A stretch of 64,000 nucleotides of DNA, taken from IMG/VR virus record IMGVR_UViG_3300035698_018317, positions 1-64,000 of that record; one strand, given 5' to 3'. The notes beneath the pieces are model-generated. The model was not told where the DNA came from and searched no databases. It saw only the letters and a program-made list of their open reading frames with translations. Each line of letters opens with the position of its first letter. Positions within the stretch are counted from its first letter, which is position 1. Of this stretch, positions 1 to 64,000 are shown one piece after another. A program made the position numbers and the translations under genes.

Positions 1-190
1 AACGAAATGCTTATCAGAGAATACAAAGGCGTCAAGTTCCCTTGCCCCGGTGTCTGCACAAATAAGTGGGATACCGAAGATTGGAAACAGTGGATTGAAA
101 ATCACAGAACCAATTAGTTATTAATTAACTTGTACATGATTGGTCAGTAAGTAAACGAACGAAACACTTTAGTAAAGGATTACCACCACC

Positions 191-664
191 ATGCCGAAGA
201 AACCCACCGAAACAACTGCACTCGAAGACATCCGAGCCAAAATCGAAGAAACCAAACAGGAAATGGCCGAAAGAGACCAAGTAATCGAGGCGGCGCAAGA
301 ACTGAACGAACTGAATAAGAAAGCCAATCAGCAAATCGACATGCTGAACCGACTCGCAATCTGCGCCGACGACACCGATGTTGACTGGTTGATGGTTTAC
401 AAAACGCAGTCCCACCGCTTCAACAAAGGCGGTACGCCGCTCGAAATTCTCCATCTGCTGATTGCGGGGAAAATCGAAACCAACGATAAAAACTGCCTGA
501 CCCCGGCAGATGTACGGGACCAGTTGATAGCACTGGGATACCACAAATACGCCGCTTTCAATAACAACCAAGGCTATGCGTTGGTCTACGGTGCCTTGCG
601 AAAAATCGGGGCAATGGCCGGAATGCAATGGATGAACGCCATCCGAGTCGGCATCTACATCTAA
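191..664 (+). CDS. Hypothetical protein (probable early gene)
   Basis: 157-aa ORF with AAAGGA SD upstream, followed by a 15-bp hairpin. Confidence 0.75.
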   Translation: MPKKPTETTALEDIRAKIEETKQEMAERDQVIEAAQELNELNKKANQQIDMLNRLAICADDTDVDWLMVYKTQSHRFNKGGTPLEILHLLIAGKIETNDKNCLTPADVRDQLIALGYHKYAAFNNNQGYALVYGALRKIGAMAGMQWMNAIRVGIYI

Positions 665-678
665 AACCCACTAACCAC

Positions 679-717
679 GATATCCCGTTAGGTGAAGCTC
701 ATACCTAACGGGATATC
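679..717 (+). terminator. 15-bp stem-loop after ORF 191-664
   Basis: GATATCCCGTTAGGT / ACCTAACGGGATATC, followed by TGTTT. Confidence 0.7.
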
Positions 718-935
718 TGTTTATATTCAACCCCCTGTACATGATAATCAATTGCTTATAATAAACTAATTCGTTAGCATGTACACAATGGAGCATGAAG
801 CAAAGTAACACAATACAACGAAACTGACGAAAAGAAAAGAAAAGTAATTAGTTAAGTTGTACATGATGAGATGTAAAGTAAAACAAACAATCGCCACACT
901 AACCAAAGACGCACAGAGAAGAGAAGGAAAAGCCC

Positions 936-1292
936 ATGATTACACCGGAATCAATCACGACCCTGACCGAAGCCGAAAAGCTCCAAGCAGATGCGCTCGA
1001 AGCACACTGCGACGGAATCATCGGACCCGCAAGCCAGTTGGACCCCGCCCAGAAAGATTACGTTGTCGATATGGGTGCTTACGCCAAGGCCGCCAAGAAA
1101 GCCGACAAGGACTTTGTCCTGTCCATCAAGGTCCGGGCGAACGTAGCCACACGCTACGAAGAGGCGAACTGGAAAGTCGCTTACGATGTCGCAACGTCCA
1201 AGCTGACTTTCACCATGCCCAAGGTGAAACGCACGTACAAGAAACGTGACCCCTCGCCCGCCGTAGTCGTACCGCCCGCCGAAGCTGCATAA
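936..1292 (+). CDS. Hypothetical protein ending -AEAA
   Basis: 118-aa ORF with AAGGAAA SD. Confidence 0.75.
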   Translation: MITPESITTLTEAEKLQADALEAHCDGIIGPASQLDPAQKDYVVDMGAYAKAAKKADKDFVLSIKVRANVATRYEEANWKVAYDVATSKLTFTMPKVKRTYKKRDPSPAVVVPPAEAA

Positions 1293-1338
1293 CTGCATAA
1301 CCGCATAACTCCGAAGCTGTAAAAATATTATCGGAACG

Positions 1339-1374
1339 GCCCCGCTGGAATTCCACCAGCGGGGCTTTGTTTTA
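1339..1374 (+). terminator. Intrinsic terminator
   Basis: GCCCCGCTGG / CCAGCGGGGC stem followed by TTTGTTTT. Confidence 0.75.
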
Positions 1375-1475
1375 TATTAAGTTATTAGTTAGCATGTACA
1401 TAAGAAGGTAGTTAAAAGGCAACGTGACGCAACACCCCCGACCGGATGGCCCTATATAACTGGGCACTGCGGGGG

Positions 1476-1519
1476 AAGCCCCGGCATCGTCCCCCGAAGG
1501 GATGCCGGGGCTTTGTTTT
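1476..1519 (+). terminator. Intrinsic terminator
   Basis: AAGCCCCGGCATC / GATGCCGGGGCTT stem followed by TGTTTT. Confidence 0.75.
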
Positions 1520-1577
1520 ATATTAAGTTATTAATTAGCATGTACATAAGTAAGTGTTCAGAATGAAAGGAACAACA

Positions 1578-2018
1578 ATGTCATTGAACGTGAATTTCGA
1601 CGAATGTAAACCAGCCTTTGAAAAATGCGACAAAGGCTACAAACCCGAAGGACCATTTGCCATGGTCAAACGTGACGAAAAGGGCAATATCACACATCGT
1701 CTTACCCATACATGTCGAGCCATCGTTGGAATGCTCATGGGCCTCGGCATGGGAAGAATCACAGGAAAGACGGTTAACGAGTTCACCGAAAGAAGCGAAC
1801 TCTGGCAGGATGTAATCGGACCATGTGGACCGGGATGGTGCGATGATGCAGAGGACGAAATCAAATACGTGCGAATAACCCCCGAAGATATCCGCAACCA
1901 TATCGGCTTGGCCTCCAACGTGTCCAAAGAGACAAATGCAGTCTTCTACAAGAAGCTGCGGGGCAACGTCAAGGACCGTCTGTGGAGACTGGCCCAGAAA
2001 GCCGCCCAAGCTGCATAA
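1578..2018 (+). CDS. Hypothetical protein ending -KAAQAA
   Basis: GAAAGGAACAACA-ATG at 1578 preferred over the ORF-track start at 1554. Confidence 0.75.
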   Translation: MSLNVNFDECKPAFEKCDKGYKPEGPFAMVKRDEKGNITHRLTHTCRAIVGMLMGLGMGRITGKTVNEFTERSELWQDVIGPCGPGWCDDAEDEIKYVRITPEDIRNHIGLASNVSKETNAVFYKKLRGNVKDRLWRLAQKAAQAA

Positions 2019-2064
2019 CGAAGGTCGATGAGGTGCGACCCGCCATGCAAACCAGCTCAACAAG

Positions 2065-2099
2065 AAGTCCCCGCCCCGGATGGGTGGGGACTTTCCTTT
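2065..2099 (+). terminator. Intrinsic terminator
   Basis: AAGTCCCCGCCC / GGGTGGGGACTT stem (one G-T pair) followed by TCCTTT. Confidence 0.7.
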
Positions 2100-2157
2100 A
2101 TATTAAGTTATTAGTTAGCATGTACATAAGTAAGTGTTCAGAACGAAAGGAAACGAC

Positions 2158-2343
2158 ATGGACGCAAATCAGGCAGCAGACAAACTGGCAAAAGCCGCTA
2201 GTAAAGACACCAAAGGCAAAGGCACCGACCATCTAGGCACCAGTATGAGAGACATGCTGAAGGCTGGTGTAAGCGACGAGGTGCTGCTGACAGGCATGAG
2301 TGTGGCATCAGGGTACTTATCCCCCGAGTCCGCCGTAGCCTAA
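2158..2343 (+). CDS. Small hypothetical protein
   Basis: GAAAGGAAACGAC-ATG; sits in a motif/hairpin cassette. Confidence 0.65.
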   Translation: MDANQAADKLAKAASKDTKGKGTDHLGTSMRDMLKAGVSDEVLLTGMSVASGYLSPESAVA

Positions 2344-2364
2344 CCCCCCGCCCCCTAACCCTTG

Positions 2365-2392
2365 GCCCCGCCCCCTCCGGGCGGGGTCTCTT
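2365..2392 (+). terminator. GC-rich hairpin/terminator
   Basis: GCCCCGCCC / GGGCGGGGT stem followed by CTCTT and the conserved motif. Confidence 0.55.
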
Positions 2393-2458
2393 ATATATTA
2401 AGGTATTAATTAGCATGTACAGGGATTACTTTACTAATTAGCATGTACAAGATAGTGC

Positions 2459-2659
2459 ATGAGCAAGTCGAAGACCCTCATCATTGCTGCTCTGCTGTTG
2501 GCCCTCCCTGCTGGTATCGTACTCGCAGGAACATGGCTGACAGTGCAACGGCACAAACGGAAAGGACTCACCGATGAACATCAAGCTCGAAGCAATGGAA
2601 CAGGCACGCAGACAGGAGCAGGAACGACTCACCACGAACTGCTCACCGTGTACTCCTGA
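2459..2659 (+). CDS. Small protein with N-terminal hydrophobic segment
   Basis: 66 aa, LIIAALLLALPAGIVLAG; directly downstream of two TGTACA motifs. Confidence 0.5.
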   Translation: MSKSKTLIIAALLLALPAGIVLAGTWLTVQRHKRKGLTDEHQARSNGTGTQTGAGTTHHELLTVYS

Positions 2660-2806
2660 CGAACACTGTGCCGAGTGCCCCGGTCAAGGGTAACACGACA
2701 ACATACCAGCATCCCCGACCCCGCAGCAATGCGGGGCGGGGTTGCTTAGTTACCTTGTACATGATGGGGTGTAAGATACACCACCATGAACGAAAGGAAA
2801 CACATC

Positions 2807-3100
2807 ATGGACGCATCGAGAGACGAGAGAGTGATAGCAATCAGAGCCGACAACCTCATCGGTACAGACTCATGCTCATTCATTGATGAATGCTTGAGTG
2901 ATGCTGACATCGTAGAGGAACTAGACAGGCGTAACATAGTGTCACCTGTCGATGCTATCAAGCACCTCATCGACGCACAGCATGGACAGTACGAGCGAGG
3001 GTTGGGTACACGAGCAGGCGACGATGATGACCCCATCCTCATTCAGTTCAACGACTGGGTAGTCAGACGTGACGCTCACCTACTCACACTACCCAGCTAA
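2807..3100 (+). CDS. Hypothetical protein
   Basis: GAAAGGAAACACATC-ATG at 2807; followed by a 14-bp hairpin. Confidence 0.65.
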   Translation: MDASRDERVIAIRADNLIGTDSCSFIDECLSDADIVEELDRRNIVSPVDAIKHLIDAQHGQYERGLGTRAGDDDDPILIQFNDWVVRRDAHLLTLPS

Positions 3101-3112
3101 CCCAGCCCAGCC

Positions 3113-3146
3113 CCCAGCCCTGCCCCGGTCAGGGGGCAGGGCTGGG
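3113..3146 (+). terminator. 14-bp GC hairpin closing the cassette region
   Basis: CCCAGCCCTGCCCC / GGGGCAGGGCTGGG; no clear U-tract. Confidence 0.5.
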
Positions 3147-3547
3147 TGACGTAGTGACGTACCATGGTATGTTGCTACCTATATATGTAAAGGTATTGAT
3201 ACGATGCACCCGAAAAAAAACCACGCCACACTAAAACATAATTTAAAATTAAAAAATTATTTTCAAAAAAGTATGGCACCCACCCCCCTACCCCCCCCTC
3301 CCCCACAATAACGCACCTCTGTCTTAGTTTTGGGCCGTGGGGAAATTCGCATACATGTTACATAATTGATAACATATCAACTTTTGGGGTTTTGTATAGG
3401 GGTTAAAAAATATACACCGAATAAGGTCCAAAAAATCGGCGGGGAGTTTTGCCATATCTACATAACTTTTTTGTCAGAAATTGTTGTTTTTCCGTATAGT
3501 GTTGATATAATCCACTAATCAACTGTTAACCCAAAAGGAATAAGATT

Positions 3548-4156
3548 ATGCTAATAGGTCTCGAAAAAGAGTTTTTTTTACTGAAAGATGGTAAGCCCCA
3601 ACCTTTGAATGCGATTTCACTTCCATGTGATGAGTGTGGTTGGCTGGTAGAAGCTAGAGGTGGACCTCATCTATCAATCATAGATGCTGTTTTTAGCCTT
3701 AAATCTGCCGTTTATAAGATAGAAAGGTCTATTGCAGCGATGAATGCCAAACTGCCTGCTGACGAACCCCCATATGTTTTGAGCGACAATCCTGTAATGA
3801 AAATTGACCGTGCTACTAAAGTGAAGTGTGCTCGTAACTTTGCTAAAGGTATCATTAGTTATCAAAACTTACATGGTCATCAAAGCCACCGTCATTCTCT
3901 TTCAGAAGGTACAGCGGGTGTTCATGTAAGCTTTACAGAGAGCCAAGCGGTTTACCACGATAAGAAAAAGTATGAATATCATCGCAATTTCGATTGGCCG
4001 CAGATTTTCATCAAGTTAGATAAAGCTTTTGCTGAAGAAATCAAAGAATCAAAACGGCGTCCCGGTTTCTATGAATTGAAAACAGACGGTAGGGTAGAAT
4101 ATCGTTCCCTTCCTGCTAATGTAGATTTGGATAAGCTGATTAACGTATTGATGTAA
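3548..4156 (+). CDS. Minimal COOH-NH2 ligase (glutamate-cysteine ligase-like / phiEco32-type)
   Basis: Motifs IGLEKEFFL, LVEAR, TAGVHVSF and GRVEYRSLP; AAAGGAA SD. Confidence 0.6.
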   Translation: MLIGLEKEFFLLKDGKPQPLNAISLPCDECGWLVEARGGPHLSIIDAVFSLKSAVYKIERSIAAMNAKLPADEPPYVLSDNPVMKIDRATKVKCARNFAKGIISYQNLHGHQSHRHSLSEGTAGVHVSFTESQAVYHDKKKYEYHRNFDWPQIFIKLDKAFAEEIKESKRRPGFYELKTDGRVEYRSLPANVDLDKLINVLM

Positions 4157-4223
4157 ATAAATAGTCCTGTTTCGTTCTAGCAGCGTGCTCCGTCTTTGGC
4201 GAGATGATTGGCCCGCTGCTTTT

Positions 4224-4463
4224 TTATAGTTCTGCCCGTGCTTGTCGTCTATCTTCTAAGTCATCCCAGAGTCCACATTGGGCTAATTCGTTATCTGACA
4301 TTTGAGCGGTTGCTCGTTCTATTTGGGCTTCTAGTCTAGCTACTTTATCTTGGTCATAGTCCATAGCGTTTTCGGCTCTGCTTAGAGTGTCCATCCAGCC
4401 CAGTACTCTTTCTATTCTTTGGGTGGCTTCTTTTAACTTGATATGTTCTAAGAATGATTTCAT
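4224..4463 (-). CDS. Small protein with capsid-targeting-like N-terminus
   Basis: Starts MKSFLEHIKLKEA; ATGA overlap with the upstream gene. Confidence 0.65.
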   Translation of the reverse strand: MKSFLEHIKLKEATQRIERVLGWMDTLSRAENAMDYDQDKVARLEAQIERATAQMSDNELAQCGLWDDLEDRRQARAEL

Positions 4464-4738
4464 TGTTTCCTGATGGATGGGAATTTAGGCATCGGCACAC
4501 CGGGAATCTGTCGTGTTGGTTCAGGTTCAGTATCAATGAGTTCATCGGCGAATTGTTCAACAGCTTGTCCGTATTGTTTATACAAGTTTTGTAATTGTTG
4601 TATTTTCCCTCTGTCATCCAGTTCGACATGTTCCCAGCTATCTTTTATACCTTGAAGTTGTCTTATTATTACATCGAGTAATTTATCTACGCCAAATTCA
4701 CGTTCTTCTTTAAGTTGCCATTCTTTATATGATTTCAT
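4460..4738 (-). CDS. Small protein with capsid-targeting-like N-terminus
   Basis: Starts MKSYKEWQLKEE. Confidence 0.7.
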   Translation of the reverse strand: MKSYKEWQLKEEREFGVDKLLDVIIRQLQGIKDSWEHVELDDRGKIQQLQNLYKQYGQAVEQFADELIDTEPEPTRQIPGVPMPKFPSIRKQ

Positions 4739-4743
4739 AATCG

Positions 4744-4959
4744 TTATTGTAAAACTCTCATCAGGTCGGTTAATTCTCCCACAGTTGCTAACTCTCCTTC
4801 TTCGCCATTAACATTTAAATGGTCTTGATATGCGAACGCTTTGTTAGCTTCATGTACATTAGAAATCATGTATAAAACTGCCATGCGTATCAGATATTTT
4901 TGTCGCTCACGAGTGTCTTCATTTAATTGTACGTTTTTATATTCTTTGAATGATTTCAT
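4744..4959 (-). CDS. Small protein with capsid-targeting-like N-terminus
   Basis: Starts MKSFKEYKNVQLNED; TATATA 5 nt upstream of the ATG. Confidence 0.7.
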   Translation of the reverse strand: MKSFKEYKNVQLNEDTRERQKYLIRMAVLYMISNVHEANKAFAYQDHLNVNGEEGELATVGELTDLMRVLQ

Positions 4960-4995
4960 AACTTTATATACTCATTCTAAAATTATTATTTTGGA

Positions 4996-5340
4996 TTAGC
5001 CATTTAATCTATAGACGAGTAGTGCATCTTCCATATTATAAGCTTCATATGAGTTCCATTTGATTGGATATTTATCAGGGTTATTTACGTAATTTATAAT
5101 TTGGAATTTTGAAACATATTTGTTTATTATGGCTTTAATGCCATCTTTAGAGATGGATGTTTTATGACATGCTCTTGTTTCAGGTGTAAAATCCCAACGT
5201 ATTTCAATATCTTTGTATTCGCTATAATCGGTCCATTTTGATGTTGACCGTTTGGAAAGTTTAAGTAATCTCTTAGAGAGGGGTGGGTTTAAGGTTATGG
5301 CTGGTTTTTCCCATCCTAATTTTAGTTTCCTTGTATTCAT
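4996..5340 (-). CDS. Hypothetical protein
   Basis: 114-aa ORF, no motif recognised. Confidence 0.55.
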   Translation of the reverse strand: MNTRKLKLGWEKPAITLNPPLSKRLLKLSKRSTSKWTDYSEYKDIEIRWDFTPETRACHKTSISKDGIKAIINKYVSKFQIINYVNNPDKYPIKWNSYEAYNMEDALLVYRLNG

Positions 5341-5406
5341 AACATATTATAAGGAATAATTAGGATTTTGCAAAGACTAATGGATTTATATTTAAAAGGG
5401 AGCACC

Positions 5407-5610
5407 ATGAAATTTGAAGAATTTGTTATTTCTAAAGAAGGCCAACTTAACGAAGGAGATACCTCACAGAGTTATTCCCTTGCAAACAGATTATATATTG
5501 CTTTAGAAGAGGAAGTAGCTCGTTGGGGACCAATGCAACGTTTTGGCCGTGAAATTAGGGCCAATGAAGAACTTTTACAAGCTCTTTCAGCTTGGCGTAA
5601 GATACACTAG
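5407..5610 (+). CDS. Small protein with capsid-targeting-like N-terminus
   Basis: AAAAGGGAGCACC-ATG; starts MKFEEFVISKEGQLNEG. Confidence 0.65.
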   Translation: MKFEEFVISKEGQLNEGDTSQSYSLANRLYIALEEEVARWGPMQRFGREIRANEELLQALSAWRKIH

Positions 5611-5612
5611 GT

Positions 5613-6092
5613 TTATTCACCATGCCATTCATTTATATGGCCACTATATGGAATACATTCTTTAAATTTTTGTATTAATACTGAATCTGGTAATGCTTCG
5701 TTAATACAATCGTTATAGTCTTCCATATTGAGGGATATTTTATAGACATGAGATGAATTACATCCATACCAATTATCTGACATTGACCGCATCGCAAGTT
5801 CTTTGTTATCTACGGATAAACAAATTGCTTCATACCAACTTGTTTTTTTGCCTGTAAATTCATCAAATTTATGGTTTAACTTTAGAGTCCAGAAATCCCA
5901 TCTTAAAGGTTTGCCTTGTTTTTTACAATATTGAGGCAAGTTGGTTGATTCAACGAATTTCAAGAAACACTTTTTTATAAATTGTTTAACTTTGTTTCTA
6001 TCTTTTCTTCTTTCTCTAGACTCTTCAGTGCCTCGTACTACTAACACGGCAAAGGCAATAACGGCTGTTGTGATTATTATTGGTATCAACAT
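5613..6092 (-). CDS. Hypothetical protein with N-terminal TM anchor
   Basis: 159 aa, hydrophobic N-terminus, GGAGA SD. Confidence 0.65.
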   Translation of the reverse strand: MLIPIIITTAVIAFAVLVVRGTEESRERRKDRNKVKQFIKKCFLKFVESTNLPQYCKKQGKPLRWDFWTLKLNHKFDEFTGKKTSWYEAICLSVDNKELAMRSMSDNWYGCNSSHVYKISLNMEDYNDCINEALPDSVLIQKFKECIPYSGHINEWHGE

Positions 6093-6184
6093 AGTTTTCT
6101 CCTATCACATTCATTATAGGTGTGATATGGGGTCTTGTAAATCAGGTTATTGACAACTGTATAGAATAATGATATACTGTATTT

Positions 6185-6373
6185 ATGAGTGAATGGAAAG
6201 CGTATCCTGTAGAGTCATTAGGCATTGTTAGAATGATAGCCCATCCTACTACTGGTAGTGATTCGGACCTTTTAGATGATGAGAAAGTCATAGTTGCTTT
6301 GTCTCATCAGCTTGCTGCTGTGACATCAGAATTAAATGAATGTAAAGAATATATTCTTAGTTTTGACACTTAA
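6185..6373 (+). CDS. Small hypothetical protein
   Basis: 62-aa ORF preceded by TTGACA and TAGAAT/GATACT promoter-like elements. Confidence 0.45.
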   Translation: MSEWKAYPVESLGIVRMIAHPTTGSDSDLLDDEKVIVALSHQLAAVTSELNECKEYILSFDT

Positions 6374-6641
6374 TCCAAGTTTTATTAACAACCCCTTCGA
6401 ACGTATCATCTGTGAACATATATGTTTTTGAGGATAATCCACCTTCATCAATTCTAATTGTGGCTTCCCATTGGCTATCATCTGAGCCTTTATCGAATTT
6501 GATATACCAAGCTACGTCATCAATTTCTTTTAATTGATTTTGTATTGTGCTTGGTTTAGAATTGTTTGAGGGGTCATTTGGTTTAGAGGGGCATCCTAAA
6601 ACAAACATAAGCATAGTCAATAACAGGATTGTAGATTTCAT
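6357..6641 (-). CDS. Putative lipoprotein
   Basis: Signal peptide with lipobox VLGC. Confidence 0.6.
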   Translation of the reverse strand: MKSTILLLTMLMFVLGCPSKPNDPSNNSKPSTIQNQLKEIDDVAWYIKFDKGSDDSQWEATIRIDEGGLSSKTYMFTDDTFEGVVNKTWIKCQN

Positions 6642-6652
6642 ACTGTTATATA

Positions 6653-7100
6653 GGTTATTAACTTGGTATAATACTGTGGGCGAGATATTTTTTGGAGATG
6701 GGACTCTTATATGTTATGGAATTGAAAGAAAGTATGCGAGAGTGGATGGATGTGGACATGGCTCAACATGAGTTAGCTAAGTGTTTAGGTGTTTTTGGTC
6801 TTCATACGGAAATGCGGCATTATAAAAGTGTTTATTGGTGTAACAATGATTGGGGTAATGAGTTATATGAAATTTTATTAAAATTGGCATCATTAGGTTT
6901 GCTTGAGCATCGTGAAGAGCCGGATATTCAATTTAGGTGGAACCCTAGATGTTCGCCACCTGATGATGACGGGTTGATAAGTTAATAACTTGGTATAATA
7001 CTGGGGGCGAGAAATTTTTTGATGGTGGGAGCCGCTGGAAAGTTATTAACTTGATATACTACTGGGAGCGAGATATTTTTTTGCGATGGGAGCCGCTGGG
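6653..7100 (+). repeat. Three copies of a ~50-nt motif GTTA(T/A)TAACTTG(G/A)TATA(A/C)TACTG.GG.GCGAGA.ATTTTTT
   Basis: Copies start at about 6654, 6981 and 7042; the last two share GGGAGCCGCTGG. Confidence 0.75.
6716..6985 (+). CDS. Hypothetical protein
   Basis: ORF lying between motif copies 1 and 2. Confidence 0.55.
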   Translation: MELKESMREWMDVDMAQHELAKCLGVFGLHTEMRHYKSVYWCNNDWGNELYEILLKLASLGLLEHREEPDIQFRWNPRCSPPDDDGLIS

Positions 7101-7110
7101 TGCCCGGACA

Positions 7111-7162
7111 CGTCTTGGGTAACAATATACAACGTTAGTGTTGTATATTGTTACCCAAGACG
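7111..7162. repeat. Perfect 23-bp inverted repeat with 6-nt loop
   Basis: CGTCTTGGGTAACAATATACAAC-gttagt-GTTGTATATTGTTACCCAAGACG. Confidence 0.9.
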
Positions 7163-7167
7163 AGATG

Positions 7168-7425
7168 TTAATTCGTTGTGGATAGCACAACTGCGGGGAC
7201 GCCGCCATCTGGGATGTCTTCTTCATCCCAACCGTTCTTCCTGTCTGATTCGGTTATAGGCCACGGGTATGTGTCGCCGCTCCAGCTATTCTCTGCTACA
7301 TACTTAACACCTTGGTAAGCATTATACAGAGGCGAGTAACTATTACCTTCACCATCTTTAGACATCACAACAATACTATCTTGGTCAAGCTTTTGTAGTT
7401 CGGCTATCAATTCAGAAACTTTCAT
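7168..7425 (-). CDS. Hypothetical phage protein
   Basis: 85 aa, MKVSELIAELQKL-type start; ATGA overlap with the upstream gene. Confidence 0.7.
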   Translation of the reverse strand: MKVSELIAELQKLDQDSIVVMSKDGEGNSYSPLYNAYQGVKYVAENSWSGDTYPWPITESDRKNGWDEEDIPDGGVPAVVLSTTN

Positions 7426-7805
7426 TTTTTAAGCCCTAACATTCTTAGTATCGTTGGAAGGGCTTCGTGACGTTTAACTATTCTGTTATACCTTCTTTTT
7501 ACTAATCTCGCTTTTTTGGATGTTCTAGTAGTCCATACAGGAGTTTTACTTAATCTTTTAATATTATAAACGGACGATATAGAGATGGCCAATTGCTCTT
7601 CTTTTTTGATATGAGCCTCAAGGATTTTCCCAAGGGATTTCCAAGAATAATAACTGATACGGAAGTTTTCACGTTCTAAGAAACGATTCATTATTACAAG
7701 ACCATCGGAGATTTCTAAGTCTTTTCCCCAAACCATATACTTCTTACGTGAGCCATACTCTTTCTTAAGTGTTATCAGATATTTGTCGCTCTCATTTATT
7801 TGCAT
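7422..7805 (-). CDS. Hypothetical protein
   Basis: 127-aa ORF with AAGGAAA SD. Confidence 0.65.
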   Translation of the reverse strand: MQINESDKYLITLKKEYGSRKKYMVWGKDLEISDGLVIMNRFLERENFRISYYSWKSLGKILEAHIKKEEQLAISISSVYNIKRLSKTPVWTTRTSKKARLVKRRYNRIVKRHEALPTILRMLGLKK

Positions 7806-7868
7806 GTTGTTTTCCTTGGTAAGCGTCTAGTATACCAAAAAATTATGATTTTGTAAAACATCTTTTTA

Positions 7869-8078
7869 TTACGACACTTTGTTGATAGCATCTTTCCACG
7901 ACGCAAACCACAGAGCATCTTCAAACGCTTCTTCCCAACCATTACTGCGGCTCCCATCGGGAAAAAACATCTCGCTATAATACTTATTCCCTTGGACTAA
8001 GACGTACCTAGGATATTCTTCTGGACCTACACGTTTAATTATTTTTTGTTTAGCAAATTCTGGGTTGTATTCATTCAT
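7869..8078 (-). CDS. Hypothetical protein, paralog of 8071-8307
   Basis: Shared KRVGPE..PRYVL.QG.KYY and AF.DALWF segments. Confidence 0.65.
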   Translation of the reverse strand: MNEYNPEFAKQKIIKRVGPEEYPRYVLVQGNKYYSEMFFPDGSRSNGWEEAFEDALWFASWKDAINKVS

Positions 8079-8307
8079 TTTTGTTTTTCTTAAAGAAGTT
8101 TCGATTAAAGTATGATTCTCCACCAGCTAGCGTTTCAAACCACAATGCGTCTGGAAACGCTCCAAACTCACCATCGGCACAATAATACTTACCTCCTTGA
8201 GCCAAGACGTACCTTGGAAATTTTTCTGGACCTACACGTTTAATAGTGATATCAAAATTATCACGAATCCATTCTTTCCATAATTTCAAACTCTTATATT
8301 CTTTCAT
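8071..8307 (-). CDS. Hypothetical protein, paralog of 7869-8078
   Basis: GAAAGG SD; starts just past the end of CRISPR array 1. Confidence 0.65.
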   Translation of the reverse strand: MKEYKSLKLWKEWIRDNFDITIKRVGPEKFPRYVLAQGGKYYCADGEFGAFPDALWFETLAGGESYFNRNFFKKNKNE

Positions 8308-8333
8308 TTTATTACCTTTCAAAATATCCTAGT

Positions 8334-8973
8334 CAAACACCCCTACGCATGTAGGGAAAACCTCGGACGACGCTGTTTATGGCGGACCCTCCGTAGGGAC
8401 ACCCCTACGCATGTAGGGAAAACGACCTGCTTGAACGCTTGGAAATTTCTGGTACAGGGACACCCCTACGCATGTAGGGAAAACAAATAAAACAATCAGG
8501 AGACAAAGAGTTGGCTAAGGGACACCCCTACGCATGTAGGGAAAACGCTCTGTAAGCTGTCGTAAGGAAGACTCAGTGGGGACACCCCTACGCATGTAGG
8601 GAAAACTTAGAACTTTCTATGTTGCCGTTAGAACCCTCAATGGGGACACCCCTACGCATGTAGGGAACACGCTGCTGATTTGGCAACATTCAGAGCAGAT
8701 GAAGGGACACCCCTACGTTGTAGGGAAAAATTAAACAATCGTTTTTTCAACAGAAAACCCATTGGTACACCCCTACGCATATGTAGGGAAAACATAAAAA
8801 GAGGAGAAATAAAACGAGAACACTGGGTACACCCCTACGAATGTAGGGAACCTATCGTTGCGATACTCAGACGTGGTATTCCTTGGGGACACCCCTACGC
8901 ATGGTAGGGAAAATGGCCAAGTGGTTCACCGTGGCCAACCATGAACCGGGAACACCCTTACATGTAGGGATAC
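8334..8973 (-). CRISPR. CRISPR array 1: 11 repeats, 10 spacers, type I-E
   Basis: 28-nt repeat GTTTTCCCTACATGCGTAGGGGTGTCCC (minus sense). Plus-strand repeat starts at 8334, 8396, 8457, 8519, 8579, 8643, 8704, 8764, 8826, 8886 and 8948; spacers 32-36 nt. Confidence 0.97.
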
Positions 8974-8975
8974 AA

Positions 8976-9545
8976 TCATCGGCTTAACAGCAACATTCCA
9001 AATCCAAAAGATTTACCTTTGCCTATACCTTTTTTAATGGTTTGAGAGAAATCTTCTGTAGAAGTTATTTTTAACTTACCTTTGAAAACAACTTTGTTAT
9101 GTGTTTGTTTACCTATTTTGTCTTTGAATTGTATTGATGATGGTTGTCCTATATTAAGACCACATATAGTAAACCCATGCTGTTTACCTTTTCTCACAAT
9201 CCAACGCACTAAATCTTTTTCTTCAGTAATAGCTCTATATTTTTTATTTTGTTTAACAACAGGATTTGCTGTTAATACAAAATTAAATATTTTTCCGTCC
9301 TTTACACCGACATCAAATTGTTTAACATCTGCGTGGAACTTTTTATCTGACCAATTAGGTTTTGTTTCAGACTGTACCAAAACAGAGTCATCACAAACAA
9401 CATATAGGACATTATGGTTCTGTCTAGCCATTCCTTTTTCATCGGGGAATCCAGACATTACGGTTCTATGTATTTGATAATTTGATGCAATAAGTCTATA
9501 ACATTCTGGGGTTGGTTTAAATTTTAATTTTGATAAGAACATCAT
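8976..9545 (-). CDS. cas6e: Type I-E crRNA endonuclease Cas6e
   Basis: YQIHRTV, VLVQS, F.LTANP and C-terminal G-loop GIGKGKSFGFG. Confidence 0.93.
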   Translation of the reverse strand: MMFLSKLKFKPTPECYRLIASNYQIHRTVMSGFPDEKGMARQNHNVLYVVCDDSVLVQSETKPNWSDKKFHADVKQFDVGVKDGKIFNFVLTANPVVKQNKKYRAITEEKDLVRWIVRKGKQHGFTICGLNIGQPSSIQFKDKIGKQTHNKVVFKGKLKITSTEDFSQTIKKGIGKGKSFGFGMLLLSR

Positions 9546-10162
9546 TCTCCTTTACCAAAGTCAACATGAACAGATTGGATGTTTCTAGCCCCATATACTT
9601 TATCTGATATAGGAACATCCTCAACTCGTTCGCTGTCTATTGTTTTTTCATTAGTTTCTACAATAAATCTAACAACATTTTTTGCAGGTAGTTGTTTAAG
9701 AGCATCAAATGGGTTTTCATCATTTGTGACTTTAGAGATAATTGGTGTCGTAATAGGACATGCCAACCTTCCCATATAAAGATGATAACATGGATGGTTT
9801 AAGCCTTCAGTTATTTCATCCACGAGTATGTCATCGCCTGTCAATGCGACAGTGAATTGACTATCGGAAGAGAGGTAATATCTCCATGTTTGAACACTTT
9901 GTTTCCCTTTTCCAATCAATTTAACGAAATTACCAGCATTTTGGTAGTCGCATTCTTTTACACCTTGATTATCAACTCGCACCGCCATTCGAAGGCTAAG
10001 AAGTTCCTTAGCCTTCGAATGGTTAGAACGGATTCCCATAGCGGATTTAATTAAGCCTAGTATTCCGCTATAAGTTGGTTCATTGCGAGTTTCTCGATAA
10101 ACATGCTTGCTGCTATCGCCCCAACTCTGCATACCTTTAAGTGTTAATATAATGGTTTTCAT
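9542..10162 (-). CDS. cas5e: Type I-E Cas5
   Basis: MQSWG, EPTYSGILGLI and LYMGRLACP; start moved to 10162 (AAGGGA SD). Confidence 0.93.
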   Translation of the reverse strand: MKTIILTLKGMQSWGDSSKHVYRETRNEPTYSGILGLIKSAMGIRSNHSKAKELLSLRMAVRVDNQGVKECDYQNAGNFVKLIGKGKQSVQTWRYYLSSDSQFTVALTGDDILVDEITEGLNHPCYHLYMGRLACPITTPIISKVTNDENPFDALKQLPAKNVVRFIVETNEKTIDSERVEDVPISDKVYGARNIQSVHVDFGKGE

Positions 10163-10166
10163 TTTT

Positions 10167-11267
10167 TTATCCCTTAAGAGTATCCACAACTTTTTCGCAT
10201 ACTTCTTGTAAGGACATCTTGCCGTCAATATCCTTTAAGGAGCATACAAACGTGTGAGAAGGTTTATTTCCAAAAGTTTCTTCTACTGCTTGTCGATATT
10301 CGAAGAAGTTACGGATAGCCACATCAGTAAGGCTTTCTTTATCTTTATGATTGGGAACTACTGGAGTCTCAAAAGCGTTCACATCGCTATTTGGTTGAGT
10401 ATCCAAAATGTCCACAACCACAAGGGCAGGCACAACATTATTGGCAAATGTATTAGCTTTTCCTTTTGGTACGTCCATAGCGAATGCTGAAATGAATTCA
10501 GCACATGCCTCTGCTGTAAGATTGGCGTCATCAAGATTTTCCATAAGTTTATCAACGCAAATTGAAGCATATTGATAATAGCAGGAAGAATTAAACGACA
10601 ATGAGCCAAGGTGACCAGCCCCAGTGGTATCCTCTTCCCCAGAGTCAATCTTAAGGTCATCTATTGCTGTAAAATAATCAAATTCTTCAGCAAGGGCATT
10701 CACACCCATTGCATGGGCGACCTGTACAGCGGCATAAACTTCATGGGTTTTGACGGTAGCTTGCATTCTTCCGAACATGGCAACATCGACAGTGATGCCA
10801 ATAGGTTTCCCATGAAGTATTTTCTTGATATTCTTGATATCAAAATCGTCTTCCTTCATTGCCACAACAACTCTGTCAATAATGCTATCAATTTCTTTAT
10901 CAGACGTAAAAATCAAACAGGATGTAAGGTTTTCTTTTCCTTTTTTACTATTTCTCTTCTTGTCGAAAACTGTGTTAACGATAGCATTGGCAATATTAAC
11001 ACGAGTTTTTTCATCTTCTACAAAATCCAACTTGTTGATGATTCGTTTAAGAATCATCTGTGTTCGAATTCCGTGATAAGCATGAACTTTTTCAGCGTCC
11101 ATGTTCTCATGCCAGAATTCACGAACCATTCTCTTAAGACATTGGCTAGAAATTCTGGAGCGGCGGGAGCCACCAAATACACAATCTTTTTGTTCTCCAC
11201 TATCATCCGCATTAGGTCTAGACACGGGGTAGTTCTTCAATAATCCAATCTTTACAAATTTTGACAT
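10167..11267 (-). CDS. cas7e: Type I-E backbone subunit Cas7
   Basis: NADDSGEQKDCVFGG.RRSRISSQCLKR, DVAMFGRM, VQVAHA and DYFTAIDD. Confidence 0.95.
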   Translation of the reverse strand: MSKFVKIGLLKNYPVSRPNADDSGEQKDCVFGGSRRSRISSQCLKRMVREFWHENMDAEKVHAYHGIRTQMILKRIINKLDFVEDEKTRVNIANAIVNTVFDKKRNSKKGKENLTSCLIFTSDKEIDSIIDRVVVAMKEDDFDIKNIKKILHGKPIGITVDVAMFGRMQATVKTHEVYAAVQVAHAMGVNALAEEFDYFTAIDDLKIDSGEEDTTGAGHLGSLSFNSSCYYQYASICVDKLMENLDDANLTAEACAEFISAFAMDVPKGKANTFANNVVPALVVVDILDTQPNSDVNAFETPVVPNHKDKESLTDVAIRNFFEYRQAVEETFGNKPSHTFVCSLKDIDGKMSLQEVCEKVVDTLKG

Positions 11268-11284
11268 TTTTTTAATTCCTTCTG

Positions 11285-11815
11285 TTATGCCATTTCTGGC
11301 GAGTTAATTTTTTCTTTTTTTGATTCTACTTTTTTTACTGGTTGTTCCCAAAAATCTTTTGAGAATTTGTTTTGAACCCACATATCATCTTCTTTCCACC
11401 ATGTTAATCCTTGTAACAAATCAGCCCAATTAATCGGAATTCTTTTAGCTGCTGATAATCGTATCAGTGTTCCAAGATGTTGGAATACTGGGATTTCTTC
11501 TGTAGCATCTAGGAAAGAAAGAAATTTCCTATTCATTCCTTCTTCGCTATATTCCTTAATTAATGGTTTAATACTTTTACCAAATGATTTTGTGTCTGTA
11601 TGACGTGGGTTGATTGCGAATAAGCGTGCTGTATGAATGAAACAGAGATTACTCCAAGATTCATTTTGTGTTGGAAGGTATGGGTAAATATACCTACCAA
11701 TTTGAAACAGCTTAGTTGGGTTACTTTTCTTAAATTTTGACAATATAGCTGGGCCTCTTTTGCTTTTTGTCAATTTAACTAAATGGTCTATAAAATTGTC
11801 TATTCTTTTATTCAT
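11285..11815 (-). CDS. cse2: Type I-E small subunit Cas11 (Cse2)
   Basis: Lies between cas8e and cas7; helical, with INWADLL and KDFW motifs. Confidence 0.88.
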   Translation of the reverse strand: MNKRIDNFIDHLVKLTKSKRGPAILSKFKKSNPTKLFQIGRYIYPYLPTQNESWSNLCFIHTARLFAINPRHTDTKSFGKSIKPLIKEYSEEGMNRKFLSFLDATEEIPVFQHLGTLIRLSAAKRIPINWADLLQGLTWWKEDDMWVQNKFSKDFWEQPVKKVESKKEKINSPEMA

Positions 11816-13232
11816 TTTTCTTTCCTTTATTAAACAGGATGATTTCGAAACTTTTTAAATTTCCTTTTTGGTACAAGTATTCTAACACATTTTTTCGGCT
11901 CCCACTCATTAACTTTCTTGTTTCGTTCATGAATAATTTGTGGGCCACTTCTCTTATTTTTTTCACAAAAGATATTTTTGCTTCTACTGTCTTTTGAGAC
12001 ATGAATTCTAGAAATAAGGTGTTAGCTTCGCTCCAGAATAAAACTTTAACTTGTTCTGGACTTTCTAAAGTAAATTGTTTATAGAGACGATAAACAAAAC
12101 TTCTCAGGTGAACTCCTACACGATTAGCTTCTTCAACAACTTGACATATAATTTCCTGAATATCATCATTTTTGATACAGTCGGTTGAAAGAGGTAGTAC
12201 ATCTTCTGAAATCATTTTATATTTGGTTAATTTATCATCCATATAAAATCCATATGATTGATATCCAAAATCAATCATATCATCGAAGATGTCTAAGTTT
12301 TCATTGTTTGCAAAAACATACTCACCGTCTGCAACTCCAGCCTTGACAGAAATCACAAAGGATTTGAAATTATTCCATAAATGTTCAGCATGGGAAAAAC
12401 GGAGAGGTTTATACCCATCTTTGGTGTTTTTGTATACTACGAATGGGTCACGTAATCCTTCAATCGGTTCATTACCCTTATCCCAATACATATAGGAAAA
12501 AGTTCCATTGTCATTAGGAAGTAATTTGATGCTTCTGGAGCAACGAGTCAAATATTGCATATATCCACGGACTTTGTTATCATTTAATACCGGGGACTCA
12601 TCCTCCCAAACGGGACTATCTTCTTCTGTCTGCGGAATGTTAAGATTTTCATCTAAAGGATGGGCATTAAGCATAAATGTTTGGAATAAATTCTTTCCAG
12701 TAAGAAGAACGGGCATTCCACGTTGGCTAGACGCATGAAAAGTAGAACGATGTTCGCCAAGTCCTTTGCCAGTATTTAAGGCAAAAGATTGAAGTGTCAT
12801 CAATTGAATAGCTACATCTTCAGCTTGAACAGACGTAGTTTTGATAAAATTTCTTGATGACCATGATGCATCGGCATCTGTTAAAAAATTAAGTCTATTA
12901 ACAGATTCCTTTTTCTTTGTTTGAAGTTTGGGGTCTTGTAGGAAAGGCTTTTTGGTGTCTAGTAAATCAAAGCAAAAAGAGTTCAAATAATTGGTGGTTG
13001 ATTTATCAAAACAACCTTTTTCCCAAAGTGCTTTCCACTCTTCCTCATTGTTCAATCCGTAAGCTCTATAAAGAACGGGCAGGAACATCCTAGTGAAGGC
13101 CAAATTTTGAAGAGGCTGAGAAAATGCCGTAGATTCAATTTCGTGAGCATGTTCAAAGACGGAGATAAGGTTATGGCTTCCTTGTAACGTTGAAATCCAA
13201 TTTTCAGTTTTTAAGTCGTATGATGTCGTCAT
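11808..13232 (-). CDS. cas8e: Type I-E large subunit Cas8e (Cse1)
   Basis: YDL..ENWI, PLQNLAF.R, EEEW..LWEKG and FDL....PFLQ; GAAAGGAA SD gives a start at 13232. Confidence 0.9.
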   Translation of the reverse strand: MTTSYDLKTENWISTLQGSHNLISVFEHAHEIESTAFSQPLQNLAFTRMFLPVLYRAYGLNNEEEWKALWEKGCFDKSTTNYLNSFCFDLLDTKKPFLQDPKLQTKKKESVNRLNFLTDADASWSSRNFIKTTSVQAEDVAIQLMTLQSFALNTGKGLGEHRSTFHASSQRGMPVLLTGKNLFQTFMLNAHPLDENLNIPQTEEDSPVWEDESPVLNDNKVRGYMQYLTRCSRSIKLLPNDNGTFSYMYWDKGNEPIEGLRDPFVVYKNTKDGYKPLRFSHAEHLWNNFKSFVISVKAGVADGEYVFANNENLDIFDDMIDFGYQSYGFYMDDKLTKYKMISEDVLPLSTDCIKNDDIQEIICQVVEEANRVGVHLRSFVYRLYKQFTLESPEQVKVLFWSEANTLFLEFMSQKTVEAKISFVKKIREVAHKLFMNETRKLMSGSRKNVLEYLYQKGNLKSFEIILFNKGKKNE

Positions 13233-13265
13233 GTTATTTCCTTTCTTAATTATCATCATGTCAAG

Positions 13266-13294
13266 AATATACAGTATGATAAAATAAAAAGCAA
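13266..13294 (-). promoter_or_regulatory. Sigma70-like promoter for the cascade operon
   Basis: Minus strand TTGCTT-17 nt-TATATT between array 2 and cas8e. Confidence 0.5.
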
Positions 13295-13341
13295 GAGAAA
13301 TCCCATATTGTTTTTATTTGAAAAACATATTTTTTAGAAAC

Positions 13342-13740
13342 TTAACACCCCTACGAATGTAGGGAAAACAAAAAAAAGAAGAAGGAATTTCTCCCACGAT
13401 AAGGGACACCCCTACGTTTGTAGGGAAAACTTCTCTAAAAATTTACGAGCATCAGCAACTAGCGGGACACCCCTACGCATGTAGGGAAAACCAGCCGCAG
13501 AGAGATTCCAGAGCGTTCAGTTAGGGGCACCCCTACGCATGTAGGGAAAACGCTAGGTCAGTTCTTCGGGGCCACGTCGCACGAAAGGAACACCCCTACG
13601 TATGTAGGGAAAACCTTTCTGAGTTGCAGATTCGGTCGTGACAACGTTAGGGACACCCCTACGCATGTAGGGAAAACAAGCAATAGATAAAGCATTGAGC
13701 GAAGCTCAATGAGGGACACCCCTACGCATGTAGGGAAAAC
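13342..13740 (-). CRISPR. CRISPR array 2: 7 repeats, 6 spacers, between cas3 and cas8e
   Basis: Same repeat as array 1. Plus-strand starts at 13342, 13403, 13464, 13524, 13587, 13650 and 13713; spacers 32-35 nt. Confidence 0.97.
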
Positions 13741-13773
13741 TATAACATTTAGTAGTAGAGTAATATGTTGTGT

Positions 13774-16368
13774 TTAGTATTTTTTTAGTCTTTTGAGTTG
13801 TAGTCCATTTTCTAAATCATATTTGGCTTCGAAATTTGCTCGTTTTAAATAATTATTTTCATCTAGAATCAAAAGTCCGCAATATCTAAGTGGTGTGCGT
13901 TCCCACTCTTCTCGTATTGTTTTTTGGAAATAATTAAAGTAAGGGTTTCCAATAATTGGACATTGACTTTTTTGTAATAGTTCTATTTCTTTTTTATTTG
14001 GTATTTTTGTTAAATCGGGTGCAAGTATTTTCCTTTTTGGGTCTAAGTACCACCTTTTATCCCCTTGTTTATAGAATAAAATGACCACTTTCATTGCTGA
14101 AACAATATTTCTAGTGGATAGTTTATTCTCTTTTTCTTGTTTCTTAGAAGGATTTATGTTTAAATCATTATCTTCTTTTAAAACTATACTATTTGCTAAG
14201 TTTTCTTCTTTAACTTCTTTTTTTTCTAATTTGTCATGAGCTTTATTATAAGTTTCTTGTTCTTTTTTTGTAAGTTTTTCAAATGGTTTATACACATATT
14301 CAATTAATTCTTCAACCATATCTGGGATTTTTAATTGGGTCTTATTATGCAGTATATCATAAGTTCTTTGCATAGTATAAGAATCATAGACATAATTTTC
14401 TAGCACACCATCTTCATCGAATTCATAAACGACCCCTATTCTTGGAGAACGAAGCCCTAATGGTCGATTTATGATAAAGCGATGATTCCTGCCGCCTCGT
14501 TGTAACAATAAGTCAATTGGGCATAGAAATGTTAACATATAATCGAAATCTACATTAAGACTTTGTTCTATTATCTGAGTTCCTACTAAAATGGATATGA
14601 AAGGTCTTTTAGTACCATCTTTTCCATAATCACTAAGAACTTCTTGTGTTAATTTATCTTTATCTTCATCTCTAAATCGTGCATGAATTAATTTACGATG
14701 AATATCTGGGACCATTTTAGCTAGTAATTTATTTATTCTTTGTGCTTGTTTCACTGTGTTACAGACAATAGCTAGACATCCTCCATTTTTTATTTTTTTC
14801 AGAACATGTCCCAATAATTCATAATATTGTTGAACTACAATACCATTTTTTATTTTAAAATTAGGGTTTATATAAAAATGGTCTAATTTAATTGTTTTAG
14901 TTTTTTCAGGAGGTAATTTTTTAACAATTGTTTTATTTCCAGAAACTACACATACCCTAGGGTATGGAACGTCTTCTTTTAATTCGCCACCATAAGCTTC
15001 AACAAATTCTTTTTTCATTTGTTTTGTTAAGGTGGCAGATAGCATAATGACTGAACATCTTAGATTTTTAAGTTCTTTTAACAATCTTTTAATTAAGACT
15101 TGCATATAAGTGTCATAAGCGTGTATTTCATCAAAAATTACTACTTTATTTACTAGTCCATATAAACGGAGGAAGAAGTATTTTACAGGGACGACACCAA
15201 ACAGAGCTTGGTCTATTGTGCTATCACCAAACTGTGAGAAAAACTTACGCTTTCCACTATTGAACCATTCAAATGGGGAGACAGTATCTTTTGTGTCTAT
15301 TTTTTTATACCATTCATGAGCATTAGCATTGCCATGTCCTATTTGGAAATTTGCCTCTCCATCTGTTATATTTTCTAAATAGTTAACTGTTCTATCTACC
15401 ATGGCATTTGTAGTTGCTTGAGTTGGCATAAGAATATGCATCCCACGATGTCCAACATTTGTCATTAACTTATCTGAGGCATAGAAGCCCACTTCTGTCT
15501 TTCCCTGCCCCGTACTCATTTCGACAATCAAAAGAGATGGTTCTTTTAACTTATCTGCAATTTCTATAATTGTTTTTTGTGATTCATATGGAGTTATATT
15601 CGGGAACATTTCCTCAAAGCTTAAATCTTTAATAGGACATAAATCCATTTTGATATTATCTAATGCAAATTTAGCCTTTTGAGGAAGGTCTTTTACATAT
15701 TCTTGCCATGTTGTTTCTTCCCCTGCAAAGGGGAAGAAATTTTCATCGGAAGCAATCCAATCGGAGAGAGAAAGTAATCCTGAAAAGAAGAAATAAAAGT
15801 GTTGAGGCAACTTTGCTTTCTTCCATATTTTTGACGGAATTGGGAACACCTTTTGAATCACATCTATTGCTAATTCTTGTTGTTCTTTCCACTTATCATC
15901 TTTTAAACATTTAAAGAAAAATCTTCCATCTTGTTTTCTAGGTTTTGGGAGAACTGAGTATCGCCCATGATGACCACCAAGAAGGGAACAAAGTGTATCA
16001 GGCAATTTTCCATTCATTATTTGTTTAGAAAATACTTCATGTCGGAAATGTGGTTTGTTCTTTCCATCTAGACCAAAAAAGTTATACCCATCATCTTGTA
16101 ACGGCTTATAAGCTTCAGATTGAATAGCAAAATTTGGTGTTATTTTACCAATATCATGATATGGAACTATTCCAACTACAAATTGTATTGCTTCATCTTT
16201 AGTTAATCCCAATGAATTAGCCATATATTCTAATTCTTCATCAGGCAGTATCCTAAGAAGAATTTCTTTAGCAATAAAACCCGAATCTAACATATGAAAT
16301 AAAGCAGGATGTGTTTTCTTTGTTGCTCTGTCAAATTTACCCCAAATTTTATAATCTATTTTATTCAT
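13774..16368 (-). CDS. cas3: Cas3 HD nuclease-helicase
   Basis: HDIGK, HHG, SDWIASD, STGQGKTE, DEIH, SATL and QRGGR.HR; start at 16368 overlaps the upstream stop (TGATG). Confidence 0.95.
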   Translation of the reverse strand: MNKIDYKIWGKFDRATKKTHPALFHMLDSGFIAKEILLRILPDEELEYMANSLGLTKDEAIQFVVGIVPYHDIGKITPNFAIQSEAYKPLQDDGYNFFGLDGKNKPHFRHEVFSKQIMNGKLPDTLCSLLGGHHGRYSVLPKPRKQDGRFFFKCLKDDKWKEQQELAIDVIQKVFPIPSKIWKKAKLPQHFYFFFSGLLSLSDWIASDENFFPFAGEETTWQEYVKDLPQKAKFALDNIKMDLCPIKDLSFEEMFPNITPYESQKTIIEIADKLKEPSLLIVEMSTGQGKTEVGFYASDKLMTNVGHRGMHILMPTQATTNAMVDRTVNYLENITDGEANFQIGHGNANAHEWYKKIDTKDTVSPFEWFNSGKRKFFSQFGDSTIDQALFGVVPVKYFFLRLYGLVNKVVIFDEIHAYDTYMQVLIKRLLKELKNLRCSVIMLSATLTKQMKKEFVEAYGGELKEDVPYPRVCVVSGNKTIVKKLPPEKTKTIKLDHFYINPNFKIKNGIVVQQYYELLGHVLKKIKNGGCLAIVCNTVKQAQRINKLLAKMVPDIHRKLIHARFRDEDKDKLTQEVLSDYGKDGTKRPFISILVGTQIIEQSLNVDFDYMLTFLCPIDLLLQRGGRNHRFIINRPLGLRSPRIGVVYEFDEDGVLENYVYDSYTMQRTYDILHNKTQLKIPDMVEELIEYVYKPFEKLTKKEQETYNKAHDKLEKKEVKEENLANSIVLKEDNDLNINPSKKQEKENKLSTRNIVSAMKVVILFYKQGDKRWYLDPKRKILAPDLTKIPNKKEIELLQKSQCPIIGNPYFNYFQKTIREEWERTPLRYCGLLILDENNYLKRANFEAKYDLENGLQLKRLKKY

Positions 16369-16685
16369 CACCCACCAATGCCCATGTTGTTCTTGTAAGG
16401 CCATATGATACGGCCAGATTGTAAGATATCCCACACCATTTTTTTCCATACTTTTCTTATATGGATATGAAATTCTTCAGATGTTACTAATTTTTTTTCA
16501 ATAAGTTGGAATCCCAATTCAGAATCATCAACACCCATTCTATTAAGAGCTTCCCACAAATATCCTACTATTTTATCAACTGTTCTATATTTCTTTCTAA
16601 TATCTTTATCATGCATTGCGACTTCTGCATGTTCGAATATTAGTTCGGCTGCTTCGCACACACGTTCTGATAATTCTGTACACAT
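16368..16685 (-). CDS. Small helical protein whose stop overlaps the cas3 start; paralog of 16691-16981
   Basis: Starts MCTELSERVCEAAELIFEH. Confidence 0.75.
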   Translation of the reverse strand: MCTELSERVCEAAELIFEHAEVAMHDKDIRKKYRTVDKIVGYLWEALNRMGVDDSELGFQLIEKKLVTSEEFHIHIRKVWKKMVWDILQSGRIIWPYKNNMGIGG

Positions 16686-16690
16686 TTATT

Positions 16691-16981
16691 TTACCTTTTA
16701 ATAGCGCCAGTTCGGATAATTGTCCACACCATTTGTTTCCACACAGTCTTTAAAGATTTTGCTCTATCACGGAAGTGTATCTCTGTCACAAGATTATCAT
16801 TAATGAGTTGCATCCCAAATTCGGTATCGTCTATACCAATGTTTAGAAGAACATCCCACAAATATTCTTCTACTTTAAGCTTTGTTTTGTAATAATGATT
16901 TGCATTATGTAAGGCGGCATCTCTATGTTCAAACACTAACTCAGTTGCTTCAAATACACGTTCTGATAATTCTGTACACAT
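16691..16981 (-). CDS. Small helical protein, paralog of 16368-16685
   Basis: Starts MCTELSERVFEATELVFEH; AAAGGAA SD. Confidence 0.75.
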   Translation of the reverse strand: MCTELSERVFEATELVFEHRDAALHNANHYYKTKLKVEEYLWDVLLNIGIDDTEFGMQLINDNLVTEIHFRDRAKSLKTVWKQMVWTIIRTGAIKR

Positions 16982-16991
16982 TATTTTTCCT

Positions 16992-17669
16992 TTACCAGCG
17001 TCCTCTTCTTTGGAGGGCGTTTAATCCACCACCACATCCACCTTGAGGAAATTGTAATCCATTTCTATTTTGGTTAGGTCGGTTATTATAGTTTAAGGCG
17101 TTAAGTCTTGCTCTTTCTACCTTCTGAGCGGCCAGTTTCTTTTCTGCTCTTAATTTTCTAGCCGCAGATTTTTCTAATTTTGCTTTTTTAGCAAGTTCTT
17201 CCCGAATGTATTTCCCATTTTTTATTTTAGATATTTTGGACCCTAGGGTGAACCACGTATTTTTTATAATAGGCAGATTATCTTTTAAACAAGACATGAC
17301 GAACTTCCCATTAGGAAGTTTACCAACCCTAATGGTATTATTTCCAGCTTTACAAGCGGTTACTTTTGCATCAGGGTTTAGATATAATTTATTCCTATGT
17401 CTTCTAATTGGGTATTTCTTAGTATCTACTTCCCCCATACTTGTTCGGGGCATACTTCTCAGTCTCATATCTGGTATAACGTATAATTTAAAATTGTTGA
17501 ATTGATAATATGCTCCACTTGACCTTCTTCTGGTGTCATCGGGTGCGCTGAACAGAAAACGTAGGATACAGGCTGATATGTCTAGAACACAGGCCAAGAA
17601 TATTATAAACCTGTTTTTTGCGTACCAGCTACCTATACCGTCCCATATATTCTCGTGTGGGAGTTTCAT
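16992..17669 (-). CDS. Hypothetical basic protein with N-terminal hydrophobic segment
   Basis: ORF starting MKLPHE; K/R-rich C-terminal helix. Confidence 0.65.
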   Translation of the reverse strand: MKLPHENIWDGIGSWYAKNRFIIFLACVLDISACILRFLFSAPDDTRRRSSGAYYQFNNFKLYVIPDMRLRSMPRTSMGEVDTKKYPIRRHRNKLYLNPDAKVTACKAGNNTIRVGKLPNGKFVMSCLKDNLPIIKNTWFTLGSKISKIKNGKYIREELAKKAKLEKSAARKLRAEKKLAAQKVERARLNALNYNNRPNQNRNGLQFPQGGCGGGLNALQRRGRW

Positions 17670-17756
17670 ATTATCTCTTCCTTGCATCGGTTGGTTACGA
17701 ATTATCCGTTAACTTTATCCGATTCTGCTCTACATAACAATAGGAAAGGGGAAAAA

Positions 17757-18047
17757 ATGCCTAAATTAACACGAAAAAGCCCAAAAACTAAGACGAAGAT
17801 TAAAACAGTAATCAAGCGAGTTATGGTTAAAGAGAAAAAGGAGTCTAAGAAGATTCCTTATAAAATCGAGATATTTTCTGACAAGAGCAAAAAGCCTCGA
17901 TGGAGATTGGTAAGTACAAACGGTAATATTTTAGCTACCAGTGAAGCTTACGCTCGTAAGAACACTCGAACGAAGATAGCAGAGAACCTTGCAAGTGGTT
18001 TAGGGCTATCTGGCGTAGAGGAATCTGATAGAGTTGATTTGTCGTAA
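17757..18047 (+). CDS. DUF1508/YegP-like protein
   Basis: IEIFSDKSKKPRWRLVSTNGNILATSEAY resembles the DUF1508 pattern; GGAAAGGGG SD. Confidence 0.7.
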   Translation: MPKLTRKSPKTKTKIKTVIKRVMVKEKKESKKIPYKIEIFSDKSKKPRWRLVSTNGNILATSEAYARKNTRTKIAENLASGLGLSGVEESDRVDLS

Positions 18048-18104
18048 GATGTGACGAGTTACATTAGGATATCGGCTATAAGTCGCCATATGTTGCGATA
18101 TACA

Positions 18105-18135
18105 AATACCCCCGGATGTTATATCCGGGGGTATT
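18105..18135. terminator. Hairpin between convergent genes
   Basis: AATACCCCCGGAT / ATCCGGGGGTATT, 13-bp stem. Confidence 0.75.
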
Positions 18136-18259
18136 ATTTTCGGTTATTTGCATATCAGTTTAAATTACCGGGGAGATGGTTTTTAGTCTTCAATGCTTTT
18201 CGTTATAACCTACTGTTCCACTCCAAAATATAAGAGTAGGTTATTTTCTTTTTTTTAAA

Positions 18260-18535
18260 TTATTCAATAATTACTTCTTCTATCCAATACATGTCATCAG
18301 CCAGATAGCCTTTTGTGGTTAGTGCTATTTCGGTAATTTGAGAAGCTTCTAATTCACACGTAAAATTGAACGTAGTGTAGATATAGCCTGCATCTTGTTT
18401 AATACTGGGTGAATCAACTACTGAAGAGCTAAGGACTTCTCCCCATCCATTTTCGGTTGAAACATGTTGTAGGATGGCGGCGAGTTCTTTATCTTCAACG
18501 GTTGTATCTTGAATTGTATCGAGTGCTAATACCAT
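18260..18535 (-). CDS. Hypothetical protein
   Basis: 91-aa acidic ORF co-oriented with the sigma gene. Confidence 0.6.
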   Translation of the reverse strand: MVLALDTIQDTTVEDKELAAILQHVSTENGWGEVLSSSVVDSPSIKQDAGYIYTTFNFTCELEASQITEIALTTKGYLADDMYWIEEVIIE

Positions 18536-18537
18536 TT

Positions 18538-19200
18538 TTATCTTTCTGAGGTGATTTTTAAATAACGTTTAAGTCTAATTTGTTTATTTTTTATTATATT
18601 TTGTTGTACGGCCTCTAGTTCTTGAAGTTGTTTTCCTGTAGTGTCATCTCGTTCGGCAAGATTTTTTCTAATTTTATTTAAAGCTTGCGTGATACGGGCA
18701 GAAACATTTGTAACGTGGATGCCTCTTCGTTCGGCCATTACACATCTTTTTTCTTCATCTAAAAATCGTTCTCTAAGCAATTGTTTTTCTATACTTGAGA
18801 GTTCTTTAGCGACATGTGCCATTGTTTCTTCAAAATGACATGTTCGTTGATATGGGCTAATCTTTTTATCTTCGAAATGGCTTCTTCGTTGATAAGAATC
18901 TTCGTTGTGGTACGAGATGTGATGAAGATAGCTGTTTGGCGACCGCATTTTAAATTCAGTTCTGAGTATATCGTAAGCTAGGAAATAGCCTTTAGAAACG
19001 ATATATCCCATAACATTTTTGCTTCGTTGGGCATCGTAGTATTTTTTATATGCTAATACGATTCCCAAATCTGCTGCGGAGCGTAAATCATTTAGGTGTA
19101 GGTAAGCGAAGCATGGCGTCTGTCGCAGTTTTTTGACGACATAATTGAACAACTTTGTCCAATCTTCGTCGGTAGTAGGTTGCGTTTGCACAGCTATCAT
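18538..19200 (-). CDS. Sigma70-family RNA polymerase sigma factor
   Basis: Region-2-like DLRSAADLGIVLAYKKY and region-4 HTH LSSIEKQLLRERF...MAERRGIHVTNVSARITQALNKIRK. Confidence 0.75.
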   Translation of the reverse strand: MIAVQTQPTTDEDWTKLFNYVVKKLRQTPCFAYLHLNDLRSAADLGIVLAYKKYYDAQRSKNVMGYIVSKGYFLAYDILRTEFKMRSPNSYLHHISYHNEDSYQRRSHFEDKKISPYQRTCHFEETMAHVAKELSSIEKQLLRERFLDEEKRCVMAERRGIHVTNVSARITQALNKIRKNLAERDDTTGKQLQELEAVQQNIIKNKQIRLKRYLKITSER

Positions 19201-19202
19201 AA

Positions 19203-19901
19203 TTACCTATCATTTTGCATATACTCCCTTGGTACATTCTCGGTTAACCAGACACCGTTTGTAGAAAGGTAGAATACGAATCCATCTGAAGACATTTTAC
19301 CAGAATCCACAGAAATAACAATAGGTTTTCCCCTTCTTTTCCCGACTTGTATTGCTGTGTCCTTATCTACAGACAGATGCACATGATGTCGTTTCATCTT
19401 TTTTAACCCATCATGTTGTATAATATCCCAATTTTTTTGTACGGTGCCATGATATAGCGTATCAGGAGGGGTTTGTGCCTCATAATTCAGATTTATTTTG
19501 ACACTATGGCCTTGAGACGCCCGAATTTGAGATTTATCTTCATTGAATTCGAATCGCTTTTTGTTGTTATGTTCTACAATTTCTTCCAGTTCATCCATAG
19601 AGATGTGGCAACCGGACAAAACTGCTCCTACATCTGCCCAACCTTGTTCATCGAGGGTGAGGTTGATGGTTTCTGGTTTATGCCTAAGAACTAGGCTAAG
19701 AAATTTACTTTGATTTACCATCTGCATCCCTCTTAACGGTGTCAATCCGCCACAGCAATCAATTCTTGGGTCTGGGTTACGGGAGTATTCTTCATTTTCA
19801 CTCCAGCCGCAGCTAAAGCAACCCCAAGGGCCGTGTATCACGCCGACACCTACATCGACCACATCTTGTTCACATTTACAATTACATTCTGGACATTTCA
19901 T
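19203..19901 (-). CDS. kptA: RNA 2'-phosphotransferase KptA/Tpt1 with an N-terminal Cys-rich extension
   Basis: SKFLSLVLRH, RASQGHS, LYHGT, RHHVHLS and NGVWLT; possible internal start at 19721. Confidence 0.92.
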   Translation of the reverse strand: MKCPECNCKCEQDVVDVGVGVIHGPWGCFSCGWSENEEYSRNPDPRIDCCGGLTPLRGMQMVNQSKFLSLVLRHKPETINLTLDEQGWADVGAVLSGCHISMDELEEIVEHNNKKRFEFNEDKSQIRASQGHSVKINLNYEAQTPPDTLYHGTVQKNWDIIQHDGLKKMKRHHVHLSVDKDTAIQVGKRRGKPIVISVDSGKMSSDGFVFYLSTNGVWLTENVPREYMQNDR

Positions 19902-19939
19902 ATGAATGATTATAGTGCTTTTAGAGGTATTTGTAAATC

Positions 19940-20365
19940 TTATTTAAGATATTTTTTGATAAGGTCACTGGAATTTTTTAGAAGAGCGGTTAAACCGAAG
20001 TGTTTTGGAGAAACTTGTTTTAATTCTGCGAGTGTTGCCCACTTAGCTTTATCTGTTTCGAAGTTTAGTTTTGGTTTGAATTCATTTACTAAGCCGATAA
20101 AGTTATGGAATTTAAGGTGTTTATCTTCATAAACATAGGCTGGGAAGAGTTCCATATCGCCTTTAAAGCCTGTTTCTTCCCTAAATTCACGTAGGGCTTC
20201 CTTTTTCATATCACTTGATTCAGCTTTCCCGCCGAAGGATGCCCATGTTCCCGGTTCAGGTCCGTCTTGCCCTCTGAGTCCAACAAGGATTTTTCCCTCC
20301 GGTGAAATAGCTAGTATTCCGGCCCCGGTGATACGATTTATATATTTTTTGAATTCAAGTAGCAC
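19940..20365 (-). CDS. Nudix hydrolase
   Basis: GTWASFGGKAE...ALREFREETG; GTG start. Confidence 0.88.
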   Translation of the reverse strand: MLLEFKKYINRITGAGILAISPEGKILVGLRGQDGPEPGTWASFGGKAESSDMKKEALREFREETGFKGDMELFPAYVYEDKHLKFHNFIGLVNEFKPKLNFETDKAKWATLAELKQVSPKHFGLTALLKNSSDLIKKYLK

Positions 20366-20382
20366 ATCTTATGTATCTTAGT

Positions 20383-20652
20383 TCATCTGTTTTTTACGGC
20401 ATTTCTTTCATAGCAGAATTTACAATTACCTTTATGGGTAAGTCCACCCGGAGACCCATTTCCAAGTTTTTCTCGGTATAAGACATATTCACAGTCTTCT
20501 ACAATAATGACCACGCATACACCTTTTGGATTCTGCTTGATGTCTGATTTACTTGTGCTTTCAGTGCATCCAGATAATCCAGACAATAAACCTGTCATAA
20601 TAAATACGACTAACGCTGTTTCTATTCCAAATTTTTTAATTCTTTTCAACAT
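20383..20652 (-). CDS. Putative lipoprotein
   Basis: Signal peptide with lipobox LSGC. Confidence 0.6.
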   Translation of the reverse strand: MLKRIKKFGIETALVVFIMTGLLSGLSGCTESTSKSDIKQNPKGVCVVIIVEDCEYVLYREKLGNGSPGGLTHKGNCKFCYERNAVKNR

Positions 20653-20653
20653 G

Positions 20654-21355
20654 TTAACTCCTAATAACTTTTTCTATATTTTCTCGTGCTTTAGCTTCGA
20701 ATTTTTCTTTAAACAAATCTGTTCTGAATATGCTTTTTCTCGCTAGAAGAGTTTGGAAGAACTCTATTCTTCCTTTTTCGTATTCTTCTTCCCCGACAAC
20801 GGGAACGAATTCTTCTTTAACTAATTGGTCAGCATACAGGAAGACTTCTTCTTCTCGTGCAAAATGGGACAGGTCAAGGTCCATTACTAAGTCAGACCCT
20901 TCTGGCCAAGTATTATCAGTATCTTTCATAAAATCTTTTGTGTATAGAATAATGCATTGTGCGTGAGAACCAACATGTGGCGGATTAGTTTCACCCACAA
21001 GAGCTTTCATAAACAAAGAACTTCTTTCTTCGGAATCTTCCCTTAGTACTTCATATATGGAATCATGAAACCAGATAGCAAGTTGCTGTGCTTTTGATAG
21101 TTTTATATTATGTTTTTCTGCCCATTCGAACATACTAAGCACATGTACTAGCGTATGGTATTTCCGGTCAGTACCTAGCATATACTTAAGAACGGTGTTG
21201 GTAATAGCACGAGGATATGGTGTCTGTAACCCTAAATCATGAAGAAGTGTAGACAGACCCCAAAACATATCTATAGCTCTACGGTAATCGTCCACCCAAA
21301 TAAGATTATTCTTAAATGACTCGGACATTTTGATATAATCGAAATCTTCGTACAT
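20654..21355 (-). CDS. HD-superfamily metal-dependent phosphohydrolase (COG4339-like)
   Basis: RKYHTLVH, AIWFHDSIY, DLDLS and EYEKGRIEF. Confidence 0.75.
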   Translation of the reverse strand: MYEDFDYIKMSESFKNNLIWVDDYRRAIDMFWGLSTLLHDLGLQTPYPRAITNTVLKYMLGTDRKYHTLVHVLSMFEWAEKHNIKLSKAQQLAIWFHDSIYEVLREDSEERSSLFMKALVGETNPPHVGSHAQCIILYTKDFMKDTDNTWPEGSDLVMDLDLSHFAREEEVFLYADQLVKEEFVPVVGEEEYEKGRIEFFQTLLARKSIFRTDLFKEKFEAKARENIEKVIRS

Positions 21356-21358
21356 AAT

Positions 21359-21949
21359 TTACCTCAATAATTCGACAAAGCAGATTAGCCCATCACCATG
21401 TTGGGCTGACGGTGGTGAATAACGATTGTTTGTTATTAATCTGGATTTAAACATTTTACCCTTTTCAAGTTTTATGTAATCAGTCCAATAAAAGATGTGG
21501 TATATTTTATCTTTATTTGTTTTAACAAAAGCTAAATTACCAAATACGTATTTTTCTTTAACGACAAAAGTTGTATATTTTTTTTCTTCTTTCTTTTCTA
21601 CCTTTTCTACTACTTTCTCTACTTTCTTTTCCACTTTCTTTTCTTCTACTGCTTTTTCTACTATTACTTCTATTTTTGCTTCTGCTTCTACTTTTTCTAC
21701 TATTACTTCTATTTCTGCTTCTTCTTCTACTTCTGCCACTACTTCTATTTTTGCTTCTGCTACTGCTACTTCTTCCACTACTTCTGTTTCCACTTCTGCT
21801 TCTTCCACTACTTCTATTTTTGCTTCTGCTATCTTTTCTGTTTCTGCTACTTCCGGGGCATCAGGAAAACAAACAGTGAAGAAGAAAAACAAAGATGCAA
21901 ACAGGGCAAGGAAACAGAGTGTGGTTAGTGTGATTTTTTTAAGAGTCAT
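21359..21949 (-). CDS. Membrane-anchored protein with a Glu/Val/Ala/Lys-rich repeat stalk
   Basis: N-terminal TM segment, repeated AEAKIEV(V/I)(E/A/V)E, small C-terminal domain. Confidence 0.7.
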   Translation of the reverse strand: MTLKKITLTTLCFLALFASLFFFFTVCFPDAPEVAETEKIAEAKIEVVEEAEVETEVVEEVAVAEAKIEVVAEVEEEAEIEVIVEKVEAEAKIEVIVEKAVEEKKVEKKVEKVVEKVEKKEEKKYTTFVVKEKYVFGNLAFVKTNKDKIYHIFYWTDYIKLEKGKMFKSRLITNNRYSPPSAQHGDGLICFVELLR

Positions 21950-22142
21950 GATTTATGGGCCTCGGTCTTGGTCTCAAAGATTCGGAAAAAGCTTCGGATA
22001 TTTTGGCCATTGCATTCTCATCAATTTCAAATGAGAGTCTATTAGCAAGCATCGGTATCGAATGCTGGACATTCATAGGGCCGAAAGTGCCAAAAGCTAT
22101 TGCTTGTACACATAGTTCTATTTCACGTTCGGTCAATTTCAT
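21939..22142 (-). CDS. Small hypothetical protein
   Basis: 67-aa ORF whose ATG overlaps the restored stop of the frameshifted lipoprotein gene. Confidence 0.55.
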   Translation of the reverse strand: MKLTEREIELCVQAIAFGTFGPMNVQHSIPMLANRLSFEIDENAMAKISEAFSESLRPRPRPINHDS

Positions 22143-22452
22143 TTATTTTCTTCTTCTTCTTCTTTTGTGAATTTTACGAACTCGGATATTTCTACTAATT
22201 TATGTCGCTCAATGATATGCGACCTTAATTTTTTATTATACAATTTAATATGGTAAACATCGAAAGGCTCACCATCTTTATTTTTTCTTCAGTAATTCTG
22301 AATATTTCACCTACGGGATAAGGGTATCCTCTGGGATACGGGAGATTGTTTGTTACACAAACTACTTGTCCAACTTCGTACATTCTTTCTTTTTTGCATC
22401 CTGCCAAAGAAAAAAGAGTGAGAATCAAAATTATTGGTAATATTTTATACAT
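22139..22452 (-). pseudogene. Frameshifted member of the SH3-like lipoprotein array
   Basis: Lipobox LAGC. One extra A in the A6 run at 22281-22286 restores the family C-terminus YHIKLYNKKLRSHII...SEFVK. Confidence 0.7.
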
Positions 22453-22473
22453 TGGTTAGCTCCAATTCGGCAT

Positions 22474-22704
22474 TCATCCTATGATACCATGAGAATACGC
22501 CGCTAACATGGCGGCTTTTTCTTTAATTTCAACTGCCGTTACAGGATTTGGGTCAAAGGCAACGGCTTCTTGTGCTTTCTCGTGCCAATAAGCACGGGTT
22601 GGGTCTTCAAGGCATGACAAGTGTTTGAGAGCGATACTCAAAGCGGTCTCTGGCTCTGAATTCATAGACTCAGAATTAAGTGTATTTGGTTTAAATGGCC
22701 ACAT
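22474..22704 (-). CDS. Unrelated small ORF inserted in the lipoprotein array
   Basis: MWPFKPN..., lacks the family motif. Confidence 0.5.
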   Translation of the reverse strand: MWPFKPNTLNSESMNSEPETALSIALKHLSCLEDPTRAYWHEKAQEAVAFDPNPVTAVEIKEKAAMLAAYSHGIIG

Positions 22705-22709
22705 CTTTT

Positions 22710-23003
22710 TTACCTCGGGTCTGGAATGAGTTGACATAAAACATCTTTTTTATGTCTTATGACTACATGGCCTTTCATTTGGCCGCAGAGAACTTTTATG
22801 TGATAAACAATATCTCTTGTTGAATTATCACATCTTGTGATACGGTGTATTGGGCCTCTCCATTCTTGGTCATCTTTTAAGCAAACAACGTCACCTACTT
22901 GGAAAATCTGTTCTTCATTATTGGATAACTGCTGGTATATTGTGATGCCTATGGCACTAAATACAATGCCAACAATGAGTATAATCACTATTATTTTTCC
23001 CAT
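22710..23003 (-). CDS. SH3-like array member (TM-anchored, no lipobox Cys)
   Basis: FQVGDVVC...GPIHRIT...YHIK...KGHVV...PDPR. Confidence 0.75.
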   Translation of the reverse strand: MGKIIVIILIVGIVFSAIGITIYQQLSNNEEQIFQVGDVVCLKDDQEWRGPIHRITRCDNSTRDIVYHIKVLCGQMKGHVVIRHKKDVLCQLIPDPR

Positions 23004-23004
23004 T

Positions 23005-23283
23005 TTATTTACCCTTTTCTATTTCTATGAATTCACGTATATTACTTAACTGGTTTAGCACGATGACATGCCCTTTTAATTTTGGCTTATACAATTTGAC
23101 ATGATAAGTGAATTTTTTATCGACGTTATGTTCATGTATATCTTTAGTGATTTTGAACACTTCACCAACGGCATAGTCGTCGTCTACGATGCAAACCTTT
23201 TGACCAACTTTGTACATAGGTTCTTGTTTGCATCCTGTCAGAAGAAAAAGGGCTAAAATTAAAATTATGGATGTTTTATACAT
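23005..23283 (-). CDS. SH3-like array lipoprotein
   Basis: Lipobox LTGC; YKVGQKVC; YHVKLY; KGHVIV. Confidence 0.8.
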   Translation of the reverse strand: MYKTSIILILALFLLTGCKQEPMYKVGQKVCIVDDDYAVGEVFKITKDIHEHNVDKKFTYHVKLYKPKLKGHVIVLNQLSNIREFIEIEKGK

Positions 23284-23289
23284 TATATT

Positions 23290-23583
23290 TTACCTTGGGT
23301 CTGGAATGATTTGAAACACTTCATTTGTTTTTTGTCTAAAGACGATATAGCCTTTTCTGTTTTTGTATAAAATTTTCACATGATAAACACAATATGTATC
23401 GGTAAGACCCTTTTCGGTCATTTTTGTACTTTTTGTGACACGAATTATTGGTCCTTGGAGTGTGGGGTTGTCTTTTATACAGACAGTTTCACCTATTGAG
23501 TAAATCTGTTTTTCATCTTTCCCGCATCCAATGACGCAAAACAAGAGAACAAGTATAATCCATATTTTATTCATTTTGTTCAC
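23290..23583 (-). CDS. SH3-like array lipoprotein
   Basis: Lipobox VIGC; YSIGETVC; YHVK; KGYIV; PDPR. Confidence 0.8.
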   Translation of the reverse strand: MNKMNKIWIILVLLFCVIGCGKDEKQIYSIGETVCIKDNPTLQGPIIRVTKSTKMTEKGLTDTYCVYHVKILYKNRKGYIVFRQKTNEVFQIIPDPR

Positions 23584-23855
23584 CTTGGGTCTTCTGAGAA
23601 TTTGTTTATTTCACTTGCCCTTTTTTCATAAATCACACTTCCACCTAAATCCTTTTTGTGAACCGAAACGTAATAAATGAACATTATACGATTGTTACTG
23701 GGGTTGGTTGCTTGTTCTACCTTGTCTATCGTTCCAACCATACTTCCATCTATGATACAGACCTTTTCGCCGACTACGAACTTTTTCTTTTCATCTTTGC
23801 ACCCCACAATACAGAGGGCACAAAGTAGAAGGGGTATAAATAGTAGCTTTTTCAT
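23580..23855 (-). CDS. SH3-like array lipoprotein
   Basis: Lipobox IVGC; FVVGEKVC; EDPR. Confidence 0.8.
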   Translation of the reverse strand: MKKLLFIPLLLCALCIVGCKDEKKKFVVGEKVCIIDGSMVGTIDKVEQATNPSNNRIMFIYYVSVHKKDLGGSVIYEKRASEINKFSEDPR

Positions 23856-23857
23856 AA

Positions 23858-24124
23858 TTATCTTTCTTGTGCTATGAATTCGAATACATCTTCTTCTATC
23901 ATTCTGTATACAGCGTATCCTTTTTCGGGTACTAAAACCTTTACATGGAAGATGCTATATGGGCCTTTTACAATAATGCGTTGGATAGTTCCTACTTCTC
24001 CGGTTCGCAAAACCACTTTATCTCCCTCTTTGAAAATTGCTTCTTTTTTTTTGCAATCTGGGTTATGCCCACATCCCATGAAGAAGCAACAAAGCATCAA
24101 AATGACAATTAGTTTTTTTGGCAT
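23858..24124 (-). CDS. SH3-like array lipoprotein
   Basis: Lipobox FMGC; FKEGDKV; FHVK; VFEF. Confidence 0.8.
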   Translation of the reverse strand: MPKKLIVILMLCCFFMGCGHNPDCKKKEAIFKEGDKVVLRTGEVGTIQRIIVKGPYSIFHVKVLVPEKGYAVYRMIEEDVFEFIAQER

Positions 24125-24131
24125 AGCATCC

Positions 24132-24425
24132 TTATCTTTCTTGTTCTATGAATTCGAGTATATTTTCTTCTGCCATTCGGTGAACAACATATCCTTTTTC
24201 TGTTTTGCTGAAAATTTTTACATGGTAGCTGTAGATGGGTGCATTACAGCCGCCTTTACCTTTCTTTGATACACGATGGATAGTTCCTGTGTCTCCTGTA
24301 ACCCGCAGAGACACTTTATCTCCCACTTTGAAAATTGCTTTATTGTTGCTTGCGCAATTATCGCTATGTTCACATCCCATGAAGAAGCAACAAAGCATCA
24401 GAATGACAATTAGTTTTTTTGGCAT
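24132..24425 (-). CDS. SH3-like array lipoprotein
   Basis: Signal peptide identical in amino acids to that of 23858-24124; FKVGDKV; YHVK; ILEFIEQER. Confidence 0.8.
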   Translation of the reverse strand: MPKKLIVILMLCCFFMGCEHSDNCASNNKAIFKVGDKVSLRVTGDTGTIHRVSKKGKGGCNAPIYSYHVKIFSKTEKGYVVHRMAEENILEFIEQER

Positions 24426-24434
24426 AGATAATCC

Positions 24435-24770
24435 TTATCTTGGTTGTTCTACAAATTCGAATACGTTTGATTCGGGAACTCTGTGTACAACATGTCCTTT
24501 TAAATCTTCATTAAAAACCTTTATATGATAAAGGCTATCTGGACCTTTTGTTATACGAAGAATAGTTCCTATAATATTAGGTCGCATAACAACTTTGTCT
24601 CCGACTTTTAAAATCCCAACTTGTAAAACATATTCTTCTTTAGCCTCTTTAGCTGTCTCAGGAGTATTTGTAGTATCTGTAGTAGTATCTGTAGCTGCAC
24701 ATCCTATTATTAGAGCACAAAGCAATGCCGTCAACATCGGTACAAACATAATATCAATCAGTTTTGACAT
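24435..24770 (-). CDS. SH3-like array lipoprotein
   Basis: Lipobox IIGC; Thr-rich linker; LKVGDKV; YHIK; KGHVV; VFEFVEQPR. Confidence 0.8.
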   Translation of the reverse strand: MSKLIDIMFVPMLTALLCALIIGCAATDTTTDTTNTPETAKEAKEEYVLQVGILKVGDKVVMRPNIIGTILRITKGPDSLYHIKVFNEDLKGHVVHRVPESNVFEFVEQPR

Positions 24771-24778
24771 AGGTTATC

Positions 24779-25078
24779 CTACTTTGGATTTTCGATGAAT
24801 TCTAATATGTCTTTTTCTTTTATTTTGTATACGATATGGCCTTTTTTCTTTTCATCGTAAACTTTTACAGAATACACATATGAAGGCCACGTTTCTGTGA
24901 CCTTACAGATAACTCCAACTATGGTTGGTTTTTCTATGATAACTCGTGCTATGGAAGTGGGTTTATAAATAACCACTTTTTCTCCAACCTTGTAAATGGC
25001 TGGCGTGGACTCAAGAGCATCGCCACATCCTACTATGAAGCAACAAAGCATGAGAATAGAAATCAGTTTTTTTGACAT
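24779..25078 (-). CDS. SH3-like array lipoprotein
   Basis: Lipobox IVGC; YKVGEKV; YSVK; KGHIV; ILEFIENPK. Confidence 0.8.
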   Translation of the reverse strand: MSKKLISILMLCCFIVGCGDALESTPAIYKVGEKVVIYKPTSIARVIIEKPTIVGVICKVTETWPSYVYSVKVYDEKKKGHIVYKIKEKDILEFIENPK

Positions 25079-25153
25079 AGGTTCACCTTCTGGCCGTTAT
25101 CATATAAGCATAGCCAGAAGGATTATAGGTTCCCCTTATCTGTTTGTAAAGTC

Positions 25154-26224
25154 TTAGCTGACCCAAATCACATGTTTTTTTGCTCTGGAAGCGGCTGTAT
25201 AGGCCCATCTCGTATGGTCCCAAAACTTACATTGCTGTTCAAGGACCATTACATTGTCCCATTCATCCCCTTGAGATTTATGTGCTGTGATGCAATATCC
25301 ATAATCGAAAGGCAACGGGTCATCCTGTGAACCTTGGAAATCACATTTTTCCTGATTAAACTGTTCTGGGTCAAAGAATACACGATACATTTCATCATTA
25401 GAAGTGAATTCTATTTGGTTTTTCAATTTTCCTGACATAGTTGTTATATGTCCTTGCATCCCATTGAATACCCCTAATTTTTTATGATTTTTCAAGCACA
25501 TGATTTTGTCACCAACTACAGGCCAGTCAGCATCGAATTCTTTTCTATATCTGACTTTTTTGTTCATAGCGACTCGTGTTTTGTTGAATGCACATATGAT
25601 TTGGTCTGCATCATCAATATAATTGTTTATCTCATAGTTTTTTATAAAAACTACTTTTCCTTCTATACTTCGGAAGGAGGTGGCCGGATAACCCATTCTG
25701 ATATGTTGAGCGAAGTGAGCAATTTCTCCAGCATTTCTATGTATTTTTTCTAATCGTAAATCCGGGTCCATCATTAACTTCATTCCTTCACCAACGGGTT
25801 CTAATTGCCCGTGGTCGCCCACAAAGATGATAGGCAGTCCAAAGGAGCATAAGTCTTGATAAATGGTCTTACTGACCATTGAGGCTTCATCTACGATGAT
25901 TCCATCGAAGGCCAAGAACTCGGCCAGCCTAAAGACAGGACTTCCATGTTTATCGAGAATCATTTTCCCGTCTTTATCTAAAACAGGTTTATATATTAAA
26001 CTATGAATTGTAGAAGCGGAATCTATCCCTTTTTGCCTTAAAACATTTGCTGCTTTTCCTGTGAATGCACATATGGCATAAGTAGGTAATACTTCATGAA
26101 GGTAAGAAACGACTGTCGATTTGCCCGACCCTGCCCAGCCTCCAATTGTGGTTATTTTGTTGTCAAATTTAAGAACTTCTTGTACAACATATTCTTGTTC
26201 ATTAGTTAATTTAATATTTTTCAT
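25154..26224 (-). CDS. RecD/Dda-like SF1B DNA helicase
   Basis: GWAGSGKS, DEASMV, GDHGQLEPV and YCITAHKSQGDEW. Confidence 0.9.
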   Translation of the reverse strand: MKNIKLTNEQEYVVQEVLKFDNKITTIGGWAGSGKSTVVSYLHEVLPTYAICAFTGKAANVLRQKGIDSASTIHSLIYKPVLDKDGKMILDKHGSPVFRLAEFLAFDGIIVDEASMVSKTIYQDLCSFGLPIIFVGDHGQLEPVGEGMKLMMDPDLRLEKIHRNAGEIAHFAQHIRMGYPATSFRSIEGKVVFIKNYEINNYIDDADQIICAFNKTRVAMNKKVRYRKEFDADWPVVGDKIMCLKNHKKLGVFNGMQGHITTMSGKLKNQIEFTSNDEMYRVFFDPEQFNQEKCDFQGSQDDPLPFDYGYCITAHKSQGDEWDNVMVLEQQCKFWDHTRWAYTAASRAKKHVIWVS

Positions 26225-26288
26225 ATTTTATTTCTTTTGTTGGTGGACTCGCAGGCACCGGACTATATAATTGTATAAGGATTATACC

Positions 26289-27164
26289 ATGAATGAATTT
26301 ACAAAACAATGCCCATCTTGCGGAAAATTAATTAATTGCAAAACAAAATATTACTTAAAAGAGTCAAAAAGAAAAAATAGGAATTGCCAATCATGTGCAG
26401 CAAAAGAAAGAATAAAAAAATACGGAAACAATGATAGTTTTAATAAAATATCAAAAAAAGGAGCACAATCCGGCGAGCTAAACCCATTTTATGGAAAAAA
26501 ACATTCTGACGACGCTAGAAAAAAAATAAGTGAAAATACCAACCGAGAATGGATGAATACAGCAGAATATAAAGCAAAGGTGTCTAAGCAATGTTCTGGT
26601 AAGGGCAATCCAATGTATGGAAAAATATGTTATCAAATTTGGTTGGAAAAATATGGCAAAGAAGAAGCAGATAGACGTAAAGAAGCAAGAAGACAGAAAG
26701 CTTCCAAAAGTCTTTCTGGAGCTAATAATCCGATGTACGGCAAACCATCACCACAGGGGTCAGGTAATGGTTGGAATGGATGGTATAAAGATTGGTTTTT
26801 CAGAAGTTTGTTAGAATTGTCCTATGTTGTAAATGTATTGGAAAAACAAAATAAAAAATGGGTAAGTGCTGAATATATTAAAATACCATATGAATCATAT
26901 GATGGACATCAAAGGACTTACCGACCAGATTTTTTAGTCGATAGTCATTTGCTTATAGAAATTAAGCCCGCTAAACTTGTTAATACACGTTTGGTGCAAA
27001 TTAAAAAACAAGCGGCTATCCAATATGCAAAACAAAAAGACATGGATTATCAAATTATATCACCACAAATGATATCTAAGTCTAATTTGATACAATTGCA
27101 TCAGGATGGACAATTTAAATTTACTGAAAAATATGAAGAGAAGTTCATTCAATATTATAGATAA
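26289..27164 (+). mobile_element. Free-standing putative homing endonuclease (Zn finger + NUMOD3 repeats + TnsA-like PD-(D/E)xK domain)
   Basis: CPSC..CQSC, NPFYGKKHS, NPMYGK twice, YRPDF..IEIKP. Confidence 0.75.
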
Positions 27165-27215
27165 TTGTTTAAAGTCTATATATAAAATTTTAATATAAAG
27201 ACCATATATAAATTC

Positions 27216-27785
27216 ATGAGCATAACTTGTCAATATACAGATAACAACGGGGAGTTACAGTCAGCCCAAATTTGTGCTGGCTTAACTGAAGAGGGAATGG
27301 TTCCGGCTATCACCTTATGTCAACAGCCAGAACTTCTTGTAACGATTCCTAGTTACGGAAATGAATGTGAAGTAGTGGCTTTAGAAACAGACCCTATTCC
27401 GCCTACACCTACTCCCACAGGAAACGTCCAAAAACAATTATGGTTTTCATCGGTTATTGACTTTACGTTTGCCGGTAATACAAACATATACCGAGTTCCA
27501 GATGGTTATTATTTAATGATTGACACATTAGAGATTGTCACGCTACAGATAACTACTCCGGGGACCGCCCCAACTGTAAAGTTTGGTACTAGCGCAAATG
27601 ATGATTTATTCTTTGGGCCAACCTTAAGTCAATCAAATGCCGAAAATGCTCGTCATGTGGCTGAAATACCTCAGAATTTAGTTACTGCAACTAATTACGT
27701 ATCAGGTGGGGTTCATTTGAAATCTACGGCAGCGGTTCATATTGGATTGTTTATTTTTACTGGATACTTAATCGAAACAGTTTAA
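27216..27785 (+). CDS. Hypothetical protein, possibly virion-associated
   Basis: 189 aa, Thr-rich and beta-like; TATATA 5 nt before the ATG. Confidence 0.65.
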   Translation: MSITCQYTDNNGELQSAQICAGLTEEGMVPAITLCQQPELLVTIPSYGNECEVVALETDPIPPTPTPTGNVQKQLWFSSVIDFTFAGNTNIYRVPDGYYLMIDTLEIVTLQITTPGTAPTVKFGTSANDDLFFGPTLSQSNAENARHVAEIPQNLVTATNYVSGGVHLKSTAAVHIGLFIFTGYLIETV

Positions 27786-27786
27786 A

Positions 27787-28092
27787 CTATTTTAAGAATT
27801 TTTTTTCGTAAGCTCTGTATATTTTGCTGTACTCTTTACCCCATATTGTACCATGAAATTCGTCTTCTTTTTCCCATGCTTTTGCATGACCCATTTCATG
27901 TAATAATGTATCTATTGCTGCCTCTTCAGATAGCATCTTATTAATTCTTATGAGATATTTGCCCTTTATCAGTTCACAATCCCCACAATAATCATCTGGC
28001 ATTTTTACTCGACGCACCCTAATGGGATGGTCAAATAAACAATGACTTCTTAGATATTTCGAAATTCTGTAATATCTGTCGTACTCACTCAT
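27787..28092 (-). CDS. Small HExxH metallopeptidase (SprT/ImmA-like)
   Basis: TLLHEMGHA...HG..W. Confidence 0.7.
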   Translation of the reverse strand: MSEYDRYYRISKYLRSHCLFDHPIRVRRVKMPDDYCGDCELIKGKYLIRINKMLSEEAAIDTLLHEMGHAKAWEKEDEFHGTIWGKEYSKIYRAYEKKFLK

Positions 28093-28205
28093 TAAAAATA
28101 TTTATTCATCATAAAAAATATATCTTATCTATATTAAGATAGGTTCAGACCTTGATGGCTGACCAACGACCGGATGCATAGTGCAACGGTAAGAAAGGAA
28201 AAAAG

Positions 28206-28718
28206 ATGTTAAGAGTACGAGAATTATCAAAAAGAGACGATTTTTTATGGCCCATTCAGTTCCAATTCAATAAGTTGTTTGATGAGTTTTTTTCAAATAA
28301 GAAATTAGATGCCTCAAAACATTCTGTTGGATATCCCAAAATGGACATTTTTGAAACAAAAAATAAATGGGTTATTCAGGTAGCTATTCCGGGTGTTGAC
28401 CCTGACCTTATAGGAGTAGAAATTACTCCTGAGAATACTGTTCGAATATATGGGGAAATGACTGAAAAACGACTTCCTTCTAACCTTGAACTCGGTGGTA
28501 AATTCGAGAAATCACCTGCCCGAGGGGAACATTATGAAGCCATATATTACATGAAAGAACTTAGAAGGTCTAAGTTTGAACGTGAAATATATTTACCTGA
28601 AAATCTAGCGGGAGAGCCAGAAGCTATTGTGAAAGATGGAATGCTCACATTATCATGGGATTTTGAAGTAACAGAAGAAGAACCAGAACCCAAGTTGGTC
28701 GAAATTAAACGAGGGTAA
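28206..28718 (+). CDS. Small heat-shock protein (Hsp20 family)
   Basis: PKMDIFET...VAIPGVD, FEREIYLP and DGMLTL; C-terminal VEI motif. Confidence 0.88.
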   Translation: MLRVRELSKRDDFLWPIQFQFNKLFDEFFSNKKLDASKHSVGYPKMDIFETKNKWVIQVAIPGVDPDLIGVEITPENTVRIYGEMTEKRLPSNLELGGKFEKSPARGEHYEAIYYMKELRRSKFEREIYLPENLAGEPEAIVKDGMLTLSWDFEVTEEEPEPKLVEIKRG

Positions 28719-28726
28719 TATCAACT

Positions 28727-28756
28727 AAAAGACCCCGCTTCGGCGGGGTCTTTTTT
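28727..28756. terminator. Bidirectional intrinsic terminator
   Basis: AAAAGACCCCGC-TTCG-GCGGGGTCTTTTTT between convergent genes. Confidence 0.9.
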
Positions 28757-28762
28757 ATTTAT

Positions 28763-29524
28763 TTAACGTTTGTTACGCCAAACGGAGTCTAGGGTAACAG
28801 GCATATGTACGATATTTGCTTCTGCACCGGGATAAGGCGGATAAACTTGATGGATGATAAATTGTTTTGTTTTTCCGGCTTTGAGTAATTCTCGTGCCAC
28901 ATTTTTAAACGCCTCAATGTGGTCTTTTCTATCATCCCATATTTCAATGATATCAAATCCTTTGTAATTTGCTACAAGTGTATTGACAACATATGTTTTA
29001 TGAGCAAGCGTATTGGAATCAGGTTTTTCTGTGCCTTTTTTCGATGTTCTTGTAGGATAACCTTTTTCGGTCATAAAGTCTCCCGTATAGTACTCTTGAT
29101 GAGAATTGGGAGACTTTTCTTCTGGGTGAACCATATCTTCTTTTGAGTCAACGGCTGATTGGAATTTTTCCCGAGATTTTTCATTGGCAGAACCAATGAC
29201 TCTTCGGCCATACAATTCTTGTTGTCTTAGGACGTTTCTAACGTGGGCAGAAGCAACGCCTCTTCTCCCGGTAAGAAGAATAGCTACAGTATTAGGGTCG
29301 TTCTTTGCTTCTTTAAAAGCATCAACCACTTCTTGATTTACGCTTCCATCATAGAATGGTGCCGTAAGGGAGTCTTTACTTCCCCACCAATCTTTACCGC
29401 TCCATCCGTGTTGAGGGTCATCTGTTTTTGGTCTTTCTGGTACATTAGCAATTGTACCATCAAAGTCGAAAACAGATAGACGACGAGTAGGAGCTTCTTC
29501 CACATATTGTCGAAATTCGCCCAT
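28763..29524 (-). CDS. HAD phosphatase, Swiss-Army-Knife RNA-repair-like family
   Basis: VFDFDGT, DPNTVAILLTGR and IEIWDDRKDH. Confidence 0.75.
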   Translation of the reverse strand: MGEFRQYVEEAPTRRLSVFDFDGTIANVPERPKTDDPQHGWSGKDWWGSKDSLTAPFYDGSVNQEVVDAFKEAKNDPNTVAILLTGRRGVASAHVRNVLRQQELYGRRVIGSANEKSREKFQSAVDSKEDMVHPEEKSPNSHQEYYTGDFMTEKGYPTRTSKKGTEKPDSNTLAHKTYVVNTLVANYKGFDIIEIWDDRKDHIEAFKNVARELLKAGKTKQFIIHQVYPPYPGAEANIVHMPVTLDSVWRNKR

Positions 29525-29539
29525 TCTTTCATTCCTAGC

Positions 29540-31096
29540 TTACTTTAACGTTTTTTTGAATGCTTCAGCTTCTAAGCCACTGATGATTTCACCACGTTGA
29601 TGCGGTGGTACTTTACCAGAACCATTGCACTCTTCGCAACCCATTCCGTTACATTTTTTACAGGTATCTCCACCTGATGCTTCTATATCACCCCATTTTA
29701 CTGAGGGTTGATGACCTGCGAAGGCTTTAACTCGTTTTGCCCACCAGCCACCTCTACGGTTTCTTTTGGTGCCGGGAGCGTTGAACATTTCTACCCAATC
29801 TCTAATTTGTTGGGCTGATAAACCAGTTCCTTGTTTTCCTTTAAAGAACTGACTAACTTGGTTGGGTTGGAAATTCTTTAATTTAAGCAGAAACAGGACG
29901 GCTCGACGTTCTTCTATTTGCCAACCAGTCGCTTTTGATTCTTTCCCAACTTGTCGCAGGGAGCTTAATGTTTCAGCTACTTTTTCAATAGGATTATACC
30001 TAAGAAGCCAAGCAAGAGCCAGAGGTTTATCATTTTTATCAGAAAATTCTGCTGGAACTCCTTTAGCTTGAGCAAAATTGACTCCGGGGAATATAACCGG
30101 AAGTAATTTTGTCCTATCATAAATAGTAAGATATTTCTTTGAATCTATGTCTGGGTCTAATAGACCTTTCAAAAATTCATCTCTGATTCTTTCAAGAGAG
30201 ATACGTTCTGGGAGATTCATGAAATTTGGAATTGCCTTGGCAATTTCCGGGTCAAGTTTATCTCCTTGTCCAAATCGGCATTGGAATCGGATTGCTCTCA
30301 TAATACGAACAGGGTCTTCCTCAAATCTTTCTTGAGCTTTTCCAACTGTTTTTACCTTACCATGTTTCAAGTCATGAAGACCTCTTCCAGTTGGGTCATA
30401 TAACTTTTTATTTTCTCCATCTGCTTTAGTCAATTCAATATAAAGAGCATTAATTGTCAAATCTCTTCTACTGGCATCTTCCTTCGGATTATCCACAAAA
30501 TCAACTTCTGATTGGCCATTTTCTGTACCTTGGCCGACCTTTGCATCTTTACGGAAGGTTGCGATTTCAAATTCTTCTTTTTCTACCACAGCGCTAATAA
30601 CAAAGACTTTTTTCTCTTCACTATTATCTCTTCCTTTTATGAACCAAAGTTTTGTATCACCCTTTTGGGCATCTTCTATTTTTCTTGTTTGTCCATCTTC
30701 ATCATAGAATTTTGAAGGAAGGTTTAGTTCATCTCCTTCTTTTCCGCTTTTATCACCAGTTCTTTTGAATCCGGCTGATGCGAGGATGGTTGCCACTTGA
30801 GCGGGAGTAGCATTGGTGGCTAAATCATAATCTTTAACAGTTTTACCTTTGATGAAGTCACGCACGGGACCACCTACCAAGTAAAGTGTTTTCTTGGGCA
30901 TGGCTACGTCTTTACCGCTGGTATCTTTTTGAAGTACGATGCTTCCGCTATTCAGAAACGCTCTAACTATTGGGCGTAATTTTTGTGGAGGTATAAATCC
31001 TTTGTCAAGAGGGGCCGCAGCAGATTCGGCTTTCCAATCTTTGCTACCTTTTTCCTCTTTCAACATCACGTATTTTTTAAAGCTTCTTGTATTCAT
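29540..31096 (-). CDS. Class II tRNA nucleotidyltransferase (CCA-adding/poly(A) polymerase family)
   Basis: LVGGPVRD..KDYDLAT, EIATFR, RRDLTINA, EDPVRIMRAIRF and SLERIRDE; C-terminal CxxC..CxxC. Confidence 0.9.
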   Translation of the reverse strand: MNTRSFKKYVMLKEEKGSKDWKAESAAAPLDKGFIPPQKLRPIVRAFLNSGSIVLQKDTSGKDVAMPKKTLYLVGGPVRDFIKGKTVKDYDLATNATPAQVATILASAGFKRTGDKSGKEGDELNLPSKFYDEDGQTRKIEDAQKGDTKLWFIKGRDNSEEKKVFVISAVVEKEEFEIATFRKDAKVGQGTENGQSEVDFVDNPKEDASRRDLTINALYIELTKADGENKKLYDPTGRGLHDLKHGKVKTVGKAQERFEEDPVRIMRAIRFQCRFGQGDKLDPEIAKAIPNFMNLPERISLERIRDEFLKGLLDPDIDSKKYLTIYDRTKLLPVIFPGVNFAQAKGVPAEFSDKNDKPLALAWLLRYNPIEKVAETLSSLRQVGKESKATGWQIEERRAVLFLLKLKNFQPNQVSQFFKGKQGTGLSAQQIRDWVEMFNAPGTKRNRRGGWWAKRVKAFAGHQPSVKWGDIEASGGDTCKKCNGMGCEECNGSGKVPPHQRGEIISGLEAEAFKKTLK

Positions 31097-31097
31097 T

Positions 31098-31655
31098 TTA
31101 TTGTTGACCTTTTAACATGGCAGTCATTCTTTCAGGATGCGTTTTCGATATTCTCACTACATAGACTTCTTTACCGTCTTGTGTCGTCCATGATTGTAGT
31201 ACCTTTCCTAATTCTGACAAGTTCCCATTTTGAATTTCTTTTTGGACTCTATCATCTGAGATAGCAGCCTTTACCGCTTGTGTTTTTCTCTTTTTAGCAT
31301 ATTCTGTCGGAGAAAGTAGTCCTTTATCTCCTGAAGGGTCCATTTGAATCTCTATTTCTAAATCATTTGCGCCCATTTCATATTTATTTACATCCATGCC
31401 TGTGAAGCCCATAAATGGTTCTGCACCAGAATCTTTCATGGTATCTAGCATTCTATTTCTGAAAGCACTACCGATTCCTGTTGTGGCTTGAGTAGTCCAT
31501 TTTCCTAAAGTAGAATGTCCTTTTTGAGATAAATAATCTCCGACTCCTCTTGGCATATCCATTGCGGGTTGTGAATACCTCATTTGCCGAACTTGTCTGG
31601 TTCCCGGCAAATTACCTTGTAACTCTTGAAGTTGTAACCACTCTTTAAATTTCAT
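31098..31655 (-). CDS. Hypothetical protein with capsid-targeting-like N-terminus
   Basis: Starts MKFKEWLQLQE. Confidence 0.7.
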   Translation of the reverse strand: MKFKEWLQLQELQGNLPGTRQVRQMRYSQPAMDMPRGVGDYLSQKGHSTLGKWTTQATTGIGSAFRNRMLDTMKDSGAEPFMGFTGMDVNKYEMGANDLEIEIQMDPSGDKGLLSPTEYAKKRKTQAVKAAISDDRVQKEIQNGNLSELGKVLQSWTTQDGKEVYVVRISKTHPERMTAMLKGQQ

Positions 31656-31663
31656 ATCTTTTC

Positions 31664-32158
31664 CTATAACGGAGCTTGTAGTCCTAATCTAAATAGGAGA
31701 TACGCAGCCAAAAGTACCCAAACAATTTGTATTACAAATCCAAATGCTGATTTCCATCTTCCTTCATTTTGTTGTGATTGGCCTTGAAGTTCTTGAATAT
31801 TAGCAGCGTTTTGGTGACTTCTTTCATCTGATGCTTGAATAATAGGGATATTAGTATCACATTTATTCTGAAGCGATTCTAAATGAAGGTTCGTATCATG
31901 TACTCTGTCAAATAGTTTTCCTATGTCTCTTTTATATGAGTCAGGACTGGTTGCTTCTACCACAGAAAGTCTCGCAGACATTTTACTAATAGAGTCACTC
32001 ATGTTTTCTATTTTTTTATCTGTTTCATCTTGCTTTTTCATGACAACTTGAACTCGTTCGTCAATCCTAGTGGAAAGTTCGAATAAGTTCTTTATTGACT
32101 CGGAAACTTGCAAAAAATATTGTTCGCCGACTGTCGTGTTGTTCACTGAATCTCCCAT
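31664..32158 (-). CDS. Coiled-coil protein with C-terminal TM segment
   Basis: Heptad-like body followed by AFGFVIQIVWVLLAAYLLF. Confidence 0.65.
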   Translation of the reverse strand: MGDSVNNTTVGEQYFLQVSESIKNLFELSTRIDERVQVVMKKQDETDKKIENMSDSISKMSARLSVVEATSPDSYKRDIGKLFDRVHDTNLHLESLQNKCDTNIPIIQASDERSHQNAANIQELQGQSQQNEGRWKSAFGFVIQIVWVLLAAYLLFRLGLQAPL

Positions 32159-32208
32159 TAACGTACCTTAAATAAATGAAACGTTGTATTCTCTACTATA
32201 TATACATC

Positions 32209-32673
32209 ATGGAAGCCAAAGAAAAAGAAAAGCTTGAGATAGAAGAATTACCTGAGAATATGAAAGACATGATTCCATCTATAAACGTGGGTGAAATTCA
32301 AAAAAAAGAAGAAGAAGAACCATTAATAACTGATGATGTCCTCCTAACTATGTATGCGGAGATTGCGAATAACATTCGAGGAGACCGTGGTGAAATAGAC
32401 AATATTTTAAATAATTTCGTAGATATGGTGTTTAATGAAGGAGACTCAACTACTTCAAGTAAAGAAGCAGTAGTCAACCTTATCAAGTTGAGGTCTGAAC
32501 AATCTGATAAGATGACAAAAGTTGCAGATTTAATGACAAGAATAAAATTAAAAGAAAGAGATACTTTTCCACGTTATATGGCAGCTTCTCAAAATAATAC
32601 CATAAATATAGGTGGAGATAGAAGAGCGTTGTTAGAAGCGATTACAAAAGCAAAAAGTGCCCAAAAGGATTAA
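32209..32673 (+). CDS. Hypothetical protein, possibly T4 gp16-like small terminase
   Basis: Helical core and a C-terminal QNNTINIGG motif reminiscent of T4-type small terminases; weak similarity. Confidence 0.35.
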   Translation: MEAKEKEKLEIEELPENMKDMIPSINVGEIQKKEEEEPLITDDVLLTMYAEIANNIRGDRGEIDNILNNFVDMVFNEGDSTTSSKEAVVNLIKLRSEQSDKMTKVADLMTRIKLKERDTFPRYMAASQNNTINIGGDRRALLEAITKAKSAQKD

Positions 32674-32674
32674 T

Positions 32675-33973
32675 ATGAGTAATAGACATAATTTGGATGA
32701 TTGGTTGGTAGAGGCTGACACACCCGCTGCGTCGGGACAACCAGACCCGATGGGTATGACCCCATCTAGTGACCCTGCGGATATATCGCAGGACATGAGT
32801 GACCCTAATGTTGCAAATATGCAGCAGCAAAATGCTCCTTCGGAAGACCCAAACAATCCAGAGGATGTGAATCAAGACCCAATAGCACCGGATATGCCAG
32901 AACCACAAAACGAAGTAACAGATTTCGAAGTGTGGAAAAATGAATATCTGAAAGAGTCCATCATAGGAAATGCAAATGAACTGATGGACTTGTTGAACCA
33001 AGTACGTGACAAAGAAAATCTTAAACCTTATCAAAGAAAATTTGTTGAAGACAATGTAAATATCCAATTGGTCCGATTGAATTCTAATGTGGATAAAGCA
33101 TCTAAAGAAATACGAAGACAAATAAAACAACAGTTAGATAAAAACAATCCGGCTACGTCAGTAGTCAACCATGTAACATCAGTATTAGAGACAATGCCTG
33201 AATTGAACAGCATTTTCATCAAGTTATGTGGATACACAGGTCAAAAAGGTGATTTGCATAGAAAGTTTATCGCTGGTTTACTGGGTGGAGTTCAAGTTGG
33301 AAGTGGTGGAAATAATGAAGATATTATTTACAATGAAAAAGAATATTCAATATTGTTTTCCACTCGTTTCAATTCCAGATGGGGTGATGTCATGTTAGGC
33401 TCTTGGAGTTTAAGAAGTGATGACGCCGAAAGATATTTGGAAGAACCTGAATTAAAAAGATTACAAGAAGGAAGCCCAGAAGAAAAAGATGCGTTAAGAA
33501 GAAGAATCGTTATTGATTCAATAGCTCAACTTTTTGAAACAAGAGCTTTTTATATCAACGTAGTAGCAGATGATGGAACTCTCTTCACTCTTGGGTGGGA
33601 TATAGCTAACTCTTTGAGAAATGCGTTTGTAGAAGGAAAATTAGTTGTAAAAACAAGACAATCTGGTGACTCAGAAGCAATGATAGATGACCAAGGTAAA
33701 ATTATTCCTTTAATGGACATCAGTATTGCTTACGTAAAAGAGACGGGTCAACAGGATGAAGAAGGAAAGCCGGAAACTGAGGAAGTTGAATTTATAGACA
33801 GAAAAGACGGAATGCTTTTCTTAACTGCTGATTTGAAACTTATTCGAGAGGCATCCGTTGCTCTACAAGGTACATCATTTAAAGAAACACCTTATACGGG
33901 AAACCCCTCAGATTTAATGACGTTAAAACGATGTGTCTATTCTGCTCATGATTTGCTGATGAGGCAATGCTAA
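32675..33973 (+). CDS. Hypothetical protein, probably virion-associated
   Basis: Acidic, Pro/Gln-rich N-terminus starting MSNRHNLDDWLVEA; head of the structural region. Confidence 0.7.
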   Translation: MSNRHNLDDWLVEADTPAASGQPDPMGMTPSSDPADISQDMSDPNVANMQQQNAPSEDPNNPEDVNQDPIAPDMPEPQNEVTDFEVWKNEYLKESIIGNANELMDLLNQVRDKENLKPYQRKFVEDNVNIQLVRLNSNVDKASKEIRRQIKQQLDKNNPATSVVNHVTSVLETMPELNSIFIKLCGYTGQKGDLHRKFIAGLLGGVQVGSGGNNEDIIYNEKEYSILFSTRFNSRWGDVMLGSWSLRSDDAERYLEEPELKRLQEGSPEEKDALRRRIVIDSIAQLFETRAFYINVVADDGTLFTLGWDIANSLRNAFVEGKLVVKTRQSGDSEAMIDDQGKIIPLMDISIAYVKETGQQDEEGKPETEEVEFIDRKDGMLFLTADLKLIREASVALQGTSFKETPYTGNPSDLMTLKRCVYSAHDLLMRQC

Positions 33974-33982
33974 AGGAAAATA

Positions 33983-34501
33983 ATGCAAAAATTTACAGAC
34001 TTTGTTGGCAAAAAAGAACGAGATGCTAGAAAACAACTCGGAATTATAAAGAAAATTCTTGAAAAGAATGATTATCAGGTCTCTGATTTTCTTGAAGAAA
34101 TAGGAGACCCTTACATATTCGTTAAGGCACCAAATACAAATGAAGAATTGTCATTTGAAGGCATTAGAATATACAAAATAGGAAGTGATATAGCATACAG
34201 AGTTCAAAACGAAGAAAAAACTCAGCCTTATGGAAAAGCTTATTCTATTGCTGTAGAAGAAATGTATGACGACTTTATTTCTGATAAGTTTAAAGAAGAA
34301 AAAGCTGGTCAAGAAGTAATGGAATCCGTATTTAAGGAAATAGAAAGATTTTTTACACAAAGTTTGATTGCTGAAAAGCAACTTCGTTCCGCAGAAATAG
34401 AAAAAAATAGGGACCAACTGGGCAGAGTCATCATAGGTGGAAGTGGCACAGGAACCGATTATAGCAACCTGATATCTAAAACAAGTGTTGGTAGCAACTA
34501 G
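33983..34501 (+). CDS. Hypothetical protein
   Basis: AAAGGAA SD; starts MQKFTDFV. Confidence 0.7.
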   Translation: MQKFTDFVGKKERDARKQLGIIKKILEKNDYQVSDFLEEIGDPYIFVKAPNTNEELSFEGIRIYKIGSDIAYRVQNEEKTQPYGKAYSIAVEEMYDDFISDKFKEEKAGQEVMESVFKEIERFFTQSLIAEKQLRSAEIEKNRDQLGRVIIGGSGTGTDYSNLISKTSVGSN

Positions 34502-34517
34502 CCCGTTGTAATATAAT

Positions 34518-35003
34518 ATGCCTTTATTGCCGCAACCAACAAATCCTGTTGTAGGGAACCTCTTTCAAGCAATGAATAAACCTTCAACAGTAGGACAAAT
34601 ACAGAGGGGGAGTATAGTTGTCTTCAATTATATGATGTGGAGACATGACCCTTATCCTTTAGTTCTTGTTAGTAGCACAAGACCCGGACAAGGCATTAAA
34701 GGGGTTAATCTTCATTATTTGACATTCCCATACATCAAACAATTATTAAGAAATAGTTTGATGTTTTCCTACAGCAGTATTAAAGGGGATAAATATATGG
34801 TGAAATCATTCAGAAGTTATAAGTGGAATGGTATTCGTCAAGTAAAAGTTTTAGATACAGATTTCCTTTTAAGAGTAATGGGCACAGTAAGGTCGTTTGA
34901 CCCTAATCAAATTCAAGCAATACGAGAATCAGTACAAGAACAAATAAATCGTGTGGTAAATCCTCCAGCAGAACCTACACAACCTACAGGAGTTTTGGGA
35001 TAA
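34518..35003 (+). CDS. T4 gp2-like DNA end-protector protein
   Basis: VFNY...DPYPLVLV...GVNLHYL resembles the gp2 family pattern. Confidence 0.55.
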   Translation: MPLLPQPTNPVVGNLFQAMNKPSTVGQIQRGSIVVFNYMMWRHDPYPLVLVSSTRPGQGIKGVNLHYLTFPYIKQLLRNSLMFSYSSIKGDKYMVKSFRSYKWNGIRQVKVLDTDFLLRVMGTVRSFDPNQIQAIRESVQEQINRVVNPPAEPTQPTGVLG

Positions 35004-35082
35004 ATTTGATTATGAAGAACTAAATAGAATTAGGAGTCCTCACCCCGTTCACAAAGATGTTTCTAACTAGACGGAAATAAAT

Positions 35083-38000
35083 ATGGCACAAGATGGTATC
35101 GGAAGACAAATAGGCGATGTTGATGCTCAGCAACTCATGTCACAGATGATGAAGACTCTTGATGCGCAGAAAAAAGGCAAAAGTAAACCTTCGAAAGACA
35201 CAAAGGAAATGCTTGACCTTCTTACGAAGATGAGCGAGGACATAGAAGAAAGTCTAGAAGCAACTAAAACGTATTACAAAGAAGTAAAAAAATTCCAAAA
35301 CGACGAAAAGAAAACAGATAAAAAACAATTAAAAAATGATGTTGGGGTTCAGAAAGCATTAAATGATGTTGTAGCAGGCATGAAGAAAGGTGCTGGCGGC
35401 TTTGGTGGAGGTCTCGGTGGAGGCGGTGGCAAGGGCGGTGGCGGTGGTGCTGGCGGTGGGGGCTTGTCCGGTGGCAACAAAGCTTTAAGCATAGCAAGTG
35501 GTCAAATAACTGGAATGCTTGGTGGCACTGGAATGCTACAAAATATTTGGAAAGGAACTGTAGAGCATGAGATAGAATTCATGCAAAACATGCGTAAAAT
35601 TGCTTTCCAAACTCAAGGAATAACTGGTGACACTGAGGGACTACAAAAAGCATGGCAGGAAACAGGAAAGGTTGTAGCTCAAACAGGTAAAAACTTAACT
35701 ATGTTCCAAAGGACATTGGTTACACAATTGAAAAAAGGTGTGATGAGTCGTGAAGACGAGCTTAAATTAACCAAAACAAGTTTGAACTTATCAACAATGA
35801 TTGGTTCTCAAGCAGGGGCAACCGCAGACACCTTCCATAATATGCACGTAAGTCTTGGATTAAGTAATAATCAAATGGCTGAATTTTCTCGTGGTGCTCA
35901 AGAGGTTGCAAAATCTACTGGAGTTACAGGAGATAATTTACTTAAAGCAGTAAGTGCTGCTGAAGGTCTTGTCAAAGCAATGAGAAATGCTGCCACTATG
36001 AGTGCGCAAGCATCTAAAAATATATTAGCTATACAAGCTGGTGCTCAAAAGATGGGCGTCGGCGAACAAACCGATAAACTGATGAGGGGAATGGCTAGTA
36101 GTGCAGAATTGTATTTAAAAGCATCATCAGGCACACAAGCATTGTTATTCCAAGCGGCTGGTACTATGGGGAGGATGAATGAACTAACCAGTGGTACTAT
36201 TGCAAATAGTAAAGCTGGTATGGCAGATATGGCCCAAGGTTTGGAGCAAATATTCAAGAACTTTGGGACAACCATGGAAGGTATAGATAATTTAAGTCCT
36301 CAGAGATTAATGCAACTTAACATTGCTCTTGAATCCGCATATGGCATACAAGCTGGAGAGCTAAAAAGAGTCGTTAAAAATATCCAAGAACAATCAATGA
36401 CTTATGGACAAGTTGTAGGCAAATTGACTAAAGAGATGAAAAATGCCAATTTGACTACAGAAGAAAGAATTCATTTAGAGAAAAGACTTGCTGATGTTCA
36501 TATGGGTGCGGGATTCTCATTCTTAACAGCAGTTGATGAAGCTGGCAAAAAAGCCAAATCACTACCTGATGCTATATCAAAAGCAACGAAAAAACTGGGT
36601 CCAGAATTAATTAATGAATTAGGTCTTAAGGGAATGGGGCCATTACAAAAATTCCAGAAAATGGCGTTGCTTACTGCAAATAAATTAAAAGAAGCAGGAG
36701 GAAAAGATTTTTCTGCTGACATACAAAATGCAATTTCTGGAGGAGATGTAGGAAAAGTTCGAGAATTATTGTCTGACATGAATACCGAACAACAGAAAAT
36801 AGGTATTGCACAAGCTAAAAACTTAGACCCAATTACTGCAATTCAACATACCACAGATAAAATAAACGAAAGTATTCGTGCCCTTACTGGTCCTCTTATT
36901 ATAGGAGTTCTGGGAATTTTAGGGCAAACAGGTCTTATGGCAGCATATCTTCTCGCTATGCTGGCACAAATGGGCGTCTTTGGCAAAATGGCCGGTGGAA
37001 TTAAGAAATTATTTGGTGGTGGCGGTGGTGGGGCCGCTGCTGGAGCTAGTAAAGTTAGTCAAGGATTCGGGGGCAAGGCTGCTGGGGGAGCTATCGGCGG
37101 TGCTGCTGGGGGAGGTGGCGGAGCAGACGCTATAAATAAACCAGTTGGCATGATGGGCAAAGTTGGGGAAGCAATTAAAAATGGAATAAAGAAGCTTAAA
37201 ACATTTAAATTTGCCGATGCCAAAAAACTAGTAGGATTACTGTTAAAGGGAGCTGTTGTTATTATCCTTTTATCGACGGCATTAATAGCTATAGCGGCAG
37301 CTATCATCCTAATTGCTAAAGGCATTTTGTACTTAACAGGCATGGACCCACAAGAGGCTGTTGATACTGCAATGGTAATAGCTAAATTATTATTTGCAGT
37401 GGCATTAATTGCCGGAGCAGTATTGCTAGGAGCAGCAGGATTATCTGTACTGGCTCTTTTACTTCCTGCTGTTGGTTGGATTGCATTAGCGATGGGATTA
37501 GGAGCGATTGCTTTAATGGCTCTTACTGCACCTTTAATTCTTTTAGCTGGTGCAATAATAAGTTTTACTCAAGGAATGTTAGAAACAGTTCCTAATCCAG
37601 AAGAAGCCTCTAAAGTTGTCGGTAATTTAGCAAGTGTTTTGTGGACTGCTGCAAAAATCGCAGGAGTTATTATTGGAATGACTGCCATGTTGACTGGATT
37701 AGCTGTAATGGCATTCTTTACTTGGATATTAATTCCTTTAATGTATCTTGGAGGGATAGCGTTAATGGCTCTTGCTCCTGCCGTTATATGGTTTGCTGGA
37801 GCAATAATAAGTTTGACATCATCATTATTGTCAACTATTCCTGACCCAAAAGCCGCTGCTGAGACAGCAACAAATTTATCTGATATTTTGGAATCCACTG
37901 GGTCAATTGCAGACTCTATAATTAAGGGTGTAGGTCAATTAGAAAAATTAGGGGAAATATCTATATGGTCCATAATATTTGGAGATGCAGCTAGAGGATT

Positions 38001-39594
38001 GTGGATAATTGGCCCTGTTGTAGGTATGTTAGCGAGGGCAATTAACAATATCATAACCATTCTTAAAGCAGCTTTTCCAAATGCATCAGGAGTTACCCAT
38101 AATATAAAAATAGCACAAGAAGTAATGGAAGCCATGACTTCTGTGATAGAGTCTATATCTGAAACATCTGATGCGATGGCAGGATTGGCAGCATTAACAG
38201 ATAAATGGATGTTTGGTATTTTTGGAGACAGCATCGCAGATGACATCAGAGAAGCAATCCCCGGATTAACAAAACTAGTAAGTTCTATGGCAGATTTTAC
38301 TAAGTCTGTAATAAACATTCTTCAAAAGAAGTTCCCCAATGAGGAAGGGGTTACCCACAATATAAAAATTGCTAAAGATGTTTTAGTTACTATGTCAGAA
38401 ATGTTGATGTCTTTCAGTGAGGCATCAGGTGCAATGAGTGAGCATTTAGTAGGGCTAACTGATAATTGGTTCTGGTTTGATTCGGTTGCGGATGATATTA
38501 CAGAATCAATGCCAGAATTAAAAAAACTCGTAGGTTCTATGGCAGAATTTACTGGGGGTGTAATAGACATTCTTAAAAGAGAATTCCCTAACAAGGAAGG
38601 CGTTGCGCACAATATAAATGTTGCCGCAAAGGTTTTAACAGCAATTGCTACAGCGATGACTAAGATAGCAGAAGTGACTGATGTTCTTGGTGAAAAATTA
38701 ATGCCATTAACTGATAGTTGGTTCTGGTTTGATTCTGTTGCAGACGATATTTTAGAATCAACAGATGATTTTAAAATATTTTTCCAAAGTATAACTACCT
38801 TTTTCAAAGAAGGGATTATCGGTCCAATTGATGGTCTTTTCTTAGATAATGGAGACAAAACAGTACAGAGCCTTATAAATCTGGCAAAATTAATTTCTGT
38901 TCTTCCTGAGTTCATAAATGGTGTTGGGGGAAAAATGGAAAAGCTTATGTCTGGTAACTCTAGTTTGGAAAAATTAGCTGGAATGAAAGACTCGTTTGGA
39001 GATAAATTCAGAGGAGTATCTGAATTTATTAAGCAAGGAATTCTTGACCCAATTGACGCATTGCCTGCTGCTAGTGAAATAAATAAATCATTACAAAAGG
39101 TGAATATACTATCCAATGTTTTGGGAAAACTTGTTGGTGTAATGGACCATCTTTCAAAAATCATGTCCATAATGTCTAGGACTAAGTTTGAGCCATCAAA
39201 AGCTGTTGAAGAAATAAATGGTTTAATGGCTTCTCTTGGGGGAATAGGAGGCGCTGATTTAGGAGAAGCAAAAACTGGAACTGCAATGACAGCACCAATG
39301 TCTGATGCTCATGACAAAATAAGAGCTAGACGTGCTTTAGAAAAAGAACAAAGTGGTGGTGGTAGTGGAGATATGGCACAAATTTCTGCTTCGACTTTGG
39401 ACCAAATATCTTTGTTGGGCATACTGCACGAAGATAATATGAAGATTATTAACTTGCTAACACCTTCTGATTTAACAGGAAGTGAGGAAACAGCTTCTAC
39501 TATGACTCAGAATAATAACCCAGCAACTCCGGCCCAATATGGAGGTTGGCAACAGGGTACTTCTAGCAAGAATACCACTAGAGGCGTAACATAA
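35083..39594 (+). CDS. Tail tape measure protein
   Basis: 1503 aa, Ala/Gly/Met-rich helical, hydrophobic mid-region, internal repeats; directly upstream of baseplate genes. Confidence 0.85.
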   Translation: MAQDGIGRQIGDVDAQQLMSQMMKTLDAQKKGKSKPSKDTKEMLDLLTKMSEDIEESLEATKTYYKEVKKFQNDEKKTDKKQLKNDVGVQKALNDVVAGMKKGAGGFGGGLGGGGGKGGGGGAGGGGLSGGNKALSIASGQITGMLGGTGMLQNIWKGTVEHEIEFMQNMRKIAFQTQGITGDTEGLQKAWQETGKVVAQTGKNLTMFQRTLVTQLKKGVMSREDELKLTKTSLNLSTMIGSQAGATADTFHNMHVSLGLSNNQMAEFSRGAQEVAKSTGVTGDNLLKAVSAAEGLVKAMRNAATMSAQASKNILAIQAGAQKMGVGEQTDKLMRGMASSAELYLKASSGTQALLFQAAGTMGRMNELTSGTIANSKAGMADMAQGLEQIFKNFGTTMEGIDNLSPQRLMQLNIALESAYGIQAGELKRVVKNIQEQSMTYGQVVGKLTKEMKNANLTTEERIHLEKRLADVHMGAGFSFLTAVDEAGKKAKSLPDAISKATKKLGPELINELGLKGMGPLQKFQKMALLTANKLKEAGGKDFSADIQNAISGGDVGKVRELLSDMNTEQQKIGIAQAKNLDPITAIQHTTDKINESIRALTGPLIIGVLGILGQTGLMAAYLLAMLAQMGVFGKMAGGIKKLFGGGGGGAAAGASKVSQGFGGKAAGGAIGGAAGGGGGADAINKPVGMMGKVGEAIKNGIKKLKTFKFADAKKLVGLLLKGAVVIILLSTALIAIAAAIILIAKGILYLTGMDPQEAVDTAMVIAKLLFAVALIAGAVLLGAAGLSVLALLLPAVGWIALAMGLGAIALMALTAPLILLAGAIISFTQGMLETVPNPEEASKVVGNLASVLWTAAKIAGVIIGMTAMLTGLAVMAFFTWILIPLMYLGGIALMALAPAVIWFAGAIISLTSSLLSTIPDPKAAAETATNLSDILESTGSIADSIIKGVGQLEKLGEISIWSIIFGDAARGLWIIGPVVGMLARAINNIITILKAAFPNASGVTHNIKIAQEVMEAMTSVIESISETSDAMAGLAALTDKWMFGIFGDSIADDIREAIPGLTKLVSSMADFTKSVINILQKKFPNEEGVTHNIKIAKDVLVTMSEMLMSFSEASGAMSEHLVGLTDNWFWFDSVADDITESMPELKKLVGSMAEFTGGVIDILKREFPNKEGVAHNINVAAKVLTAIATAMTKIAEVTDVLGEKLMPLTDSWFWFDSVADDILESTDDFKIFFQSITTFFKEGIIGPIDGLFLDNGDKTVQSLINLAKLISVLPEFINGVGGKMEKLMSGNSSLEKLAGMKDSFGDKFRGVSEFIKQGILDPIDALPAASEINKSLQKVNILSNVLGKLVGVMDHLSKIMSIMSRTKFEPSKAVEEINGLMASLGGIGGADLGEAKTGTAMTAPMSDAHDKIRARRALEKEQSGGGSGDMAQISASTLDQISLLGILHEDNMKIINLLTPSDLTGSEETASTMTQNNNPATPAQYGGWQQGTSSKNTTRGVT

Positions 39595-39606
39595 GAATAG
39601 GATAAC

Positions 39607-40143
39607 ATGGCAAACGGAAAAGCAACACTTGCTGGTGGCACACTTATAGAAATAGAAAATTGCTATATAGATGTTCCTAATTTTCAAAAAATTAAGATGA
39701 AAGCGCTTCCTGAATTAAGCGATTCCAAAAGTGCCTCATATAATGATGAGTCAATTATGGGAAGAGCTTTTCCATTAAAAACTTATTCTCACTCAGAAAA
39801 TAGAGCAATCTCAATGACTGTTCATTTCTACACTATTCAAGAAAAAGATAAAGATGAAAACTTAAGAGCCATGAGAGCTTTAGAAAGTGCCGTATATCCG
39901 AGAGAACAAAATGGTATGCCGTTTGTGCCTCCAGTAGTATGTAAAATTAAGTGTGGAAAATTATTGGCGGATGAGGATTTATGTGTTGTTTTAAAATCTT
40001 ATTCAGTAAAATTTCCCACAGATGTTGTCTGGGATACAACTACTTATCTACCATATAAGTTTGACGTAGAAACAACGTGGGAAGTAGTTTATAAAAGTAC
40101 AGATTTGCCGGGACAAAAAAAGATACTACAATCGGGCGGCTAG
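39607..40143 (+). CDS. Baseplate/tail-tube initiator-like protein
   Basis: Follows the tape measure; SASYNDESIMGRAFP..YS.S..R.ISMTVHF and PPVVC.I pattern. Confidence 0.55.
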   Translation: MANGKATLAGGTLIEIENCYIDVPNFQKIKMKALPELSDSKSASYNDESIMGRAFPLKTYSHSENRAISMTVHFYTIQEKDKDENLRAMRALESAVYPREQNGMPFVPPVVCKIKCGKLLADEDLCVVLKSYSVKFPTDVVWDTTTYLPYKFDVETTWEVVYKSTDLPGQKKILQSGG

Positions 40144-40154
40144 GAGAGAGAGCG

Positions 40155-40487
40155 ATGGCTAACAAAATAGAAAGAACTGAAATTCCAGCTACCGATATGG
40201 TAGACCCTTTAAGTCGATATGTTAATAGCGAAGTAATTTATTATGGAAAAAATAATCTTCTTACTTTCACCACATATAAAAGACAAGAAGTTGCAGCAGA
40301 CCAATCTGAAGATAAGTTTACAGTGATTACTTCAGGCAACGAATATCGTCCTGATAAATTATCTACTCAAGCATATGGCGCTCCTGATTTGTGGTGGAAG
40401 ATTATGGAAGCAAATGGCATATTTGATATTTGGGATTTCAAAGCTGGAATAAACATTCGCTTACCTTCAGACGCTAATATATTTTAA
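40155..40487 (+). CDS. Baseplate wedge protein, gp53/LysM-like
   Basis: YRPDKLS..AYG.PDLWWKIMEANGI. Confidence 0.75.
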   Translation: MANKIERTEIPATDMVDPLSRYVNSEVIYYGKNNLLTFTTYKRQEVAADQSEDKFTVITSGNEYRPDKLSTQAYGAPDLWWKIMEANGIFDIWDFKAGINIRLPSDANIF

Positions 40488-40496
40488 GGAGAATTG

Positions 40497-41924
40497 ATGC
40501 CTCAAAACGCTTGCACAACACTTAAAGGACGCAGACCCATTGACGGGTCCAATATATCTCCATTTGTTCATTTTGGGTTACGAAAAAGTTCTGGTTTTAG
40601 AGAGGGTGAATGGATAAGTGTCGGTAACATTTCTACTTCAGAAAGTTTAGGGAGAGAGGCGGTCATAAAAAGTTTTGAATTCGGAGCATCTGATGGGGTA
40701 ACAGCTACTATAGAAATTCTTGATGAACGTGGAGGTGCTTTTGATGCATCTGTAAGAGCAATGACATCATCTTTAGAAAATTTAGGCACAGCAGTATTCT
40801 GGTGGGGATGGATAGTTACTGATTGCGTAACTGGTGCCACTAGAATGGAAAAAGCAGGTCCAATTTATTTAAATTTAATAGACATGAATGTTACTTTTAG
40901 TGGTGGAAAAGTAAAATATAAAATAAACTGCAAAGATGCAGGAGGAATAGCAAAAGATATAACTGGTGAAGATAGCATTTGGGGTGATGAGAAAAATCCA
41001 ATGGGGATAAAAGATGGTCTAAAGAGGATGATGGAATCTACAGACCCAAAAATTAACATTAAATGGATTAACAAAGATGGCAAAGAGGGAGCCGTAGACT
41101 TCAAAGGCGACCCTAAAGGCGTATGGGAATCAAATGGTCAAGATAAATTAACTATTGTTTCAGAATGGCTGGAAAGTTTCGTTACTACAAATGATAGAGG
41201 AACATATCCTGTCTGGGATTATACAAAAGAAGAACCTACATTGTTGTTAATAGAATCAGGTAATCCCGCTTGTTATTCTACTAATTCTCAGAGAAAACCT
41301 TTTGCGGGTATTTATGTTGTAAATGGAGGAAAAGACAGTAATGTTATTTCGTTTAACCCTAGCTTAAATTGGAAGAGTTTTTGGTCCAAAGCAACCACTA
41401 GAGGTGGCTCTAGTGGTGCCCCTGCAACGGGTAAAATGGTAAGTAAAAACGAAGAAGGTGTAAAATGCGAGGCCAAATGGCAAAGCGAAAATCTAGGTAA
41501 ACAACAAAGCGTGACCGTTAACCGAAACAGCCAATGGAATGACGGAAAAGAAGGAAAAGATAAAGTTAACAAAAACCAAGTCACAAATAACCAAGCAAAT
41601 AGTGTTATAGTGTCAGCCGGACCAGTAAATGCAGAATTGAAGATGCAAGGTCAAGTAGATGACCAATTTTGGCACCCAACTCAATGCATAGGTCGAGATG
41701 CCCACATTGTTTTGATAAACCCTTTTCATTTGAGAGCGAAAGATGGTTGTGAGTGGTTAGCAGAGCCAGTTTGTAATGAAATATTCACTTCTAAAGAATG
41801 GTTAATCCAAGGAGTTGCACATTCTATTAGAGAAGGTTCATTTGTTACTACTTTAAAAGTAATGTTACCTCCTCCTTATGGTGGAAGTGGCAAAGGCGGT
41901 AAAACTTTAGAAGCGTGGTCATAA
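40497..41924 (+). CDS. Baseplate hub protein (gp27/gpD-like)
   Basis: Position between the LysM-like and spike genes; C-terminal WLIQGVAHSI..GSFVTTL. Confidence 0.6.
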   Translation: MPQNACTTLKGRRPIDGSNISPFVHFGLRKSSGFREGEWISVGNISTSESLGREAVIKSFEFGASDGVTATIEILDERGGAFDASVRAMTSSLENLGTAVFWWGWIVTDCVTGATRMEKAGPIYLNLIDMNVTFSGGKVKYKINCKDAGGIAKDITGEDSIWGDEKNPMGIKDGLKRMMESTDPKINIKWINKDGKEGAVDFKGDPKGVWESNGQDKLTIVSEWLESFVTTNDRGTYPVWDYTKEEPTLLLIESGNPACYSTNSQRKPFAGIYVVNGGKDSNVISFNPSLNWKSFWSKATTRGGSSGAPATGKMVSKNEEGVKCEAKWQSENLGKQQSVTVNRNSQWNDGKEGKDKVNKNQVTNNQANSVIVSAGPVNAELKMQGQVDDQFWHPTQCIGRDAHIVLINPFHLRAKDGCEWLAEPVCNEIFTSKEWLIQGVAHSIREGSFVTTLKVMLPPPYGGSGKGGKTLEAWS

Positions 41925-41925
41925 T

Positions 41926-43818
41926 ATGGGTAAATTTGCAGATACATTTAAAAAGATGGAGCAAAGGATAAAATTCCTTGAAGGAAGATTTTCCGAATCT
42001 GGGTATGATATTGAGAAGATTGTCCATTCTCAATTAGGAACTATTCCTCAAGACCCACAACAGCATACCTTGTTTGGGATGTATACTGCTTTAGTTATTG
42101 ATACGGCTGACCCTCTCAAACAAAACAGAATAAGGTTTTTCACTCCTCTTCTTCATAATTTGAAAACAACAATAGAGTCTCTTCCATGGGCATATCCAAT
42201 TTCGTCTATGGGCGGGTTTGATGATTCTGGTCTTAGTTGGGTTCCCCCTGCTGGTTCCACAGCATGTTTGATATTTGCAGCGGGGAATAAAGCTTCTCCT
42301 TATTATATGGGAACAACATGGCATAGGGATAGAGGCCCAGACGGAGAACATAACTGGGGATATAATGTAAAAGAATATTACGATATTCATGAAGGTCACA
42401 GAAAAGGGTTTCTTGTTGGAGAAAATGATGGTTCTCAAGTGTTACCTCCATGGAATACTGAAAATTATAATGGAATAGATGTAGATTCTATCAACGATTT
42501 CATTGAAGACCCAGAAGCTCAAAGAAAAATCACATATTCAAACATTTATGGGTTTAAAACTCCTCAAAAACACATGTTGAAAATGGTGGATGGAGATTAT
42601 AAATGTGCCCATAAAAATAAAAGAATGGAAATGATGTCTAGTGGGGGCAATTGGCTCGTATTTAAAGATGATTTTTTACATTCATTTAATCCAGATAGTA
42701 CAACAGATGATGGATGTCCACCTGACGACCTCGAAACTGAATGTGTCACTGGCAGCGATGCAGTAGCAGGAAGTCCTTATTTTAAAAATGAGAATGAACT
42801 TACACCTTGGGTTGGAGTGGGCACTCCACAAGCAAACAAGGCGGAATTACCACAATCAGGAATACAGTTCCTTAGTAGGTCAGGTCATACTTTTGGTATG
42901 GATGATTCTGTAGAAGAACCGACTGGTGTGCCGGAATGGGAAACAAGTATAGAAGACTTTGATTTTGGTTGCACTGATAAATTTACCGGGAAATCTTTTT
43001 GGGTGAGTGCCACTGGTCATCGAATTGAGATGAGTGATAAAGAAGTAGAAACTAATGTAAGAGGAGAAGAAAATTACATTAGAATACTTAGTGCTTCTGG
43101 AAATAAAATAGAATTAAATGACCATAGTTTAGATGAAGAAACAGCAGGGTCTAAAAGAGGAATAACTCTTGAGTCTACTAGTAAACATACTATTGAAATG
43201 ATAGATGAAGAGAATGTTCAAGGCTCTCCACCAAGAAAAGAAGGGGGAGAACCTAAAGCTAAAGCTAAAAAAGCTTTTATAAAAATAAGAAGTGGTTATG
43301 GGTTGGAAATCATGATGAATGATACAAACTCTCAAGAAGAGACGGCAGACCAATATATACAAATTTTTGCACCTCAAAAAGATAATACTCTTCGTGGTCC
43401 ACATCAATTGAGATTTCAAGAAGCAGCAGAGGGTCCGGGCCAAGTATTTCTTAGAGTAGGTGGAGATTATTTTTGTTCAACATATGATGGTCATACAACC
43501 ATTGTTGGTGATGTAGATAATAATCCATCAGATATGTTTGTAAATGTAAGTAACAATACCGTACATAATTCGGCTCAGTTCTATTATAACATAGCAGATT
43601 TGCATATGTTATGGTCTAAACGAGTTATGTTCTTGTTAGCCGGAGAGGATTATGAGGTTGACGGCGAATTAGGGCCGGGTATGTTCCCGGTGTTATGTCA
43701 AGCTCCATGGGGAGTTGTGACAAGCGACAGAGTTTATGCTTCTGCTTCTCCAGATGCAGCTTGTACATCCGTATATAGTTTAATGCCGTTTCATCAGTGT
43801 GATAGTGGAGACGCATAA
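41926..43818 (+). CDS. Baseplate central spike (gp5/VgrG-like, OB-fold)
   Basis: ALVIDTADPLKQNRIR, WAYP, VPPAGS...F..G..PYYMG, and repeated SGH.IE beta segments. Confidence 0.8.
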   Translation: MGKFADTFKKMEQRIKFLEGRFSESGYDIEKIVHSQLGTIPQDPQQHTLFGMYTALVIDTADPLKQNRIRFFTPLLHNLKTTIESLPWAYPISSMGGFDDSGLSWVPPAGSTACLIFAAGNKASPYYMGTTWHRDRGPDGEHNWGYNVKEYYDIHEGHRKGFLVGENDGSQVLPPWNTENYNGIDVDSINDFIEDPEAQRKITYSNIYGFKTPQKHMLKMVDGDYKCAHKNKRMEMMSSGGNWLVFKDDFLHSFNPDSTTDDGCPPDDLETECVTGSDAVAGSPYFKNENELTPWVGVGTPQANKAELPQSGIQFLSRSGHTFGMDDSVEEPTGVPEWETSIEDFDFGCTDKFTGKSFWVSATGHRIEMSDKEVETNVRGEENYIRILSASGNKIELNDHSLDEETAGSKRGITLESTSKHTIEMIDEENVQGSPPRKEGGEPKAKAKKAFIKIRSGYGLEIMMNDTNSQEETADQYIQIFAPQKDNTLRGPHQLRFQEAAEGPGQVFLRVGGDYFCSTYDGHTTIVGDVDNNPSDMFVNVSNNTVHNSAQFYYNIADLHMLWSKRVMFLLAGEDYEVDGELGPGMFPVLCQAPWGVVTSDRVYASASPDAACTSVYSLMPFHQCDSGDA

Positions 43819-44243
43819 TGGAAATTTTAGGACTACCGTATCCGATACAAAAAGACCCCAGAGGATTTTTGCATACTCAAAAAGGAGTAGAACAAGTTAA
43901 ATCCGATATGTTGGTTTTATTGCTTACGAATCCCGGTGAGAGAGTTATGTTACCAGAATTTGGAACTCCATTAAGAGACTTAATGTTTGAACCTAATGAT
44001 GGACAAATAGAAGCAAAAGCAAGAGAAATGATAATTGATTCTATCAATTTGTGGGAGCCAAGAATTGTAGTTAGTGCAATAGAGGTTTCCTCAGACGTTG
44101 ATACAGACGATTTGAACCCCCAAGACAACCAAACACAAAAAGAACATGTATTAAGTATAAAAATTATGTTCTCTGACCCCGAAAATATTCAGCAGATTCA
44201 AGAATTAAAATTGAATTTACCATTAGATGCTGGTTTAGGATAA
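43818..44243 (+). CDS. Baseplate wedge gp25-like protein
   Basis: LLLTNPGERVMLPEFGTPL..LMFEP..WEPRI. Confidence 0.9.
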   Translation: MEILGLPYPIQKDPRGFLHTQKGVEQVKSDMLVLLLTNPGERVMLPEFGTPLRDLMFEPNDGQIEAKAREMIIDSINLWEPRIVVSAIEVSSDVDTDDLNPQDNQTQKEHVLSIKIMFSDPENIQQIQELKLNLPLDAGLG

Positions 44244-44250
44244 ATAAAAT

Positions 44251-45819
44251 ATGCCGACATTAAATACAACACCGACGCCTTATGAAGAATCTGGAATAGT
44301 TAAGAAGCCTAATATATTAAGCCTTAGTTATACCAATCAAGATTTTTGGTCTATGAAGGCTAGATTGATTCAGTTCATTAATGAGAGATTTGGCCCTAAT
44401 GGAACTGTCCTACCAAATACATTTAATGATTTGGTAGAATCATCTGTAGCAATAATGCAGATAGAGAACTGGTCTTTCTTGGCTGATACTTTATCGTTTA
44501 AGATAGACCAAATTGTAAATGAAATATTCATAGACACAGTTACCGAAATAGATAACGCATTTAGATTATCTAAATTAGTAGGTTTTCAACCACAAGCACC
44601 AATAGCTTCTCGTTCGATGTGGGTTGCAACAATGAACAATCCATTATTAACAGATATTTCAATCAATACCCCTATTGCTGTAGATGTTGTTTCTGATAAT
44701 ACGCCTATCACAATAGAGCTATTCCAAGCAGACATCTTTAGGAACCCATTGTTTGATTCCCCAATAATAATCCCTGCTGGAAGTGTTACTAATACCAGCA
44801 TTATAGGATTAGAGGGAAGAACTAGAGTTGATACAATTACGGGCGATGGCTCTGTAAGTCAAACATATCAACTCGAAGATTTCCCGGTAATTTATGATTC
44901 TGTTCGTGTAACTGTTGATGGGGTATTATGGGACCAAGTAACTTATTTTACAGATTCGAATCCAAGACGAGAATATAGAATAGAATTTGATTCTGATTGG
45001 AATTGTTTTTTAATTTTCGGAAACAACAGAGCGGGTGTTATTCCATCAGTAAATTCTCAAATTCAAGCAACCTACAGAGTAGGTGGCGGAACTGTCGGTA
45101 ATATCGTAACTGGATATGTACAAACACAAACTCAAGTAAGTGTTCCGGGGTTAGGATATGCTGTGCCTGTTGATTTAAGAAACTACACAAGAGGCGAATT
45201 TGGCTACGACGGAGATACTATTGAGGATATAAGGTTAAAACTCCCATTGTGGCTACGTACCCAAGACAGGGCCGTATCAGGAGAAGATTATAAAATATTA
45301 GCAGACCAATTTGTGACAACATATCATGGACAAATTGGGAAATCAACAGCGGTACTTAGAAATCATGGATGTTCTGGAAACATAATAGATTTATATGTAT
45401 TAGCGAAAGATGGTATAAACGGTCTACAAGAAGCAGGGAATGAATTAAAAGTAGACTTAAATGAAGAGCTTGTTGATAAAAAAATGTTCACTGATTTCAT
45501 TTGTATTAAAGATGGAACTATTGTAGAGGTAGACGTACAGGTTGATGTAGCAATGGATAAATTCTACAAAAGGTCAGAAGCCGAATTTAGAACTCAAATA
45601 ATAAATAAAATTAATGAATTCTTTGATTTGAATAATTGGGAGTATGGAAAAACATTGCGAGATACTGATTTAATAAGAAGTCTATCAGACATCAAAGAAA
45701 TAGCGACAATGGACATTAATTTTGTAAAATTATCTGGTGATGATGGAACAACAATAACTACTAATTTTTTCGAAATCATCCGACCAGATGAAACAGACGT
45801 AGCGTTCATATACTCATAA
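44251..45819 (+). CDS. Baseplate wedge gp6/J-like protein
   Basis: YTNQDF, YRVGGG..GN and QDRAVSGEDY. Confidence 0.85.
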   Translation: MPTLNTTPTPYEESGIVKKPNILSLSYTNQDFWSMKARLIQFINERFGPNGTVLPNTFNDLVESSVAIMQIENWSFLADTLSFKIDQIVNEIFIDTVTEIDNAFRLSKLVGFQPQAPIASRSMWVATMNNPLLTDISINTPIAVDVVSDNTPITIELFQADIFRNPLFDSPIIIPAGSVTNTSIIGLEGRTRVDTITGDGSVSQTYQLEDFPVIYDSVRVTVDGVLWDQVTYFTDSNPRREYRIEFDSDWNCFLIFGNNRAGVIPSVNSQIQATYRVGGGTVGNIVTGYVQTQTQVSVPGLGYAVPVDLRNYTRGEFGYDGDTIEDIRLKLPLWLRTQDRAVSGEDYKILADQFVTTYHGQIGKSTAVLRNHGCSGNIIDLYVLAKDGINGLQEAGNELKVDLNEELVDKKMFTDFICIKDGTIVEVDVQVDVAMDKFYKRSEAEFRTQIINKINEFFDLNNWEYGKTLRDTDLIRSLSDIKEIATMDINFVKLSGDDGTTITTNFFEIIRPDETDVAFIYS

Positions 45820-45827
45820 GGAGTGAA

Positions 45828-48800
45828 GTGAGTAAAAAGATATATGAAAATCCAACAATTGCCGATGAAGTTCTGTTCGAGTTTGAAACTCCAGATGCAG
45901 AAGGTTGTTTAACAGCTAATCCTTATCGTATTGATACGGTAAAGATATTCTACATAGAAAGAAATTTCACAGGTGGAAACTACGGAAGATTAATTGAAGA
46001 AACCCCTAATGCTGATTTAAACGCAGAATTAGCATTGGCCCTAGAAGTTGCTTGTGATGACCCGACAGAAGAAAATTTGGCTAATGTTACTTTTATTCGA
46101 ACCGAATTAGAATTAAACACAAATAGGGAAGTAACATTTTATTCTGAAGCTAAGGTTGTAAAACAAAACGGTAATGACACGATACCAGCGTGGTTGTCTA
46201 CTGGGGACGAAGAAGATTATGAAGTAGAATTAGTTTCAGAAGACTCAGATGGATTCACCCAATATGGTCATTTCCAATTATTGTGGAATCCTCTTGGAAT
46301 GATGGCTGGAGACTATGTTTTCCAATGGACATGGACATCATATGATTCTTCACTGGATGACAAAATATCTAATTATTTTGCTTTTTCTTTAGGTGGTGCT
46401 ACCCAAATGACAACAAGCATCCCTACTCACTTTACGGACCCTGAAAAATATATAACATTGCTTGAACGATATAGAGCAGAGATGTTCAAAATGACATTGA
46501 GTGATGTAGATTTAAGTCCATGGGTTCTTTTAGGAATGGACAACGCTGTTGCAGATGGGTTTAAATTCCTTGAAGATTTAGCCAATCAAACAGTAGATTT
46601 AGTAGACGCTAATGCCGTAGCTGAAGGATTTCTCCCCGTTCTGGGAGATACATTTGGTTTACAGTTAAGGTCAGAAGACCCGACATTATGGAGAAGGCAG
46701 ATTAAAAGAGCTATTCCTTTGTTCAAACAAAAAGGAACATTAAAAGGTCTTAATTCGGCATTGTCACAAGCTAACATCATACTCAAAAAACTTACAATAT
46801 ATTGGCAAGTCATTTCAAGTTACACATACCAAGAAGATTTTGATGTAACAGAAGATTATGAAACAGTATTCGATTTGACAAGAACTGCCTTAGTTCCTGT
46901 TGATTCTAATTTTGAAATGTATTACAGGGCCGCAGATAGCGAAACATGGGATGAATTAGTTATCTCTGATTATGGAACCTTTGCGGCATCTACTGTGACG
47001 TGGATTGGTTCTACTGCTCCTACACCTTTGGCTTTGATGACAGGTGATTCCATAAGAGTAATTTATAAAGTAAAAGAAATACCCAATGCAACGGAACAGG
47101 CTCTTGAAACATACATCAGGACTCTTCCAATATCTGACCAACGTGATGAAAGAGACCAGCTTTATCCTCCTAAGAACTGGAACGTTCGTCTTATTGAAGA
47201 AGATGATGCATTATTCGATGAAATTATTGAAGTACGAAACCCATATTTCGACTCACTTGTATATGGAGATGTAAGAACCGAATTCCCATATTCTGAAAAC
47301 ATATACAATATGGAAGAATATAACGGCAGTAAAAGGGAATCTACAAATCCTTGTGATATAGATAAAGAATTCTTAGACCCTTGTTCGGGAGGGATAAGTA
47401 GTAAATTTAGCGTAGACATAGAAATAGAAAACATGTCGAATGAACGAGTTCTTGAAGCTCAAGAAATTATACAAGAATTCAAGCCATTCCACGCCGTATT
47501 ATATTCAATTAATTTATTAGGAAGTTTAAACGAATTCATTGAACCTCCTGTTGAACAAATTACGACTTTAATCCAAATAGACAAAACGGATGTTACATTA
47601 GTAGACCCAGTACAAACGATATTCAATAGAAGCATGGACCCGTCTACATATGAATCTATTTTGAGAGATACGCTTGCCACTTCTACAACTGTTGTATCAG
47701 GAGTAGGGGGGACAGGCAGTAATTCAGATGTTGCATTGTTTGCTCCTAATGTATTGATAAACGCATTCACCCCAGATTTAGATGATGATACTTTGACTCA
47801 ATTAAAAGTCTTGGCTCCATCTGCTAATGTGGGCACTTATTCAATAGATAACCCAACAGAACATGAAGCAATAATTTCTGGGTCATTACCACCCGAAGCT
47901 CCTTTGTTGAATACGTCTTCTTTCACATTCCGATTATCTAATGAAATAATTAGACAAACAGCGGCGGCAAGCATAACTCAGGACGACGTATTTGGCTTTA
48001 GTGATGATTCTGTGAACTACGTTGCATTAGGTGTTCAGACTGAACGTGATGTTTTAGAGGGTTTTGCCACTAATCCATATCAAATAAATATACCAGCTTA
48101 TGGTGGACCATTTAATATAGAGCAAATTCTACCCGATGGGTCTCTTGTTCTGGATACAGATGGTTCATTACCTCTTATAAATACAACAGGAATCACATAC
48201 ACCTTATTAGATGGTGATGGAGCAACCGTTGCTACAAGCGCTAGCGGGGTGCTAACGGTAAAACGCCGTGCTATTGTGACATTAAGAGATAACTTGGGAG
48301 ATGTAGTTCTCATAAGAGGAGTTTCTATAACTGCTACAACGATAGACGACATAAGAAACTATATTGATATCGGAAATTATACGACATATAATAGTGTTGA
48401 ATATTTCGTAAGTGGATTTATAGAAAATGAAACATTAAGTTTTTATATTGATGGATTTACAGATGGTTCTGTAAGTGGAGTTACAGTAATAGTAGAAGAT
48501 AGAGTAATTGAAAACGAAACTGGATATTTTAGTTATAGAGGACTAACTCTTACCACGGTAATAGATTACGAGGCAACATTAGATATACAAAATGGTGCTA
48601 ATCCTCCTGCTGTTCCAGTTGATGAGGATATTTTTAAAGAAAACTTCTTAATTCTTATTGGCAGTGATTATTTCGCAATTTCTGAAATAGATGGCACTAC
48701 GATAACCTTAAGTGGTCTACCACAAAATTGGCCTACAGGAGGAACCCCGGTTACGTTTGATATATTACAATTTGAAAAAGATGAAGTTTCTATAGCAGAA

Positions 48801-49004
48801 AGAATTTATCCACCACAACCGGGATATGATTTCGACTCCATAGATAGAAGAGGGCAGGAAATAATCGAATACGAAATAGCAACCGCAACGCCCCTAGCCA
48901 TGCTTGGGCTTCCTATGGCATTGAGTGCCACCCCCGGAGAAGACCATACTGTGCAACAAGAAAGTATTAATTTTGTAGTTGAGTGGCAAGATGAAGGAAA
49001 ATAA
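45828..49004 (+). CDS. Large baseplate wedge protein (gp7/tail-I-like)
   Basis: FLPVLGDTFG...WRRQIKRAIPLFKQKGT; 1058 aa. Confidence 0.7.
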   Translation: MSKKIYENPTIADEVLFEFETPDAEGCLTANPYRIDTVKIFYIERNFTGGNYGRLIEETPNADLNAELALALEVACDDPTEENLANVTFIRTELELNTNREVTFYSEAKVVKQNGNDTIPAWLSTGDEEDYEVELVSEDSDGFTQYGHFQLLWNPLGMMAGDYVFQWTWTSYDSSLDDKISNYFAFSLGGATQMTTSIPTHFTDPEKYITLLERYRAEMFKMTLSDVDLSPWVLLGMDNAVADGFKFLEDLANQTVDLVDANAVAEGFLPVLGDTFGLQLRSEDPTLWRRQIKRAIPLFKQKGTLKGLNSALSQANIILKKLTIYWQVISSYTYQEDFDVTEDYETVFDLTRTALVPVDSNFEMYYRAADSETWDELVISDYGTFAASTVTWIGSTAPTPLALMTGDSIRVIYKVKEIPNATEQALETYIRTLPISDQRDERDQLYPPKNWNVRLIEEDDALFDEIIEVRNPYFDSLVYGDVRTEFPYSENIYNMEEYNGSKRESTNPCDIDKEFLDPCSGGISSKFSVDIEIENMSNERVLEAQEIIQEFKPFHAVLYSINLLGSLNEFIEPPVEQITTLIQIDKTDVTLVDPVQTIFNRSMDPSTYESILRDTLATSTTVVSGVGGTGSNSDVALFAPNVLINAFTPDLDDDTLTQLKVLAPSANVGTYSIDNPTEHEAIISGSLPPEAPLLNTSSFTFRLSNEIIRQTAAASITQDDVFGFSDDSVNYVALGVQTERDVLEGFATNPYQINIPAYGGPFNIEQILPDGSLVLDTDGSLPLINTTGITYTLLDGDGATVATSASGVLTVKRRAIVTLRDNLGDVVLIRGVSITATTIDDIRNYIDIGNYTTYNSVEYFVSGFIENETLSFYIDGFTDGSVSGVTVIVEDRVIENETGYFSYRGLTLTTVIDYEATLDIQNGANPPAVPVDEDIFKENFLILIGSDYFAISEIDGTTITLSGLPQNWPTGGTPVTFDILQFEKDEVSIAERIYPPQPGYDFDSIDRRGQEIIEYEIATATPLAMLGLPMALSATPGEDHTVQQESINFVVEWQDEGK

Positions 49005-49474
49005 TGAAAATAGATGAAATAAAACCTAAAGGTCAAGTAGAGATTGTTATAGAAAATACTGACGGTGAAGTAGAAACCCGAGTGTTTGACAATACTGTAT
49101 TAACAAACGGACGTAATGCATTGGCCAATTGTTTGGCAAATCAAATCGGTGATAGTTTTACTTTCTATATAGACAGAATGTTATATGGAGGTAGTGGAAC
49201 TTCTGGTGGAGTTCCTAAATATGTAAGTACGAGTAGGAACGGGTTATTTGGAGCTACATTGGCTAACAAGCCAGTCATAGCAACAATCGACCCTGCAATA
49301 CCTTCTCAAGTAACATTTACATCTGTTTTATCATTTGATGATGCAAACACCACATTGAATGAAATAGCATTACGAATGAATAATGAAGATTTATACAGTA
49401 TGGCGACATTCCCAGATTTAAACAAAACAAATAGCGTACAAATTACATTCAATTGGCGTATTTCTTTTGTTTAG
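49004..49474 (+). CDS. Baseplate/tail-fibre attachment protein
   Basis: NTVLTNGRNALA...LNEIAL...FP.LNKT...I.FNW.ISF pattern. Confidence 0.6.
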   Translation: MKIDEIKPKGQVEIVIENTDGEVETRVFDNTVLTNGRNALANCLANQIGDSFTFYIDRMLYGGSGTSGGVPKYVSTSRNGLFGATLANKPVIATIDPAIPSQVTFTSVLSFDDANTTLNEIALRMNNEDLYSMATFPDLNKTNSVQITFNWRISFV

Positions 49475-49492
49475 GATATATAAGATAGAAAA

Positions 49493-50344
49493 ATGCCTGA
49501 TATTTCATTAATACCGGAAGTTCTATATGACCCGCTGCAACCTTATCAGTGGATATACGATAATCTACCTTTAGAGAATATTCTTCTCAGACAGGATATG
49601 ATTAATTCAGCAGTTGATGTTAACTCGGATATCCTTGTTGATAGTATCGGTACAGCCGGGACATTAAGCAATAGATTAGATGTATCTTTAGAGGATAATG
49701 GATATCTGAAAGTTTCGGCAATTAATGTTGCTGACCATGACATCGCTTTTCATACGGATGGAGTTAGAACATTAACGGCATCAGATATTTCTATAATAGA
49801 CCCTCTTGATGTTTATCAATTACCAAGTATTGTTTCTTTCATAAGAATGTTAGGAGCAGAAAGAGATAAATTACTTTTAGTTTCTGATGAGGCAACATCA
49901 TTACGACTTCAACTTTTCACAGAAGATATATCTAATACTGTTTTATTTGATGATGAAATTGTTGAATTAGTAGATACAGATACCATTACATGGGAGATAG
50001 AAGAACCCAACAAAATTAAGGCAAGAATGGCCTTTCCTTCTGCTGCAGCGCATGAACATAATTATGATTTAACTCCTGTCCATGCAAATATACCGACACC
50101 AGACTATACTAATTATAAGACTACTTCTGCTTCAACACCGTATATGGAAGATAGCTTAAGAGTTTATATAAATGGAATCAGGCTAAACGAAGATGATTTA
50201 GTATATGTCCCTAGTGCTGCCGCCAGTCCTACTTTCTCACAACTAAAGTTTACCGGGAATTATTCCGCTGGAACTTTTGCTCTAAGCAGTGCTATTACAG
50301 TAGCCGATGTAATCAAAATCGACTTTGACGTAAGCCTAGTTTAA
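49493..50344 (+). CDS. Virion structural protein (tail-associated)
   Basis: Acidic, with C-terminal LRVYINGIRL...F.L...I...D...IDFD. Confidence 0.6.
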   Translation: MPDISLIPEVLYDPLQPYQWIYDNLPLENILLRQDMINSAVDVNSDILVDSIGTAGTLSNRLDVSLEDNGYLKVSAINVADHDIAFHTDGVRTLTASDISIIDPLDVYQLPSIVSFIRMLGAERDKLLLVSDEATSLRLQLFTEDISNTVLFDDEIVELVDTDTITWEIEEPNKIKARMAFPSAAAHEHNYDLTPVHANIPTPDYTNYKTTSASTPYMEDSLRVYINGIRLNEDDLVYVPSAAASPTFSQLKFTGNYSAGTFALSSAITVADVIKIDFDVSLV

Positions 50345-50364
50345 ATATTAAATTGGTTTTAAAA

Positions 50365-50919
50365 ATGATTGATAAAAAACATGAATTCGGGTTCATTGTG
50401 CTTTCCCCAGAACATAATATGGGTTTGCTGCAATCTACCATGATGTCAATAAATCGTGAGTATAAAAAATCCAATGTATTATGTGTTGTAGGAGATACCG
50501 CAAAAGAAAAAGACATAGAAAATATGACTAAGTTCTGTCCTGTGGTTAAAGGAAAGAACACAATTACATCTCTTATTAATACAGGGCTTGAAAATGGCTG
50601 GCCTGAATGGAATATATTAGTTTTTGCTGGGACTCAAGTAAAAAGAATTCTTACAAAAAAGATTTTCTTATTCGCAACGAATAAGAAAGATGTCTTATTT
50701 CCTATTGTTGTAGATTATAACAGGCGTGGTTTTCCTATTCATATTTATAAAGATTTTCCAGAAGCCACATTAAATGGAATGACAATGCATAAAAGTACAT
50801 TTGATGCTGTTGGAAAATTTTCTGAAAACCCCATAAAAGTATCTAAGCAATTTTGGGGACTAGATGCCATAGACTATGGATGTAAATTTAAAGCTGTTCT
50901 TGGGGCTAAAGTAATTTAA
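50365..50919 (+). CDS. Hypothetical protein, weakly glycosyltransferase (GT-A)-like
   Basis: FGFIVLSP, ITSLIN.G..WNILV and W.LDAI..G.KF; pattern recognition only. Confidence 0.4.
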   Translation: MIDKKHEFGFIVLSPEHNMGLLQSTMMSINREYKKSNVLCVVGDTAKEKDIENMTKFCPVVKGKNTITSLINTGLENGWPEWNILVFAGTQVKRILTKKIFLFATNKKDVLFPIVVDYNRRGFPIHIYKDFPEATLNGMTMHKSTFDAVGKFSENPIKVSKQFWGLDAIDYGCKFKAVLGAKVI

Positions 50920-51440
50920 ACGTCCCCATAAACAAAACTCCATTCATCTTTATCTTTATGAAGTCCTTCATCTACCTCTTTTAGATACTCAAATAACTTT
51001 TCCCAATTAGGGAACATGAATTCAATGGGGATGAAGCCATAATACCAAACGGGGATATAAGAAATATCATTTTGATTAGTTACTAATAAAGCAGGTTTTT
51101 TTAAGTTATCTGCCACTACGATTTCATGAACGGTTCCTGCTGTGGGAACTTTATATGGCAGATAAGAGATTGTAAAATCTTGTCTGTCTATTGTGCCCAA
51201 ATCTTTTCTAACGAAGGCTTTAGCGATTTGGGCTATTTTTTCATAATCTTTAGCGGCTTGTGCTTTTTTGATTTCTGGAACCCATTGTTGTTTAGGGTCT
51301 GTAAATGGGTCAAATACGTTTATGCCTAAATTTTCAGATAATACATTTTTAGGATAATCTCTCCATCCTGCTTGTCCGTATTGAATTGGACCACCTAAAT
51401 AGCAAGACTTTCCTTTTAAATAACCTGTTTTTATACTCAT
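50916..51440 (-). CDS. Nucleoside 2-deoxyribosyltransferase-like protein
   Basis: CYLGGPI...WR, VFDP, D...D and GTVHEIVVA..KP. Confidence 0.75.
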   Translation of the reverse strand: MSIKTGYLKGKSCYLGGPIQYGQAGWRDYPKNVLSENLGINVFDPFTDPKQQWVPEIKKAQAAKDYEKIAQIAKAFVRKDLGTIDRQDFTISYLPYKVPTAGTVHEIVVADNLKKPALLVTNQNDISYIPVWYYGFIPIEFMFPNWEKLFEYLKEVDEGLHKDKDEWSFVYGDV

Positions 51441-51469
51441 ATAATATAAGATAAAAAAAAGGAGTTCAA

Positions 51470-52117
51470 ATGTCAAGTGAATTAAAGAATAAAATAAAAA
51501 AATTAATGAAAAATGAGATAGTAGAAAGACACAGCTTTTTTCAGCTTAAATATTTTGTCATAGGCAAAGAACCCACCACACAAGCAAAATTGTGGAGATG
51601 CATAAGAGAATTAGAATCACGTAACAAATCTTTGCAAGCCATTGAGTTAGAGATTGAAGAAGCAAATGATGATGTTGAACTGCTACATATAAAGACAAAA
51701 GACATGATTCATAACGGGACGGCGTTTGTGGATGATGATGAAACAAACAAAATATTAGTAAGAAAAAATGAAAGAAAAACAAAATCATTAGTTGATAAGT
51801 TAAATGATTTAAAAAGAAAAAAGAGATATATAGAAGAAGAGGCTGCGTTCTTCGTGGAAGCGTTTGAGTCTCTTGAAAAAGTAGAAAAGATTAAATCTTT
51901 TGACGATTTAGAAGCTCAAACAGAATATTGGAATGAAAAATTAAAACAAGACCTTAATCTTAAAATGATTTTGCGTCAACCGTTTGATACAGAGCTTACG
52001 AAAACTATATTAGCGTTAGATGATAAAACACCTGTAAAACAACAGATGTGCAACGTATTAGAAACATTAAGAGGCCCAGATGCAGCGTCGAAAAAACCAC
52101 AATTGGAGAATAAATAA
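51470..52117 (+). CDS. Coiled-coil hypothetical protein
   Basis: 215 aa with AAAGGAG SD. Confidence 0.7.
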   Translation: MSSELKNKIKKLMKNEIVERHSFFQLKYFVIGKEPTTQAKLWRCIRELESRNKSLQAIELEIEEANDDVELLHIKTKDMIHNGTAFVDDDETNKILVRKNERKTKSLVDKLNDLKRKKRYIEEEAAFFVEAFESLEKVEKIKSFDDLEAQTEYWNEKLKQDLNLKMILRQPFDTELTKTILALDDKTPVKQQMCNVLETLRGPDAASKKPQLENK

Positions 52118-52120
52118 ATA

Positions 52121-53110
52121 ATGCCTACTAGGATTTCTAGTTTAGATGATGGATATGAGGCGGGGCAACTTTCTGTATTCCCAGAAGCTTTGGATGATAA
52201 GGAAGATTTATACGAGGCCCATAATAATGCCGAATCTGTTTTAACCCAGAGTTTAACATATAATGGGAGAAATATTGTTGTTGAAGATGCAACAGGATTT
52301 CCTCAAACGGGTATTGTTCGCTTAGGACAAAGAGCTAATTCATACCCTTCCCCAGAATTAATTTACTATGGTTCAAGAAGTGATAATGTATTCACAGACC
52401 TTGTACGTGGTTTTGCGGGTTCAACCACTGGGGCATGGCCAAGTCACAACACTTATGTGTCAAATTCTGTAGTGGCAGAGCATCACAATGCTTCTAAGGA
52501 TGCAATAATAAATATAGAGAATGATTTAGGTTTAGAAAAATTTCCAGATGAAGATTCTCTAAATGGAATTTTACAGGCATTAGAAATAAAATATCTTGCT
52601 CCAAAACCAAGTTATCGTGCCTACCCATTAAAAGGACCGCCGCCAATGGACGTTACTTTTCATAGTGTTTCAGAAGGTCATATTATAAGATATTTCTGGG
52701 ATTTCGGAGATGGGACTACTTCCACAGAAAGGAACCCTTTCCACACGTATACGCAGGAAGGAATTTACACAGTTAGATTAAATACTATTTCTTCTAGTGG
52801 TGCTCAGGGCATATCCATCAAAAGTGGGTATATAACTATTGATGAAAACGAAGTAATACCGTTTGCTTACACAACGGCTACTACTGGAACTACAGCCGAT
52901 ACGTTTACTTTCGTAGACCAAACAGATGGAGATATAGCACAAAGACACTGGGTTTTCGGAGATGGTAATAGCTCAACAATTACCGACCCAGACGTTCATA
53001 CTACGACGCATAGTTATAGCACGGCGGGTGAATACAGACCAACATTAGTTGTTGTCTTTAGTGACCAAACGTATAAACGTGCTTTTTTAGAAACAATTAC
53101 GGTGACATAA
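52121..53110 (+). CDS. PKD-domain virion protein
   Basis: Y.WDFGDGTTSTERNP.HTYT..G.YTV.L and WVFGDG..HSYSTAGEY. Confidence 0.85.
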   Translation: MPTRISSLDDGYEAGQLSVFPEALDDKEDLYEAHNNAESVLTQSLTYNGRNIVVEDATGFPQTGIVRLGQRANSYPSPELIYYGSRSDNVFTDLVRGFAGSTTGAWPSHNTYVSNSVVAEHHNASKDAIINIENDLGLEKFPDEDSLNGILQALEIKYLAPKPSYRAYPLKGPPPMDVTFHSVSEGHIIRYFWDFGDGTTSTERNPFHTYTQEGIYTVRLNTISSSGAQGISIKSGYITIDENEVIPFAYTTATTGTTADTFTFVDQTDGDIAQRHWVFGDGNSSTITDPDVHTTTHSYSTAGEYRPTLVVVFSDQTYKRAFLETITVT

Positions 53111-53111
53111 T

Positions 53112-55403
53112 ATGACGATACCTACATCAAGCAATTTCCCTACAACATTTGATTCCGATAGTAATCTGTACGAGGTACATGATGCTCTGAGGGTTCGTCT
53201 ATCAGAAGATTATACTCCGGGGGATACGTCTATAACAATAGAAGGTGATGCGGATACAATAGCAAAATTTCCATCCACTGGATTGATTACTCTTACAGAG
53301 CAAATAAGTGAAATTGATGACCGAGCAATAAGTTTTTATTATGCTTCTAGAACTTTAACTACATTTGATGGATTAGAAATATTATCTGGATTTGACGATG
53401 ATGTTGTGAAACCAGCCACATTAACAAATGTAACACAAAATGTTATGGCATCTCATCACAATAACATCAAAGATGCTATTATTGCTATAGAAGAATTTGT
53501 TGGAGTACAAGGAACTGTTGACACAATGCCTTTTGGGGATACTATGACTGGAAGAATTAATTTTCTTCGTAATTTAGTTTTAACACCTAGAGCTTGGTTC
53601 ACTTCAGATAAAAAGGTTGGCCTTGTCCCGTTAGAAGTAGATTTTACAGACCAGAGTTTTCGTCTAGGTGACGGTTCCGTTACTTTCTTATGGGATTTTG
53701 GAGACCAAAACCCATCATACATTTCATTTGCATCACTCAATACAATATCTGTTATTAGTTATGTGCCAACAGACGAAGTAAATGTTCTGGTGCAAGACCT
53801 AGATGGTGGAAATGTAACAAAAACTTATTCTACTCCCGGCATTTATGATGTAACACTTACAGTTACGAATGAACATGGACAAGATGTAGTAGAGTTTAAA
53901 AACTTCATAGAAGCACGAACAGCCGCTCCTTTAGAGGCTGATGTAGAGTTTGATGCCACCACTGTTCAAAACAGTTCTCTTGGAGACACTACTCCTTTAT
54001 TTGACAGATTAGCAACGGCTCCGGGTGGTCCTTGGACTATACCACCTACAATACGTTCAAAAATAAATACGCTTGTAACAATGGAAGTACCAACTGGAGA
54101 AGACCCGTTAACACCGGGATACTCATATGCTGGCGAAGAATTAAGTAATGGAGTGGCTATTGACCCAATTATTAGCTATACGTGGTCGCTTGGAGACGAT
54201 TTAACGCATTCTAACAGCATGGGAGCCAGAGCTTCATACGGAATTGGTGGTGTATATGATATGAAACTCAGAACAGATACAAGTTTTGGGTCATATAGAA
54301 TTACAACATATGAAAACGTAATTGATATTATTGAAAATAGAAACCTTTGGTTGTTTACGAAGAACGGGAATGAAGTAAAAGGCAATGAGTTTGGACTAAT
54401 AAGTGAAACATTCAAAATAGCAACACAAACACTAACAGTTGCTCAGAATGATAAATTTTTGAATGGGACCGGAGAAGAAACAAGAGCCAAAAGAGAATTT
54501 AATAGGAATGTAAGTTTCACAAATGTTAATACAACTTCTTCAGGTAGTAGTGGAGAAGGACTTGCTGTATGGTCTAGTGGCGGAATTGCTGGTAGCGCAT
54601 TAAGCATACAAACTGTAGAGGCTTTTAAATATAATGGGTTTGATGACACATACACAGACCCCGCAATTACTATAACAAGACCGTGGAACTGGGTCTTCTT
54701 AAATTCTGGTAATCTTGCATACTTCCTGTTTGGCCCTGACCCACTTGCTACTCCAAACACAAACTTAACTAATCAAGAAAAAACAATATTAAACATGTCA
54801 ACGTTTACTGACTCGGATGAAACATTAGTGAATTCGAATTATTTAAACGGTGCTGAAGAGTTGCAAGAAAATCCAACAGACGGTTATACAGCAGGAGAAC
54901 CAGATTCAGGAAGGTTCTCAGTATATCGCTCTGCTTGGAAAGACCAATCAGGTTATTTCTTAAGAAATGATGGAGTGGGAGAGTTCTTCAGAATAAAAAG
55001 TTTTTATCAAACAAGTGGCACGTTAACAGAAACCGTTCAAAACTTGATAAAGTTACCAGATATGACGGGAACCACTAAATTAGAAGGTGAATTAGTAAGC
55101 ATGAGTAATGGCTTGTTCTTCTTTAACAATAGTGGAAGTATTTCCGCATATAATGATAATTCTGGGGTTTGGGAAACAGGGTCTTCTATAGTTACTAGTT
55201 TTAGAAATCTACAAGATTCAACGGCAAATGATTTCGATAACCCTGCCAATACTCTTTTGGCGACAAGTGATGGAGACAGAATAGCCTACCTCAGTTATGA
55301 TTATAGTACTAATGCAATGATAAAATTCAATGGAGTAGATTTAACATTTACTTTACTTAGTTCACGACCTAGTGGAGACCAATGGGCGATGGGAGTATAT
55401 TAA
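53112..55403 (+). CDS. PKD-domain virion protein
   Basis: FLWDFGD, TYSTPGIYDVTLTV and WSLGDD; N-terminus related to that of 52121-53110 (HHN..KDAII.IE). Confidence 0.8.
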   Translation: MTIPTSSNFPTTFDSDSNLYEVHDALRVRLSEDYTPGDTSITIEGDADTIAKFPSTGLITLTEQISEIDDRAISFYYASRTLTTFDGLEILSGFDDDVVKPATLTNVTQNVMASHHNNIKDAIIAIEEFVGVQGTVDTMPFGDTMTGRINFLRNLVLTPRAWFTSDKKVGLVPLEVDFTDQSFRLGDGSVTFLWDFGDQNPSYISFASLNTISVISYVPTDEVNVLVQDLDGGNVTKTYSTPGIYDVTLTVTNEHGQDVVEFKNFIEARTAAPLEADVEFDATTVQNSSLGDTTPLFDRLATAPGGPWTIPPTIRSKINTLVTMEVPTGEDPLTPGYSYAGEELSNGVAIDPIISYTWSLGDDLTHSNSMGARASYGIGGVYDMKLRTDTSFGSYRITTYENVIDIIENRNLWLFTKNGNEVKGNEFGLISETFKIATQTLTVAQNDKFLNGTGEETRAKREFNRNVSFTNVNTTSSGSSGEGLAVWSSGGIAGSALSIQTVEAFKYNGFDDTYTDPAITITRPWNWVFLNSGNLAYFLFGPDPLATPNTNLTNQEKTILNMSTFTDSDETLVNSNYLNGAEELQENPTDGYTAGEPDSGRFSVYRSAWKDQSGYFLRNDGVGEFFRIKSFYQTSGTLTETVQNLIKLPDMTGTTKLEGELVSMSNGLFFFNNSGSISAYNDNSGVWETGSSIVTSFRNLQDSTANDFDNPANTLLATSDGDRIAYLSYDYSTNAMIKFNGVDLTFTLLSSRPSGDQWAMGVY

Positions 55404-55404
55404 T

Positions 55405-57309
55405 ATGGCAACGAGTTTTCCACCAATTCCGGTTTTTCCAGCAGCAATAGATTCTGATTATACATTATTCTTAGTGTATAATACTTCTGAAGCTCAATTG
55501 TCTAGCAATAATCAGCCATGGTCAAATGAAATTTCAATAGTGCCAGTAGGCGACAATGACCTTGAACAATGGGGCGACAATGGTTTTGCTAATATATCTG
55601 GTGAATTATTTTACTATGATGCCGTTACCAAGAATGCCGCTGGAAAGATAAAAACACTTAGAAGGTGTGCTAGAAATTTGTCCGGTTCTCAAACTCAATA
55701 CAATCCATCTGGAACTTGGGTGAGGGGATATGTTGTAGCAGAACATCATAATCAATTGGTAGACACTACCTTAAAATTAGAAAACTATATTGGGATAAAC
55801 TACTCGACAAACACACTTACTTTAGATTATAAAATAAGAGATTTATTATCTGTTCCTGATTTCACAGATGACCACGGATGTGCTGACGTAGTGTTTACTT
55901 TTATTATTGACGAAAGTGCAAGCAATAATTCTGTTGGGACAGTAGTTGTTTTTAAGGTAGTTATAACTGGTACTTTTAATAGTTATGTGTTAGATTTTGG
56001 AGACGGCAACACAACAACAGATTTAGAAGGAACTCACACATACGCCACAAATATCACCCCAGAACCAGTTGTAATTGTTTCTAATGAAACATGCGAGATT
56101 GTTCAAACTCCGTATAATTTTGCTAATCCTAATGAGCCACCTACAGAGGAAGATGAAAGATTTGAAATACCAATACCGGAAGTGCCTGAATTCCCGGCAA
56201 TACTTATACCTGAAATAGATGTACCAGAAACAACGTTGACATTACCTCAAATAGTTTTCCCGTGTTTGGATATTGCGTTAAATCCAATGAGTATTATTTT
56301 TGTTCCACCAAATCCAGTGCCAAGTATCATTGAATTTGGGCCTGTGGATATACCTTCTATTATCAGTGTAACTGATAGCATACCTTCTATTATCAGTGTA
56401 ATAGATAGTATACCTTCTGTTATCAGTTTAATAGGTAGCCTACCTTCTGTTATCAGTTTAATAGCTGATTTAACAAATATTACTCTTATTGGACTAGCAG
56501 ATATTACTCTTATTGGCGTAACAGATATTACTCTTATTGGCATATCAGATATTAGTCTTCTAGGAGTAGAAGATATTACTCTTATTGGCATATCAGATAT
56601 TAGCCTTCTTGGAATATCAGACATTAATCTTCTAGGAGTAGAAGATATTACTCTTATTGGAATATCAAATATTAATCTTCTTGGAATATCAGACATTAAT
56701 CTTCTTGGAATACGAGATATTAGCCTTTATGGAATACGGGATATTAGTCTTATTGTTCCTGATATTACCGTATCTATTGTATGTAGTAGTGGTGCCGCTG
56801 TCATGGGCTTGGAAGCTCCTGTTGAAGCTATGGCTAGTTTCGATACTGGTTCCGAAGCTATCCCCAATGTAACTGAGTTCAGTAAAGAAGACGGGACTAT
56901 TTTGGACCAAAGGGAAGTAGAAAGATTATCAGAAGATATAAAATTAATTCATAATTTACCGATGGAAATACAACTTAATTCTGAAACCCTTCCAGAATCT
57001 ATTAAAATAGATTCATCAGATATTCCCGGTGTAATAGATTTGAAATTAGACGGCAATTTCCCATCTGTGTTGAAAATAGATGCTAGTGGTTTGCCAGAAA
57101 GTATTCAGGTCATTGGTATACCTGAATCTATAGAATTAAAAGGAACTATTCCTGACGAAATTAAAATAACTGCACCAGAAGATTTAGAAGTGCCACTAGT
57201 TTATAGAGGTGGCCCTATACCTATAAAATTTGATGAAACGGCATTCCAAAATGCGGATGGTGAAGACTTCCCGTGTTTTGCTATCGTTCCTTGTCCTTCT
57301 AAAAAATGA
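55405..57309 (+). CDS. PKD-like virion/fibre protein with a tandem 8-aa repeat shaft
   Basis: Shared N-terminal domain (VAEHHNQL), LDFGDGN, then I(T/S/N)L(I/L)G repeats. Confidence 0.8.
   Translation: MATSFPPIPVFPAAIDSDYTLFLVYNTSEAQLSSNNQPWSNEISIVPVGDNDLEQWGDNGFANISGELFYYDAVTKNAAGKIKTLRRCARNLSGSQTQYNPSGTWVRGYVVAEHHNQLVDTTLKLENYIGINYSTNTLTLDYKIRDLLSVPDFTDDHGCADVVFTFIIDESASNNSVGTVVVFKVVITGTFNSYVLDFGDGNTTTDLEGTHTYATNITPEPVVIVSNETCEIVQTPYNFANPNEPPTEEDERFEIPIPEVPEFPAILIPEIDVPETTLTLPQIVFPCLDIALNPMSIIFVPPNPVPSIIEFGPVDIPSIISVTDSIPSIISVIDSIPSVISLIGSLPSVISLIADLTNITLIGLADITLIGVTDITLIGISDISLLGVEDITLIGISDISLLGISDINLLGVEDITLIGISNINLLGISDINLLGIRDISLYGIRDISLIVPDITVSIVCSSGAAVMGLEAPVEAMASFDTGSEAIPNVTEFSKEDGTILDQREVERLSEDIKLIHNLPMEIQLNSETLPESIKIDSSDIPGVIDLKLDGNFPSVLKIDASGLPESIQVIGIPESIELKGTIPDEIKITAPEDLEVPLVYRGGPIPIKFDETAFQNADGEDFPCFAIVPCPSKK
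56320..56763 (+). repeat. Intragenic tandem repeats: PS(I/V)I units followed by about twelve 24-nt units
   Basis: Repeated GATATTA(C/G)TCTT(A/C)TTGG-like units encoding DITLIGIS, DISLLGVE and variants. Confidence 0.9.
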
Positions 57310-58145
57310 GAATAAAAAAACATTCAAATAACAACAAATACTTATCTACTGATTCTGGTGTTTGGGTAAGAGATTTCTGTACAACTGCAAAAAGGTTTGA
57401 AGATATTAATCACTTAATTCCTCAGAAAGACTTTTCTGTTCTTCTTAATAATGAATTAGAAAATAGAAAAAGACGACATCCCAATATTGATAACGAAAAT
57501 GTTGTGATGCGTAATATCGTCATTGTTTCTGATGGGTATGATTTTGAAAGCAAACAAGAAATTTTGGCTGATTTGCCAGATGATGTTTTTATAATAGGAA
57601 CTAACAAGGCGTTAAAGCGTTGGTCTCTTGTCGGCAGAAAGACAATGAATTATTATGTGATAAATAATCCATATGTGGATGCTATGTCTTTTATTCCTAA
57701 AAAATATTTTCCAACATGTATTGCTTCCTCAAGAACATATCTTGAATTTCTAAAAAACTATCGAGGAACAAAATATACATATTTTCCTGTTTCAGAAGAG
57801 GGGTACTCTGGATTGAATATGGACTCGAATTATAAAATAGATGATTATAGAAACCCAATATGTGCTGCTATTGGTTTGGCTTACAAATTTGGGGTTCGAA
57901 AATTAGCACTATTTTGTTGTGACACTTCGTTTAAGGATAATCGTCCCGGTGCTGAAAAATTGGAAAATGGATTCTGGGCTTATCCACAACAAAAATTATC
58001 CCACGAGTTAATTGATGGTAATTTACATTGGCTTTCTGCTCAGGGTGTTAAAATATGTGAACATACTAATGATTACAAATTTACTAATGCTACATATATA
58101 AAAGAGGAAGATATTAAAAGGTTTTTTGAAGATGACAATGAATGA
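57306..58145 (+). CDS. MptE/DUF115 (Maf-like) nucleotide-diphosphate-utilising protein
   Basis: IVIVSDG, IIGTNKAL and AAIGLAYKFGVRKLALFCCD. Confidence 0.5.
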   Translation: MRIKKHSNNNKYLSTDSGVWVRDFCTTAKRFEDINHLIPQKDFSVLLNNELENRKRRHPNIDNENVVMRNIVIVSDGYDFESKQEILADLPDDVFIIGTNKALKRWSLVGRKTMNYYVINNPYVDAMSFIPKKYFPTCIASSRTYLEFLKNYRGTKYTYFPVSEEGYSGLNMDSNYKIDDYRNPICAAIGLAYKFGVRKLALFCCDTSFKDNRPGAEKLENGFWAYPQQKLSHELIDGNLHWLSAQGVKICEHTNDYKFTNATYIKEEDIKRFFEDDNE

Positions 58146-58440
58146 TAAATTTTCGGTAGATGATTTCAAAAAGTGGATGACAACTCACAATGAATCCCAA
58201 CATGATTTTATTAAACAAAAAACTAATGCTCTTGTTGGAACAAAAGTAGAATCCAAAATAGATGCAGATAGAATCGCTGCAAAGATAACAACAGATGATT
58301 TCGTTGATGAATTTTCTCTTGCAGAATCTTTTTCAAAAGATGGTGGGGAAATTTGCGAAGTCGATGGAAAACAATTTAAAATTCAATTGGAAAGTGGTGA
58401 TACATTTTATATCCATCGTTGTTACGTAACACGTATTTAA
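58138..58440 (+). CDS. Hypothetical protein
   Basis: Overlaps the upstream stop codon. Confidence 0.65.
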   Translation: MNDKFSVDDFKKWMTTHNESQHDFIKQKTNALVGTKVESKIDADRIAAKITTDDFVDEFSLAESFSKDGGEICEVDGKQFKIQLESGDTFYIHRCYVTRI

Positions 58441-58823
58441 TATTTCTTTCTTCTTAACATTGTCTTAATTGGATTATTCAATTTTCTATTGATTTCTATT
58501 GGTTTTGGTTTATCTTTTGGAACATATACTTTACTTTCATATTCTTGGCAAACGGACGAATAGCTTAATGGAAGATTTTTATACTTTCTTTTCTTAAGAC
58601 CCTTTCTCAAAGAATCATAATTTTCTGCTCCTTCAACCCATAACTCCCATAGCATTTTATTTTCTAATATTTCTTTGGATATTATAGATTCCATTTTAGA
58701 AGGAAGACTAAGCTCTTCTACATTATTGACTCTTGTTGGTGGAAAGTAATCTTTTCCATTAATGACGCTGAGAACTCGAATTCCCTTTTTGTCTCGTCTT
58801 GCTAGATATAGGTAAAGTTTCAT
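58437..58823 (-). CDS. Hypothetical protein
   Basis: 128 aa with AGGAG SD. Confidence 0.65.
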   Translation of the reverse strand: MKLYLYLARRDKKGIRVLSVINGKDYFPPTRVNNVEELSLPSKMESIISKEILENKMLWELWVEGAENYDSLRKGLKKRKYKNLPLSYSSVCQEYESKVYVPKDKPKPIEINRKLNNPIKTMLRRKKY

Positions 58824-58955
58824 ATAGTTTTTTGAACAACTCCTCTAATACTATAGTAGTATAATTATCTGGTGTAGAGCCAAATTGATTAAAAAAATCA
58901 AAGAAAGCTTGTTGAGACATCTGTTTTCTCATATCCTTACTCATATACCATAGAT

Positions 58956-59630
58956 ATGGTAAGAATAGCATTTAATGATAGAGAAAAATTTGGTCATGTT
59001 TTAGTACCTGCCCATCATTATTCGGTAATAAAAAATAGATATTGCATAGCATACTTTGGTCCTATGACAGAGTATATTATCCAATTAAATGCTTTATTCC
59101 CAATTATAGAAAAACAATTTCCAAAATTAGAATTATATTTAGCAATAAGAAATGAATTATTGTGCCTTGTGGAAGATAGGCAAAGAATCATACTAAAAAA
59201 TGAAATGCCTGACTTTAAAGATAAAATAGCGTACATTAGAGAAATAAAATCTGATTTACGCCAGCATCCCGTGCTTACAATATTAGAAGAGTCCGAGATA
59301 AAAATACCCAAAAACTCATTTCCTGTTAATGAAGAACCCAGCACAAAATGCGTCATAGTTACACACGGAATCAATCCTCCCACACAATCATTAAATGAAA
59401 AACAAATCAAAAAACTACATGACATGTGCCAAGCAGAAGGATATCAGGTAGAAATAGATTCTAATATAGAAAACGCAGGATGGGTAGTTGGTGTAGAAAG
59501 CCCAAAACTATACAAAGCAGGAATAAAAGGTATTAGAACTTCTCTAGTACCTACAGGCATTGGGACTAAATTATATAAAATGATGTTTTCTAATGGTAAT
59601 ATATTACTAGAATTAAGTTCGCAAGTATAG
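58956..59630 (+). CDS. Divergent GT9-like (GT-B) protein
   Basis: YFG...EYIIQL..L, P.L..L.E..I and AGWVVGVES..LY.AG..G; loosely parallels 60336-61331. Confidence 0.4.
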   Translation: MVRIAFNDREKFGHVLVPAHHYSVIKNRYCIAYFGPMTEYIIQLNALFPIIEKQFPKLELYLAIRNELLCLVEDRQRIILKNEMPDFKDKIAYIREIKSDLRQHPVLTILEESEIKIPKNSFPVNEEPSTKCVIVTHGINPPTQSLNEKQIKKLHDMCQAEGYQVEIDSNIENAGWVVGVESPKLYKAGIKGIRTSLVPTGIGTKLYKMMFSNGNILLELSSQV

Positions 59631-59679
59631 ATAACTTGAAGACGAAATGTTAGACACTTGACATCATAGGGAGATAAAA

Positions 59680-60258
59680 ATGAGTGTATTTAGAGTAGCC
59701 TTAAACAACATTGACCAAGGTAGATTAGACATTAATCCTATTACTGGTCTACAATCAGACCCAAGTATCCAGAGAACTGTTTATGTCATGGGACCGAACC
59801 AAGTAAATCGTCTGCTAGCAGACGGCGAAACGTTCACGGATTGCAACTACTGGAAACAGTTTGCTTATCCTCAGACGACCAAGGCATTAGCGTTCGTAGA
59901 AGTAGTCACAGATGACGGAAGTGTTTGGGCCAATGGTTCAAGCAGCAATGTCGTTGACAGTGACACCTTGACTGGTGCTGCTGGTAGCATTTATTCCACA
60001 GCCGGAAATACGTGGGATATCGAAGCTGAGCATGATAGTTATGCAATTTACACCCGTATCATTAACACTGCCGCAACTGGCACTGTTAACATTCAGTTGA
60101 ATGATACCGCAATCTTCTCGCTGGGTGGCGGCGAAGAAATGGTATTCGATATCGGCGACCTTGCTATAACCAAGGTAGCAGTTGGAAACAACAGTTCTGG
60201 TGCTGTAGATTCGCCAATCGAAGTTATTGCTTTGATTCAGTCGATTTGCACTAGCTAA
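59680..60258 (+). CDS. Probable virion structural protein
   Basis: GGGAGA SD; acidic and Thr/Ser/Gly-rich; followed by a strong terminator. Confidence 0.6.
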   Translation: MSVFRVALNNIDQGRLDINPITGLQSDPSIQRTVYVMGPNQVNRLLADGETFTDCNYWKQFAYPQTTKALAFVEVVTDDGSVWANGSSSNVVDSDTLTGAAGSIYSTAGNTWDIEAEHDSYAIYTRIINTAATGTVNIQLNDTAIFSLGGGEEMVFDIGDLAITKVAVGNNSSGAVDSPIEVIALIQSICTS

Positions 60259-60283
60259 TCCATGGTAAATTTTATGGGGAGAG

Positions 60284-60314
60284 AAAAAGCCCGCTCTTTT
60301 GAGCGGGCTTTTTT
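60284..60314 (+). terminator. Intrinsic terminator
   Basis: AAAAAGCCCGCTC-TTTT-GAGCGGGCTTTTTT. Confidence 0.9.
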
Positions 60315-60335
60315 GCATTTTAACTATATTAAAAC

Positions 60336-61331
60336 ATGGTTAAACTTTTTCAAAAACGACGTAATAGAAAACCAAGAACATCTGAGTTCAAACCTTTGTC
60401 TATAAAGAGATTTAGTGAAATAAGAAACAATATCTTAGTAATAAGAAAATTAGGCGGAATCGGAGATATTGTTATGCATCGTTATATTTTCGAAAGTCTG
60501 AAAAAAGTAAATGAAGACATAAAAATCACATTTGCATGTCCACCAGAATTTCATGAATTTGTAGATGAACACCCTTATATTGATAAATTAGAAAATAGTA
60601 ATACAATAGATTATTCAGATTATATCATATCATTTGATACCACAAGGTGTTGTTTAAGAACCGAATACTCTACCTCTCCAAAAGTAACAATGAATCGTCC
60701 AGATATATGGGCAAAGCATTGTGGCATAAAAATCAATAATTATGATATGCATTTCGATTTAACGGATGAGCAGAAGAAATGGGGAGAAGATAAAATAAAA
60801 GAAATAAGAAATGGCGTAGATGGGCCTTCTGTTTTGTTATCTCCATTATCAGTAGCTATGGATAGAAGTTTTACGAATGACCAAATAAGGATGATAGTAA
60901 AAAACTTACGCAAGATGGGATATTTTGTATTTGGCACACATCATCTTCCCGTTTCGGTATTTAGTGAACTTAATGTTCCATTATTAAGGAAACTACCTCC
61001 AAAAAATTGGATATCAACAATTAATGCTGCTGATTATGTGATAACTGTTGATACAGGTACGTTTCATATAGCCGGGGGATTAGGTAAGCCTATGGCTGCT
61101 ATGTTTACATGGACTGACGGGAAAGTTCGTGGGAATCATTATGATTTTATCCTAATGCAAAATCATCGTGATGATGGATGGAATTGTGGTCCTTGTTGGG
61201 TTCCTTGCAAAAGATATAACGGACCATATAAGCCTTGTTGTACTGAACTATCTGAAGATATGATTATGGCAAGCATAAATAAAATGTTAAATAAATGGCC
61301 GTATCAAACTAAGGTAATCATAGATGGTTAG
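60336..61331 (+). CDS. Glycosyltransferase family 9 (heptosyltransferase-like)
   Basis: ILVIRKLGGIGDIV, HPYID and ADYVITVDTGTFHIAGGLGKP. Confidence 0.85.
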   Translation: MVKLFQKRRNRKPRTSEFKPLSIKRFSEIRNNILVIRKLGGIGDIVMHRYIFESLKKVNEDIKITFACPPEFHEFVDEHPYIDKLENSNTIDYSDYIISFDTTRCCLRTEYSTSPKVTMNRPDIWAKHCGIKINNYDMHFDLTDEQKKWGEDKIKEIRNGVDGPSVLLSPLSVAMDRSFTNDQIRMIVKNLRKMGYFVFGTHHLPVSVFSELNVPLLRKLPPKNWISTINAADYVITVDTGTFHIAGGLGKPMAAMFTWTDGKVRGNHYDFILMQNHRDDGWNCGPCWVPCKRYNGPYKPCCTELSEDMIMASINKMLNKWPYQTKVIIDG

Positions 61332-61569
61332 AAATATAAAACCTGATAAAGTGAAAACAAGTGTCGTTACCAAAAATGGTGAATGCAAAATTGAACTTAC
61401 TCTTAATATTAATATAAATTCTGAAGGCGTGACTGTTAACGCAAATGCAACTGCCGCTGAAGAAAAGAAGAAAAAATATATTGATAAGGAAGAAGACAAT
61501 GTGGCATGGGCTATCCCTGAATTTGACAGTGAAAAAATAGACTTTGGTAAACAAAAAATTGGAGATTAA
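61324..61569 (+). CDS. Small hypothetical protein
   Basis: 81 aa; overlaps the GT9 stop and lies directly upstream of the actin gene. Confidence 0.6.
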   Translation: MVRNIKPDKVKTSVVTKNGECKIELTLNININSEGVTVNANATAAEEKKKKYIDKEEDNVAWAIPEFDSEKIDFGKQKIGD

Positions 61570-61570
61570 T

Positions 61571-62587
61571 ATGGCTGGAATAGGCTTTGATTGCGGAACA
61601 TACAATTTAGTTTGTTGTAAACGCAACGAAAAAAACGAATTAGAATATAAAAGAGAAGTAAATGCTTTCATTGAAATGCCTATAGAAAATAGGTTCGTTT
61701 TCAACATGATGAAAGATGCTGGAGTTCCTCTTATTGAAAGAGCGGATGCGGGTGTTGCATATGCTTTGGGTGAAGCAGCAGTTAACATTGCTTATACCAT
61801 GAATAATGTAGAACTAAAAAGGCCCATGAAAGATGGATGCCTAAATCCAAAAGAAAAATATGCTCAACAGATTATGAGCATCATGATGCATAGTCTTATA
61901 GACACATCGGATAATGGCGAACCTGTTTATTACAGTGTTCCCGCAAATGCAATTAACGAAGAGACGGATTCGGATTATCATGGAAAAGTATTAGAAGCCG
62001 TATTCAAAGCATTTAAGGATGATGATGATAATAAGGTTGAACCATTCCCCATTAATGAAGGTTTGGCATTAGTTTATTCTGAATTAAAGAAAAAAGCTTA
62101 TACTGGATTGGGAATTAGTTTTGGAGCAGGAATGGTAAATGTTTGTTTTGCAAACAGTGGATTCCCTGTGTTTGAGTTTTCAATAGTAAACTCGGGTGAC
62201 TGGATTGATAAGATGGCGGCAAAAGCCACTGGCGAAACATCAACTTTCATTAATAAAGAAAAAGAAAAGCTTGATTTGACGGTTGACTCAGATTCATTAG
62301 TTCAACGGGCAATTAAGGCTCAATATGAAATTATGGTTCAAAAGACTGTAACAGAAATAAAAAGAGGATTAGAAGAATCAAATAACAAAGCTAGAAACCC
62401 CGGACATCCTATTGATATAGTGATTTCTGGTGGAACTAGTTCCCCCAAGGGTTTTAAAGAATTATTTGCTGATATTGTGGAAAAATCACATCTCCCGATA
62501 GACTTAGGAGATATTATCAGGCCAAAAGACCCTCTTTATTCTGTGGCTCGTGGATGTCTATTCGCCGCAGAAATGTCGATGCAATAA
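61571..62587 (+). CDS. Actin-family ATPase (salactin/volactin/MamK-like)
   Basis: Phosphate-1 GFDCGT, connect-1 INEGLA, phosphate-2 GISFGAG, adenosine ISGGTS and connect-2 VARG; GGAGA SD. Confidence 0.85.
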   Translation: MAGIGFDCGTYNLVCCKRNEKNELEYKREVNAFIEMPIENRFVFNMMKDAGVPLIERADAGVAYALGEAAVNIAYTMNNVELKRPMKDGCLNPKEKYAQQIMSIMMHSLIDTSDNGEPVYYSVPANAINEETDSDYHGKVLEAVFKAFKDDDDNKVEPFPINEGLALVYSELKKKAYTGLGISFGAGMVNVCFANSGFPVFEFSIVNSGDWIDKMAAKATGETSTFINKEKEKLDLTVDSDSLVQRAIKAQYEIMVQKTVTEIKRGLEESNNKARNPGHPIDIVISGGTSSPKGFKELFADIVEKSHLPIDLGDIIRPKDPLYSVARGCLFAAEMSMQ

Positions 62588-62607
62588 ACCAAAGAAAGAA
62601 GGAAAGA

Positions 62608-63207
62608 ATGAATGAAATGAAAGAAAAGCTTCTAGACGAAATAAAAGAAGAGCTTAAAGGTACATTTAAACATCGTTTGTTTGATAAAAAAAATGATAGA
62701 GATTTTGAAACAGCATATAAAAACATGTGCGTTGATATGTTAAAAGATATATTAGACAATAACTCTGTGAAAATAAGATGGACTAAAGATGAAAATCTTG
62801 AAGAAAAGGAATTGAAAATGGATGAATATAAGCGAGGGTATATATATGACCCAATGAGTGAAGACAAAATATTGAGAGATGACATGCCAGCAAAACTAAC
62901 CTATGAAGACGCCCGAGAAAAAGCCACAGTTGACATCAGAAGCGAACATAAAGTGTGCGGAAATAATGATGATGGCTTCTGCGTTGAATCAGTAAGATTA
63001 GCAGGAAACAAAAAACATAAAACTCAAAACTCGTATGTTGATAAAATACACGAACATGTAGAAATACTTAGAAAATTCACCTCTGGAGAAGAAATGTTAA
63101 AAGAGATGTCGTATGTAGTTCGTGGTAAAATGAGTTCAATCATGCAGGAAATGTGCGATAAGATTATAGTAGAAACTAAGAATTTCAAACATTCTTTAAA
63201 TAAGTAA
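62608..63207 (+). CDS. Hypothetical charged helical protein
   Basis: AAGGAAAGA-ATG directly after the actin gene. Confidence 0.65.
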   Translation: MNEMKEKLLDEIKEELKGTFKHRLFDKKNDRDFETAYKNMCVDMLKDILDNNSVKIRWTKDENLEEKELKMDEYKRGYIYDPMSEDKILRDDMPAKLTYEDAREKATVDIRSEHKVCGNNDDGFCVESVRLAGNKKHKTQNSYVDKIHEHVEILRKFTSGEEMLKEMSYVVRGKMSSIMQEMCDKIIVETKNFKHSLNK

Positions 63208-63246
63208 AATTCGTAATTCTCAAACAAAGAAAGAAGGAAAGAAAGT

Positions 63247-63477
63247 ATGGAACCCGTAATTCAAAAAGAAGTGTGCGATTTAGGTGCTGGTGCTTATATG
63301 CTTATGCATGGGTACAAAGTAATAGGTCGCAGAGGTCGTTGTATCATTTTTGAAGTAGAGCAAAGTGCAGATGACGAGTTCGAACAGAAGCAACTTGAAT
63401 ATTTATCTAGTGAATTTCACAGATTTGATTCTTGTTTAATGTCGTTGAAGAAGATTAATGAGTACATGCCCAAATAA
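63247..63477 (+). CDS. Small hypothetical protein
   Basis: 76 aa; same 19-nt purine leader as 62608. Confidence 0.65.
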   Translation: MEPVIQKEVCDLGAGAYMLMHGYKVIGRRGRCIIFEVEQSADDEFEQKQLEYLSSEFHRFDSCLMSLKKINEYMPK

Positions 63478-63501
63478 TTATTATATGACTATATACCTAT
63501 A

Positions 63502-64000
63502 ATGATACAGCACAACACAATCATAGAAGCGGCAGACCCAGCATTTGAGCAATTAAAAAGCGATGTTGACCGAATTATATCTTCTTTTCAAGACAGACTT
63601 GTTCGTTCAGTAACAAATGTTGTTTCTAATGCGGTACAGTATGCTCGTCAGGAAGGCCCACAGGGACCACAGGGAGCCTCACAAGGGACTTCGCAAGGAG
63701 TATCACAGTCAGGGCATCCTAAATCTCTTCCTTGGTTTAAATATGGAGTACGTGGGTTTTTAAATAAACTCTGGCATGGAGATAGTTCAAGTAATCCAAA
63801 TTACCAAACCGAAGGTATGACGCTTGAATCATATATTCATCTAGAAGAAAAAGTAGATGAAGCCGTAGACATAATTATAGAAGAAATGCTATGCGAAGCA
63901 GGGGTTGCAACAGGTGACCTTCAATCTGGTTGGATGGATGTATTCAAAGATTTCAGAAATGAATTATTTGTAACAATACAAAAACATTTAGCTGGTAAAG
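63502..64000 (+). CDS. Hypothetical protein, 3'-truncated by the window edge
   Basis: Open frame from ATG 63502 (MIQHNTIIEAADP...) to the window end; absent from the ORF track. Confidence 0.65.
   Translation, partial: MIQHNTIIEAADPAFEQLKSDVDRIISSFQDRLVRSVTNVVSNAVQYARQEGPQGPQGASQGTSQGVSQSGHPKSLPWFKYGVRGFLNKLWHGDSSSNPNYQTEGMTLESYIHLEEKVDEAVDIIIEEMLCEAGVATGDLQSGWMDVFKDFRNELFVTIQKHLAGK

What the first reader, a model, noticed from the sequence alone, without database searches (positions are those of the whole stretch)
28763..31655. Candidate virion-injected tRNA/RNA repair kit
Seen: three adjacent co-oriented genes, all with capsid-targeting-like N-termini: an unknown protein, a class II nucleotidyltransferase with intact DxD/RRD/EDxxR motifs, and an RNA-repair-type HAD phosphatase. 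Known: HAD enzymes can heal 3'-phosphate ends, CCA enzymes rebuild tRNA 3' ends, and several toxins and antiphage systems attack tRNAs. Inference: the phage pre-packages enzymes that restore tRNA ends on entry, before any translation is needed. I do not know this as a described system.
Basis: partly seen in the sequence, partly recalled or inferred. Interest (0 to 1): 0.8.

Follow-up and report, generated by a model that had tools for sequence, protein, structure and literature searches.

The report
Leader-tagged tRNA-end repair genes, jumbo phage
Three neighbouring genes of an uncultivated jumbo phage (an unknown protein, a CCA-type tRNA nucleotidyltransferase and an RNA-repair-type phosphatase) all start with a short leader that closely matches the peptide phage T4 uses to load proteins into its capsid, so these enzymes may be carried in the virion and injected with the DNA, though this has not been shown.

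Summary
Window 28763-31655 (- strand) holds three adjacent genes. P1 (185 aa) is a fast-evolving unknown. P2 (518 aa) is a class II CCA-type nucleotidyltransferase with intact GGxVRD/DxD, RRD and EDxxR motifs. P3 (253 aa) is an HAD_SAK_1 phosphatase with an intact DxDxT.

All three begin with M-x(0-4)-F-[KR]-x-[WYF]-[LV], followed by [LV]-x-E at residues 10-14. This leader is not chance:
- It is kept in 112 of 119 P2 homologues, most P3 homologues and 21 of 23 P1 relatives.
- It marks about 8% of ORFs in this phage clade, against 0.4% in other phages that carry CCA genes.
- It is encoded by varying codons.
- It matches the T4 capsid targeting sequences, read here from T4 ipI, ipII and ipIII.

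Relatives carry a T4-type portal, gp21-like prohead protease and gp23-like capsid protein. Elsewhere in the clade the same leader sits on an RNA ligase, a 2H/Acb1-like esterase, an exonuclease and a sigma-like protein.

CCA enzymes and SAK-HAD phosphatases in jumbo phages were already described as RNA repair. The capsid-targeting-like leader on them was not found in the literature. Packaging, injection and tRNA specificity are inferred. The window's own head genes were not seen.

The parts
31098..31655 (-). P1: a 185-aa fast-evolving protein of unknown function. It has an N-terminal leader, a disordered first half and a small alpha/beta C-terminal domain.
   Evidence: No Pfam, PHROG or NCBIfam hit. 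Only 19 representatives turned up among 1.8 billion proteins. In the family alignment the invariant residues are the leader's F2, K3 and W5 plus G76; leader L6 is nearly invariant. The AF2 model has pLDDT 59.5, below 50 for residues 14-94. Foldseek found no meaningful match.
31623..31655 (-). P1 leader MKFKEWLQLQE (residues 1-11), ending in L-Q-E
   Evidence: 21 of 23 family members carry the leader, and all 21 have [LIVMFA]-x-E with the E at positions 10-18, most often 11.
29540..31096 (-). P2: a class II (CCA-type) tRNA nucleotidyltransferase of 518 aa, with a leader, a clade-specific N-terminal domain and a C-terminal zinc-finger-like motif
   Evidence: PF01743 plus PF12627; phrog_2244. The best NCBIfam hit is CCA tRNA nucleotidyltransferase, below its equivalog cut-off. 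The AF2 model has pLDDT 91.5. The top Foldseek PDB hits are full-length CCA-adding enzymes 4x4w, 1miv, 3h38 and 5hc9.
31052..31096 (-). P2 leader MNTRSFKKYVMLKEE (residues 1-15), ending in L-K-E
   Evidence: 112 of 119 homologues are tagged, and 109 have [LIVMFA]-x-E with the E at positions 8-19, mostly 12-14. The leader is followed by a variable low-complexity linker. pLDDT is 57/53 for residues 1-20, with a helix at 5-15.
30347..30907 (-). P2 nucleotidyltransferase head (residues ~64-250) carrying GGPVRD, DYD and RRD. The EDPVR motif follows at residues 259-263.
   Evidence: Invariant columns in alignment A3; Pfam match.
29615..29662 (-). P2 C-terminal CxxCxGxG-CxxCxGxG motif (residues 479-494), which looks like a DnaJ-type zinc finger
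   Evidence: Read from the translation. It is present in most homologues and replaced by another C-terminus in one subgroup. The resemblance to DnaJ is from memory and was not tested.
28763..29524 (-). P3: a stand-alone HAD_SAK_1 ('Swiss army knife' RNA-repair type) phosphatase of 253 aa, with no kinase domain
   Evidence: PF10307 at 60.2 bits. phrog_415, polynucleotide kinase family, matches the phosphatase part. HAD motifs I-IV are invariant or nearly so. No solved relative was found by sequence.
29495..29524 (-). P3 leader MGEFRQYVEE (residues 1-10), ending in V-E-E, eight residues before the DxDxT strand
   Evidence: 28 of 42 homologues match the strict leader pattern; a few clearly lack it.
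31664..32158 (-). A conserved untagged upstream partner: a 164-aa coiled-coil protein with a hydrophobic C-terminus. It always precedes the P1/CCA genes.
   Evidence: Found at the same position in L003, L004, L005 and L008. 21% identity to the LR756511.1 counterpart, E 8e-13.
33983..34501 (+). A leader-bearing 172-aa protein (MQKFTDFVGKKE) inside the divergent structural module, next to the gp2-like gene
   Evidence: Tagged in every relative: MHTFTEFV, MKNFKDFL, MLEFKEFI. 45% identity to LR756511.1.
19940..20365 (-). A leader-like Nudix hydrolase (MLLEFKKYINR, GTG start)
   Evidence: NUDIX 7e-10.
4224..4959 (-). Three consecutive small leader-bearing ORFs of 79, 92 and 71 aa: MKSFLEHIKLKE, MKSYKEWQLKEE and MKSFKEYKNVQLNE
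   Evidence: The two that were scanned have no Pfam hit.
5407..5610 (+). A small leader-bearing ORF (MKFEEFVISKEG)
27787..28092 (-). A SprT-like 101-aa protein, a conserved untagged neighbour of the CCA/HAD genes
   Evidence: PF10263. Homologues sit next to the HAD gene in L003 and L008. 42% identity.

Best explanation
The window is the first 64 kb of a 225-kb uncultivated jumbo myophage, from a large clade with a T4-type head and baseplate.

P2 is a class II tRNA nucleotidyltransferase of the CCA-adding type. P3 is a stand-alone HAD 3'-end phosphatase of the RNA-repair ('SAK') family. P1 is a fast-evolving accessory protein.

All three carry a 10-15-residue N-terminal leader, with clade consensus M-K-[ST]-F-K-E-[WFY]-[LVI]-x-x-[KR]-E. 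I propose that this leader works like the T4 capsid targeting sequence:
1. It docks the newly made protein onto the scaffolding core of the prohead.
2. The gp21-like prohead protease removes it after [LIV]-x-E.
3. The mature enzyme stays in the DNA-filled head and enters the cell with the genome.

Once inside, the phosphatase would clear blocking 3'- (or 2',3'-cyclic) phosphates. The nucleotidyltransferase would then rebuild trimmed or cleaved tRNA 3'-CCA tails. Translation capacity would be restored before any phage gene is expressed.

What is shown: the gene identities; intact catalytic motifs; the reality, conservation and clade-specificity of the leader; its match to the T4 CTS; and a T4-type protease in relatives.

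What is inferred: capsid targeting, cleavage, injection, tRNA specificity, and cooperation between P2 and P3.
For: Enzymes:
- Family, motif and fold evidence for P2 and P3.

The leader is a selected peptide:
- It is kept across 47-85%-identical P2 homologues while the linker behind it varies in length and composition.
- It is the only invariant part of the P1 family apart from G76.
- It is an ordered motif, not a composition effect: 29 observed against 1.8 in shuffles.
- Its codons vary, and it persists in loci of GC 0.3-0.6.

Clade specificity:
- It marks 7.9% of clade ORFs against 0.4% of ORFs in loci of other phages with CCA genes. In those phages the match to P2 starts only around residues 36-70, so P2's N-terminal region is not matched.

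Match to T4:
- ipII and ipIII read MKTYQEFIAE|A, and ipI reads MKTFKEF...ITE|A, all taken from NC_000866.
- The same pattern picks ipII and ipIII out of 158 T4 ORFs.
- In T4, 10-20-residue N-terminal CTS propeptides direct IPs and Alt into the core and are cut by gp21 (PMC5694885, PMC3012670).

T4-type head in relatives:
- LR756511.1 shares the whole structural-module synteny with the window (25-60% identity over 20+ proteins). It has a portal, a gp21-like protease (E 3e-21) and a gp23-like MCP (E 8e-31).
- 73 gp21-like proteases were found in clade head loci.
- Four contigs carry both the tagged CCA gene and this MCP.

Repertoire of tagged proteins:
- Besides the CCA enzyme and the HAD, it includes an RNA ligase, a 2H/Acb1-like esterase, a DEDD exonuclease, a sigma-70-like protein, a borderline ArdC-N-like protein (below Pfam's cut-off), a Nudix hydrolase and many tiny fast-evolving ORFs. 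Several sit beside head genes. No core replication enzyme was among the tagged proteins that were scanned.

Context:
- tRNA 3'-tail cleavage is a real immune strategy (Cas12a3) whose viral counter-measure is said to be unknown (PMC12851939).
Against: - There are no virion proteomics for any member, because the clade is uncultivated.
- The window contig's own head genes were not retrieved.
- Expression timing is unknown. The T4 late-promoter motif is not enriched, and no shared promoter motif was found.
- The leader marks about 8% of ORFs, a large cargo list. It includes a sigma-like protein and an AAA ATPase that need not be virion proteins.
- Some HAD homologues lack the leader.
- An untagged RNA-repair enzyme, Tpt1/KptA, sits in the same window, so repair is not uniformly tagged.
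- The HAD is linked to the CCA gene in 17 of 28 related loci scored.
- P2 scores below every NCBIfam equivalog cut-off, and sequence cannot separate CCA-adding from A-adding or poly(A) polymerase activity.
- RuvC-type tail cleavage leaves a 3'-OH, so the phosphatase is not needed against every tRNA tail nuclease.
Confidence: 0.5

Rival explanations
1. The leader is real but is not a capsid-loading signal. It might bind another phage factor, such as a chaperone, a membrane or compartment anchor, a regulated-proteolysis adaptor or an assembly platform. P2 and P3 would then be ordinary cytoplasmic RNA-repair enzymes made after infection, like T4 PseT and RnlA.
For: - Jumbo-phage CCA enzymes and SAK-HADs are already read as cytoplasmic RNA repair (PMC7824862).
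- Leader-bearing proteins include a sigma-like factor, an AAA ATPase and a Nudix hydrolase.
- About 8% of ORFs carry the leader.
- There is no timing or proteomic evidence.
Against: - The leader's closest known counterpart, by both sequence and position, is the T4 CTS.
- The clade has the T4-type scaffold and protease context.
- The leader typically ends in a gp21-type [LIV]-x-E at residues 10-14.
- Tagged ORFs cluster beside head and structural genes.
- One tagged protein is conserved inside the structural module.
Confidence: 0.27
2. P2 is not a tRNA CCA repair enzyme. It is instead a poly(A) polymerase or A-adding enzyme that tails host or phage RNAs, for decay or host shut-off. P3 would prepare 3'-OH ends for it.
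For: - The NCBIfam pcnB model scores 118.7 bits, close to the 134.1 bits of the best CCA model, and both are below their cut-offs.
- PAP (3aqk-3aqm) and A-adding enzymes (1vfg, 4wc2) are also among the fold hits.
- From my own knowledge, the catalytic cores of PAP and CCA enzymes share these motifs.
Against: - The best sequence and fold matches are bona fide CCA-adding enzymes, aligned over head, neck, body and tail.
- The neighbourhood and the tagged repertoire are RNA-repair flavoured: HAD, RNA ligase, 2H, Tpt1.
Confidence: 0.12
3. The shared N-termini are a by-product of AT-rich start-proximal codon preferences or of translation-initiation signals, and have no peptide function.
For: The leader is rich in K, F and E, encoded by AAA, TTT and GAA. 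Such codons are common after start codons in AT-rich genomes.
Against: - Shuffling the same N-terminal residues gives 1.8 matches against 29 observed.
- Synonymous codons vary and track genome GC; L is encoded by all six codons, and the leader persists at GC 0.5-0.6.
- Substitutions are conservative at the peptide level (F/Y/W, L/V/I, K/R).
- The motif is nearly absent (0.4%) from the comparison set of other phage loci that carry untagged CCA genes.
Confidence: 0.03

Closest known systems
Phage T4 internal proteins IPI/IPII/IPIII and Alt (capsid targeting sequence, gp21 processing, co-injection)
   Same: - A 10-20-residue N-terminal leader of the same sequence type: T4 has MKT[YF][QK]EF, this clade has MK[ST]FKE[WFY][LVI].
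- The leader ends in [LIV]-x-E.
- In fast-evolving cargo families, the leader is essentially the only conserved part.
- Cargo genes sit near structural genes.
- A gp21-type protease and a gp23-type capsid occur in the clade.
   Different: - The cargo here includes large RNA-end-repair enzymes, not small restriction inhibitors or an ADP-ribosyltransferase.
- The tagged repertoire is far larger, at about 8% of ORFs.
- Nothing has been shown biochemically.
- The phages are uncultivated jumbo or huge phages, only distantly related to T4 (MCP about 31% identical).
Jumbo-phage RNA repair gene sets (Iyer et al. 2021, PMC7824862; Burroughs & Aravind 2016, not held in the library)
   Same: A CCA-adding enzyme and a stand-alone 'Swiss-army-knife' HAD phosphatase in jumbo phages, read as restoration of damaged tRNA ends.
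   Different: That work describes them as phage-encoded cytoplasmic repair. A text search of the paper for 'packaged' and 'virion-packaged' found no link between these enzymes and the virion. No shared N-terminal leader was looked for or seen in the passages read.
T4 PseT (Pnkp) plus RnlA tRNA anticodon-loop repair
   Same: A phage HAD-type 3'-phosphatase heals RNA ends so that a second enzyme can restore a tRNA damaged by host defence.
   Different: - P3 has no kinase domain.
- None of the window ORFs scanned is an RNA ligase.
- The partner enzyme is an end-adding nucleotidyltransferase, so the predicted target is the 3' tail and not the anticodon loop.
- As far as I know, the T4 enzymes carry no CTS; this was not checked here.
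phiKZ / SPN3US ejection (inner-body) proteins and the injected anti-defence protein Tad1
   Same: Jumbo phages package dozens of non-structural proteins that are processed by a gp21-related protease and ejected. One of them, Tad1, is an anti-defence protein (PMC13282480, PMC5694885).
   Different: Those propeptides are mostly longer than 100 residues, with [ASG]-x-E sites and no short shared leader. No RNA-repair enzyme is reported among them.

Membership tests
Class II (CCA-adding type) tRNA nucleotidyltransferase | Motif A: GGxVRD followed by the DxD metal carboxylates | tested here: met
   GGPVRD at residues 74-79 and D88-Y-D90. These are invariant or nearly invariant in 65 homologues.
Class II (CCA-adding type) tRNA nucleotidyltransferase | Motif B (RRD) and motif D (EDxxR), the nucleotide-selecting residues | tested here: met
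   R209 is nearly invariant; R210, D211, E259, D260 and R263 are invariant.
Class II (CCA-adding type) tRNA nucleotidyltransferase | A full head-neck-body-tail architecture able to hold a tRNA | tested here: met
   The AF2 model has pLDDT 91.5. Foldseek aligns 460-520 columns to 4x4w, 1miv, 3h38, 5hc9 and 8cbm.
Class II (CCA-adding type) tRNA nucleotidyltransferase | A score above a curated equivalog threshold, which would separate CCA-adding from PcnB or A-adding enzymes | tested here: not met
   The best hit is NF009814 at 134 bits against a cut-off of 290. pcnB TIGR01942 scores 118.7 against 305.65. The protein is a divergent member, and its sub-specificity is unresolved.
Class II (CCA-adding type) tRNA nucleotidyltransferase | Template-independent addition of C, C and A to tRNA 3' ends | not testable with these tools
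   This needs an enzyme assay.
HAD_SAK_1 RNA-repair phosphatase (PF10307) | A profile match above the gathering score | tested here: met
   60.2 bits against 25.6.
HAD_SAK_1 RNA-repair phosphatase (PF10307) | HAD motifs I (DxDxT), II (T/S), III (K) and IV (acidic pair) | tested here: met
   D19, D21, T23, T84, K175 and D197 are invariant across 34 sequences, and D200 is nearly invariant.
HAD_SAK_1 RNA-repair phosphatase (PF10307) | Phosphatase activity on RNA 3'-phosphate ends | not testable with these tools
   This is predicted only from family annotation and the similarity to the Pnk phosphatase part (phrog_415). No solved relative was found by sequence.
T4-type CTS-directed internal (ejected) head protein | An N-terminal 10-20-residue leader of the MKT[YF][QK]EF type | tested here: met
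   The P1, P2 and P3 N-termini were compared with T4 ipI, ipII and ipIII read from NC_000866. The pattern recovers ipII and ipIII in T4.
T4-type CTS-directed internal (ejected) head protein | The leader ends at a gp21-type [LIV]-x-E cleavage site | tested here: met
   LQE-11 in P1, LKE-14 in P2 and VEE-10 in P3. Family-wide, the E lies mostly at positions 10-14. Cleavage itself was not tested.
T4-type CTS-directed internal (ejected) head protein | A gp21-type prohead protease and scaffold encoded by the same phage | tested here: inconclusive
   Both are present in LR756511.1 and in 73 clade head loci. The MCP lies on the same contig as a tagged CCA gene in four cases. The window contig's own head region could not be fetched.
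T4-type CTS-directed internal (ejected) head protein | The protein is found, processed, in the mature virion and enters the host | not testable with these tools
   There is no cultured member. The literature search found no virion proteome listing such enzymes for this clade.
T4 Pnkp/Rnl-type healing-and-sealing pathway | A polynucleotide 5'-kinase domain and an RNA ligase partner | tested here: not met
   P3 is HAD only. None of the window ORFs scanned is an RNA ligase. A tagged RNA ligase does occur about 4 kb from the CCA gene in relative L099.

The most novel reading that the evidence does not exclude
A widespread clade of uncultivated jumbo and huge phages uses a T4-like capsid targeting leader as a modular 'address label'. 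With it the phages load a large, fast-turning-over arsenal (about 8% of their genes) into the capsid. That arsenal includes a tRNA 3'-end repair kit: a CCA-adding enzyme, a 3'-phosphatase and, in some members, an RNA ligase and a 2H esterase. The phage would then arrive with translation-independent, pre-made counter-measures against tRNA-tail-directed immunity, such as Cas12a3-like nucleases or 3'-end-modifying toxins.
Probability: 0.35. Interest if true: 0.85.

Novelty: new variant of a known kind. Interest (0 to 1): 0.72.

Why it matters
If the leader is a capsid-loading signal, it allows the injected proteome of a large uncultivated phage clade to be read straight from sequence.

It would also show that RNA-repair enzymes can be delivered ready-made. 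That would solve a chicken-and-egg problem: a phage cannot translate a repair enzyme in a cell whose tRNAs are already disabled.

It would offer a candidate answer to an open question raised in 2026, namely how viruses resist immunity that clips the universal tRNA CCA tail.

On the practical side, a short transferable leader with a known T4 counterpart could be tested directly in the T4 protein-packaging system.

Even if packaging proves wrong, the leader remains unexplained. It is a strongly conserved N-terminal signal on about 8% of ORFs.

Tried and rejected
- DNA search of the three genes against deposited phages: no match.
- tRNA and Rfam scans of the window: nothing found.
- T4 late promoter TATAAATA: not enriched. 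An 8-mer enrichment in upstream regions gave only A-rich words. Expression timing therefore stays unknown.
- Walking beyond the window end: the next genes are Toprim and PDDEXK, not head genes.
- Fetching the window contig's capsid region: one profile scan and two degenerate-DNA scans all filled up with other members of the very abundant clade, and the contig was not among them.
- P1 function: the sensitive profile search found only clade relatives. The AF2 model was poor, and the BFVD fold search gave nothing.
- P3 against solved structures by profile: no true hit.
- The Burroughs & Aravind 2016 paper that defined the SAK HAD families is not held in the library.
- I considered and rejected the idea that the motif is compositional or a codon artefact.


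Full report
WHAT IS THERE

The window is positions 1-64000 of IMG/VR contig IMGVR_UViG_3300035698_018317, a 225,284-bp phage contig. On the - strand lie three tightly packed genes at exactly the coordinates given:
- P1, 31098-31655, 185 aa
- P2, 29540-31096, 518 aa
- P3, 28763-29524, 253 aa

Upstream of them sits a 164-aa coiled-coil protein with a hydrophobic C-terminus (31664-32158).

The genes diverge from a + strand structural module that starts near 32176. That module includes a gp2-like DNA end protector, a 1503-aa protein, and gp5-, gp25- and gp6-like baseplate proteins.

An Hsp20 gene and a SprT-like gene lie downstream.

THE ENZYMES

P2:
- It matches the class II nucleotidyltransferase head and RNA-binding domains (PF01743 8.7e-27, PF12627) and PHROG 2244, tRNA nucleotidyltransferase.
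- In an alignment of 65 homologues, GGxVRD, DxD, RRD and EDxxR are invariant or nearly so.
- An AlphaFold2 model has pLDDT 91.5. It aligns over 460-520 columns to full-length CCA-adding enzymes: human mitochondrial 4x4w and 8cbm, Bacillus 1miv, Thermotoga 3h38 and 5hc9.
- The best NCBIfam model is a CCA tRNA nucleotidyltransferase. All models, including PcnB, score below their equivalog cut-offs. The CCA-adding reading is therefore the best guess, but A-adding or poly(A) activity is not excluded.
- P2 has three additions that ordinary CCA enzymes lack: a leader, a conserved N-terminal domain (residues ~20-65), and a C-terminal CxxCxGxG x2 motif.

P3:
- It is a stand-alone HAD phosphatase of the 'Swiss army knife' RNA-repair family (PF10307, 60.2 bits against 25.6).
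- All four HAD motifs are conserved.
- It has no kinase domain.

P1:
- It has no family hit.
- Its relatives are confined to this phage clade: 19 representatives among 1.8 billion proteins.
- It is half disordered in the model.

THE LEADER IS REAL

The three N-termini are MKFKEWLQLQE, MNTRSFKKYVMLKEE and MGEFRQYVEE. They share F-[KR]-x-[WY]-[LV], and then [LV]-x-E at residues 10-14.

Conservation in the three families:
- Among 119 P2 homologues (47-85% identical, on contigs up to 572 kb), 112 keep the leader. Of those, 109 follow it with [LIVMFA]-x-E, with the E mostly at positions 12-14.
- Behind the P2 leader comes a linker of variable length and low complexity, and only then the conserved enzyme. 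In the model, residues 1-20 form a detached low-confidence helix.
- Most P3 homologues carry the leader about 10-15 residues before the DxDxT motif. A few do not.
- In the P1 family the invariant columns are leader residues F, K and W plus one glycine, and leader L6 is nearly invariant.

Spread beyond the three genes:
- In three syntenic loci from other assemblies, about 7 of 25 genes each start this way.
- Across all clade loci fetched, 220 of 2777 distinct ORFs do. The consensus is M-K-[ST]-F-K-E-[WFY]-[LVI]-x-x-[KR]-E.

Controls:
- Shuffling residues within the same N-termini gives 1.8 matches against 29 observed.
- Loci of other phages that carry untagged CCA genes give 3 of 720 ORFs.
- Codons at leader positions vary and track genome GC between 0.3 and 0.6. 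Selection therefore acts on the peptide, not on the RNA.

The window itself holds at least nine further or related cases, among them:
- three consecutive small ORFs at 4224-4959
- 5407-5610
- the Nudix gene at 19940-20365
- the 172-aa protein at 33983-34501 inside the structural module

RESEMBLANCE TO THE T4 CAPSID TARGETING SEQUENCE

I read the T4 internal-protein genes from NC_000866:
- ipII and ipIII begin MKTYQEFIAE, followed by A.
- ipI begins MKTFKEF and runs on to ...ITE, followed by A.

These are the same kind of peptide as the clade leaders MKSFKEFISEK and MKTFHEFLIEK. The search pattern built on the clade picks ipII and ipIII out of 158 T4 ORFs, with two spurious hits.

According to the literature, T4 internal proteins and Alt join the scaffolding core through such 10-20-residue N-terminal CTS propeptides. 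gp21 removes the propeptides, for example at ITE-6 in Alt, and the proteins are ejected with the DNA. The CTS can also carry foreign proteins into heads (PMC5694885, PMC3012670).

THE CLADE HAS A T4-TYPE HEAD

The deposited 595-kb uncultured phage LR756511.1 shares the whole arrangement around the CCA gene. More than 20 window structural proteins are 25-60% identical to its proteins, in the same order.

It encodes:
- a portal (E 3e-32 against T4 gp20)
- a gp21-like prohead protease (E 3e-21)
- a scaffold-like protein
- a gp23-like capsid protein (E 8e-31)
- two large leader-bearing proteins directly after these

The capsid protein is 73-92% conserved across 80 IMG/VR loci. 73 gp21-like proteases were found next to it. 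Small tagged ORFs crowd around these head genes, for example about nine in L066.

Four contigs carry both this capsid gene and a tagged CCA gene.

The window contig's own head region could not be reached. For this phage the protease is therefore inferred from kinship.

WHAT ELSE CARRIES THE LEADER

I scanned 50 tagged proteins that are not CCA or HAD enzymes; the 50 include the window's P1 and the 172-aa structural-module protein. Among them were:
- an RNA ligase (PF09414, 8e-34), about 4 kb from a tagged CCA gene
- a 2H/Acb1-like phosphoesterase
- a DEDD (RNase T type) exonuclease
- a sigma-70-like protein
- an ArdC-N-like protein (borderline)
- a Nudix hydrolase
- a methyltransferase
- an AAA ATPase (its tag is doubtful)

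Most of the rest have no known domain. This looks like a set of RNA-repair, counter-defence and take-over functions rather than replication or tail proteins. That fits an ejected arsenal but does not prove one.

LINKAGE

The CCA gene keeps its position, after the coiled-coil gene and divergent from the structural module, in all relatives examined. In the census of related loci:
- Apart from the window's own locus, a CCA ORF was identified in 28 of the 36 related loci. It carried the leader in all but two, and in those two the true start was unclear.
- An HAD homologue lay within 10 kb in 17 of the 28 (3 nt to 3.1 kb away, usually on the same strand and usually tagged).
- A tagged P1-type gene preceded the CCA gene only in the closer relatives. 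It is absent from the LR756511.1-like group.

The unit is therefore a conserved tagged CCA gene with variable tagged companions, not a fixed three-gene operon.

MECHANISM PROPOSED

Shown:
- the enzyme identities and intact motifs
- a conserved, clade-specific, peptide-level leader of T4-CTS type ending in [LIV]-x-E
- a T4-type protease, scaffold and capsid in relatives

Inferred:
1. The leader docks P1, P2 and P3 onto the prohead core.
2. The protease trims it. This would leave P2 starting about 5 residues, and P3 about 8 residues, before their folded parts.
3. The proteins ride in the head and enter with the DNA.
4. P3 removes 3'-terminal phosphates, and P2 rebuilds CCA tails.

The rationale is that tRNA damage blocks the very translation needed to make a repair enzyme. 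Immunity that clips tRNA CCA tails now has a documented example, Cas12a3, and its authors state that viral counter-measures are unknown (PMC12851939).

WHAT IS KNOWN AND WHAT IS NEW

Iyer et al. 2021 already list CCA-adding enzymes and stand-alone SAK-HAD phosphatases among jumbo-phage RNA-repair functions (PMC7824862). The 'repair kit' in itself is therefore not new.

CTS-directed packaging is classic T4 biology. Jumbo phages of the phiKZ/SPN3US type are known to eject many proteins, including the anti-defence protein Tad1 (PMC13282480).

My full-text searches found no report of RNA-repair enzymes in virions, and none of a CTS-type leader in uncultivated jumbo or huge phages. I therefore rate the finding a new variant of known kinds.

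CAVEATS
- There are no proteomics, no expression timing and no biochemistry.
- The tagged set is large and heterogeneous.
- Some HAD homologues lack the leader, and a Tpt1/KptA RNA 2'-phosphotransferase in the same window is untagged.
- The gene calls used for the census were crude: longest ORFs, thinned greedily.
- The leader pattern was defined on this clade. The comparison with T4 is therefore a consistency check, not an independent discovery.

Noticed in passing
window 8322-16449: The phage carries a type I-E CRISPR-Cas interference module on the - strand: Cas3 (13774-16449), Cse1 (11808-13259), Cse2 (11285-11815), Cas7 (10167-11267), Cas5 (9542-10228) and Cas6e (8976-9545). Next to it, at 8322-8913, is an array of at least 9 repeats with core GGGACACCCCTACGCATGTAGGGAAAAC and spacing 60-64. 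No cas1 or cas2 lies next to it.
   Followed up: partly
window 1-2800: This stretch has unusually high GC (0.48 against about 0.36 elsewhere), a strong A-over-T skew and only short ORFs. It is studded with a repeated 25-63-nt element, ATTAAGTTATTARTTAGCATGTACA, whose core is TGTACATGAT. Eleven of the 20 window matches fall here, against about 6 expected for the whole window. It may be a promoter or terminal-region element.
   Followed up: partly
window 19203-19901 (-): An untagged Tpt1/KptA RNA 2'-phosphotransferase (PF01885, 2.6e-52) with a zinc-ribbon-like N-terminus, directly downstream of the leader-like Nudix gene at 19940-20365. This is a second RNA-repair-type function in the window.
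   Followed up: no
window 22225-25078 (-): A tandem run of about seven small paralogues of roughly 90 aa. Each has a signal peptide and lipobox (L..GC) followed by a conserved Y-x-VG-x-x-VC motif. The one scanned has no Pfam hit.
   Followed up: no
window 32657-33973 (+) and its homologues in L003, L004, L005, L008: The conserved 438-aa protein of the structural module starts with a leader-like variant, N-L-[ED]-D-W-L-x-E, followed by a proline- and glycine-rich stretch. In one relative (L107) it matches the leader pattern outright.
   Followed up: partly
L099:15659-16318 (-); L027:14620-15156 (+); L124:15668-17254 (+); L064:4386-5861 (+); L114:15806-17500 (+): Leader-bearing proteins in related phages: an RNA ligase (PF09414, 8e-34), a 2H/Acb1-like esterase, a sigma-70-like protein, an RNase T-type exonuclease and a borderline ArdC-N-like protein.
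   Followed up: partly
L011:6908-10135 (-) and L011:10504-12048 (-) (LR756511.1): Two large proteins lie directly downstream of the capsid gene. One, of 1076 aa, starts with the leader (MEFREWFRSAE). The other, of 514 aa, contains DFKEWYFINE just after a possible GTG start.
   Followed up: no
MCP genes of L011 and L014-L093: The capsid protein's own N-terminus, NAKFLNEA, is invariant in 66 clade members. It ends in L-N-E-A, a leader- or cleavage-like motif.
   Followed up: no
protein P0173: A 2922-aa protein contains 14 repeats that match positions 41-99 of the P1 family profile. That is the G/A/S-rich region that the P1 model shows as disordered.
   Followed up: no
window 26271-27164 (+): An endonuclease-like ORF (phrog_15427) with an N-terminal CxxC...CxxC sits between the Dda-like helicase gene and the CCA/HAD neighbourhood. 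L003 has a LAGLIDADG homing endonuclease inserted inside the conserved structural module.
   Followed up: no

What the first reader, a model, noticed from the sequence alone, without database searches (positions are those of the whole stretch)
50365..61331. Glycosylation-type genes interleaved with tail/PKD structural genes
Seen: a GT-A-like ORF (50365, weak), an MptE/Maf-like ORF (57306), a divergent GT9-like ORF (58956, weak) and a clear GT9 (60336) among Ser/Thr-rich virion genes. Known: Maf proteins glycosylate flagellin, GT9 enzymes transfer heptose to LPS, and some phages glycosylate their virions. Inference: a virion-glycosylation pathway or host LPS remodelling for exclusion.
Basis: partly seen in the sequence, partly recalled or inferred. 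Interest (0 to 1): 0.6.

Follow-up and report, generated by a model that had tools for sequence, protein, structure and literature searches.

The report
Glycosyltransferase genes within huge-phage tail module
Four soluble sugar-transferase-like genes sit at fixed positions among the baseplate and tail-fibre genes of a widespread group of very large phages, so these viruses probably decorate their own tail proteins with sugars, by a toolkit not described for phages in the papers I could search.

Summary
All four ORFs exist at the stated coordinates and all have glycosyltransferase-type folds or profiles.

- **50353-50919:** a confident GT-A fold (Z 17), but the family has no DXD motif.
- **57306-58145:** a divergent MptE-like/DUF115 protein, the domain of Maf flagellin glycosyltransferases. 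This rests on sequence only.
- **58956-59630:** a 224-aa miniature GT-B whose best structural matches are GT9 heptosyltransferases.
- **60336-61331:** a true GT9. It keeps the equivalents of WaaC Asp13, Asp261 and His266 and adds an invariant Cys4 motif.

The window is the first 64 kb of an IMG/VR record estimated 44% complete. Complete relatives are 527-572 kb. In about 160 related loci the gene order from baseplate to actin-like gene is essentially invariant, so these are core tail-module genes.

GT9 and mini-GT9 are predicted to form an N-lobe to N-lobe heterodimer (ipSAE 0.88, best control 0.00), and they are gained and lost together.

None of the four has a membrane segment. No NeuB or GmhA gene was found.

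The best reading is cytoplasmic glycosylation of tail-fibre or distal-tail proteins using host sugar donors (confidence about 0.45). LPS remodelling, non-catalytic assembly roles and DNA glycosylation remain possible. This is a new variant of phage virion glycosylation and is unproven biochemically.

The parts
41926..43818 (+). Baseplate central spike (gpV / T6SS VgrG-type OB domain)
   Evidence: PF04717 Phage_base_V, E 3.8e-9
43818..44243 (+). gp25-like baseplate wedge protein
   Evidence: PF04965 GPW_gp25, E 1.5e-17
44251..45819 (+). Baseplate wedge subunit (gp6/J-like)
   Evidence: phrog_219 baseplate wedge subunit, E 1.5e-23
45828..49004 (+). Large P2 gpI-like baseplate/tail protein
   Evidence: PF09684 Tail_P2_I, E 3.5e-7; same position in related loci
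49004..49474 (+). Small conserved tail-module protein; only a faint tail-collar-fibre lead
   Evidence: phrog_5417 (function unknown), E 9.6e-11; PF12571 only E 0.073; conserved in synteny
49493..50344 (+). Conserved structural-type protein of unknown fold (S+T 0.16, K+R 0.06)
   Evidence: No family hit; conserved in synteny; composition
50353..50919 (+). GT-A-fold protein without a DXD motif (likely start ATG 50365)
   Evidence: AF2 pLDDT 94.9; Foldseek top hits are GT-A glycosyltransferases (SpsA, WrtF, TarP), with lower-TM nucleotidyltransferases further down; VIA Z 17.3; A92-G93-T94 at the inferred DXD position, G93 invariant, D113 the only conserved acidic residue; present in 39 of 39 loci that span its position
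50916..51476 (-). Nucleoside 2-deoxyribosyltransferase-like protein on the opposite strand; accessory
   Evidence: PF05014, E 3.9e-5, below cut-off; present in 35 of 44 spanning loci
51470..52117 (+). Charged protein (K+R 0.19, D+E 0.19); coiled-coil character is my own reading; function unknown
   Evidence: phrog_1409 (function unknown), E 1.8e-4; conserved; composition
52121..53110 (+). PKD-domain virion protein (two PKD domains), S+T 0.20
   Evidence: PF18911, E 2e-25; phrog virion structural / baseplate wedge; present in 52 of 52
53112..55403 (+). Large PKD-domain virion protein, S+T 0.21
   Evidence: PF18911, E 3e-11; present in 52 of 52
55372..57309 (+). Fibre-like protein with conserved N (1-350) and C (526-645) parts and a hypervariable middle. 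In this copy the middle holds about 12 eight-residue repeats. Candidate glycosylation substrate.
   Evidence: PF18911 weak; coverage profile; relatives range from 480 to 2048 aa and the repeats are not conserved; its stop overlaps the Maf-like start as ATGA
57306..58145 (+). MptE-like/DUF115 (Maf-type domain) protein, 279 aa, about 50% identical across the clade
   Evidence: PF01973, 18.8 bits; 20 of 32 homologues match, best E 1.9e-7; 489 homologues; invariant motifs VSDG, NNP, DDYRN and CCD; Atlas neighbours are viral MptE-like clusters; present in 39 of 39 loci using an independent anchor
58126..58440 (+). Small conserved ORF overlapping the Maf-like stop; possible adaptor (speculative)
   Evidence: Found in 79 of 84 loci; overlap seen in the sequence; no family hit
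58437..58823 (-). Small basic ORF (K+R 0.23) on the opposite strand
   Evidence: Present in 70 of 73 spanning loci; no family hit
58956..59630 (+). Miniature GT9-like GT-B protein (224 aa); predicted partner of the GT9
   Evidence: AF2 pLDDT 93.2; GT9 enzymes are the top matches, Z about 9; hhalign to the GT9 family E 1.7e-5; E39 and E181 sit at the positions of GT9 D44 and D239; complex ipSAE 0.88 against best control 0.00; N-lobe-only forms occur in 7 of the 51 aligned homologues and in 17 of 70 spanning loci
59680..60258 (+). Conserved S/T-rich, K/R-poor protein between the two GT9-like genes; candidate substrate or virion protein
   Evidence: Present in 70 of 70; S+T 0.18, K+R 0.04; no PDB or Pfam match; a single homologue hits the Ena appendage family at 4.6e-4
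60336..61331 (+). GT9 glycosyltransferase with catalytic residues kept and an invariant Cys4 motif (C284, C287, C291, C301)
   Evidence: PF01075, 24.4 bits against a 22-bit cut-off; TIGR02193 6e-9; WaaC matched in both lobes at 5e-6, with D44/D239/T240/H244 aligned to WaaC D13/D261/T262/H266; conservation; present in 61 of 73 and 71 of 72 spanning loci
61324..61569 (+). Small conserved ORF
   Evidence: Present in 73 of 73; no family hit
61544..62587 (+). Actin-fold protein (Volactin family) that closes the conserved block
   Evidence: PF25216, E 3.2e-69; MamK subfamily 9e-7; found in 73 of 84 loci

Best explanation
The block from 41.9 to 62.6 kb is the conserved baseplate and tail-fibre module of a clade of huge contractile-tailed phages. 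Four soluble glycosyltransferase-type proteins are built into it.

Proposed mechanism:
1. The four genes are probably expressed together with the tail genes.
2. The enzymes act in the host cytoplasm on newly made distal-tail proteins before assembly.
3. The Maf-like (MptE-like/DUF115) enzyme is translationally coupled to the upstream fibre-like protein. It modifies that protein's exposed, hypervariable central region, in the way Maf enzymes modify the variable middle of flagellin.
4. The GT9 forms an N-lobe to N-lobe heterodimer with its miniature paralogue. The pair transfers a sugar (by family analogy a heptose from ADP-heptose) to a protein acceptor. Candidates are the S/T-rich protein encoded between the two genes, or the PKD or fibre proteins.
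5. The donor sugars come from the host.
6. The GT-A-fold protein may be a metal-independent transferase or a non-catalytic helper.

Shown: the folds and profiles, conservation of the catalytic residues in the GT9, invariant synteny, co-occurrence of the GT9 pair, solubility, and a predicted heterodimer with clean controls. Inferred: co-expression, protein acceptors, donor identity, and any effect on the virion.
For: - **Folds and families:**
- **Core status and fixed order:** about 160 related loci. GT-A-like present in 39 of 39, Maf-like in 39 of 39 with an independent anchor, GT9 in 61 of 73 and 71 of 72, mini-GT9 in 68 of 73 and 55 of 57.
- **Catalytic residues:** GT9 D44, D239, T240 and H244 align to WaaC D13, D261, T262 and H266. 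D44, D239 and H244 are invariant.
- **Cys4 motif:** an invariant Cys4 insertion lies near the C-terminus of the C-lobe. TibC, the protein O-heptosyltransferase, also has a Cys4 finger in its C-lobe, used for oligomerisation and for recognising its protein substrate (PMC4358343).
- **Predicted heterodimer:** ipSAE 0.88 against a best control of 0.00. That mark was reached by 58 of 80 solved complexes and 2 of 110 mismatched pairs. Runs agree on at least 67% of contacts and partner pLDDT is at least 85. The interface uses the most conserved residues of mini-GT9 (Y22, K26, Y29, E112, S113). This fits the N-lobe-only variants that coexist with GT9.
- **Co-occurrence:** where mini-GT9 is absent, GT9 is absent in 5 of 5. 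Where it is present, GT9 is present in 61 of 65.
- **Solubility:** no hydrophobic segment above KD 1.34 in any of the four.
- **Coupling:** ATGA overlap between fibre-like and Maf-like genes, also seen in relatives.
- **Substrate candidate:** the fibre-like protein has conserved ends and a hypervariable centre.
- **Neighbour composition:** S+T 0.16-0.21 against a genome mean of 0.12.
- **Wider glycan repertoire on the same contig:** a second GT9 beside a sulfotransferase and a protein with a weak YadA-head repeat hit, GT2s, and an FkbM methyltransferase.
- **Precedent:** virion glycosylation by phage-encoded GTs is established in mycobacteriophages (cited in PMC12619734).
Against: - There is no biochemical evidence for glycans on any virion of this clade.
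- The Maf-like assignment rests on sub-threshold Pfam hits. No structure was predicted for it, and its profile finds no solved Maf.
- It is 279 aa, against 441-822 aa for studied Mafs, and has no TPR domain.
- No nonulosonate synthase or GmhA gene occurs in this record or in four near-complete relatives. Donor supply is therefore assumed to come from an unknown host.
- The GT-A-fold protein has no DXD motif and only one conserved acidic residue.
- The GT9 profile shows no sequence similarity to TibC, and the protein has no room for TibC's roughly 97-residue N-terminal beta-barrel.
- The GT9 pair is missing from 1-16% of loci, while the protein between them is always present. Any modification by the pair is therefore dispensable, or it has another target.
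- Gene position alone cannot distinguish virion substrates from host substrates.
Confidence: 0.45

Rival explanations
1. Host envelope remodelling. The enzymes act on host LPS core, capsule or another surface glycan late in infection. This could block superinfection, or stop progeny from adsorbing to debris or to already infected cells.
For: - The only family assignments above threshold are to LPS heptosyltransferases.
- Huge phages are reported to carry many envelope-associated genes, including GTs (bioRxiv 10.64898/2026.10.24.761521).
- This contig and its relatives carry further GT2, GT9, GT1, sulfotransferase and methyltransferase genes that could build or alter polysaccharide.
- WaaC-type enzymes are also soluble or peripheral, so the lack of membrane segments does not argue against this.
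Against: - The four genes are core and sit at fixed positions inside the tail module. They do not lie in the variable glycan islands.
- The GT9 has a Cys4 insertion and a predicted paralogue partner. I do not know either feature from WaaC/WaaF (from memory, not checked).
- The Maf-type domain is known only from protein (flagellin) glycosylation and pterin kinases (and the Pfam description).
- The host is unknown. MAG bin labels for these contigs are mutually inconsistent, so it is not even established that the host has heptose in its LPS.
Confidence: 0.17
2. Non-catalytic roles. Some or all of the GT-fold proteins are pseudo-enzymes. They would serve as tail-fibre assembly chaperones or adaptors, or as minor virion components that bind rather than transfer sugars.
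For: - The GT-A-fold family has no DXD motif and only one conserved acidic residue.
- Mini-GT9 is reduced to its N-lobe in 17 of 70 loci.
- The GT-A-like and Maf-like genes each lie directly downstream of fibre-like genes. That is the classical position of fibre assembly factors (P2, Mu, lambda and T4 Tfa-type genes; from general knowledge).
- The predicted heterodimer shows protein-binding capacity.
Against: - The GT9 keeps all aligned catalytic and donor-binding residues invariant.
- Full-length mini-GT9 keeps acidic residues at both catalytic positions: E181 in 44 of 44, E39 in 40 of 44.
- The Maf-like family is about 50% identical across the clade, with invariant Asp/Asn-rich motifs typical of an active site. 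Meanwhile the fibre protein it follows varies from 480 to 2048 aa.
Confidence: 0.2
3. DNA hypermodification. The transferases glycosylate modified bases in phage DNA to evade restriction and CRISPR systems.
For: - Phage GT-A and GT-B enzymes are known to glycosylate DNA (cited in PMC12619734).
- A nucleoside 2-deoxyribosyltransferase-like gene lies beside the GT-A-like gene.
- This contig has a divergent thymidylate-synthase-like gene that could be a hydroxymethylase.
Against: - Thymidylate-synthase homologues are canonical ThyA in two complete relatives and absent from two others, while the four GT-like genes are conserved. No conserved base-hydroxymethylation step accompanies them.
- The deoxyribosyltransferase-like gene is itself accessory, present in 35 of 44 loci.
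- The GT genes lie in the tail module, not in a replication or nucleotide-metabolism module.
- I know of no GT9 or Maf-type domain acting on DNA (from memory).
Confidence: 0.05

Closest known systems
Maf (motility-associated factor) flagellin glycosyltransferases (MAF_flag10 / DUF115 / PF01973)
   Same: - It has the same Pfam domain family.
- It is a soluble cytoplasmic protein.
- Its gene sits directly beside the gene for a filament-type protein with conserved ends and a variable centre.
- A small conserved ORF follows it, which recalls the cis-encoded adaptor GlfM of Maf-2.
   Different: - It is 279 aa, against 441-822 aa for studied Mafs, and has no TPR domain.
- Its Pfam score is below the curated cut-off, and its profile hits no solved Maf.
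- The downstream ORF has no detectable similarity to anything.
- No nonulosonate synthase was found in the phage genomes searched.
- Its fold was not modelled here.
TibC/AAH bacterial autotransporter heptosyltransferases (BAHT)
   Same: - Both have a GT-B catalytic core related to WaaC.
- Both have a Cys4 metal-finger-type insertion in the C-lobe near the C-terminus (TibC Cys339, 342, 358 and 370).
- Both oligomerise through dedicated surfaces.
- TibC is among the top structural matches of the mini paralogue.
- A protein acceptor is proposed here too.
   Different: - There is no sequence-profile match to TibC.
- The Cys spacing differs: CxxC-x3-C-x9 (7-15 across the family)-C here, against CxxC-x15-C-x11-C in TibC.
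- There is no 97-residue N-terminal beta-barrel.
- The predicted oligomer is a heterodimer with a paralogue through the N-lobes, not a dodecamer.
- Metal binding and the acceptor are untested.
LPS heptosyltransferases WaaC/WaaF (CAZy GT9)
   Same: - The Pfam and NCBIfam profile matches are above or near threshold.
- Both lobes align.
- The equivalents of WaaC Asp13, Asp261, Thr262 and His266 are kept.
   Different: - Similarity is weak overall (E 5e-6 with a family profile).
- It carries an extra Cys4 motif and a conserved N-terminal extension that forms the predicted heterodimer interface.
- Its genomic context is a phage tail module rather than an LPS core operon.
GtfA-GtfB type two-protein GT-B systems (enzyme plus GT-B-fold co-activator for serine-rich adhesins); comparison from memory
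   Same: A catalytic GT-B is paired with a reduced paralogue of the same fold. The two are encoded close together beside a Ser/Thr-rich putative substrate. Complex formation is predicted.
   Different: They belong to different GT families. The partner here still has acidic residues at the catalytic positions. No experimental data exist. The comparison was not tested with tools.
Virion glycosylation in mycobacteriophages and chloroviruses
   Same: Phage- or virus-encoded GTs are thought to decorate structural proteins (as cited).
   Different: - The enzyme families differ (Maf-type, GT9 pair, DXD-less GT-A).
- The genes are embedded in the baseplate/fibre module rather than associated with capsid or tail-tube C-termini.
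- The carriers are huge phages of unknown host.
- No glycan has been demonstrated.
Core glycosyltransferase orthogroups of 'moraphages' (PMC12619734)
   Same: That is a lineage of large aquatic phages in which four core orthogroups are putative glycosyltransferases, alongside baseplate and contractile-tail genes.
   Different: Moraphage genomes reach 307 kb, whereas relatives of this window reach 527-572 kb. I did not test whether the clades or the GT families are the same. That paper does not assign targets or describe these architectures.

Membership tests
CAZy GT9 / PF01075 (ORF 60336-61331) | Profile match at or above the curated threshold | tested here: met
   PF01075 24.4 bits against a 22-bit cut-off, but only over residues 214-262. 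TIGR02193 E 6e-9, far below its equivalog cut-off.
CAZy GT9 / PF01075 (ORF 60336-61331) | Two-lobe GT-B architecture colinear with WaaC | tested here: met
   The family profile aligns to WaaC residues 3-56 and 235-293, E 5e-6; it also hits 3tov and WaaF. No structure was predicted for this ORF.
CAZy GT9 / PF01075 (ORF 60336-61331) | Catalytic and donor-binding residues (WaaC Asp13, Asp261, Thr262, His266) | tested here: met
   D44, D239, T240 and H244 align to them. D44, D239 and H244 are invariant in 49 homologues. The roles of the WaaC residues are from memory of the literature.
CAZy GT9 / PF01075 (ORF 60336-61331) | ADP-heptose donor and LPS-core acceptor | not testable with these tools
   This needs enzymology. 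No GmhA-type gene was found in five genomes.
BAHT (TibC/AAH) protein heptosyltransferases (ORF 60336-61331) | Four-cysteine iron finger inserted in the C-lobe | tested here: inconclusive
   An invariant Cys4 motif lies at 284-301 of 331 residues. Its spacing differs from TibC Cys339, 342, 358 and 370. Metal binding is unknown.
BAHT (TibC/AAH) protein heptosyltransferases (ORF 60336-61331) | Sequence relationship to TibC and an N-terminal beta-barrel of about 97 residues | tested here: not met
   TibC is not among the profile hits up to E 10. Only about 30 residues precede the first Rossmann strand.
GT9-like GT-B (ORF 58956-59630) | GT-B fold closest to GT9 | tested here: met
   pLDDT 93.2. WaaF, 3tov, TibC and WaaC score Z 8.7-9.3 over 185-193 residues, and other GT-B families Z 6-7. 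Foldseek top hits are WaaC and TibC. hhalign to the GT9 family gives 78% probability, E 1.7e-5.
GT9-like GT-B (ORF 58956-59630) | Pfam or NCBIfam GT9 profile match | tested here: not met
   No hit. The PDB profile search was also empty.
GT9-like GT-B (ORF 58956-59630) | Acidic residues at the two catalytic positions, and a complete C-lobe | tested here: inconclusive
   Glu replaces Asp at both positions: E39 in 40 of 44 and E181 in 44 of 44 full-length members. However, 7 of the 51 aligned homologues and 17 of 70 loci lack the C-lobe altogether.
GT-A / GT2-type glycosyltransferase (ORF 50353-50919) | GT-A fold | tested here: met
   pLDDT 94.9. Z 17.3 (rmsd 3.5, 173 aligned) to WrtF. All 50 listed matches are GT-A transferases.
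GT-A / GT2-type glycosyltransferase (ORF 50353-50919) | DXD (metal and diphosphate binding) motif after strand 4 | tested here: not met
   The position after strand 86-91 reads A-G-T, with G93 invariant. No conserved acidic pair occurs anywhere, and D113 is the only conserved acidic residue. Placing the motif at that position is inferred from the standard GT-A topology.
GT-A / GT2-type glycosyltransferase (ORF 50353-50919) | Sequence-profile match to a GT family | tested here: not met
   No hit in Pfam, PHROGs, NCBIfam or PDB. hhalign to a GT2 from the same genome gives 4% probability.
Maf flagellin glycosyltransferase / PF01973 MptE-like (ORF 57306-58145) | MptE-like/DUF115 domain | tested here: inconclusive
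   18.8 bits against a 34.6-bit cut-off, but covering profile positions 5-170 of 171. 20 of 32 homologues match at E<0.01, best 1.9e-7. Atlas neighbours are MptE-like clusters. The PDB profile search was empty.
Maf flagellin glycosyltransferase / PF01973 MptE-like (ORF 57306-58145) | Acceptor-binding TPR domain or GlfM-type adaptor | tested here: not met
   The protein is 279 aa with no extra domain. The downstream 104-aa ORF is conserved but has no detectable similarity to anything.
Maf flagellin glycosyltransferase / PF01973 MptE-like (ORF 57306-58145) | Co-occurring CMP-nonulosonate biosynthesis | tested here: not met
   NeuB is found in 0 of 6 records. CTP_transf_3 is absent from this record and present in 1 of 5 relatives. 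Host genes could supply the donor, and the host is unknown.
Phage virion glycosylation system | Glycans covalently attached to virion proteins | not testable with these tools
   This needs virions or co-expression plus mass spectrometry.

The most novel reading that the evidence does not exclude
A widespread clade of 0.2-0.6 Mb phages carries a dedicated protein-glycosylation machine as a core part of its tail module.

- A minimal Maf-type enzyme glycosylates the hypervariable centre of a fibre protein. This is flagellin logic transplanted to a virus.
- An obligate heterodimer of a Cys4-finger GT9 and a miniature GT9 paralogue performs protein O-heptosylation, or a related transfer, on distal tail proteins.

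Together these would give glycan-coated adsorption organelles, whose sugars could tune host recognition or shield the fibres.
Probability: 0.3. Interest if true: 0.75.

Novelty: new variant of a known kind. Interest (0 to 1): 0.6.

Why it matters
Phage virion glycosylation is known from only a few systems, and it affects immune recognition and possibly adsorption.

If this module works as proposed, glycosylation of tail fibres would be an ancestral, conserved trait of a globally distributed group of huge phages. The Maf-like protein alone has 489 homologues, and related contigs of up to about 640 kb are on record.

The enzymes would be types not linked to phages in the papers I could search:
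- a minimal Maf-type domain;
- a predicted heterodimer of a GT9 and its miniature paralogue;
- a GT-A fold without a DXD motif.

The module also offers compact enzymes for glyco-engineering. At 224 aa the mini-GT9 is far smaller than the 320-350-residue GT9 enzymes it matches. The heterodimer is a testable example of how a GT-B enzyme can recruit a reduced paralogue.

If the genes instead remodel host LPS, they would be a conserved late-expressed envelope-editing system in huge phages. That would also be of interest.

Tried and rejected
- **DNA similarity to GenBank phages:** no match for 57306-61331.
- **Close relatives of the single Maf-like and GT9 proteins in IMG/VR:** none found. Relatives appeared only when alignments were used as queries.
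- **Single-sequence PDB searches:** nothing useful for any of the four. Profile searches found nothing for the Maf-like family, mini-GT9 or the 59680 family.
- **TibC kinship of the GT9 by sequence:** rejected.
- **hhalign of the GT-A-like family against a canonical GT2 from the same genome:** 4% probability.
- **Structure search for the Maf-like protein through the ESM Atlas:** the Atlas holds no model for the window protein or for homologue P0070.
- **Archaeal (thaumarchaeal) virus idea:** raised by a 'Crenarchaeota archaeon' MAG label and the Volactin hit, then rejected as unsupported. Other bins carrying these contigs are labelled Bacteriovoracaceae, Neisseriaceae, Myxococcales and Sumerlaeota. 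The contig also carries a type I-E CRISPR-Cas system.
- **Eight-residue Ser/Thr repeats of 55372 as conserved glycosylation sites:** rejected. The repeats are specific to this copy and its nearest relatives.
- **Promoter and terminator scans:** at chance level.
- **Phage-encoded donor pathways:** no NeuB or GmhA gene found. This record is only 44% complete, so the conclusion rests on four near-complete relatives.
- **RNA evidence:** none. The only runs holding the stretch are salt-lake DNA metagenomes.
- **Rfam and tRNA scans of the window:** empty.
- **Not used:** the large representative-protein search was not needed. No alternative genetic code was needed.

Full report
**What the window is**

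The window is the first 64 kb of a single 225,284-bp IMG/VR virus record. The record is linear and CheckV estimates it as 44% complete.

The stretch from 41.9 to 57.3 kb is a contractile-tail baseplate and fibre module:
- a gpV-type spike (PF04717);
- gp25 (PF04965);
- a baseplate wedge subunit (phrog_219);
- a P2 gpI-like protein;
- three PKD-domain proteins.

Upstream lie a type I-E CRISPR-Cas system and its array. The DNA occurs in many salt-lake metagenomes.

**The observation**

*ORF 60336-61331* passes the Pfam GT9 gathering score (24.4 against 22 bits) and hits the heptosyltransferase I model at 6e-9. A profile of 49 homologues aligns to both lobes of E. coli WaaC at E 5e-6. D44, D239, T240 and H244 of the phage protein fall on WaaC D13, D261, T262 and H266. 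D44, D239 and H244 are invariant in the family.

*ORF 57306-58145* hits PF01973 (MptE-like, the DUF115 domain of Maf enzymes) below threshold but over the whole profile. 20 of 32 homologues hit it, best E 1.9e-7. The nearest Atlas clusters are viral MptE-like proteins.

- ORF 50353-50919 gives a very confident model (pLDDT 94.9). Its matches are all GT-A glycosyltransferases: Z 17.3, rmsd 3.5, 173 of 188 residues to WrtF, and Z 16.1 to GalNAc-T2.
- ORF 58956-59630 (pLDDT 93.2) is a two-lobed miniature GT-B. Its best matches are specifically GT9 enzymes (WaaF, 3tov, TibC and WaaC at Z 8.7-9.3 over about 190 residues), and other GT-B families reach only Z 6-7.
- Its family profile also aligns colinearly with the neighbouring GT9 family (hhalign E 1.7e-5).

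**Relatives and synteny**

The Maf-like protein has 489 homologues at about 50% identity, with no names attached.

Their contigs reach 240-640 kb. One GenBank match is a 595-kb 'uncultured phage'. IMG/VR relatives rated complete are 527-572 kb, and one has direct terminal repeats.

In 84 loci anchored on the Maf-like gene, and 76 anchored independently on the 59680 family, the gene order is essentially invariant. The order is:

Tail_P2_I, 49004, 49493, GT-A-like, (deoxyribosyltransferase-like, minus strand), 51470, PKD, PKD, fibre-like 55372, Maf-like, 58126, (58437, minus strand), mini-GT9, 59680, GT9, 61324, actin-like.

Among loci that span each position:

| Gene | Anchor on Maf-like | Anchor on 59680 |
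|---|---|---|
| GT-A-like | 39 of 39 | 5 of 5 |
| Maf-like | (anchor) | 39 of 39 |
| mini-GT9 | 68 of 73 | 55 of 57 |
| GT9 | 61 of 73 | 71 of 72 |
| 59680 protein | 70 of 70 | (anchor) |

These are core tail-module genes, not strain-specific cargo.

**Anatomy that bears on mechanism**

1. None of the four proteins has a hydrophobic segment (maximum KD19 of 1.34). They are soluble cytoplasmic proteins, like Maf and TibC and unlike membrane-bound serotype-converting enzymes.

2. The Maf-like start codon overlaps the stop codon of the fibre-like gene 55372 as ATGA, and the same holds in relatives.
   - That fibre-like protein has conserved N- and C-terminal parts and a hypervariable middle.
   - Its total length ranges from 480 to 2048 aa among relatives.
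   - This is the conservation pattern of flagellin, whose variable middle is what Maf enzymes glycosylate.

3. The GT9 family carries an invariant Cys4 motif (C284, C287, C291, C301) near the end of the C-lobe.
   - TibC, the protein O-heptosyltransferase, has a Cys4 iron finger in the same general place. It is used for oligomerisation and for gripping its protein substrate (PMC4358343).
   - The spacing differs and there is no sequence match to TibC, so this is a resemblance and not membership.

4. The GT9 and mini-GT9 are predicted to bind.
   - ipSAE is 0.88 in three runs, against 0.00 for the best of three controls.
   - That mark was reached by 58 of 80 solved complexes and 2 of 110 mismatched pairs.
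   - The runs agree on at least 67% of contacts, and partner pLDDT is at least 85. My own alignments were used, so the calibration holds only roughly.
   - The interface joins the two N-lobes: GT9 residues 20-33, 55-62, 93-101 and 129-131, and mini-GT9 residues 11-29, 51-60, 92-95 and 109-115. It includes mini-GT9's most conserved residues (Y22, K26, Y29, E112, S113).

5. This explains a pattern in the relatives.
   - 17 of 70 loci have a mini-GT9 cut down to its N-lobe, and 15 of those still have the GT9.
   - All 5 loci that lack mini-GT9 also lack GT9.
   - 61 of 65 loci with mini-GT9 have GT9 (these counts are not corrected for shared ancestry).

6. Full-length mini-GT9 keeps Glu at both positions that hold the catalytic Asp in the GT9: E39 in 40 of 44 and E181 in 44 of 44. 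It may be active, or it may be a co-factor.

7. The GT-A-fold family has A-G-T where the DXD motif should sit. G93 is invariant, and only one acidic residue (D113) is conserved. It is either a metal-independent enzyme or a pseudo-enzyme.

8. The structural neighbours are moderately Ser/Thr-rich (0.16-0.21 against a genome mean of 0.12, sd 0.035) and poor in Lys and Arg. So is the 192-aa protein encoded between the two GT9-like genes.

**Donor supply and the wider repertoire**

No sialic-acid-type synthase (NeuB) was found in this record or in five relatives (four of them rated 98-100% complete). No GmhA-type isomerase was found in this record or in the four near-complete relatives. A CMP-sugar synthetase is absent from this record and occurs in one of the five relatives. 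The block is therefore a set of transferases, not a pathway, and the donors would have to come from the host.

The clade is nevertheless rich in glycan enzymes. Each genome gives 3-9 GT2 hits, 1-4 GT9 hits and up to 3 GT1 hits.

Elsewhere on this contig there are:
- a second GT9 beside a sulfotransferase and a protein with a weak YadA-head repeat hit;
- a GT fused to a sulfotransferase;
- two GT2s;
- an FkbM methyltransferase.

**Interpretation**

The best-supported reading is that these enzymes glycosylate distal-tail proteins in the cytoplasm before assembly (confidence about 0.45).

Three rivals remain:
- **Editing of host LPS or another envelope glycan (0.17).** The only above-threshold family is an LPS family. 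Against it, the genes are core tail-module genes, and the GT9 has features I do not know from WaaC/WaaF (from memory).
- **Non-catalytic assembly or adaptor roles for some members (0.20).** This is favoured for the DXD-less GT-A protein and the N-lobe-only mini-GT9. It is disfavoured for the GT9 and the Maf-like protein, whose catalytic-type residues are invariant.
- **DNA glycosylation (0.05).** No conserved base-hydroxymethylation gene accompanies the GT set.

The remaining probability is for something not considered here.

**Comparison with the known**

The system works most like bacterial cytoplasmic protein O-glycosylation (Maf on flagellin, TibC on autotransporters) and like virion glycosylation in mycobacteriophages.

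On membership:
- The GT9 qualifies as a GT9.
- The mini-GT9 is GT9-like by fold only.
- The GT-A-like protein fails the DXD test.
- The Maf-like protein is an MptE-like superfamily member by sub-threshold profile evidence. It lacks the TPR or GlfM features of studied Mafs.
- BAHT membership of the GT9 is not met.

Full-text searches found no paper that links MptE-like proteins with phage function, and none that links heptosyltransferases with phage tail-fibre glycosylation.

A 2025 paper on 'moraphages' notes four core putative GT orthogroups in another lineage of large aquatic phages, without targets or architecture. I did not test whether that lineage overlaps this one.

**Limits**

- The host is unknown. 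MAG labels for these contigs are mutually inconsistent.
- No RNA data were found.
- The co-occurrence counts are not phylogenetically corrected.
- Statements about the roles of WaaC residues, GtfA-GtfB, fibre-chaperone gene positions and the SpsA-type DXD placement rest on my own knowledge.

Noticed in passing
window 8322-16449: A phage-borne type I-E CRISPR-Cas system on the minus strand. It comprises Cas3 (13774-16449), Cse1/Cas8e (11808-13259) and Cas7 (10167-11267), plus further ORFs at 8976-10228 and 11285-11815 that I did not scan. An array of about 9 repeats lies at 8322-8913, spaced 60-64 nt, with a conserved repeat core of about 28 nt. Spacer targets were not examined.
   Followed up: partly
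window 61544-62587: An actin-fold protein of the Volactin family (PF25216, E 3e-69; MamK-like 9e-7). It sits at a fixed position just downstream of the GT9 (73 of 84 anchored loci have it), so it is a core cytoskeletal-type gene of this huge-phage clade. Its role is unknown; genome positioning or segregation is possible.
   Followed up: partly
window 1-4000: GC is 47-48% here against about 36% elsewhere, with a strong A-over-T skew on the + strand. A roughly 25-nt AT-rich motif ending in GCATGTACA recurs at 1376, 1522, 2397 and 2425. By eye, a variant sits near position 112-140. The ORFs have no family hits and Rfam finds nothing. Unexplained.
   Followed up: partly
G000 contig 183936-190915 (L193): A second glycan island outside the window. 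It holds a GT(DXD)-sulfotransferase fusion, a second GT9 (381 aa), a sulfotransferase, a 333-aa protein with a weak YadA-head repeat hit, and a transglutaminase-like protein.
   Followed up: partly
G000 contig 111035-116701 (L194): An FkbM-type methyltransferase, two GT2 genes and several unknown ORFs on the minus strand. A subtilase S8 gene lies nearby.
   Followed up: partly
G000 contig 222485-223429: A divergent, partial-profile thymidylate-synthase-like protein (57.9 bits). It could be a nucleotide hydroxymethylase. Two complete relatives have canonical ThyA and two have none.
   Followed up: no
window 50916-51476 (minus strand): A nucleoside 2-deoxyribosyltransferase-like gene wedged into the tail module on the opposite strand. 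It is present in 35 of 44 related loci. Function unknown.
   Followed up: no
L013, L025, L053-L056, L062, L077 and others (position of mini-GT9): In 17 of 70 related loci the mini-GT9 gene encodes only the N-terminal lobe (87-151 aa), and 15 of those still have the full GT9 nearby. This looks like a natural domain deletion that keeps the predicted interface.
   Followed up: yes
L001, L113-L116: Contigs of this phage clade are filed in public MAG bins under unrelated labels: Crenarchaeota, Bacteriovoracaceae, Neisseriaceae, Myxococcales and Sumerlaeota. This is probably mis-binning, and none of these labels is usable as host evidence.
   Followed up: partly
window 25154-31096: A RecD-like helicase (25154-26224, minus strand), a NUMOD3/TnsA-like endonuclease (26271-27164) and a poly(A) polymerase / CCA-adding-type nucleotidyltransferase (29540-31096, minus strand).
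   Followed up: no
window 57306-61331: The stretch is held by 19 DNA runs, each from a different coded study and all labelled salt lake metagenome. No RNA run holds it. The habitat is therefore saline lakes.
   Followed up: partly

What the first reader, a model, noticed from the sequence alone, without database searches (positions are those of the whole stretch)
61324..63477. Phage-encoded actin resembling haloarchaeal salactin/volactin, with small co-oriented partners
Seen: all five actin-fold motifs, with the distinctive GISFGAGMVNVC, GDWID..AA.ATG, GGTSSPKGF and PLYSVARG segments, which from recall match the salactin/volactin family. Known: nucleus-forming jumbo phages use the tubulin PhuZ for positioning, phage actins are far less studied, and salactin is a dynamically unstable filament linked to DNA partitioning. 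Inference: an actin-based spindle for positioning phage DNA or factories, with 61324, 62608 or 63247 as adaptors.
Basis: partly seen in the sequence, partly recalled or inferred. Interest (0 to 1): 0.8.

Follow-up and report, generated by a model that had tools for sequence, protein, structure and literature searches.

The report
Huge-phage volactin-type actin with two partners
A giant bacteriophage from a salt lake carries a well-conserved gene for a filament-type actin of the recently named volactin family, always flanked by the same two small phage-specific genes. This points to a phage-built actin cytoskeleton that has not been described in the literature searched here and whose role is still untested.

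Summary
Window 61571-62584 (+) encodes a 338-aa actin-fold ATPase. It matches Pfam Volactin (PF25216) end to end (234 bits against a cut-off of 35). It does not match Pfam Salactin, and it scores below threshold for MreB, MamK and Actin. A confident AlphaFold model (pLDDT 95) is closest to MamK, MreB, BeeR and eukaryotic actin filaments, not to Hsp70 or sugar kinases.

The window is a tailed huge phage: it has baseplate genes, a type I-E Cas set, and comes from a 225-kb IMG/VR contig. The actin is the best-conserved gene of its neighbourhood (median 65% identity across 56 viral loci, contigs up to 572 kb).

- **81-aa ORF (61324):** translationally coupled to the actin, with a conserved C-terminal WAIPDF…KIxFGK peptide.
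- **76-aa DUF5659-like ORF (63247):** single or tandem domain. In the reverse test, 77 of 78 loci found with it carry the actin.
- **62608 ORF:** a variable insert, not a partner.

I found no nearby centromere-like repeats, and no PhuZ or chimallin in a complete 595-kb relative. Function (cargo or assembly positioning versus host shape control) remains inferred. I rate it a new variant of a known kind, interest about 0.6.

The parts
61324..61569 (+). 81-aa partner A. It has an N-terminal beta-hairpin-like segment (VVTKNGECKIELTLNININ), a variable acidic linker, and a conserved C-terminal peptide W-A-I-P-[DE]-F...K-I-x-F-G-K.
   Evidence: Its ATG overlaps the stop of the upstream GT9 gene (ATGGTTAG). 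Its TAA is one base before the actin ATG. Present directly upstream of the actin in 54 of 57 viral loci and 74 of 78 further loci. Invariant F67, F74 and G75; near-invariant P65. No Pfam, PHROG or NCBIfam hit. The ESM Atlas model is disordered, pLDDT 0.35. A recognisable homolog sits next to a 40%-identical actin in L144 (E = 7e-6).
61571..62587 (+). Actin-fold ATPase, 338 aa, Pfam Volactin family (the coordinates include the stop codon).
   Evidence: PF25216: 234 bits against a cut-off of 35, full length. AF2 model pLDDT 94.9, pTM 0.92. Foldseek best matches are the MamK filament 5ljv (TM 0.72/0.74), MreB, the BeeR filament and eukaryotic actin. Median 65% identity over 56 viral loci, against 35-44% for flanking genes. 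1799 relatives in the 90% clusters and 917 clusters at 50% identity.
62111..62146 (+). Phosphate-2 loop GISFGAGMVNVC. In related phages an intein is inserted between S183 and F184 (nt 62119/62120).
   Evidence: L055 and L056 carry a 370-aa LAGLIDADG-type intein (C...HN|C) exactly here. At least 12 further clusters of about 700 aa are split at the same place. A contig in salt-lake run X2 leaves the window at 62120 into the intein start, CLVPGTKIYT.
62608..63207 (+). Variable-slot ORF, 199 aa from the ATG at 62608 (217 aa from 62554). It is not a conserved partner.
   Evidence: No homolog in the other 56 loci. The slot is empty in about 60% of loci and elsewhere holds unrelated ORFs of about 200 aa. 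No family hits.
62587..62617 (+). Copy 1 of a 31-nt direct repeat. It is the spacer carrying the ribosome-binding site after the actin stop.
   Evidence: 87% identical to 63222-63252. The two copies flank the variable ORF, consistent with insertion into the spacer between the actin gene and the partner B gene.
63222..63252 (+). Copy 2 of the 31-nt direct repeat, immediately before the start of partner B.
63247..63477 (+). 76-aa partner B, a small alpha/beta domain (beta-alpha-beta-beta-alpha-alpha), DUF5659-like. It is a single domain here and tandem-duplicated in about 40% of relatives.
   Evidence: Median 62% identity over 53 loci, second only to the actin. Invariant D11, L12, G13, A16, Y17, M20, F35, F45, Y52, S55, F60, D61, M65, K68, K69. 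AF2 pLDDT 93.5. No significant fold match in PDB or BFVD. ESM Atlas nearest named clusters are DUF5659 (score 0.88, 196 shared features; structural TM 0.69/0.68). Weak Pfam hits to Phage_Orf51 (5e-4) and DUF5659 (0.04). Reverse test: 77 of 78 loci found with it carry the actin upstream.
59680..60258 (+). Conserved upstream neighbour, 192 aa, function unknown. Listed as context, not claimed as part of the module.
   Evidence: Present upstream of the module in 53 of 57 loci at 30-47% identity. No family hit.
60336..61331 (+). GT9-like (heptosyltransferase-like) glycosyltransferase, immediately upstream and overlapping the start of partner A. Listed as context.
   Evidence: Pfam Glyco_transf_9 24 bits (cut-off 22); weak TIGR02193 and TIGR02195 hits. 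Present in 33 of 57 loci. GT9 genes also lie near the actin in the distant phage relatives L144 and L146.

Best explanation
The locus is a three-gene phage cytoskeletal module: partner A (81 aa), a volactin-family actin (338 aa), and partner B (76 aa, DUF5659-like).

Shown:
- The actin has a complete nucleotide-binding core.
- Its predicted fold is closest to filament-forming actins.
- It is under strong purifying selection in a large clade of huge tailed phages.
- It travels with the same two small genes, even at 40% actin identity.

Inferred:
- The actin polymerises with ATP into dynamic cytoplasmic filaments during infection.
- Partner A, which is mostly disordered, docks its conserved C-terminal W-A-I-P-D-F...K-I-x-F-G-K peptide on the actin, as ParR's tail does on ParM. 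Its N-terminal beta segment oligomerises or anchors. In one distant relative (L146) this segment is replaced by a transmembrane helix.
- Partner B acts as a dimer or pseudo-dimer that links filaments to a cargo or regulates them.

The module is co-oriented with, and lies at the end of, a baseplate and structural gene block, with no promoter or terminator signal above chance. I therefore think it is expressed late. On that reading it organises the infected cell for building very large virions, by positioning assembly sites, particles or packaged or replicating DNA. In a phage lineage without a detectable PhuZ tubulin or chimallin shell, it would fill a role comparable to PhuZ.
For: - **Family and fold:**
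- **Conservation and abundance:**
- **Intein in the phosphate-2 loop:**. By general knowledge inteins favour conserved functional sites of important proteins; this is a sign the site matters, not proof.
- **Partner linkage in both directions:**
- **Translational coupling:**
- **Tandem duplication of partner B:**
- **Transmembrane helix on the upstream small protein in L146:**
- **Structural-gene context in three divergent phage lineages:** (window; L058, judged by ORF size and composition only, not confirmed by a family search; L144, PKD-domain proteins).
- **No tubulin, FtsZ, chimallin or second actin** in the window or in the complete 595-kb relative LR756511.1.
- **Family precedent for dynamic filaments:** volactin filaments polymerise and depolymerise and span the cytoplasm with membrane-anchored tips (PMC10869688).
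- **Bacterial relatives inside gas-vesicle clusters:**. This shows the family is repeatedly recruited next to genes for large protein-shelled bodies.
Against: - No experiment and no RNA data; no RNA run was listed.
- No complex prediction could be run, so both partner-actin contacts are inference from linkage and motif conservation.
- Partner B has no demonstrated DNA-binding or actin-binding fold.
- No cargo is identified.
- Ser183 replaces the usual phosphate-2 Asp. This is family-wide and so compatible with volactin's dynamics, but its effect on hydrolysis is unknown.
- Gene position is weak evidence for timing.
- The searches for PhuZ and chimallin used single-sequence phmmer and would miss very remote homologs.
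Confidence: 0.5

Rival explanations
1. Host-shape or envelope remodelling. The phage actin acts like volactin or MreB on the host cell. It changes cell shape or size, or guides envelope enzymes, so that the cell can hold and release very large virions. The small partners link it to membrane or wall machinery.
For: - The only characterised member of the family, volactin, affects the rod-to-disk shape transition.
- Acidobacterial members are paired with an N-acetylmuramoyl-L-alanine amidase domain protein in 38 loci.
- A GT9 heptosyltransferase-like gene overlaps the start of partner A, and GT9 genes recur near the actin in distant phage relatives.
- In L146 the upstream small protein has a transmembrane helix.
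Against: - GT9 is missing from 24 of 57 loci while the three-gene module persists.
- The actin has no MreB-type score (21.5 bits, below the cut-off of 27), and no RodZ, MreC or MreD-like partner is present.
- The cellular partners (the amidase and the 'fam 2' protein) are not in the phage locus, and the phage partners are not next to cellular homologs.
Confidence: 0.25
2. ParMRC/AlpACS-type DNA transport. One small partner binds repeated sites on phage DNA and couples them to growing actin filaments. The filaments then segregate or move phage genomes, either as plasmid-like maintenance or as transport to a replication site.
For: - The gene order, a small protein next to an actin, resembles alpA-alpC of prophage CGP3, where AlpA binds alpS repeats and AlpC filaments and both are needed for efficient replication (PMC4446434).
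- Tandem or dimeric partner B would suit binding of repeats.
- Salactin, from a neighbouring actin family, is linked to DNA partitioning.
Against: - No iterated repeats lie within about 1 kb of the module in the window or in 57 loci. The only repeat arrays are coding repeats 4-5 kb upstream.
- The genes abut or overlap, leaving no intergenic centromere.
- Neither partner hits a ribbon-helix-helix, HTH or other DNA-binding family.
- The module sits with structural genes, whereas alpAC are early genes.
- The Salactin HMM is not matched.
Confidence: 0.15
3. A non-polymerising actin-fold ATPase, such as a chaperone, a kinase or a scaffold acting as a monomer.
For: The actin fold is shared with Hsp70 and sugar kinases. 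Ser replaces the phosphate-2 Asp.
Against: - The top 50 structural matches are all actins, MreB, MamK, BeeR and actin-related proteins (Arp1, Arp4). None is an Hsp70 or a kinase.
- There is no Pfam HSP70 or kinase hit, whereas E. coli MreB itself cross-hits HSP70.
- The family's type member forms filaments in vivo.
Confidence: 0.05

Closest known systems
Volactin (HVO_2015, Haloferax volcanii; Pfam PF25216)
   Same: Same Pfam family, with a full-length match at 234 bits. About 35% identity to haloarchaeal members (Halogeometricum, Haloarcula, Natrinema), which themselves score 436-466 bits. Shares the Ser-for-Asp phosphate-2 loop and the GDWID and GGTS..GF motifs.
   Different: It is not an ortholog. 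The phage proteins form their own clade (SH-aLRT 99), separate from the haloarchaeal clade. It is encoded by a tailed phage whose other genes look bacterial: a type I-E Cas set, an LPS-type GT9, and bS21 in a relative. It has two phage-specific partners that are absent from cellular loci. Volactin's known phenotype is cell shape; the phage role is unknown.
Salactin (Halobacterium salinarum; Pfam PF25229)
   Same: A prokaryotic actin with dynamic instability, placed near MamK and MreB.
   Different: It is a separate Pfam family, and the window protein gives no Salactin hit at E <= 0.1. Salactin has a long charged disordered N-terminal tail, whereas the phage protein starts its phosphate-1 motif at residue 5.
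AlpC/AlpA/alpS of Corynebacterium prophage CGP3
   Same: A phage-encoded actin co-transcribed with a small adaptor. It shows that phages can use their own actin for intracellular organisation.
   Different: AlpA binds alpS repeats upstream of the operon, and the genes are early. Here there are no adjacent repeats, two partners instead of one, a structural-gene context and a different actin family. Sequence relatedness to AlpC was not tested because no AlpC sequence was at hand.
ParMRC plasmid partition
   Same: An actin plus a small protein whose C-terminal tail binds the filament. The proposed role of partner A's conserved C-terminal peptide follows this logic.
   Different: No parC-like centromere, no ribbon-helix-helix signature and a different gene order. 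It is not on a plasmid.
MamK (magnetosome actin) and MreB
   Same: These are the closest solved structures (MamK TM 0.72/0.74; MreB TM 0.59-0.68) and share the RPMKDG and DPLxxVARG motifs. MamK positions organelles, which is a useful functional analogy given the gas-vesicle-linked bacterial relatives.
   Different: All scores are below family thresholds: NCBIfam MamK 28 bits against 400, Pfam MreB_Mbl 21.5 against 27.
PhuZ tubulin spindle of nucleus-forming (chimallin) jumbo phages
   Same: A phage-encoded cytoskeletal polymer in a very large phage. It is the conceptual precedent for positioning during infection.
   Different: A different protein superfamily. No PhuZ, FtsZ or chimallin homolog was detectable in the window or in the complete relative LR756511.1.

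Membership tests
Actin-fold (ASKHA) ATPase, filament-forming branch | Five conserved motifs: phosphate-1, connect-1, phosphate-2, adenosine and connect-2 | tested here: met
   Four motifs (connect-1, phosphate-2, adenosine, connect-2) were aligned to E. coli MreB by hhalign at probability 95%; the aligned region starts at residue 62. Phosphate-1 (D7-x-G9-T10) is read directly from the sequence. Family-wide invariant or near-invariant: D7, G9, T10, E163, G185, G187, G287, G288, T289, G328. Ser183 replaces the canonical phosphate-2 Asp.
Actin-fold (ASKHA) ATPase, filament-forming branch | Overall fold closer to polymerising actins than to Hsp70 or sugar kinases | tested here: met
   AF2 pLDDT 94.9. 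The Foldseek PDB top 50 contains only MamK, MreB, BeeR, actin and actin-related proteins (Arp1, Arp4).
Actin-fold (ASKHA) ATPase, filament-forming branch | Nucleotide-dependent polymerisation | not testable with these tools
   Needs purified protein or live imaging.
Volactin family (Pfam PF25216) | Score above the curated gathering threshold over the whole domain | tested here: met
   234.4 bits against 35, profile positions 3-321 of 321. Haloarchaeal controls score 436-466 bits, and the E. coli MreB control gives no Volactin hit.
Volactin family (Pfam PF25216) | Orthology with haloarchaeal volactin (nested in, or sister to, the haloarchaeal clade) | tested here: not met
   In the MreB-rooted tree the phage clade (27 rows, SH-aLRT 99) and the haloarchaeal clade (99) are separate lineages within a larger clade (95). 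This was a quick search and no AU test was run.
Salactin family (Pfam PF25229) | Match to the family HMM | tested here: not met
   No hit at E <= 0.1. The model is in the library: it gave a sub-threshold hit to a Bryobacterales protein.
Salactin family (Pfam PF25229) | Long charged disordered N-terminal tail | tested here: not met
   The protein begins MAGIGFDCGT, with phosphate-1 at residue 5. The tail is described in PMC10746226.
MreB/MamK | Score above the family thresholds | tested here: not met
   PF06723: 21.5 bits against 27. NCBIfam MamK: 28.4 against 400. MreB PRK13927: 17.7 against 293.
ParMRC / AlpACS-type DNA-transport cassette | Iterated centromere-like repeats next to the operon | tested here: not met
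   None within the module or its flanks in the window or within about 1 kb in 57 loci. Sites elsewhere in the genome are not excluded.
ParMRC / AlpACS-type DNA-transport cassette | Adjacent small adaptor that binds both DNA and filament | tested here: inconclusive
   Two strictly linked small genes are present, but neither shows a known DNA-binding fold or family.
Nucleus-forming jumbo phages (Chimalliviridae-like) | Chimallin shell protein and, often, PhuZ tubulin | tested here: not met
   phmmer --max with phiKZ gp54, phiKZ PhuZ and E. coli FtsZ against all ORFs of the window and of LR756511.1 returned only noise (E > 0.3). Sensitivity to remote homologs is low.
DUF5659 (Pfam PF18903), for partner B | Match to the family HMM | tested here: inconclusive
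   The window protein gives no hit. One of 13 orthologs reaches E = 0.043, and Phage_Orf51 reaches 5e-4 in 2 of 13. ESM Atlas feature and structure searches point to DUF5659 clusters. One BFVD DUF5659 model matched weakly, at TM 0.50.

The most novel reading that the evidence does not exclude
The largest known phages build their own actin cytoskeleton, a volactin-type filament with two adaptor proteins of previously unseen kinds. They use it instead of the PhuZ tubulin and chimallin system to organise virion assembly or genome handling. More broadly, the volactin family would be a general prokaryotic 'cargo-positioning' actin, recruited independently to gas vesicles, to cell-wall enzymes, to haloarchaeal shape control and to phage infection.
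Probability: 0.35. Interest if true: 0.8.

Novelty: new variant of a known kind. Interest (0 to 1): 0.6.

Why it matters
Phage-encoded cytoskeletons are known mainly from the PhuZ tubulin of nucleus-forming jumbo phages and from one prophage actin, AlpC. This locus shows a different polymer family that is conserved, abundant and under strong selection. It occurs across a widespread clade of huge phages, with contigs up to 572 kb in IMG/VR and 634 kb in Logan and ENA assemblies, and it has its own accessory proteins.

Actin is not mentioned in the jumbo- and huge-phage reviews or in the main text of the founding huge-phage paper that I could read.

The module is compact (three genes, about 1.6 kb without the insert). 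It could be expressed heterologously to ask whether it forms dynamic filaments and what the partners do. That makes testable the question of how giant phages organise infected cells without a phage nucleus. It would also give the newly named volactin family its first candidate binding partners.

Tried and rejected
- **Direct sequence search of the PDB with the actin:** no relative found. Fold search was used instead.
- **PHROGs:** no family for the actin or either partner.
- **Fold searches of partner B** against PDB and BFVD: nothing significant, best E = 0.06-0.25.
- **Partner A in the ESM Atlas:** disordered, no relatives.
- **62608 ORF as a fast-evolving homolog of other slot ORFs:** best cross-hit E = 0.005, and the alignment is not convincing, so I rejected it as a conserved partner.
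- **Centromere search:** direct, inverted and tandem repeats in the window, and k-mer clustering in 57 loci, found only coding repeats far upstream.
- **Promoter and terminator scan:** counts were not above shuffled controls.
- **RNA evidence:** no RNA run was listed. The DNA contigs laid on the region were low-depth fragments that showed strain variants and the intein allele only.
- **Genome-collection scan with a 39-sequence alignment:** failed for lack of a conserved stretch, and was repeated with 10 sequences.
- **N-terminally extended family members as possible salactins:** those with a named source are Planctomycetota proteins.
- **Haloarchaeal host idea** (salt-lake source plus the volactin link): not favoured. 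GC is 36%, and the phage carries a type I-E Cas set, a GT9 LPS-type transferase, a class II CCA-adding enzyme and a myovirus baseplate, with ribosomal protein bS21 in a relative.


Full report
**What is there.**
The finding's interval holds four co-oriented ORFs on the + strand:
- 61324-61569, 81 aa.
- 61571-62587, 338 aa from the ATG. The ORF listing starts it at an upstream TTG, 61544.
- 62608-63207, 199 aa (217 aa if started at 62554).
- 63247-63477, 76 aa.

The upstream GT9-like gene ends inside the first ORF's start codon context (ATGGTTAG). The first ORF's TAA is one base before the actin ATG.

**Is it an actin, and which one?**
Pfam places the protein in Volactin (PF25216) at E = 2.9e-69 and 234 bits (cut-off 35), over profile positions 3-321 of 321. 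MreB_Mbl (21.5 bits) and Actin (12 bits) are below threshold. Salactin (PF25229), which is a separate Pfam family, is not hit at all. NCBIfam gives only far sub-threshold MamK and MreB hits.

Controls behave as expected. Haloarchaeal megaplasmid homologs score 436-466 bits on Volactin. E. coli MreB hits MreB_Mbl, HSP70, FtsA and Actin but not Volactin.

A profile of 41 family members aligns to E. coli MreB with 95% probability. It superposes RPMKDG, the connect-1 Glu, the phosphate-2 loop (GISFGAGMVN on VVDIGGGTTE), GDWID on GDRFD, the adenosine motif and DPLxxVARG. The aligned region begins at residue 62, so phosphate-1 (D7-x-G9-T10) is read directly from the sequence. The one systematic departure is Ser183 in place of the phosphate-2 Asp, which is nearly invariant across the family.

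An AlphaFold2 model built on that alignment is very confident (pLDDT 94.9, pTM 0.92). Its best PDB matches are the MamK filament (TM 0.72/0.74), MreB, the BeeR filament and eukaryotic actins. No Hsp70 or sugar kinase appears in the top 50.

**Is it a phage gene?**
The window is identical to a 225-kb IMG/VR contig. It carries:
- baseplate wedge, gp25, gpV and P2-I genes;
- a CCA-adding enzyme, Tpt1 and Hsp20;
- a full type I-E interference set, cas3-cse1-cse2-cas7-cas5-cas6e.

DNA runs that hold it are salt-lake metagenomes.

Relatives of the actin at 53-76% identity lie on 56 other viral contigs of up to 572 kb. GenBank's huge phage LR756511.1 (595 kb) carries one at 60% identity, and LR745208.1 (485 kb) carries a 30%-identical member. 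The 5.8-billion-protein collection holds 1799 relatives, some on contigs of 634 kb. At 50% clustering there are 917 clusters.

GC content (36%), the Cas type, the LPS-type GT9 and a bS21 gene in a relative point to a bacterial rather than an archaeal host. The Mahaphage-type largest phages are predicted to infect Bacteroidetes (PMC7162821). Membership of this window in that clade was not tested.

**Place in the family.**
A scan of one genome per species found 212 cellular relatives at 31-37% identity. The MreB-rooted tree (quick IQ-TREE) shows four groups:
- a bacterial clade whose genes sit inside gas-vesicle clusters;
- an Acidobacteriota clade whose genes follow an Amidase_2 protein;
- a mixed clade that contains the haloarchaeal volactin-like proteins;
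- a phage clade of 27 rows (SH-aLRT 99), nested in a 33-row clade (99) made mostly of further phage-like contigs.

The last group includes L144-L146, which carry RNR with an intein, ClpP, bS21 and dCMP deaminase.

The protein is therefore a volactin-family member but not a haloarchaeal-type ortholog. Two 'cellular' hits (Chloracidobacterium and Nitrosotalea MAGs) are mis-binned phage contigs, because they carry the phage partners.

**The partners.**
Across the 57 loci, the 81-aa gene lies immediately upstream in 54 and the 76-aa gene downstream in 54. The 62608 ORF occurs only in the window. Median identities are 65% for the actin and 62% for the 76-aa protein, against 35-44% for every other neighbour, including the 81-aa protein at 41%.

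In the reverse direction, 78 further loci were fetched with the 76-aa protein alone. Of these, 77 have the actin just upstream and 74 have the 81-aa gene. HMMs of both partners find nothing next to the 78 cellular homologs. They do find both partners next to a phage actin only 40% identical to the window's (L144; E = 7e-6 and 8e-21).

- **Partner A** has a short beta-rich N-terminus, a variable acidic linker and a conserved C-terminal W-A-I-P-[DE]-F...K-I-x-F-G-K. It is predicted to be disordered. In L146 the equivalent small protein has a transmembrane helix and ends in ...KPAKFG.
- **Partner B** folds confidently (pLDDT 93.5) as beta-alpha-beta-beta-alpha-alpha. It is tandem-duplicated in about 40% of loci. 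It has no significant PDB or BFVD match. It looks like a remote DUF5659 or Phage_Orf51 domain, which are families of unknown function.

**What argues about function.**
- No iterated repeats lie in or beside the module, either in the window or in 57 loci. The genes abut, so a ParMRC/AlpACS layout with an adjacent centromere is not present.
- Promoter-like and terminator-like sites are at chance level.
- The module closes a long + strand block of baseplate and structural genes. The distant phage L144 has its actin next to PKD-domain proteins. In L058 the actin lies among large ORFs that look structural, but this was not confirmed by a family search.
- No PhuZ, FtsZ, chimallin, MreB, FtsA or second actin is detectable in the window or in the whole of LR756511.1 (low sensitivity).
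- A LAGLIDADG intein interrupts the phosphate-2 loop in L055 and L056 and in at least a dozen other clusters. An intein-bearing allele co-occurs in the same lake. By general knowledge of intein biology, this fits a functionally constrained nucleotide site.
- Volactin, the only studied family member, forms dynamic filaments that bridge the cytoplasm with membrane-anchored tips and affects cell shape (PMC10869688). Salactin, in the sister family, is linked to DNA partitioning (PMC10746226). AlpC/AlpA/alpS shows that a phage can use an actin plus an adaptor to move its DNA (PMC4446434).

**Conclusion.**
- **Shown:** a volactin-family, filament-type actin is a conserved gene of a widespread huge-phage clade and forms a fixed three-gene module with two phage-specific small proteins.
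- **Inferred:** it polymerises. Partner A's C-terminal peptide and partner B couple it to an anchor or cargo. It organises late infection, for example virion assembly or genome positioning.

Host-shape remodelling is the main rival. A ParM-like DNA pump is possible but lacks its expected anatomy. A non-polymerising role is unlikely.

I found no description of this module in the literature I could search, although automatic annotation already labels such proteins 'actin-like ATPase' and PF25216. I rate it a new variant of a known kind.

Noticed in passing
window 8979-16449 (- strand): The phage carries a complete type I-E CRISPR interference gene set: cas3 (13777-16449), cse1 (11811-13259), cse2 (11288-11815), cas7 (10170-11267), cas5 (9545-10228) and cas6e (8979-9545). 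No cas1 or cas2 was seen in the window.
   Followed up: partly
window 6979-7165: Two tandem 61-nt units (85% alike) each contain a TATAAT-like box, and are followed by a long near-perfect hairpin at 7108-7165. The period equals a type I-E repeat plus spacer, but the units are too alike to be a normal array.
   Followed up: partly
window 1-4200: This stretch has GC 0.48 (against 0.36 elsewhere) and strong A-over-T skew (+0.27). It has no convincing ORFs. A repeated 63-nt unit occurs at 1360-1422 and 1506-1568, and its 25-nt core recurs at 2397-2449. There are no tRNA or Rfam hits. Unexplained; it may encode non-coding RNA genes.
   Followed up: partly
L055 1930-4059; L056 5992-8130; window 62119/62120: A LAGLIDADG-type intein of about 370 aa is inserted in the actin phosphate-2 loop (GxS|C...HN|CGAGMVN). 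At least 12 further 50%-identity clusters are split at the same place. A contig in salt-lake run X2 shows an intein-bearing allele alongside the intein-free window allele.
   Followed up: yes
L067-L075, L077, L079, L087, L088, L092 (for example L075 480-8145): Bacterial volactin-family genes sit inside gas-vesicle gene clusters (four GvpL/F paralogs, GvpG and a CDC48-type AAA ATPase). The genomes are MAGs of Omnitrophota, Saganbacteria, Nitrospirota, Scalindua, Elusimicrobiota, Lentisphaerota and Bacteroidota. The actin gene is always preceded by an unannotated ORF of 150-200 aa. My one literature search found no paper linking gas vesicles with an actin.
   Followed up: partly
L081, L085, L110 and 35 other Acidobacteriota loci (for example L110 3791-5984): In Bryobacteraceae and Solibacteraceae chromosomes the volactin-family gene directly follows a protein of about 400 aa with an N-acetylmuramoyl-L-alanine amidase domain. 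This suggests a cell-wall-linked role in that lineage.
   Followed up: partly
window 62587-62617 and 63222-63252: A 31-nt direct repeat (87% identical) of the spacer carrying the ribosome-binding site flanks the genome-specific ORF at 62608-63207. The same slot between the actin and partner B is empty in about 60% of related phages and holds unrelated ORFs of about 200 aa in the rest.
   Followed up: yes
L060 and L061: Contigs binned into a Chloracidobacterium MAG and a Nitrosotalea (archaeal) MAG carry the phage actin together with the phage-specific partner genes. They are most likely mis-binned huge-phage fragments.
   Followed up: yes
window 56350-56755: In-frame tandem repeats (periods 24, 30 and 72 nt) lie inside the 645-aa ORF at 55372-57309. 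Comparable coding repeats occur at the same relative place in many related loci. It is probably a fibre or beta-helix-like structural protein.
   Followed up: no
L140-L142 (Halogeometricum pHBOR01, Haloarcula pNG700, a Natrinema 987-kb replicon): Haloarchaeal volactin-family genes lie on megaplasmids or secondary replicons. Each is preceded by a gene of about 300 aa, annotated 'permease' in Natrinema. One of the actin genes is annotated 'cell division protein FtsA'.
   Followed up: no
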